Under the pieces are notes generated by a model. That model saw only the letters and a list, made by a program, of their open reading frames with translations. It did no database searches and had not been told where the DNA came from. A DNA stretch of 20,000 nucleotides from an uncultured virus (IMG/VR IMGVR_UViG_3300023273_001138) (Duplodnaviria; Heunggongvirae; Uroviricota; Caudoviricetes), in IMG/VR virus record IMGVR_UViG_3300023273_001138. One strand, given 5' to 3'. The position numbers and the translations under genes are program-made. Below, piece after piece: positions 1 to 20,000 of the stretch; positions within the stretch are counted from its first letter, which is position 1; each line of letters begins with the position of its first letter.

Positions 1-1358
1 ACATCAGAGGTAGAGGTGCTGAAATTACTGATAATGGACATGCACCTGGCGCTGTTCACTTTATGAATCTCTTTCAAAGTGTAGTAGATAATATTTCACA
101 AGGTTCAACTCGTAGAGGTAGATTCTCACCATACTTACCAATCGAACATCCAGATATTATGGAGTTCTTAGAAATTGGAACTGAAGGTGCAACTATCCAA
201 GACCTTACACATGCGGTAACTGTTTCTGATGAGTTTATGGAAGAAATGATTGCTGGTGATACTGAAAAAAGAGCTGCTTGGGCAAAAGTAATCCAACGAA
301 GAGGTGAAATCGGATATCCATATATTATGTTCTCAGATACGATGAACAAAAATACTGTGGATGTTTATAAAGATAAAAACGCTAAAATCTATAACTCTAA
401 TCTATGTTCTGAAATCGCTCTTCATAACTCAGAGGAAGAATCATTTGTTTGTGTACTTTCATCTATGAATGTTCTACACTATGATGAGTGGAAGGATACT
501 GATGCAGTTGAAACGATGACTTACTTCTTAGATGCGGTTGTAACCGAATTCCTTACTAAGATTGAAGCTATTAGAGATAATGGTACAATTGAAGGTAAAA
601 GAGCATTCTTCTACTTAGAAAAAGCATACAACTTCGCTAAAAGACAAAGAGCATTAGGTTTAGGTGTTTTAGGATGGCACTCATTTATTCAATCAAAAGG
701 ATTACCATTTGATAGTAGAGATGCGGCAAGATTAAATGTTGAAGTATTTAAACTAATCAAAGAAAAATCATATAAAGCATCCGAAGAGATGGCTGAAAAA
801 TATGGTGAACCTGAATACCTCAAAGGATATGGTAGAAGAAATGTAACTTTGAACGCTATTGCACCTACCACATCTTCAGCATTTATCTTAGGACAGGTAT
901 CACAATCAATTGAACCAATTTGGTCAAATTGTTATGTAAAAGATGTTGCTAAAATGAAAGTAACAATCAAAAACCCAATCTTAGAAAAATTACTTGAGGA
1001 GTTGGGTAAAAATGATAAAGAAACTTGGAATAGTATTAAACAAAATGATGGTTCGGTTCAGCATTTAGAGTTCTTAACTCCTATACAAAAAGAGGTATTC
1101 AGAACTTTTGCTGAAATCAATCAATCTACTATTATTAACCAAGCAGCAATCAGACAGGATTACATTGACCAATCACAATCTTTGAATCTAATGATTGCAC
1201 CTGATATGCCAACTAAGGATGTAAACAAACTCCTTATTGATGCATGGAAGTTAGGAGTTAAAACACTTTACTACCAACACTCAATGAATTCAGCACAAGC
1301 TTTCGCTAGAAAGAAACTTGGATTGAATGATTTACATTGTGTTGCTTGTGAGGGATAA
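1..1358 (+). CDS. nrdA: Ribonucleotide reductase class I alpha subunit, 5'-truncated by the window edge
   Basis: Frame is open from position 3 (IRGRGAEITDNGHAPGAVHF then the track ORF 63..1358). Catalytic SNLCSEI, RALGLGVLG, IAPTTSSA, radical-transfer KTLYY and C-terminal CVAC redox pair. Confidence 0.97.
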   Translation, partial: IRGRGAEITDNGHAPGAVHFMNLFQSVVDNISQGSTRRGRFSPYLPIEHPDIMEFLEIGTEGATIQDLTHAVTVSDEFMEEMIAGDTEKRAAWAKVIQRRGEIGYPYIMFSDTMNKNTVDVYKDKNAKIYNSNLCSEIALHNSEEESFVCVLSSMNVLHYDEWKDTDAVETMTYFLDAVVTEFLTKIEAIRDNGTIEGKRAFFYLEKAYNFAKRQRALGLGVLGWHSFIQSKGLPFDSRDAARLNVEVFKLIKEKSYKASEEMAEKYGEPEYLKGYGRRNVTLNAIAPTTSSAFILGQVSQSIEPIWSNCYVKDVAKMKVTIKNPILEKLLEELGKNDKETWNSIKQNDGSVQHLEFLTPIQKEVFRTFAEINQSTIINQAAIRQDYIDQSQSLNLMIAPDMPTKDVNKLLIDAWKLGVKTLYYQHSMNSAQAFARKKLGLNDLHCVACEG

Positions 1359-1383
1359 TATTAAACATTAAATTATAAAAGCT

Positions 1384-1647
1384 ATGATAGAAATTAAAAA
1401 ATTCGAAGCAGATTGGTGTGGTCCTTGTAGGATGTTAAAACCAACATTTGAAAAATTAGAAGAATCATTTGGAAATTCCGTAAAATTTTCGTATATTAAC
1501 GTGGATGAAAACCAAGATGAAGCAGCTAAGTATTCAGTTCGTTCAATTCCAACCGTTGTTATTGAAAAAAACGGAGAATTGGTAGAAAGATTTACAGGTG
1601 CACAATCGGAGTTAGCATATAAGAATGCGCTAAACGAAGTTTTATAA
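1384..1647 (+). CDS. trxA: Thioredoxin
   Basis: 87 aa, ADWCGPC active site, VRSIPT cis-Pro motif; directly after nrdA. Confidence 0.96.
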   Translation: MIEIKKFEADWCGPCRMLKPTFEKLEESFGNSVKFSYINVDENQDEAAKYSVRSIPTVVIEKNGELVERFTGAQSELAYKNALNEVL

Positions 1648-1650
1648 GGA

Positions 1651-1854
1651 ATGCCAATACTAAGAGGACAGACTCATCCTTCTGCAAAATTAACGGATGA
1701 GCAGGTTATACAAATAAGAAGGTTATGGAAAATGGGACACCGAAATGTAAGAGTGATAGCTCGAAACAATAAGGTATCCCCAGCCAATATCATTAAGATT
1801 GTCAAAAATAAAACTTGGACACACCTAAATGAATTTTGGTCTGGTAGTTTATGA
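1651..1854 (+). CDS. Small stand-alone helix-turn-helix protein resembling the C-terminal DNA-binding domain of phage HNH endonucleases
   Basis: Pattern GxxHPxAKLTxxxVxxIR...IA...VSxxxIxxIxxxKTWxH; no HNH catalytic part; stop overlaps next start (ATGA 1851-1854). Confidence 0.7.
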   Translation: MPILRGQTHPSAKLTDEQVIQIRRLWKMGHRNVRVIARNNKVSPANIIKIVKNKTWTHLNEFWSGSL

Positions 1855-2618
1855 AAGAGGAGAAAACATATTGTGATACTTCTAAACTTTCCATTCGTCT
1901 TATAACCAAATCGGTAGCGAAGGATATCATTGTTAACAACCATTATAGTGGATTGTGGACAAAGGTATCTTACGCAATTGGTTTATTTACCTCTGATGTA
2001 GAAGAACATCCTTTTTTTGATAATGTAGAAGATAAACTAATTGGAGTAGCTTGTTATGGAGACCCAATTGGTAGAAGTGCTGGACAATCAATATCCCCTT
2101 TATTGGAAAGAACTGAAGTATTAGAACTAACTCGATTATTCGTATTCGATGGATATGGTTCTAATATAGAGAGTTGGTTCTTAGGTCAAACTTTTGATTG
2201 GTTAAGAGAGAATGTACCACAAATAAAAGCACTTATTTCATATTCAGACCCTAAAGAAGGGCATTGTGGTACAATTTACCAAGCAACTAATTGGTTGTAT
2301 CAAGGTAACAAACTAAGATTCAATGATAGTTGGGATTTCAGATGGGAAGCAGGTGGTGATTGGCACCACGGAAGAACTTCTTATGTGAAATTTGGAACAA
2401 ATGACCCCAAAGAAATACAAAAAATGATATCATCTACTTTTTGGATAAAGAAAAATCCAAGAAAACATAGATATGTGTACATTTTAGCCAAAGGTGGTGA
2501 AAGAAGGAAGTTGTTAAACAATATTAAACATCCAACCTTCCCCTATCCTAAAGAAAATGAACAATTTGTGGAAGAAATTCATAGAATGGACCCGATAAAT
2601 TTGGAAATTACAAAATAA
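1851..2618 (+). CDS. mom: Mom-like GNAT-fold DNA (adenine) modification protein, paralogue 1
   Basis: Motifs NNHYS, IGVACYGDP, LELTRL, NIESWFL, ISYSDPKEGHCGTIYQATNWLYQG, KHRYVY match my recollection of the Mu Mom family. Confidence 0.8.
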   Translation: MKEEKTYCDTSKLSIRLITKSVAKDIIVNNHYSGLWTKVSYAIGLFTSDVEEHPFFDNVEDKLIGVACYGDPIGRSAGQSISPLLERTEVLELTRLFVFDGYGSNIESWFLGQTFDWLRENVPQIKALISYSDPKEGHCGTIYQATNWLYQGNKLRFNDSWDFRWEAGGDWHHGRTSYVKFGTNDPKEIQKMISSTFWIKKNPRKHRYVYILAKGGERRKLLNNIKHPTFPYPKENEQFVEEIHRMDPINLEITK

Positions 2619-2631
2619 TTTAGTATATTTG
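2600..2631 (+). promoter_or_regulatory. Bacteroidota-type sigma70 promoter (-33 TTTG / -7 TAnnTTTG)
   Basis: TTTG 2600-2603, 20-nt spacer, TATATTTG 2624-2631; 17 nt upstream of ATG 2649; spacer holds inverted repeat AAATTA-N5-TAATTT. Confidence 0.8.
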
Positions 2632-2648
2632 TAAAAATTAGTAGTATT

Positions 2649-2807
2649 ATGACTGAATCAGAAGAAATTGAAGAAATCTTAATGGAATCATCATCTTATG
2701 GATTAAGAATAGAAGTAATGAAAACTGCTTCTGAAATTATGGGAAGTAATCCCAAAATGAGAAAAGTAGATGCATACCAACAAGCTTTCAACGAATGGGT
2801 AAAGTAG
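2649..2807 (+). CDS. 52-aa hypothetical protein, absent from the ORF track
   Basis: MTESEEIEEILMESSSYGLRIEVMKTASEIMGSNPKMRKVDAYQQAFNEWVK*; fills the gap between the Mom paralogues, follows a promoter and overlaps the next start by 13 nt. Confidence 0.75.
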   Translation: MTESEEIEEILMESSSYGLRIEVMKTASEIMGSNPKMRKVDAYQQAFNEWVK

Positions 2808-3601
2808 AAGGAAAGAAATATTGTGATGCTAGTAAAGTAAGTATTGCACCAATAGCTAAATCTATCGCTAAAGATATGATTATCAAAAAGCATTACACTC
2901 ATGCTTGGACTGCATGTAGGTACGCTTTAGGTATCTATCATCAAATGGATGAAAAAGATATCTTTGGTAATGATAAAAAGTTGGTAGGAGTAGCTGTATA
3001 TGGATTCCCAGTAGGAGCAAAAGCATCCACCTCAGTTTGTGAGGGATTAACAAAAGATAACATCTTAGAACTTACTCGATTGTATGTTGATGATGGGTAT
3101 GGTTCAAACATTGAGAGTTGTGCATTAGGTAAAACCTTCCAATGGTTAAAGGATAACGATACCAACATCAAAGTTCTTCTATCTTATGCTAATAATGGAC
3201 AAGGGCACTTAGGTGGGATTTACAAAGCAACCAATTGGATTTATCAGGGATTGAATACTGATATCGCTCTGATGCCAAATTGGGGTATTTCACTATCTAA
3301 TGACCCATACGATTGGATTCACTCTCGAACTGTATTCAACAATTGGGGAAGTGGTAACTTAGAACATCTCAAAAAAGAAATCGGAAAAGAGGGATATAAA
3401 GAATTTTGGAGAAGAGAAGAACCTCCAAAACATAGATACATTCAGATTCTTGCTCAAAATAAAAAAGAGAAAAAGGATTTGATGAAAAGGTTGAAGCATG
3501 AGATTCGACCTTATCCAAAAGAGTTGAATGATTATAATACTGAAGTAGTACATCATTTAACCTATCCACCAGAGGAAAGTAACGAAATAAATTTTTGGTA
3601 A
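2795..3601 (+). CDS. mom: Mom-like GNAT-fold DNA modification protein, paralogue 2
   Basis: Colinear with paralogue 1: YCDxSK, KKHYT, VGVAVYGFP, LELTRL, GYGSNIES, LSYANNGQGHLGGIYKATNWIYQG, KHRY, PYPKE. Confidence 0.8.
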   Translation: MGKVEGKKYCDASKVSIAPIAKSIAKDMIIKKHYTHAWTACRYALGIYHQMDEKDIFGNDKKLVGVAVYGFPVGAKASTSVCEGLTKDNILELTRLYVDDGYGSNIESCALGKTFQWLKDNDTNIKVLLSYANNGQGHLGGIYKATNWIYQGLNTDIALMPNWGISLSNDPYDWIHSRTVFNNWGSGNLEHLKKEIGKEGYKEFWRREEPPKHRYIQILAQNKKEKKDLMKRLKHEIRPYPKELNDYNTEVVHHLTYPPEESNEINFW

Positions 3602-3617
3602 AAAAAAGTGAAAAAAT

Positions 3618-3652
3618 ATTTGGATAATTAAAAAATTATTCTTATATTAGTA
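3618..3652 (+). repeat. 35-bp direct repeat, copy 1 (33/35 identical to 9133-9167)
   Basis: ATTTGGATAATTAAAAAATTATTCTTATATTAGTA versus ATTTGGATAATTAAAAAATTATTCGTATATTTGTA. Confidence 0.9.
3619..3650 (+). promoter_or_regulatory. Bacteroidota-type promoter with a one-mismatch -7 box
   Basis: TTTG 3619-3622, 20-nt spacer, TATATTAG 3643-3650; near-identical to the promoter at 9134-9165. Confidence 0.72.
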
Positions 3653-3707
3653 TCATAAAATTGAGCGGGGATGTTCCCCAAATGTTAAAACCCTAAAACA
3701 ATAAGTT

Positions 3708-5468
3708 ATGGATTTTCCAAAAGTTACTAAAAAACAATTTAAAGAATTGATATCAAATATTAGAGATACCTATTTGGATTGGTGTGTTCATAATAACGAA
3801 ACACACTTTGATGGTTGTACCATTACATGGGGAGATTTAAAAATGTATCCCAAAAAATATCAAGGTGAATTGGAAGTTGGTGATATACAAAACTCTCAAT
3901 CAAATAGAGACCCATCTATATTAGATACATCTAAAAAATTACCTAAAAAATTATCTTACGCACTTCGTATTATGGGTGGTAATTCATCTTTCAACTTCTT
4001 ACCATTGGGTATGTTAGATGATACTATCGCTCTACAAGCAGAAGATAGAGGGCATGAGGGTACTATATTGTTCTTTCACTATGAAAAGTCTTGGTCAAAA
4101 TCAATATGGAAAAAAGTACAAAGACAATTAGATTCTGAACTACCTGAAGATGATAGAACAGCTAGCACTAAATTGATTGCAGAAAATTTAAGTAATAAAT
4201 TAAAAGATAAAAAAATAACTGAATTATCTTTATCTGAGGTAATACCATCATCGGTATGTAAGAAGCAATCAAATACCAATATTCCGATTCAAATAAAAGT
4301 ATATCCAAATCGTGCAATGCATCGTAGAGAAATATTGGGCATCAATAATAGTGAGGATTCTTGGACAACTCACCAAAAGGGAATGTTATCAGCGGAGATA
4401 AAATTAGATGATAAATATGGTGTTGGTAATGATTATATGGATACTATCTATTCACTGGTAGAGGGAGATGAACTATTTCAGGGTGAAAAAACTATGTTTA
4501 GCCGCCATAACAAAGTAGGGGATAAGATGGAACGATTTGAAGAAGAAATCATTATGTTATGGAATAGTTCTAGGAAAACTAGAACAGGTGGTATTTTGGA
4601 TATTTATCGTGGATTTGATTGTTCAGCTGAAAAGAGAAGAATAAAGCAGTATGAGGATTATGTAATAGCTACTAATAAAACTGATGCTGAAAATGAAGCT
4701 AGTGTTGGTAAAGAATTTCTTAATTGGATATCTGAATGTGTAGATATTAATACATTTGAAAATAACATAGAGCAGGTTATTAATAAGCATAATGGTTCAT
4801 CAACTACCAACATCAATGATTTATCTATGACTAAAGTGGATTCTGCACTAATGATAGCTCATTTGATTGATAATTATATAAAATTATCATCATCCAATCC
4901 AACGAAGGAAACGGTATTAAATGTAACTGGTTATGTGTTACAAATGGCTTCTGATTTAATATTGGAATCAAAAGTACAAAACGCTTTAATTAAAGCTGGT
5001 ACTGGTGCCAATGGGAGATATAACAAATTCTATTCAATATTGGAAGAAGAGCTTAAAAAATTACCTTATGAAACTATTAGTGATGTAAAGAGTACTTTGA
5101 TTTCTATGGCTAAACAATCATTAGATACCTCACTAAATCCAAATGGTGATATTTCTATGATTGACCGTAATAATGGTTCTAAATCTGAATTTAAAATAGT
5201 AACAGTTAATATATCAAATGGTGTTGGGTTTGATAAAGGACATAAAAACTCTGGAAAAGATGGTAAAGATATTTCTAATTTCTTCCTACAATTTTCAGGT
5301 GATAATAGATTTCATTCAAACAAACGAAACTTTATTCCATCGGAATACTCTTTGGAATATCTAAACTCCATTAAACAATTTATGAATACGCATGATTTAA
5401 TGATGGATGATGATTGGCAAGAGGCATATCAAAACACTCGTAAATTTGTTAATAGTGTTTGGAAATAA
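3708..5468 (+). CDS. 586-aa hypothetical protein; possible degenerate C-terminal HNH-like motif, possibly DUF262/GmrSD-like architecture
   Basis: Long intact ORF behind its own promoter, so the CDS itself is secure. C-terminal FDKGH...G...SNFFLQFSGDNRFHSNK resembles DxxH...G....N......N HNH motifs; function is speculative. Confidence 0.6.
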   Translation: MDFPKVTKKQFKELISNIRDTYLDWCVHNNETHFDGCTITWGDLKMYPKKYQGELEVGDIQNSQSNRDPSILDTSKKLPKKLSYALRIMGGNSSFNFLPLGMLDDTIALQAEDRGHEGTILFFHYEKSWSKSIWKKVQRQLDSELPEDDRTASTKLIAENLSNKLKDKKITELSLSEVIPSSVCKKQSNTNIPIQIKVYPNRAMHRREILGINNSEDSWTTHQKGMLSAEIKLDDKYGVGNDYMDTIYSLVEGDELFQGEKTMFSRHNKVGDKMERFEEEIIMLWNSSRKTRTGGILDIYRGFDCSAEKRRIKQYEDYVIATNKTDAENEASVGKEFLNWISECVDINTFENNIEQVINKHNGSSTTNINDLSMTKVDSALMIAHLIDNYIKLSSSNPTKETVLNVTGYVLQMASDLILESKVQNALIKAGTGANGRYNKFYSILEEELKKLPYETISDVKSTLISMAKQSLDTSLNPNGDISMIDRNNGSKSEFKIVTVNISNGVGFDKGHKNSGKDGKDISNFFLQFSGDNRFHSNKRNFIPSEYSLEYLNSIKQFMNTHDLMMDDDWQEAYQNTRKFVNSVWK

Positions 5469-5480
5469 TTAAAATAAAAT

Positions 5481-6611
5481 ATGAGAGTATTAGTAATACC
5501 TAATTATACAAATTTTGGACAAGTAAAGGATATCAATAGGGATTCGTTCCTATTGGTATTCAAGTCCTTTTTAGATAACACACAAATTGGAAAGGAGTGG
5601 GAGTGGGTCTTACCATATCCAGGTGGTGGAATGCACAATCATCCAGGTATTATAAACACTTTCGAATATCCGAATGTAACGATGTTACAAATGGACCCGA
5701 TAGATTGTTTTCCAGCTAAGATGAGGGTTGATTATCCTCACAAATTTTTTGAGAAGGTTATTGAGAAATATGAAGGAAAATTTAATCTCGTTTGGAGCCA
5801 TTTACCTGAGTGGACAAATTTATTTAAGATATCAAGAATCTACAATAAATTACAACCTATAATTGGCTACTGCCATTGGAGCGAAATACCCGAAAATGGT
5901 GCTAGAACGGAAAACTCATTTTGGACAAACATTAGAGGTATTTTACAAATGGAAGTTTGTGGTGTAAACTCTGAATATCAAAAAAGTGTTATTCTTAAAA
6001 ACGCAGCTTTAGATTTCCAACCACATATTGTTGAAAAGTTGGATAAGATTATTCAACCTTGGTATTTAGGATGTGATACAGCTACTCCTTCAAATGGATA
6101 TGATGATAAAACAATCGTATTCAATCATAGAGAAGGTGTTTATACTGGTTCTAAATGGTTCTTTGAAACTATGGATGAGTTGTGGAAAGAAAGGCAGGAT
6201 TTCAAAGTTTATACTACTTTGAAAGAAATGGGTAAACCTTATACAAAGTATATTGGAGCAGCTGATAGAAAAGTGTACCTAAGTCAATTATCAAAAGCAC
6301 ATTTTGGTGTTGGTACTTTCCAAGGTTATTCAGCTTGGAGTATGAGTACAACTGATGGATTTTCAGTAGGTGTACCATATTTACTACCAAATGGTTTTTG
6401 TTATCCTGAAATGGTAGGTGATGATTATCCACTTCTTTATAATGGTAAGAAAGAATTTAAAGAAATGGTAATAAAGTTATTAGATGGTGATATTCCAAGA
6501 CCTGATGTAACTCACCTTGCTCAATCTCTCCTATGGGAATCACAAATTGAGAAATATTGGAATGTTGAGAAAAATTTTATTGGTAACCTAAGAAAAGAAT
6601 TTAACGATTAA
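5481..6611 (+). CDS. GT-B fold glycosyltransferase, possibly acting on DNA bases
   Basis: N-terminal MRVLVIP strand, IVFNHR...TG, YLSQLSKAHFGV, WSMSTTDGFSVGVPYLLP..CYPEMV (GT-B nucleotide-sugar binding region); TAATG overlap with the polymerase start. Confidence 0.78.
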   Translation: MRVLVIPNYTNFGQVKDINRDSFLLVFKSFLDNTQIGKEWEWVLPYPGGGMHNHPGIINTFEYPNVTMLQMDPIDCFPAKMRVDYPHKFFEKVIEKYEGKFNLVWSHLPEWTNLFKISRIYNKLQPIIGYCHWSEIPENGARTENSFWTNIRGILQMEVCGVNSEYQKSVILKNAALDFQPHIVEKLDKIIQPWYLGCDTATPSNGYDDKTIVFNHREGVYTGSKWFFETMDELWKERQDFKVYTTLKEMGKPYTKYIGAADRKVYLSQLSKAHFGVGTFQGYSAWSMSTTDGFSVGVPYLLPNGFCYPEMVGDDYPLLYNGKKEFKEMVIKLLDGDIPRPDVTHLAQSLLWESQIEKYWNVEKNFIGNLRKEFND

Positions 6612-9133
6612 TGTACCAAAACTGCTACTACCAAAGAGAAAAGAATCTCGTTCATATTTGGGATGATAAAAAAGGATACTTCAATTTTCCTTATACTCGA
6701 TACGCATACGAAAAGGCTGATAGAGGTGAGTTTACAACTCTTTATGGAGATAAAGTAACCAAAATCTACAAATTCACAAAAGATGACCCAAATCTTTTCG
6801 AATCAGATGTACCTGAAACTACGAGAGTTTTGGTAGATACTTATACTGATTCGGATTTACCATCAGAAGGACACACTATTCTTACTTATGATATTGAGTG
6901 TGAGATGGAGAGCGGTTTACCAAATCCAGAAGAAGCAGAGAATGAATTAACTTCAATCGCACTACATGATTCAGTAACCAATCAATATTGGGTTTTGGTT
7001 ATGGATAAAAGTGGTGATATGTTGGAAAGAAAAACTGATAAAGCAATTGTGATTCCATTTAAGCAGGAAGAACAAATGTTATTAAAGTTTTTAGAGTTAT
7101 ATGAGATGATTAATCCATCGATTGTAACTGGTTGGAATATTGATTACTTCGATACACCAATGTTATACAATCGTATCAAACGATTGTTGGGTAAAAGAGC
7201 CGCAAATCGCTTATCACCTATTGGTGAGTGTTTTTGGTCTCCTTATCGTAAAAGATTCTTTATGGCTGGTGTATCGTACTTAGATTACTTAGCATTATAC
7301 AAAAACTTCACATACTCGGAATTAGATTCTTATAGATTAGATTCCATTTCTATGAGAGAGTTGAATAGAAAAAAGATTGAATATGATGGAAACTTAGACC
7401 AATTATTCAGAGATGATATTGAGAAGTTTATAGAGTATAACTTAGTGGATGTTGAACTTGTAGTAGAATTAGATAACAAACTTCAGTTCATTGATACCGC
7501 TCGAGGTATTTGTCACGCTGGGCATGTACCTTACGAAGATTTCGTTTATTCTTCAAAGTATTTGGAAGGAGCACTTTTATGTTACCTAAAAAGAAAGGGT
7601 ATTGTTGCACCTAACAAACCAGCTGATAGAAGAGAACGAATGGAAGCTCTTAAAGAGAATAAAGAAGAGAAGTTTATCGGAGCATATGTAAAAGCACCAA
7701 TTGTTGGTAAATATGATTGGATATATGATTTGGATTTAACTTCCCTATATCCATCTATTATTATGACTATCAATATTTCACCTGAAACTAAGATGGGTAA
7801 AATTGAAGATTGGAGTGCTGAGGATTATGTTAAAGATAAAAGGGATAGTTGGGTTATCAATGGTGATACAATCACACAAGAAAATCTAAAAAAGTTTTTT
7901 GAAAGAAGTAAGTTTTCAGTTGCATCAAATGGTGTTCTTTATAGAACGGATAAAGTGGGTTGTATTCCTGATATTTTGGACTTGTGGTTCTCTCAGAGGG
8001 TTGAGTTCAAAAACAAAATGAAAGAATATGGAAACAGTGGAGAAAAAGAAAAATACGAATGGTATAAGAAACGTCAGTTGGTTCAGAAAATTCTACTTAA
8101 TTCTTTATATGGTGTGCTTGGCCTTCCTGCCTTTAGGTTCTATGATGTTGATAATGCTACCGCTGTTACCACAACGGGACAGACAGTTATTAAATCAACT
8201 GCGGATATGGCTAACATCAAATACAATAAGGAGCTTGGTACTCCTAATGCTGACTCTAATATATACATTGATACTGATTCTGTATTTTTCTCAGCAGCTC
8301 CACTTTTAGACCATAGGATTCCAAATTGGAAAGATAATGAGCAAGATACTATTGCTGGATTCGTAAATGATATTGCAGGTGAAATGCAAGATTATCTAAA
8401 TGATTTTTATGATATTCTTGCTGAAAAAGTATTCAATGTAGATAAGGATAAACATCGATTTGAGATTAAGAAAGAATATGTTTCTAAATCAGGTATTTGG
8501 ATTGCTAAGAAACGATATGCACAATGGATTATTTCCGATAATGGTGTACCTGTTGATAAGTTGGATGTAAAAGGATTAGATGTTGTTCGTTCATCATATC
8601 CAGCAGCATTTAGAAAGTTTATGAGTGAGGTTCTGATTGAAATCCTTAGAGGTGATACTGAAGAACAACTTACGAATAAAGTGTATGATTTTAAAAAGAA
8701 TCTACCAAATATGGATGTGGTGAAGATTGCAAAAGCTGGAGCTGTGAAAAACTTATCAAAGTATATGCCAAAGAAAAAGAATCAAACAGCTATGTTCCAA
8801 TTTCCATCTGGTTGTCCGGCGCATGTTAAAGCAGCAATTGCATATAATCAATTACTAAAACACTTTGGGGTGGAAAATCAATACGAACCCCTAAAGGATG
8901 GTGATAAGATTAAGTGGGTTTATCTAAAACAAAATCCATATGGGTTGGATGGTGTAGCTATGAATGGTTACAATGACCCACCTCAGATTATGGAACTGAT
9001 TAACACTTATATCAATCACGATAAAATCTTCGAAAGAGAACTTCTAAAAAAATTAGAAGATTTCTACGGAGCATTAGATTGGGGAGAAGTTTTATCCTCA
9101 ACAAAAACAGCTGAGAAATTTTTCTCATTTTAA
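6611..9133 (+). CDS. polB: Family B DNA polymerase (T4 gp43-like) with 3'-5' exonuclease
   Basis: Exo motifs YDIE, TGWNIDYFD, YNLVDV; polymerase motifs DLTSLYPS, KILLNSLYG, YIDTDS, KKRY; 840 aa with no intein or intron. Confidence 0.98.
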   Translation: MYQNCYYQREKNLVHIWDDKKGYFNFPYTRYAYEKADRGEFTTLYGDKVTKIYKFTKDDPNLFESDVPETTRVLVDTYTDSDLPSEGHTILTYDIECEMESGLPNPEEAENELTSIALHDSVTNQYWVLVMDKSGDMLERKTDKAIVIPFKQEEQMLLKFLELYEMINPSIVTGWNIDYFDTPMLYNRIKRLLGKRAANRLSPIGECFWSPYRKRFFMAGVSYLDYLALYKNFTYSELDSYRLDSISMRELNRKKIEYDGNLDQLFRDDIEKFIEYNLVDVELVVELDNKLQFIDTARGICHAGHVPYEDFVYSSKYLEGALLCYLKRKGIVAPNKPADRRERMEALKENKEEKFIGAYVKAPIVGKYDWIYDLDLTSLYPSIIMTINISPETKMGKIEDWSAEDYVKDKRDSWVINGDTITQENLKKFFERSKFSVASNGVLYRTDKVGCIPDILDLWFSQRVEFKNKMKEYGNSGEKEKYEWYKKRQLVQKILLNSLYGVLGLPAFRFYDVDNATAVTTTGQTVIKSTADMANIKYNKELGTPNADSNIYIDTDSVFFSAAPLLDHRIPNWKDNEQDTIAGFVNDIAGEMQDYLNDFYDILAEKVFNVDKDKHRFEIKKEYVSKSGIWIAKKRYAQWIISDNGVPVDKLDVKGLDVVRSSYPAAFRKFMSEVLIEILRGDTEEQLTNKVYDFKKNLPNMDVVKIAKAGAVKNLSKYMPKKKNQTAMFQFPSGCPAHVKAAIAYNQLLKHFGVENQYEPLKDGDKIKWVYLKQNPYGLDGVAMNGYNDPPQIMELINTYINHDKIFERELLKKLEDFYGALDWGEVLSSTKTAEKFFSF

Positions 9134-9167
9134 TTTGGATAATTAAAAAATTATTCGTATATTTGTA
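9133..9167 (+). repeat. 35-bp direct repeat, copy 2
   Basis: 33/35 identity with 3618-3652. Confidence 0.9.
9134..9165 (+). promoter_or_regulatory. Bacteroidota-type sigma70 promoter
   Basis: TTTG 9134-9137, 20-nt spacer, TATATTTG 9158-9165; upstream of clamp ATG 9198. Confidence 0.85.
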
Positions 9168-9197
9168 ACACTTAAAAATAAATCTTAAAAGTAAATT

Positions 9198-9893
9198 ATG
9201 GAAAAAGTAAAATTCGATGGTTTCATCAATCGATACAATCTCGGTGGAGAGGTTGAATCAGTAATGGTAAAATCAGAAGGTTCTGACCTTTCAGTTAGAA
9301 TGATTTCTGATGACAAAACTCTTTTAGGGGATGTAACTTCAGCTAATACTGATTTCCCAAATGGGGAATTTGGTATTTATACTACATCTCAGTTGAAAGG
9401 GTTATTGAGTGTGTTAGATAACACTATTGAAGTAGAAGAAGTAACTGGAGCACTAAAGTTCTCTGATAAGGGAACAAAGATGCAGTATATGTTAGCAGCA
9501 CCATCAGTTATCCCAGCGGTACCTGATTTAAAAGCACTTCCTCCCTTCAATGTAGAAGTAACACTAAACGATGAGTTCGTAAACAAATTTATCAAATCTA
9601 AGGGAGCATTAGCAGATGCTGATACTTTCACATTCACTTGTAAAAATAACAATGGAGAGATTATCTTAGGTTATTCTTCAATCAATTCAAATAGAATTTC
9701 TATCTCAGTTGATTGTACTTGTGATGGTGATGTTGAACCAATCGCATTCTCTGCGAAATATCTAAAAGCTATCCTATTGGCTAATAAAGGTTCAAATTCT
9801 TCTTCATTGAAGATTTCATCACAAGGTTTGGCACATCTAAACTTTGTTGATGGAGATTATACCAGCAATTACTATCTCGTAGAAATTAAGTAA
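9198..9893 (+). CDS. gp45: DNA polymerase sliding clamp (gp45/PCNA-like)
   Basis: 231 aa beta-rich two-domain pattern, EFGIYTTSQLKGLLSVL (gp45-like FGIYDLxxFL), FSAKYLKAIL and C-terminal YYLV (PCNA-like); lies between the polymerase and clamp loader. Confidence 0.85.
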   Translation: MEKVKFDGFINRYNLGGEVESVMVKSEGSDLSVRMISDDKTLLGDVTSANTDFPNGEFGIYTTSQLKGLLSVLDNTIEVEEVTGALKFSDKGTKMQYMLAAPSVIPAVPDLKALPPFNVEVTLNDEFVNKFIKSKGALADADTFTFTCKNNNGEIILGYSSINSNRISISVDCTCDGDVEPIAFSAKYLKAILLANKGSNSSSLKISSQGLAHLNFVDGDYTSNYYLVEIK

Positions 9894-9895
9894 TT

Positions 9896-11113
9896 ATGAG
9901 TTTTTGGGATACTGAACCAGCAAAGCCAGAATTCATCTTTGAGGAGGAAAAAAGAAAACTCAAAGAGAATATGGATTATCTAATGACAATGAGTGTTGAA
10001 GAACAAACTCTATACAAAAAGTGGGTAGAGTTGCAAGAATCTTCAATGCTTAGAGATAAATCCCAAATCGCTACTCTTTATGATACTCAATGGAAACCAA
10101 CTGATATCAACAATAAAGAACTAACCATCAAAGAAATTGAAGAGTTAGAACCTTATGTTGAAATTGTAGAGGATTCAGCTGAAGCTACAAAGTGGACTTA
10201 TCTTAGAAAGATGATTCACACTATGAGTTGGACAGCTAATCCTGGTCGAAATGTGAAATTGTTTATCAAAGATAAGAAGAGTGGTAAATTGTTAGGTTTG
10301 GTATCACTAGCCTCAGATGTTACTTCTATGAAAGTAAGAGATGATTACATCGGATGGACTAAAGAAGATAAATTCAAAAAGGGAAAGTTGAACTACACAA
10401 CTATCGCTTCCACCATCGTTTGTACCCAACCTTTAGGTTACAACTTTTTAGGTGGTAAACTCACCGCAATGATGACTACAGTTCCAGAAGTTAGAAATTA
10501 TTGGAAAGAAAAGTATGGGCAAACATTGATAGGTGTAGGTACAACTTCCCTTTATGGAATTCATTCACAATATAATGGTATTCCGCATTTTAAAACTTTA
10601 GGAGAATCCGCTGGTAAGATTGCAATCAAACCTGATGATGAGTTCTATGACCCTTGGCACCAATGGTTGAAGGAAAATAGAGCAGATTGGTACGAAAATG
10701 CAATCACTAACGAAAGAATCAGAAATGGTAAAAATATGGGAACTGGTGAAGGTGCTAGTGGACCTGTAAGTGGTATCAAACAAAAGATTCTTTCTCAGAT
10801 TCTAAGAGAATGTGGTATCAAAGCATCTGATTATCATCACGGATTTAAAAGAGGTGTATATCTTGCTATGATGTACGAAAACGGACCTGAGTTCCTCCGT
10901 TCAGAAATTGAAGAATCGGAACTTGTTATGAAGAAAAAGTTTGAAGATGGTGTAGATTACATCAACAATTGGTGGAAAAAACAAGCAATCAAACGATATT
11001 CTAAGTTGCATGATGAAGGTAGATTAAAACCTGAAGATTTATTCTATATCGATGGTATTGGTAAAGATTGGGAAACCTTCAAATCAGAAAGATTAAAAGA
11101 AGTAGGTAGATAA
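9896..11113 (+). CDS. DUF4338 / Druantia DruA-like protein
   Basis: Motifs PGRNVKLFIKD..GKLLGLVSLASD, RDDYIGW, QPLGYNFLGGKL, TTSLYG..SQYN, LGESAG recalled from DruA/DUF4338 proteins. Confidence 0.72.
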   Translation: MSFWDTEPAKPEFIFEEEKRKLKENMDYLMTMSVEEQTLYKKWVELQESSMLRDKSQIATLYDTQWKPTDINNKELTIKEIEELEPYVEIVEDSAEATKWTYLRKMIHTMSWTANPGRNVKLFIKDKKSGKLLGLVSLASDVTSMKVRDDYIGWTKEDKFKKGKLNYTTIASTIVCTQPLGYNFLGGKLTAMMTTVPEVRNYWKEKYGQTLIGVGTTSLYGIHSQYNGIPHFKTLGESAGKIAIKPDDEFYDPWHQWLKENRADWYENAITNERIRNGKNMGTGEGASGPVSGIKQKILSQILRECGIKASDYHHGFKRGVYLAMMYENGPEFLRSEIEESELVMKKKFEDGVDYINNWWKKQAIKRYSKLHDEGRLKPEDLFYIDGIGKDWETFKSERLKEVGR

Positions 11114-11123
11114 AATATAAATT

Positions 11124-12071
11124 ATGGGATTTTTTGAAGAAACTAATAATGAACAAGTAGATAACTCACTTTGGGTAGAATCATATCGCCCAACTACTTT
11201 AGAAAATTATGTGGGTAATGAACACTTAAAAGAAAAAGTAAGTGGTTATTTAGAAACAGGTGATGTACCTCACTTACTTCTTTATGGTAGAGCTGGTACT
11301 GGTAAGACAACTCTTGCCAAATTGATTGTAAAATCATTAGATTGTGATTATATGGTAATCAACGCATCTGATGAGAACAATGTGGAAACTGTAAGAAATA
11401 AAGTAAAAGGATTCGCATCATCGATGGGATTCAAAAAGTATAAAATCATTATCTTAGATGAGTTTGATTATATGTCTCAGAACGCACAAGCGATTCTTAG
11501 AAATCTTATGGAAACATTTTCACAACATTGTAGATTCATTTTGACTTGTAACTATGTTGAGAAAGTTATTGACCCTATCCAAAGTAGATGTCAAACTTTC
11601 CAAATCATTCCTCCTACTAAAAAGGATGTAGCAGTTCAAATCTCAAAGATTCTTAAAAATGAAGAAGTAAAGTTTGAACCAAAAGATTTAGTTCCAATTA
11701 TTGATGCTGGATATCCTGATATTAGAAAGATTATCAATACTTGTCAATTAAACTCAATCAAAGGTGAGTTGAAAGTAGATACTCAAAACCTTTTAGAGAA
11801 TGATTACAAAATGAAAGTTTTGGATATCCTAAAATCTTCGGATGATAAGAGAAACAAATATGTGAATATGAGACAAACTATCATTGATAGTAGAGTAACT
11901 GATTTCTCAGAATTATTTACTCTCTTATATGAAAAGGTAGATGAGTACGCTCCACAAAACACAGCGAATGTAATCATCGCTCTTTCTGAAGGACAGAATA
12001 AACACTTCAACGCTATTGATAAAGAGATACCAATGGCAGCAACTTTGATTGAAATTTTAAACTTAATATAA
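11124..12071 (+). CDS. gp44: Clamp loader AAA+ ATPase (RFC small subunit / T4 gp44-like)
   Basis: LWVESYRP, Walker A GRAGTGKT, INASDE, Walker B ILDEFD, AQAILR, SRC motif. Confidence 0.96.
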   Translation: MGFFEETNNEQVDNSLWVESYRPTTLENYVGNEHLKEKVSGYLETGDVPHLLLYGRAGTGKTTLAKLIVKSLDCDYMVINASDENNVETVRNKVKGFASSMGFKKYKIIILDEFDYMSQNAQAILRNLMETFSQHCRFILTCNYVEKVIDPIQSRCQTFQIIPPTKKDVAVQISKILKNEEVKFEPKDLVPIIDAGYPDIRKIINTCQLNSIKGELKVDTQNLLENDYKMKVLDILKSSDDKRNKYVNMRQTIIDSRVTDFSELFTLLYEKVDEYAPQNTANVIIALSEGQNKHFNAIDKEIPMAATLIEILNLI

Positions 12072-12382
12072 TGGCAAATATAATTGGTAAAGGTGGTAGT
12101 AAACCACAAAAAGCATCAGAACAAAGTACACAACAATCACCAAAGATTGATTTAGGTAAATCAACTCCCGTTGTTTGTGCTCATTGTGGATATGATGTAT
12201 TTGTAGATGGTGCTAAATTTAGAAAAATCTCAAAACTAATCACTGGTACTCCGCAAGATGTAGTTGTACCAATTGAAGTAATGTTATGTGGTAATTGTGG
12301 TGAGATTTGTGAAGAATTACTACCAGAACAAATGAAAGTATTAAACGAAATTGATAAAAGAAATTCTGAGGAGAATGCCTAA
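12071..12382 (+). CDS. Zinc-ribbon hypothetical protein
   Basis: CAHCG and CGNCG pairs; TAATG coupling to the clamp loader gene. Confidence 0.75.
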   Translation: MANIIGKGGSKPQKASEQSTQQSPKIDLGKSTPVVCAHCGYDVFVDGAKFRKISKLITGTPQDVVVPIEVMLCGNCGEICEELLPEQMKVLNEIDKRNSEENA

Positions 12383-12824
12383 ATCGTTGTTTGACCACAT
12401 AAAAGCAATTACCAATGAGCAAGACCCTAAGTATTGGGATAAGTTAGAGGAAGCTGATAAGAAAACATTTTCTAACTATATGGTACTTCGTTTTCTATCT
12501 ATGAAATATGAGTGGGTAGAAACCATTGCAGCAGTTCAACCATATTTACAGGAAGTTCCTCCTAAAGCAATGTATTTGGCTATGATTGATTTACTTCCAA
12601 AGGGTAGGCACTTTATGAAGTATATGAAAGCTAAAACTGCCGATAAATACGAAGGTTGGTTAGTAGAGTTGGTAGCTAAACATTATGAAACCTCAAAGTT
12701 AGAAGCAGAAGATTACTTAAAGATTCTATATGCTAGTAGAACTGGTAAGGAAAGAATCAAACAATTATCAGAGGATTATGGAACTGACCCAAAGATAATT
12801 AAGAAATTAAAATTAAAAATATAA
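12375..12824 (+). CDS. gp62: Clamp loader small subunit (T4 gp62-like)
   Basis: SLFDHIKAI...FSNYMVLRFLSM...LLPKGRHFMKYMK pattern typical of gp62-like proteins; position after gp44; start 12375 preferred to 12351 because the overlap is shorter and GAGGAG precedes it. Confidence 0.72.
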   Translation: MPKSLFDHIKAITNEQDPKYWDKLEEADKKTFSNYMVLRFLSMKYEWVETIAAVQPYLQEVPPKAMYLAMIDLLPKGRHFMKYMKAKTADKYEGWLVELVAKHYETSKLEAEDYLKILYASRTGKERIKQLSEDYGTDPKIIKKLKLKI

Positions 12825-12826
12825 TT

Positions 12827-12857
12827 GAGAAAAGTTTGGAAATCCCAAACTTTTTTC
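12827..12857 (+). terminator. Stem-loop (probable intrinsic terminator) overlapping the next promoter
   Basis: GAGAAAAGTTTGG-AAATC-CCAAACTTTTTTC, 13-bp stem with one G-U pair, T-run on the 3' arm, immediately after the stop at 12824. Confidence 0.6.
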
Positions 12858-12866
12858 GTATATTTG
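12835..12866 (+). promoter_or_regulatory. Bacteroidota-type sigma70 promoter
   Basis: TTTG 12835-12838, 20-nt spacer, TATATTTG 12859-12866; upstream of ATG 12885. Confidence 0.82.
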
Positions 12867-12884
12867 TATAACAAATAGAAGTTT

Positions 12885-13754
12885 ATGGCAAAAGTAAGTT
12901 TTTCACAATATCAACTATATTCATCTTGTCCTCGTGCATATAAACTGAGGTACATAGATAAGTTGGGTGAATCATCTGCTAACATTTATACAATCTTCGG
13001 AACAGCTATCCACGAAACCATACAACATTTCCTTTCAGTTATGTATGGAGTTTCGAAAAAACAAGCTATGGAAATTGATACCGATAAGTTGTTGTTAGAA
13101 TGGATGCGAAAAGAATACATCAAAGAGAACGAAAAGTTGACGGAAGGGAGTGTATGTACTCAGTTGGAGTTAGAAGAGTTCTATGGTGATGGTAGAAGAA
13201 TATTAGAATGGTTTAAAAAGAAATTAGATAAGTTTTACACAAAGACTGGTTTTGAATTGGTAGGTATTGAATTACCCCTAAACGCAAAAGTAAAGGAAGG
13301 TGTAAACTTCATCGGATTTGTGGATATCGTAATGAAAGATTTATCAGATAATTCAATCATCATTATTGATTTGAAAACATCAACAATGGGTTGGAACAAA
13401 TACGCTAAAGCTGATAAATACAAAAACGCTCAGATTGTTCTTTATAAGAAATACTATTCAGAACTATTCAATGTTCCTTTAGATAAAATCAAAGTTGAAT
13501 ATCAGATTATGAGGAGAAAACTCTATGAGGATGCTCCTTTCCCAATTCCTTATATGTCTAGGCATGTACCTGCTAATGGTAAACCAACTGTAAACAAAGT
13601 TTATAATGAGTTTATGGGATTCGTTAATGAGGTATTTGATGATGAAGGTAAGTTCAACGATTTGCCTTATCCAAAGGTGCCGGGTGAACGGAAAAAGAAT
13701 TGTAAGTTTTGTGAATTCCTTCAAAGAGGAATTTGTGATGGAAATCCATCGTAA
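12885..13754 (+). CDS. PD-(D/E)xK nuclease, Cas4/AddB-like exonuclease with Fe-S cysteines
   Basis: SFSQ...CPRAY, FGTAIHE, GFVDIV, IIDLKTS, QIVLY and C-terminal CKFCEF....C (1+3 Cys arrangement). Confidence 0.9.
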   Translation: MAKVSFSQYQLYSSCPRAYKLRYIDKLGESSANIYTIFGTAIHETIQHFLSVMYGVSKKQAMEIDTDKLLLEWMRKEYIKENEKLTEGSVCTQLELEEFYGDGRRILEWFKKKLDKFYTKTGFELVGIELPLNAKVKEGVNFIGFVDIVMKDLSDNSIIIIDLKTSTMGWNKYAKADKYKNAQIVLYKKYYSELFNVPLDKIKVEYQIMRRKLYEDAPFPIPYMSRHVPANGKPTVNKVYNEFMGFVNEVFDDEGKFNDLPYPKVPGERKKNCKFCEFLQRGICDGNPS

Positions 13755-13800
13755 AAATATATTTCTATATACTTATATATAAACATATAATTTGTATATT

Positions 13801-13998
13801 ATGAGTGTAGAAACTAAACTAACAACTGTAAAGATTATAAAGGGTGTTTATTCTAACTTTAAAAGGGTTTCTTTTGAATCTGATGTAACACTTCAAAAAT
13901 TAGTAAACAGAACAGTTGAACGATATGTAACCGATGAACAATTTAGAGAAGAGATGAATGAATATCTTAAACTCCAAATTTCAGGTTCACAATTTTAA
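13801..13998 (+). CDS. Small ribbon-helix-helix-like DNA-binding protein
   Basis: 65 aa from ATG 13801; strand KLTTVKI followed by helices VYSNFKRVS and TLQKLVNRTVERYV. Confidence 0.6.
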   Translation: MSVETKLTTVKIIKGVYSNFKRVSFESDVTLQKLVNRTVERYVTDEQFREEMNEYLKLQISGSQF

Positions 13999-14020
13999 AA
14001 AAAAGTTATTTAAATAAGTT

Positions 14021-15412
14021 ATGAGTAAAAAGAAAAAGATTCTTCTTCTTTCAGATGATTTAAGAATGGCGAGTGGTATCGCCACTATGAGTAAAGCGTT
14101 GGTAATGGGAACTGTTGATAAATACGATTGGTTCCAAGTAGGTGCAGCAATTAACCACCCTGATAAAGGTAAAATTTTAGATGTATCGGCTGATATTCAA
14201 AAACAAACTGGTGTCGAAGATGCATCGGTTAAAATACTTCCGTGGACTGGATATGGTAACGCTGATTTGGTTAGACAATTACTAAATACTGAAAGGCCTG
14301 ATGCTATTCTTCACTTTACTGACCCAAGATATTGGATTTGGTTGTATGAAATGGAACATGAGTTAAGGCAAAACATTCCTATTTTATTCTATGCAATTTG
14401 GGATGATTTACCAGACCCACTTTACAATAGAAATTATTATGAGAGTTGTGATTGGATTGGTTGTATTTCAAGACAAACTTATGGTATTGTATCTCGTTTG
14501 ACAAGTAGAACTGATAAACCAACTTGGAAACCTCATAAAGATTGGCAGGTATCTTATGTTCCTCATGGTATTAATCCAAATGAATACAAACCAATTGATG
14601 TACCTAAACCATTTAGAGATGAAATATTAGCTGGAAATGAGTACGATTATGTATTCTTCTGGTCAAATCGTAATATTCGTAGAAAACAACCTTCGGATGT
14701 GATTATGGCATTTAAGGATTTTTGTAATAGAATAGGTGAAGAAAAAGCTAAGAAAGTTGCATTAGTAATGCATACCCAACCAACTGACCAAAATGGTACT
14801 GATTTACCAAAAGTTCATCAGACATTAGCACCCGAATGTAATGTAATATTTTCAGATAAACGAAGAAGCGTAGCTGAACTGAATTATCTTTATAATATAG
14901 CAGATTGTACAATTAACATTGCAGGTAATGAAGGGTTTGGGTTAACAACTGCAGAATCGGTAATGAGTGGTACACCTATTATTGTAAATGTTACAGGTGG
15001 ATTACAAGACCAATGTGGATTCAGATTTAAAGATACTGGAGAACTTCTAACTGCTGAAGATTACAAAGAAATCGGTTCACTTCACAAATGGAGAGATTGG
15101 GAAGATAAACTAACTTGGGGAGAATGGGCAAGACCAGTTTGGAGTAGAGCCCAAACTATGGCAGGGTCAGTTCCTACCCCATATATTTGGGATGATAAGA
15201 TTGATGTATATGATGTGGCAACTGCTATGGAAGAAATGTACAAAAAACCCAAATCAGAACTGAAAGAAGCTGGTTTAAAAGGTAGAGAGATGTTCAAAGG
15301 TGAAATGGGGTTAGTAAACACAAATATGTGTCAAACTTTAGTAGATGGAATCGAAGGAACATTTGAAAATTGGAAACCAAGAAAAAAATACGAATTATTT
15401 AAAATTAAGTAA
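14021..15412 (+). CDS. Glycosyltransferase, GT4-like (GT-B)
   Basis: KILLLSDD...SGIA, YVPHGI, NRNIRRK, LYNIAD, NEGFGLTTAESVMSGTPII...TGGL (ExFGLxxxE motif). Confidence 0.92.
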   Translation: MSKKKKILLLSDDLRMASGIATMSKALVMGTVDKYDWFQVGAAINHPDKGKILDVSADIQKQTGVEDASVKILPWTGYGNADLVRQLLNTERPDAILHFTDPRYWIWLYEMEHELRQNIPILFYAIWDDLPDPLYNRNYYESCDWIGCISRQTYGIVSRLTSRTDKPTWKPHKDWQVSYVPHGINPNEYKPIDVPKPFRDEILAGNEYDYVFFWSNRNIRRKQPSDVIMAFKDFCNRIGEEKAKKVALVMHTQPTDQNGTDLPKVHQTLAPECNVIFSDKRRSVAELNYLYNIADCTINIAGNEGFGLTTAESVMSGTPIIVNVTGGLQDQCGFRFKDTGELLTAEDYKEIGSLHKWRDWEDKLTWGEWARPVWSRAQTMAGSVPTPYIWDDKIDVYDVATAMEEMYKKPKSELKEAGLKGREMFKGEMGLVNTNMCQTLVDGIEGTFENWKPRKKYELFKIK

Positions 15413-15413
15413 T

Positions 15414-15770
15414 ATGAATGATGTAAACAATTGTAATCACATAAATAATCTATACTTTAGAGCATTTAATGAAAAAAATTTAGATGTATTGGCATCTCAA
15501 GTATATTCACCAAATGTTGTATTAAAAGATTGGGTTGGTGAATGGGTTGGTAGAGATAATGTTTTGTTGGAAAATAAAAAGTTTTTTGAAAATGAGTTTA
15601 CTTTAACAGTTGAAAATACAATTATGGGATTTGATAATGATATGCACTTAGTTACTGCAAAAAATGATATTGTTATTGAGATTGGTGGAGAAACTATAAA
15701 CGCAGTTGATGAATTAGTATTTGAACAAAATTCATCACGCATAAGAAGTATTACAGCATATAAAAGATAA
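15414..15770 (+). CDS. NTF2/SnoaL-like fold protein
   Basis: YFRAFNEKNLDVL..YSPNVVLKDW....GRDNV...VDELVF...IRSITAY; start 15414 lies just after the upstream stop at 15412. Confidence 0.75.
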   Translation: MNDVNNCNHINNLYFRAFNEKNLDVLASQVYSPNVVLKDWVGEWVGRDNVLLENKKFFENEFTLTVENTIMGFDNDMHLVTAKNDIVIEIGGETINAVDELVFEQNSSRIRSITAYKR

Positions 15771-15776
15771 GAAGTT

Positions 15777-17078
15777 ATGAACAAACCTTTATTAGTATTT
15801 CAAGCTCCTGTATTTACTCGAAGTGGTTATGGAGACCATTCGAGAGATATTCTTAGAAGCTTATTTAAAATGGAAAAGTACGATGTAAAAATTGTACCAA
15901 TGAGGTGGGGAAATACCCCACAAGACCAAGCAGACCCTTCTACAGAATTTGGTCAGAAGATGTTATCAAATGTTGTAACTCAATTAGATAGAAAACCTGA
16001 TATTTTTATGCAAATGTCAGTTGCAAACGAATTTGAACCAAAGGGTAACTTTAATATTGGTATTACTGCAGGTGTAGAAACTACAATACTTCCAAAAGAA
16101 TTTATTGAAGGTTCTAATAAAATGGATTTAATAATAGTACCATCAGAATTTACAAAAAAATTAATGATTGGAACTGCATATCAAGAAAAAAATCAACAAA
16201 CAGGTCAAATTGTACGAGAAATTAGAGTTACAAAACCAGTTGAAGTTTTATTTGAAGGTGTTGATTTGGATAGATACTTAAACTACCCAAAATCGGATAC
16301 TGATATCTTAGAAGGTATTCAGACTGATTTCAACTTCTTATTTGTAGGACATTGGTTAAAGGGGCATTTAGGGCAGGATAGAAAAGATATTGGAATGATG
16401 ATTAAAACATTCGCTACTGTATTTAAATTTTTACCAATGGAAAAAAGACCTGGTCTTATTCTTAAAACATCTCACGCTGGATTTTCTGTAATTGATAGAG
16501 AAAATATTAGAGAAAAGGTTGATAATATTCTTAATGGTATGGATAAAAAGGATATTCCACCAATTTACATATTACATGGTGATTTAGATGATACAGAAAT
16601 GGGTCAACTATATAATCATCCAAAAGTAAAGGCAATGGTATCATTTACCAAAGGTGAAGGATACGGTAGACCACTTGCAGAATTTGCTTTAAGTGGTAAA
16701 CCTATTATTGTTTCAAGGTGGAGTGGTCAAGTTGATTTCTTACCTGAACAACATACTGTTTTCTTAGATGGACAATTAACTCCGGTAGATGAATCAGCAG
16801 CTGATAAATTTATCTTAAAAGATTCTAAATGGTTTAGTGTAAACTACTCAGATGCAGCAAATAAATTTTATAAAGTTTTTAATGAATATGATTCTTATTT
16901 AAAACAATCAGCTGGATTAAAAACAAATATTATCAATAATTTTAGTTTGGAAAAAATGGATAAAGTTTTTGAAGAAATGATGGAAAATTACACATCATCG
17001 GTTCCTCAAATAAAACCATTTAATTTACCCAAATTGAATAAAAATAAAATGAATATTCCTAAATTAAATAAAGTATAA
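15777..17078 (+). CDS. Glycosyltransferase, GT4-like (GT-B)
   Basis: RSGYGDHSR, IIVPSEFTK, FLFVGHW...DRKDI, GEGYGRPLAEFALSGKPII..WSGQVDFL. Confidence 0.92.
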   Translation: MNKPLLVFQAPVFTRSGYGDHSRDILRSLFKMEKYDVKIVPMRWGNTPQDQADPSTEFGQKMLSNVVTQLDRKPDIFMQMSVANEFEPKGNFNIGITAGVETTILPKEFIEGSNKMDLIIVPSEFTKKLMIGTAYQEKNQQTGQIVREIRVTKPVEVLFEGVDLDRYLNYPKSDTDILEGIQTDFNFLFVGHWLKGHLGQDRKDIGMMIKTFATVFKFLPMEKRPGLILKTSHAGFSVIDRENIREKVDNILNGMDKKDIPPIYILHGDLDDTEMGQLYNHPKVKAMVSFTKGEGYGRPLAEFALSGKPIIVSRWSGQVDFLPEQHTVFLDGQLTPVDESAADKFILKDSKWFSVNYSDAANKFYKVFNEYDSYLKQSAGLKTNIINNFSLEKMDKVFEEMMENYTSSVPQIKPFNLPKLNKNKMNIPKLNKV

Positions 17079-17542
17079 TGAATTACAGTTCACAATATAG
17101 ACAGTATTTAGATTATGGCAATCGTGTATCTAAATCCAGTATACAGCCATATGGAATTTACAAAATTTCAACCTATAAGTATGTTGATGAAGGTAGACAG
17201 AGTCTAAAGGGTGAGTATGAAACTTTGATATTCGTTACGGGTATTTTTCAAAAGAAAGTTTCGGCACTGAAACTATCAAATATACAACCACTTAAATTTT
17301 TAAATTGGTTTAAACGAATAGCTAATAATAAATACAATGAATCCGATTCTCAATATATTGGTTTATATGAAATAGAAACTCCAATGGATATTGGTGGTAA
17401 TCGTATTTATGATTCATACATCAGAAACAATAAAGATTTTGTAGCAAAAGGAGCAGCTTATAGAACTTATAAGTTAGAGGGTATTCAATACGCTACTGAA
17501 GTATTTTTAAAGAAAAACATATTAGAAAGATATTATGGTTAA
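17078..17542 (+). CDS. Hypothetical protein (154 aa)
   Basis: Intact ORF overlapping both neighbours (TAATG at start, 8 nt at end); basic and Tyr-rich; no confident family. Confidence 0.7.
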   Translation: MNYSSQYRQYLDYGNRVSKSSIQPYGIYKISTYKYVDEGRQSLKGEYETLIFVTGIFQKKVSALKLSNIQPLKFLNWFKRIANNKYNESDSQYIGLYEIETPMDIGGNRIYDSYIRNNKDFVAKGAAYRTYKLEGIQYATEVFLKKNILERYYG

Positions 17543-18164
17543 TGTTACATATGCAATTACAGTTTGTAATGAGATAAATGAAATTACAAAATTAATAAAC
17601 TTTCTTCACCCAAGAATCCAATCAGATGATGAGATTTTGATTCAGTATGATGAAGATGGTGTTACTGATGATGTTATGGGTTATCTGAGAATCATAAATG
17701 ATTTGCATGATAATGTAAATGTGATTGGATTCCCTCTAAATAAAGATTTTGCATCTTACAAAAACAATCTAAAGAATCATGCTAAAGGTATTTTCATCTT
17801 CCAAATCGATGCTGATGAATTACCAAATGAATATTTGATTACAAATATGCATGATTTATTAAATGCAAATTTAGATATCGATTTATTCTTCGTTCCAAGA
17901 GTAAACACAGTTGAAGGATTGACACCAGAACATATCCAAAAATGGAGATGGAATGTAAATGAAAAAGGATGGGTGAATTGGCCTGATGTACAAACTCGTT
18001 TATATAGAAGAACTTCTGAAATTGAGTGGGTTGGTAAAGTACATGAAAGAATCAAAGGTTATAATACAATGACTTATTTACCATTAGAAGAAGATTTCTC
18101 ATTGTATCATCCAAAGGATATAGAAAGACAAGAAAAACAAAACGCATTATACGAAACTATATGA
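17535..18164 (+). CDS. Glycosyltransferase family 2 (GT-A)
   Basis: YAITVCNE, DFASYKN, IFQIDADE (DxD), WPDVQTRL, VHERI. Confidence 0.9.
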   Translation: MVNVTYAITVCNEINEITKLINFLHPRIQSDDEILIQYDEDGVTDDVMGYLRIINDLHDNVNVIGFPLNKDFASYKNNLKNHAKGIFIFQIDADELPNEYLITNMHDLLNANLDIDLFFVPRVNTVEGLTPEHIQKWRWNVNEKGWVNWPDVQTRLYRRTSEIEWVGKVHERIKGYNTMTYLPLEEDFSLYHPKDIERQEKQNALYETI

Positions 18165-19141
18165 AAGTAGCTTTTCTAACGGAAATGGGATTTGAGGGAA
18201 CTATTCCCAATGAACATCCAAACGCTAGAACTGAGTTTGCTTGGATGAACGCTTTAGATGCGGTTCATTACCCATTAACAAAATACCAATCGGTAAGTGG
18301 ATATGATGTTGTGTTTATCATCTTCCCAAAAGGTAAACTATTTTTATCAGCAGAGGGTTCTAAAATAGGAGAAGGATTCAATCCAGCTTCTCAATATCTA
18401 AATGAACCAATAGTAGATACTTTAAAGAGTGTAAACAAAAAAGTATATTATATTCAAGAAGGACCTCATTGGTGGTGGAATGATTATGAGATTGTAGACC
18501 AAATTCAGTTCTATAATTTTTTAACAAAAACCGATGGTATCTTTGCACACAATGAATCCGATGTAAATTACTATAAAGGATTGTTACCAAATAAAAAAAT
18601 AAAAGTGATTAGAACCTTAATGATTGAAGATTTGATTAAAAACATAAAATCACAATCTGAAGATAAGGTGTTGATTGGTGGTAACTTTGCAAGGTGGTAT
18701 GGTGGATTCGAATCCTATATGGTAGCAACCGAATTTGGTGTTCCTATTTGGGGACAAGAATCTCATGCTAAGCGAAGTAACGAAGGAGCAATGGAAGATT
18801 TGAATCACTTTGATAGAATGGTTTGGATTGATTGGATGAAAGAAGTATCTAAGTTCAAATATGGGGTTCATCTAATGCCAACTGTAGCAGCTGGTACATT
18901 CTCACTTAATTGTGCATACTTTGGAATACCTGTAATTGGTAACATCAAAGTAGATACTCAAAAAACACTACATCCACTAACTTCAGTTGAAGTTGATGAT
19001 GTGAAAGGTGCTAGAGAATTAGCTCAGAAATTAAGAGATGATAAAGATTTCTACAATCAATGTAGTAAGTTGGCTAGACAACAATATCAAAGTTATTACA
19101 CCAAAGAAATTTGGTTAAATTATATGAAAGAAAGAATATGA
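18161..19141 (+). CDS. Putative GT-B fold glycosyltransferase
   Basis: MKVAFLTE first strand; C-terminal AAGTFSLNCAYFGIPVIG and LRDDKDFYNQCS helix resemble GT-B C-domains; cluster context; ATGA overlaps at both ends. Confidence 0.62.
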   Translation: MKVAFLTEMGFEGTIPNEHPNARTEFAWMNALDAVHYPLTKYQSVSGYDVVFIIFPKGKLFLSAEGSKIGEGFNPASQYLNEPIVDTLKSVNKKVYYIQEGPHWWWNDYEIVDQIQFYNFLTKTDGIFAHNESDVNYYKGLLPNKKIKVIRTLMIEDLIKNIKSQSEDKVLIGGNFARWYGGFESYMVATEFGVPIWGQESHAKRSNEGAMEDLNHFDRMVWIDWMKEVSKFKYGVHLMPTVAAGTFSLNCAYFGIPVIGNIKVDTQKTLHPLTSVEVDDVKGARELAQKLRDDKDFYNQCSKLARQQYQSYYTKEIWLNYMKERI

Positions 19142-19908
19142 TTACAGCAGTACTAAATGGTTACAAACGAGGAGATAACCTCAACGAACAATTGGAAGCG
19201 TTAAAAAATCAAACCTTACCACCTGATGAGATTTTATTATGGTACAATAATCCAGGTGATAATGATTTATTAAATTATGATATTGGTGGTGAAATACCAG
19301 TAGCTTATTGTAATTACAACTTTGGGGTTTGGGCAAGATTCTACTTTGCTATGAACGCTAGAAATCCATATGTAGTGGTATTTGATGATGATACAATTCC
19401 GGGTAAAAAGTGGTTAGAAAATTGTATGAACACAATGAATGAAAGGGAGGGTTTATTAGGTACTGTTGGATTACTTTATCCAAATCCTCTCCCACCACAA
19501 AATTCTTCTTATTATGAACACTACCTCAGATTTGGCTGGCCAGAATTAGGTAACAATGATAGAACTGTTCAAGTTGATTTAGTTGGACATAGTTGGTTCT
19601 TCAAAAAAGAATGGTTATCTCATATGGTAAGAGAATTGCCTGACCCAAAATACAATACTTGCGGTGAGGATATGCACTTCTCTTATATGTTACAAAAGTA
19701 CGCTAATATTCCTACATTTGTACCACCACACCCTCGTTCAGATATGGAACTTTGGGGAAGTATTAAGGGTGGTGAGTATGGTGGAGATGTTAACTCTCTT
19801 TGGGAATCAAATCAAGTAAATGTAGAAGGTACACCATTCAAACAATTGATGAATCAATATTTTCACGAACAAAGAAATAAAGGCTGGAAATTAGTAAATG
19901 AAAAATAA
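19138..19908 (+). CDS. Glycosyltransferase family 2-like (GT-A)
   Basis: ITAVLNGYKR..L..QL.AL..QT..P.EI, VVFDDDTIPG (DxD), GEDMHFSY; start 19138 via ATGA overlap rather than the track's 19111. Confidence 0.85.
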   Translation: MITAVLNGYKRGDNLNEQLEALKNQTLPPDEILLWYNNPGDNDLLNYDIGGEIPVAYCNYNFGVWARFYFAMNARNPYVVVFDDDTIPGKKWLENCMNTMNEREGLLGTVGLLYPNPLPPQNSSYYEHYLRFGWPELGNNDRTVQVDLVGHSWFFKKEWLSHMVRELPDPKYNTCGEDMHFSYMLQKYANIPTFVPPHPRSDMELWGSIKGGEYGGDVNSLWESNQVNVEGTPFKQLMNQYFHEQRNKGWKLVNEK

Positions 19909-20000
19909 ACCAATATTACTCTGCTTTGGGACAAGACCCGAATGGTTGAAAATTAAACCATTGATTAAACTTATGGATAGAAGTGAATATAAACTTCTAT
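19898..20000 (+). CDS. wecB: UDP-N-acetylglucosamine 2-epimerase, N-terminal fragment (3'-truncated)
   Basis: MKNKPILLCFGTRPEWLKIKPLIK...; FGTRPExxK is the WecB/NeuC-family N-terminal signature; not in the ORF track. Confidence 0.82.
   Translation, partial: MKNKPILLCFGTRPEWLKIKPLIKLMDRSEYKLL

Follow-up and report, generated by a model that had tools for sequence, protein, structure and literature searches.

The window we analyzed, a stretch of 20,000 nucleotides, belongs to the 252-kb genome of an uncultured T4-like marine phage. Every gene named in the original prediction was found where it had been placed, on the + strand. The genes and features are as follows.

1651..1854, + strand: orf67, small helix-turn-helix (HTH) protein (phrog_20467, E 8e-6)
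1851..2618, + strand: Mom1, Mom-family GNAT (PF25680, E 1e-43)
2600..2631, + strand: promoter-like motif TTTG..N..TAnnTTTG, preceding the small ORF and Mom2
2649..2807, + strand: candidate 52-aa ORF that follows Mom1 and overlaps the start of Mom2
2795..3601, + strand: Mom2, Mom-family GNAT (PF25680, E 2.3e-45)
3708..5468, + strand: orf586, no named family; occupies the swappable slot that separates Mom2 from the GT gene
5481..6611, + strand: p376 (376 aa), GT-B (GT4-like) glycosyltransferase (GT) by AlphaFold2 model
6611..9133, + strand: PolB, gp43-like family B polymerase (PF00136, PF03104; phrog_262, E 6e-188)
9134..9165, + strand: promoter-like motif, preceding the clamp and DruA-like genes
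9198..9893, + strand: gp45-like sliding clamp (phrog_223, E 8e-13; no Pfam family)
9896..11113, + strand: DruA-like (DUF4338) protein with a predicted GNAT fold (PF14236, E 6.3e-22)
11124..12071, + strand: gp44-like clamp-loader large subunit (phrog_168, E 2e-79)
12071..12382, + strand: orf103, small Cys-pair protein (weak Zn_ribbon_3 match, E 0.0098)
12351..12824, + strand: gp62-like clamp-loader small subunit (PF16790, E 1e-5; phrog_225, E 2e-16)

PolB is 52% identical to the polymerase of Mel-JY01, the nearest cultured relative, and ends in ...KFFSF. The gp44-like protein begins with Met-Gly-Phe-Phe-Glu. orf103 lies between the clamp-loader genes gp44 and gp62, a position that is conserved. 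The stop codon of orf67, a gene missed by the original prediction, overlaps the Mom1 start as ATGA. orf67 is present in 36 loci and has 27 invariant columns across 13 orthologues; this conserved HTH gene belongs to the set. Mom1 and Mom2 overlap directly in many relatives, without the intervening 52-aa ORF.

The arrangement recurs in 91 distinct related loci. The clamp gene lies directly 5' of the DruA-like gene in all 80 loci with enough sequence, and gp44 lies 3' of the DruA-like gene in 86/88. The GT gene is 5' of PolB in 41/42 loci. A Mom gene is found in the locus in 32/34 cases, and the two exceptions have Moms elsewhere in the record. Mom, DruA and the p376-type GT are jointly absent from Mel-JY01. 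This gene arrangement is far from chance. The proposed embedding of Mom1, Mom2 and the DruA-like gene in the replication block, and their co-occurrence, are conserved.

We compared the two Mom paralogues with Mu Mom. Both are intact and score far above the curated PF25680 cut-off of 27.1 bits (Mom1, 149.9 bits; Mom2, 155.2 bits). These are the two PF25680 matches in the phage genome; 14 control genomes contained none. Mom-type chemistry was first explained in 2026, for one enzyme from one temperate phage (Silva et al., Nat Commun 2026, PMC13219725). The accessible text of that study describes Mu Mom as an obligate dimer that uses Gly-tRNA(Gly) as its donor and produces N6-carbamoylmethyl-adenine in dsDNA. 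R111, S124 and R151 are reported there to be essential, and D149 to be important. Because the donor is Gly-tRNA(Gly), the "acylated adenine" of the original prediction is better called aminoacyl-derived.

Mom1 matches the structure 8bv8 (E 2e-8), aligns across the HTH-like insertion and keeps H58, Y59, R111, S124, D149, Y159 and W181. Mom2 keeps H58, Y59, R111, S124 and Y159 in an alignment with Mu Mom that ends at chain residue 163; W181 hardly varies in either paralogue. R111 and S124 show no variation in either of them across 26 sequences (R95 and S108 of alignment A3). At position 151, K replaces R in Mom1 (K in 22/23 unique orthologues), and G occupies the site in 23/27 Mom2 orthologues. 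D149 is kept in 23/23 Mom1 orthologues. The corresponding Mom2 residue is N in the window, with D in 18/27 orthologues and N in 9/27. Both paralogues therefore lack R151 and the window's Mom2 lacks D149, which counts against the explanation we favor. The absence of any detected tRNA gene in the phage genome also counts against it.

These substitutions raise the idea that Mom2 is not an independent enzyme but, with reduced catalytic ability, pairs with Mom1 to recruit it to DNA or the clamp. G at 151 and N at 149 in the window's Mom2 fit such a role, as does the obligate dimer reported for Mu Mom (PMC13219725), and Mom2 is the only one of the two Moms with an end tag (described below). However, neither paralogue shows any variation at R111 or S124, and neither keeps W48, a dimer residue of Mu Mom. 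Relatives with a single Mom (L088, L099, L135) retain the Mom2 type and not Mom1. We consider this role for Mom2 improbable.

The locus departs from Mu in several other respects. Mu has one Mom enzyme, whereas this phage has two paralogues and a third GNAT. The upstream partner of Mu mom is the Com zinc finger, and here it is an HTH protein. Mu is a temperate transposing phage, and its mom is a late gene; in the window, the genes belong to the replication operon of a lytic T4-like phage and follow host-type promoter motifs. The terminal Phe-Trp (FW) tags that we describe below are absent from the aligned Mu sequence.

The third GNAT is the DUF4338/DruA-like protein, whose predicted place between clamp and clamp loader was confirmed. 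It matches PF14236 over residues 82-335 (78.5 bits; curated cut-off, 27 bits), has 1079 relatives at E<=1e-3 and starts 2 nt past the clamp stop. Its AlphaFold2 model (pLDDT 92.4) has an intact GNAT core, and DUF4338 is called a GNAT in the accessible text of PMC10853773. The nearest solved structure to the model is Mom, with which it shares the fold. In the Foldseek search Mom stood at rank 45 with E 0.015, which counts against the favored explanation. An hhalign comparison of the DruA-like protein with Mom gave a probability of 0.3; the link between the two is structural only, as judged from the model. Mom catalytic residues could not be mapped onto the DruA-like protein. GNATs act mostly on substrates other than DNA. 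Our literature search found no mechanism in print for bacterial DruA.

We scanned the domains of 27 DruA-like homologues, 24 chosen as longer than the query and three of near-query length. ParB_N was found in 7/27, a UDG-superfamily domain in 1/27 and GIY-YIG/NUMOD3 in 1/27. By their predicted families, all of these fused domains are DNA-directed. The ParB_N fusions are reminiscent of the ParB-activated phage thymine dioxygenases (PMC13229309), although the window, unlike those systems, contains no ParB_N domain. Among the alternative occupants of the orf586 slot, one has a DGQHR motif, as do ParB/DGQHR-type partners of DNA-modifying enzymes.

Druantia type I DruA resembles the phage protein in its PF14236 family (E 6e-22) and in the GNAT core, as described for DUF4338 (PMC10853773, accessible text). 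The phage gene differs in that it is flanked by clamp and clamp loader rather than by druB-druE, and its product has an N-terminal FW tag. The Druantia operon comprises druB-druE, with a large DUF1998 helicase; genome-wide Pfam scans at E<=1e-8 noted no DruE-type protein. Homology to a defense-system protein through PF14236 would suit a counter-defense decoy or inhibitor of a host Druantia-type system that does not modify DNA, and phages often copy parts of host defense. Such a decoy is very unlikely in our view. The DruA-like protein has a mean column identity of 82% across relatives, higher than PolB and unlike fast-evolving anti-defense genes, and its modeled GNAT core is intact. Some of its homologues carry fused ParB_N or UDG domains, and it also occurs in phages of cyanobacteria and Pelagibacter.

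The GT-B assignment of p376 held for the fold, which is invisible to sequence searches. p376 has no Pfam or PHROG family, and a PDB sequence search returned nothing at E<=10. Its AlphaFold2 model (pLDDT 85.7, pTM 0.86) matched MshA in a Foldseek search of the PDB (3c4q_A, TM 0.73, E 1.1e-10). At least 500 PDB structures matched at E<=1e-3, with GT4 enzymes leading and TM up to 0.73. On this model, p376 is a GT-B (GT4-like) enzyme with two Rossmann domains; it has 617 homologues. Its closest structural matches in the PDB and BFVD are MshA, BshA, PimA and Arthrobacter phage GTs. The substrates of these enzymes are small molecules, lipids or unknown acceptors, which counts against the favored explanation, and a DNA alpha-GT appeared no higher than rank 47 among the BFVD matches.

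We compared p376 with GTs that act on phage DNA. The T4 alpha-glucosyltransferase likewise has a GT-B fold, and its gene lies close to replication genes. It acts on 5-hydroxymethylcytosine from dCMP hydroxymethylase, whereas this phage has no such precursor route, and p376 is GT4-like and does not appear close to the DNA GT families. ThyA is the sole thymidylate-synthase homologue in the genome. Judged by the criteria in the accessible text of PMC13326640 (D169N for 5hoC; N177D or a changed L143), it is canonical, with C146, L143, D169 and N177. Genome-wide Pfam scans found no hydroxymethylase. Because ThyA is canonical, no known acceptor would be made, and these residues suggest that a T4-style sugar on hydroxylated pyrimidines is unlikely. 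The T4-like glycosylated base of the original prediction was thus not borne out. The arabinosyl-5-hydroxycytosine clusters of RB69, DLP3 and HY126 are also T4-like, with several GTs and sugar-nucleotide genes, and the HY126 GT (9ir0) is among the structural matches of p376 (E 3e-10), a match no better than those to many GT4 enzymes. According to the accessible text, these clusters need a ThyA homologue with D169N (Lee et al., NAR 2026, PMC13326640); the residue here is D169.

orf586 had been described as an orphan. It is not a singleton, with 36 homologues, but it does lack a family name, having no Pfam, PHROG or PDB match. ParB, DndB and GmrSD matches were not detected in orf586, and a genome-wide search for PF03235, PF07510 and PF14072 (GmrSD DUF262-DUF1524, DndB-like) returned nothing at E<=10. 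Its Atlas leads reach 0.86 at most. Read by eye, the protein contains an EDRGH motif and a His...Asn...Asn tail. The slot between Mom2 and the GT gene holds at least eight BLAST-unlinked gene clusters among relatives, including a GIY-YIG homing endonuclease, so orf586 is probably not a fixed pathway member. We found no profile link between orf586 and an alternative 506-aa slot family.

HTH-Mom1-Mom2 and the DruA-like protein might modify DNA alone, leaving the GT and orf586 as passengers with no part in the modification. In that case the GT would act on a protein, lipid or small molecule, while orf586 would be a swappable accessory at a permissive site. Mom and DruA are present in one 90%-complete relative that lacks a p376-type GT, and members of the p376 family turn up in unrelated phages that have neither Mom nor DruA (L049-L051). 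The nearest GT folds, the missing route to a hydroxylated base, the unlinked slot occupants and the many other glycan genes in the genome all point the same way. On the other hand, the GT gene keeps its place directly 5' of PolB in 41 of 42 loci, at about 30% identity in 12 of them. The TAA stop of p376 overlaps the PolB ATG, which confirms the predicted TAATG coupling. The N-terminal FW tag of the DruA-like protein is also found on 29/120 GT family members, and the GT shares its absence from Mel-JY01 with Mom and DruA. We regard passenger status for the GT and orf586 as possible but somewhat doubtful.

Two proteins of the set, Mom2 and the DruA-like protein, carry a short aromatic tag at one end. 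The C-terminus of Mom2 is [FY]W in 27/27 orthologues. The DruA-like protein begins with Met-Ser-Phe-Trp-Asp, a segment that is disordered in the AlphaFold2 model, and the FW tag is kept in 119/120 close homologues. A third Mom in one relative (L019) begins with Met-Glu-Phe-Trp. FW occurs at residues 3-4 in two of the genome's 242 ORFs and at the C-terminus in two, compared with about 0.14 expected for each from residue frequencies. Two results count against the favored explanation. Distant DruA homologues have FW in 0/67 cases and F[FW] in 7/67, mostly Phe-Phe-Asp, and the window's p376 and Mom1 have no end tag. A precedent comes from T4 itself, whose DNA-modifying alpha-glucosyltransferase binds the gp45 clamp and co-purifies with it (Sommer et al. 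2004, cited in PMC13216743). By analogy, the Phe-Trp end tags of Mom2 and the DruA-like protein may dock on the clamp.

Promoter-like motifs lie ahead of Mom2 and of the clamp and DruA-like genes. The spaced motif pattern has 5 matches in the window (3 intergenic, + strand) versus 1.18 expected, and the longer motif has 13 occurrences on the + strand genome-wide and a single one on the - strand. Together with gene order and end tags, these motifs are the basis for proposing that the enzymes may act at the replication fork.

The gene order could also be mechanistically meaningless. Mom, DruA-like and GT genes might be mobile anti-restriction genes that landed among replication genes, with enzymes that act anywhere in the cell after replication, like Mu Mom, and leave the clamp untouched. 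Mu Mom alone acts on dsDNA after replication (PMC13219725), and for the T4 alpha-GT the extent of modification reportedly depends mainly on factors other than clamp binding (PMC13216743), both according to the accessible texts. The Mom pair lies about 9 kb 3' of the DruA-like gene in three loci (L092, L093, L095). The modification genes are also more conserved than PolB across lineages, which fits cassette exchange; L018, for example, is 83% identical in Mom2, 83% in GT and 80% in DruA-like but 55% in PolB. We nevertheless find this account unlikely. The DruA-like gene adjoins the clamp gene wherever the sequence allows a check, it is flanked by gp44 and gp62 in S-SM2, a distant cultured cyanophage, and the terminal FW tags are strictly conserved on otherwise variable tails.

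We lean toward the view that abundant uncultured T4-like aquatic phages carry a conserved DNA-modification gene set in their replication operon, a view that we hold, proposed mechanism included, with slightly better than even confidence. The conserved Mom1/Mom2/DruA-like set of the original prediction is retained in it; the T4-style sugar analogy and orf586 as a fixed member are not. Mom1, Mom2 and the DruA-like protein probably act on DNA as a set, and most likely mark the phage's own new DNA against host nucleases. Like Mu Mom, Mom1 and Mom2 would take an aminoacyl group (glycine by analogy) from a host charged tRNA and transfer it to adenine N6 in double-stranded phage DNA, where it would rearrange to a carbamoylmethyl-type adduct. 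The two paralogues may serve different sequence contexts or different donors. The DruA-like GNAT would also acylate or aminoacylate DNA, at a different site or base, and the GT, where present, may add a sugar to the Mom or DruA-like product or to another acceptor. The modification genes would be read with the replication genes from host-type promoters. Mom2, through its C-terminal Phe-Trp, and the DruA-like protein, through its N-terminal Phe-Trp, would dock on the clamp like the polymerase tail, so that new DNA is marked during synthesis and escapes host nucleases. Our literature search found no paper describing this Mom/DruA/GT replisome-embedded system.

A bolder version would have three Mom-type GNATs, two of them clamp-tethered by Phe-Trp tags, add tRNA-derived aminoacyl adducts to freshly replicated DNA, one of which the PolB-coupled GT-B enzyme glycosylates to give a sugar-bearing purine hypermodification of a type that is not known to have been described. 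Bacterial DruA would then be a self-marking DNA acyltransferase of Druantia type I. We offer this version as a long shot.

The Mom family appears here in two or three copies, with a DruA-family GNAT, in the replication operon of abundant environmental lytic phages. If the set modifies DNA, it would give a function to DUF4338/DruA, a component of a widespread bacterial defense system. It may also point to clamp docking as a route to co-replicative DNA modification, for which the T4 alpha-GT is the single precedent. Native-DNA sequencing and restriction-based virome methods would also be affected if abundant marine phages carry modified adenines. DruA-like genes are also present in cultured phages, namely Synechococcus phage S-SM2 and its relatives, as well as Mosig and HTVC008M, which infect Pelagibacter.

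Four metatranscriptome libraries, one of them DNase-treated, contained contigs matching the locus with 0-1 mismatches, which record presence only and may be carried-over DNA. These matches cover Mom1, orf586, the GT gene, the clamp gene and the DruA-like gene.

All of the genes in the original prediction, which had set two Mom paralogues, a DruA-like protein, a glycosyltransferase and an orphan among genes for polymerase, clamp and clamp loader, were found at the locus by ORF calls and Pfam and PHROG searches. PolB, the clamp and the clamp loader proteins gp44 and gp62 were borne out as named, the clamp by PHROG only. The TAATG junction between a 376-aa gene (p376, the GT) and polB could be read directly in the sequence. 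The members of the set with a family assignment are the following:

1851-2618, + strand, Mom1 (PF25680, E 1e-43), overlapped by ATGA with orf67, a preceding 67-aa HTH gene
2795-3601, + strand, Mom2 (PF25680, E 2e-45)
9896-11113, + strand, DruA-like protein (PF14236, E 6e-22), starting 2 nt after the clamp stop

We conclude that the gene set is real and conserved, and that it is probably a Mom-type set for DNA-directed modification. For such a set, both the composition and the setting are new. Its chemistry, docking to the clamp and the part played by the GT are proposals. Our literature search found neither an account of DUF4338/DruA in phages nor one that brings together Mom, DruA and a GT. 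In the papers searched, this combination and its constant position within a replisome operon are undescribed; the sequence-similarity network in PMC13219725, which spans over 8000 contigs with a Mom gene, may include this group.

We examined conservation of the gene neighbourhood, a check proposed with the original prediction, in related IMG/VR loci. The GT protein as query gave 50 loci and an 11-row DruA-like alignment gave 80, 78 of them new; removing loci with identical DruA-like DNA left 91 distinct loci. Mom and DruA-like genes co-occur in these related phages. The clamp lies immediately 5' of the DruA-like gene in all 80 loci whose upstream sequence reaches 800 nt, and gp44 lies no more than 2.2 kb downstream in 86 of 88. 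A p376-family GT precedes PolB in 41 of 42 loci (29 at 60% identity or more, 12 below 60% and mostly near 30%), the sole exception being L135. A Mom gene is present in 32 of the 34 loci that extend 9 kb or more upstream, and the two Mom-less loci (L025 and L109) have Moms elsewhere in their records. Most loci carry two Mom genes; L088, L099 and L135 carry one and L019 carries three. In whole-record searches, the relative G004 (100% complete) contained two Mom genes, one DruA and one GT; G002 (90% complete) contained one Mom, one DruA and no GT; and the nearest cultured relative, Microcystis phage Mel-JY01, contained none of the three. Thus, Mom and the DruA-like gene travel together, and the GT is a usual companion but dispensable. 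In several lineages the modification genes are better conserved than the replisome: in L018, Mom2 (83%), the GT (83%) and the DruA-like protein (80%) exceed PolB (55%) and gp44 (57%) in identity.

The window corresponds to positions 178,516-198,515 of a 252,603-bp IMG/VR record rated 100% complete. Its long ORFs are all on the + strand, and its GC content is 29-36%. Pfam scans of the genome identified T4-type genes for portal, gp23 capsid, sheath, gp25, terminase, gp32, a UvsX-like RecA and a DnaB-type helicase. PolB is 52% identical to that of Mel-JY01, and megablast of the whole window against 50,697 phage records gave no match. The genome encodes two TonB-dependent receptors with CarboxypepD_reg domains, and the nearest cultured Mom2 homologue is from Polaribacter phage P12002L (43% identity). 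From these two features and a promoter-like motif of the form TTTG..TAnnTTTG we infer a Bacteroidota host. Auxiliary genes (L067:11386-12560, L065:15139-15399 and L067:12881-14800, all pieces of this genome) encode heme oxygenase, a ferredoxin-dependent bilin reductase, ribosomal protein S21 and GroES/GroEL.

We compared both Mom proteins with Mu Mom. PMC13219725 shows that Mu Mom is a GNAT whose donor is Gly-tRNA(Gly): the glycine is moved onto the N6 position of adenine in dsDNA, after which the adduct rearranges on the base. The same study lists R111, S124 and R151 as essential and D149, H58, Y59, Y159, W48 and W181 as important. Aligned to PDB 8bv8, Mom1 keeps H58, Y59, R111, S124, D149, Y159 and W181 and has K in place of R151. 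Mom2 keeps H58, Y59, R111, S124 and Y159, with G at 151 and N at 149. Among unique orthologues, position 151 is K in 22 of 23 Mom1 proteins and G in 23 of 27 Mom2 proteins, and position 149 of Mom2 is D in 18 of 27 and N in 9. Mom1 and Mom2 are members of the Mom family with two active-site departures. Relatives with a single Mom retain the Mom2 type, which argues that Mom2 works alone in spite of its substitutions. A tRNA search of the whole 252,603-bp record found no tRNA genes; a phage-borne donor tRNA was therefore rejected for this genome, and any aminoacyl donor must be host-derived. A Com-like zinc finger was ruled out for orf67, which has zero cysteines and reads as an HTH protein. The gap between the Mom genes is filled by a 52-aa ORF (2649-2807) that extends 13 nt into Mom2, whereas many relatives have directly overlapping Mom genes instead.

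The DruA-like protein belongs to PF14236 but lies outside any Druantia operon. A library-wide phmmer search returned 1079 relatives at E<=1e-3. Its structural model, built from 46 diverse sequences, has a pLDDT of 92.4 with residues 1-6 disordered. Foldseek gave zero matches to the PDB at E<=1e-3; the weak matches were all acyltransferase folds, with Mom at rank 45. The protein's fold is Mom-like. A sequence link to Mom was absent in hhalign (probability 0.3), a result of little weight because the profiles were shallow (Neff 1.5). DUF4338 is called a GNAT in a 2024 paper (PMC10853773). We scanned 27 DruA-like homologues for domains, 24 chosen as longer than the query and three near its length. 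Extra domains were ParB_N in seven, and a UDG-superfamily domain, DUF3102, and GIY-YIG with NUMOD3 in one each. The fused domains are DNA-directed. Published work describes a phage DNA-modifying enzyme with a ParB-type activator (PMC13229309). Mom-like genes of cultured Microbacterium phages (Appa, MenE and others) immediately adjoin genes for ParB-like nuclease domains, echoing the ParB_N fusions. Of the cultured-phage records, 29 carry a DruA-like gene (23 Synechococcus, three Pelagibacter, two 'Marine virus' and one cyanophage). Carriers include Synechococcus phages S-SM2 and S-SSM7 and Pelagibacter phages Mosig and HTVC008M, and in S-SM2 the gene lies between gp44 and gp62. The record of L109 (G001) holds an intact DruA-like copy beside the clamp and a second DruA-like stretch (54130-54753, minus strand, two in-frame stops) beside its Mom pair. 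The genome also encodes a separate DNA-modifying enzyme, a 446-aa protein (L066:17694-19034) that pairs an N6/N4 DNA methylase domain with a weak I-TevI-type DNA-binding domain.

Expression signals were examined across the genome. A repeated intergenic motif, TTTGGA[AT]A..N..GTATATTTG, has 13 copies on the + strand against one on the - strand, and it fits the Bacteroidota -33/-7 promoter consensus. Its sites in the window are:

1468-1497, variant of the promoter-like motif
2600-2631, promoter-like motif
3619-3648, variant of the promoter-like motif
9134-9165, promoter-like motif
12835-12866, promoter-like motif

Motifs lie upstream of Mom2, orf586 (a variant; this gene encodes a 586-aa protein between Mom2 and the GT), the clamp and a PD-(D/E)XK nuclease gene. 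These positions suggest that the modification genes may be transcribed along with the replication genes, unlike Mu mom, which is expressed late. T4-type late promoters are not used here, as TATAAATA gave one match in place of four expected. Contigs from four metatranscriptome libraries, one of them DNase-treated, cover Mom1, orf586, the GT, PolB, the clamp and the DruA-like gene with 0-1 mismatches. Cover was judged from contigs, and bins without cover carry no meaning; the contigs show presence in RNA libraries and do not themselves prove transcription. In all four sets, contigs break on either side of the PolB-clamp motif (9130-9168) and the sequence beyond is unlike, which fits a motif common to many loci or strains. 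The PD-(D/E)XK nuclease gene (12885-13754; PF12705, E 3e-23) comes after the clamp loader and is preceded by a hairpin and promoter-like site; it is kept in most relatives, with a 43% identical copy in Mel-JY01.

Several of these proteins carry aromatic residues at one end. All 27 unique Mom2 orthologues have Phe/Tyr-Trp at the C-terminus, after a variable tail. The DruA-like protein begins Met-Ser-Phe-Trp-Asp, and FW falls within the first 12 residues of 119 of 120 close homologues. gp44 begins Met-Gly-Phe-Phe-Glu, PolB ends Lys-Phe-Phe-Ser-Phe, and the third Mom of L019 begins Met-Glu-Phe-Trp. An N-terminal FW tag is found in 29 of 120 GT homologues and is absent from the window's own GT. 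Among 242 genome ORFs, FW occurs twice at residues 3-4 and twice at the C-terminus, with about 0.14 expected of each from residue frequencies. T4 alpha-GT binds gp45, though the level of modification is reported not to depend mainly on this binding (PMC13216743). By analogy, the end tags might dock their proteins to the clamp. Two further tagged ORFs belong to no family: a 258-aa ORF starting Met-Thr-Phe-Trp-Glu (genome 13173-13949, L055) and a 70-aa ORF ending Gly-Phe-Trp (17198-17410, L055).

The assignment of p376 to the GT-B class held by fold but not by sequence, since Pfam, PHROG and PDB-sequence searches gave zero family matches. Its AlphaFold2 model (24 sequences; pLDDT 85.7, pTM 0.86) is GT-B. 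The top PDB structure matches are GT4 enzymes (7qsg_A, E 3.3e-11; MshA 3c4q_A, TM 0.73), and the phage HY126 GT 9ir0 is also matched. In BFVD, Arthrobacter phage GTs are the best matches outside its own family; searching phage records with the protein gave zero matches. Distant homologues (46-49% identity) have neither Mom nor DruA beside them and lie in unrelated phage contexts (L049-L051). Some relatives carry a second GT, a PLOD-type GT-A (PF25342, E down to 2.5e-26), immediately 5' of the GT-B gene:

L006:9312-10001, PLOD-type GT-A
L016:9273-10001, PLOD-type GT-A
L023:1012-1728, PLOD-type GT-A

In L023 and L024 the clamp comes right after the GT-B gene, with no PolB between them.

We looked for a base that could accept a sugar. 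The sole thymidylate synthase homologue (PF00303, E 7e-95) has C146, L143, D169 and N177. By the residue criteria of Lee et al. (PMC13326640), these canonical residues rule out a 5-hydroxy- or hydroxymethyl-pyrimidine synthase and predict an ordinary dTMP synthase. A dCMP deaminase was identified by Pfam scan. Genome-wide Pfam scans, which leave many ORFs without a family name, found no TET/JBP-type enzyme at E<=1e-8. With a canonical ThyA and no such match, the known routes to a sugar-accepting base appear to be missing from the genome. Proteins and small molecules are possible targets of the GT; that it acts on what Mom or DruA makes is speculative.

The protein orf586, called an orphan in the original prediction, matches no family, yet 36 homologues at 38% identity or more were found, and more remote relatives at 13-25% occupy this slot elsewhere. 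Pfam, PHROG, PDB sequence and profile searches, and a scan of all 25 family members, gave zero matches, as did searches of the genome for PF03235, PF07510 and PF14072. Atlas leads (DndB and GmrSD_N) were sub-threshold, and a DUF262-HNH identity for this gene was not confirmed in the genome. What lies between Mom2 and the GT varies among relatives: at least eight protein clusters of about 420-680 aa, unlinked by BLAST, take this place, homing endonucleases occasionally do so too, and L021 has no gene there. We treat orf586 as a variable accessory gene. An alternative slot family of 506 aa has a DGQHR motif and a His-Asn-Asn tail, and hhalign found no profile similarity between it and orf586 (probability 0.2). 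DGQHR slot proteins (502-562 aa), with the His..Asn..Asn tail at the C-terminus, lie at:

L007, L009, L029 and L035: ~8481-10001
L016:7324-9012
L045:2862-4370

They look like a ParB/DUF262-plus-HNH nuclease, with zero Pfam matches at E<0.05.

A large glycan cluster lies downstream of the set (14021-19908 and on to about genome 208,000; L065:2413-11967). Its first part encodes a GT4 (463 aa), a SnoaL-like protein, a second GT (433 aa) and two GT2 enzymes. The later part encodes a UDP-GlcNAc 2-epimerase, aminotransferases, a GNAT, FkbM and other methyltransferases, a HAD-nucleotidyltransferase and another GT2. Mel-JY01, a phage with neither Mom nor DruA, keeps three of the cluster's GTs at 37-45%, and the cluster thus appears independent of the Mom/DruA set.
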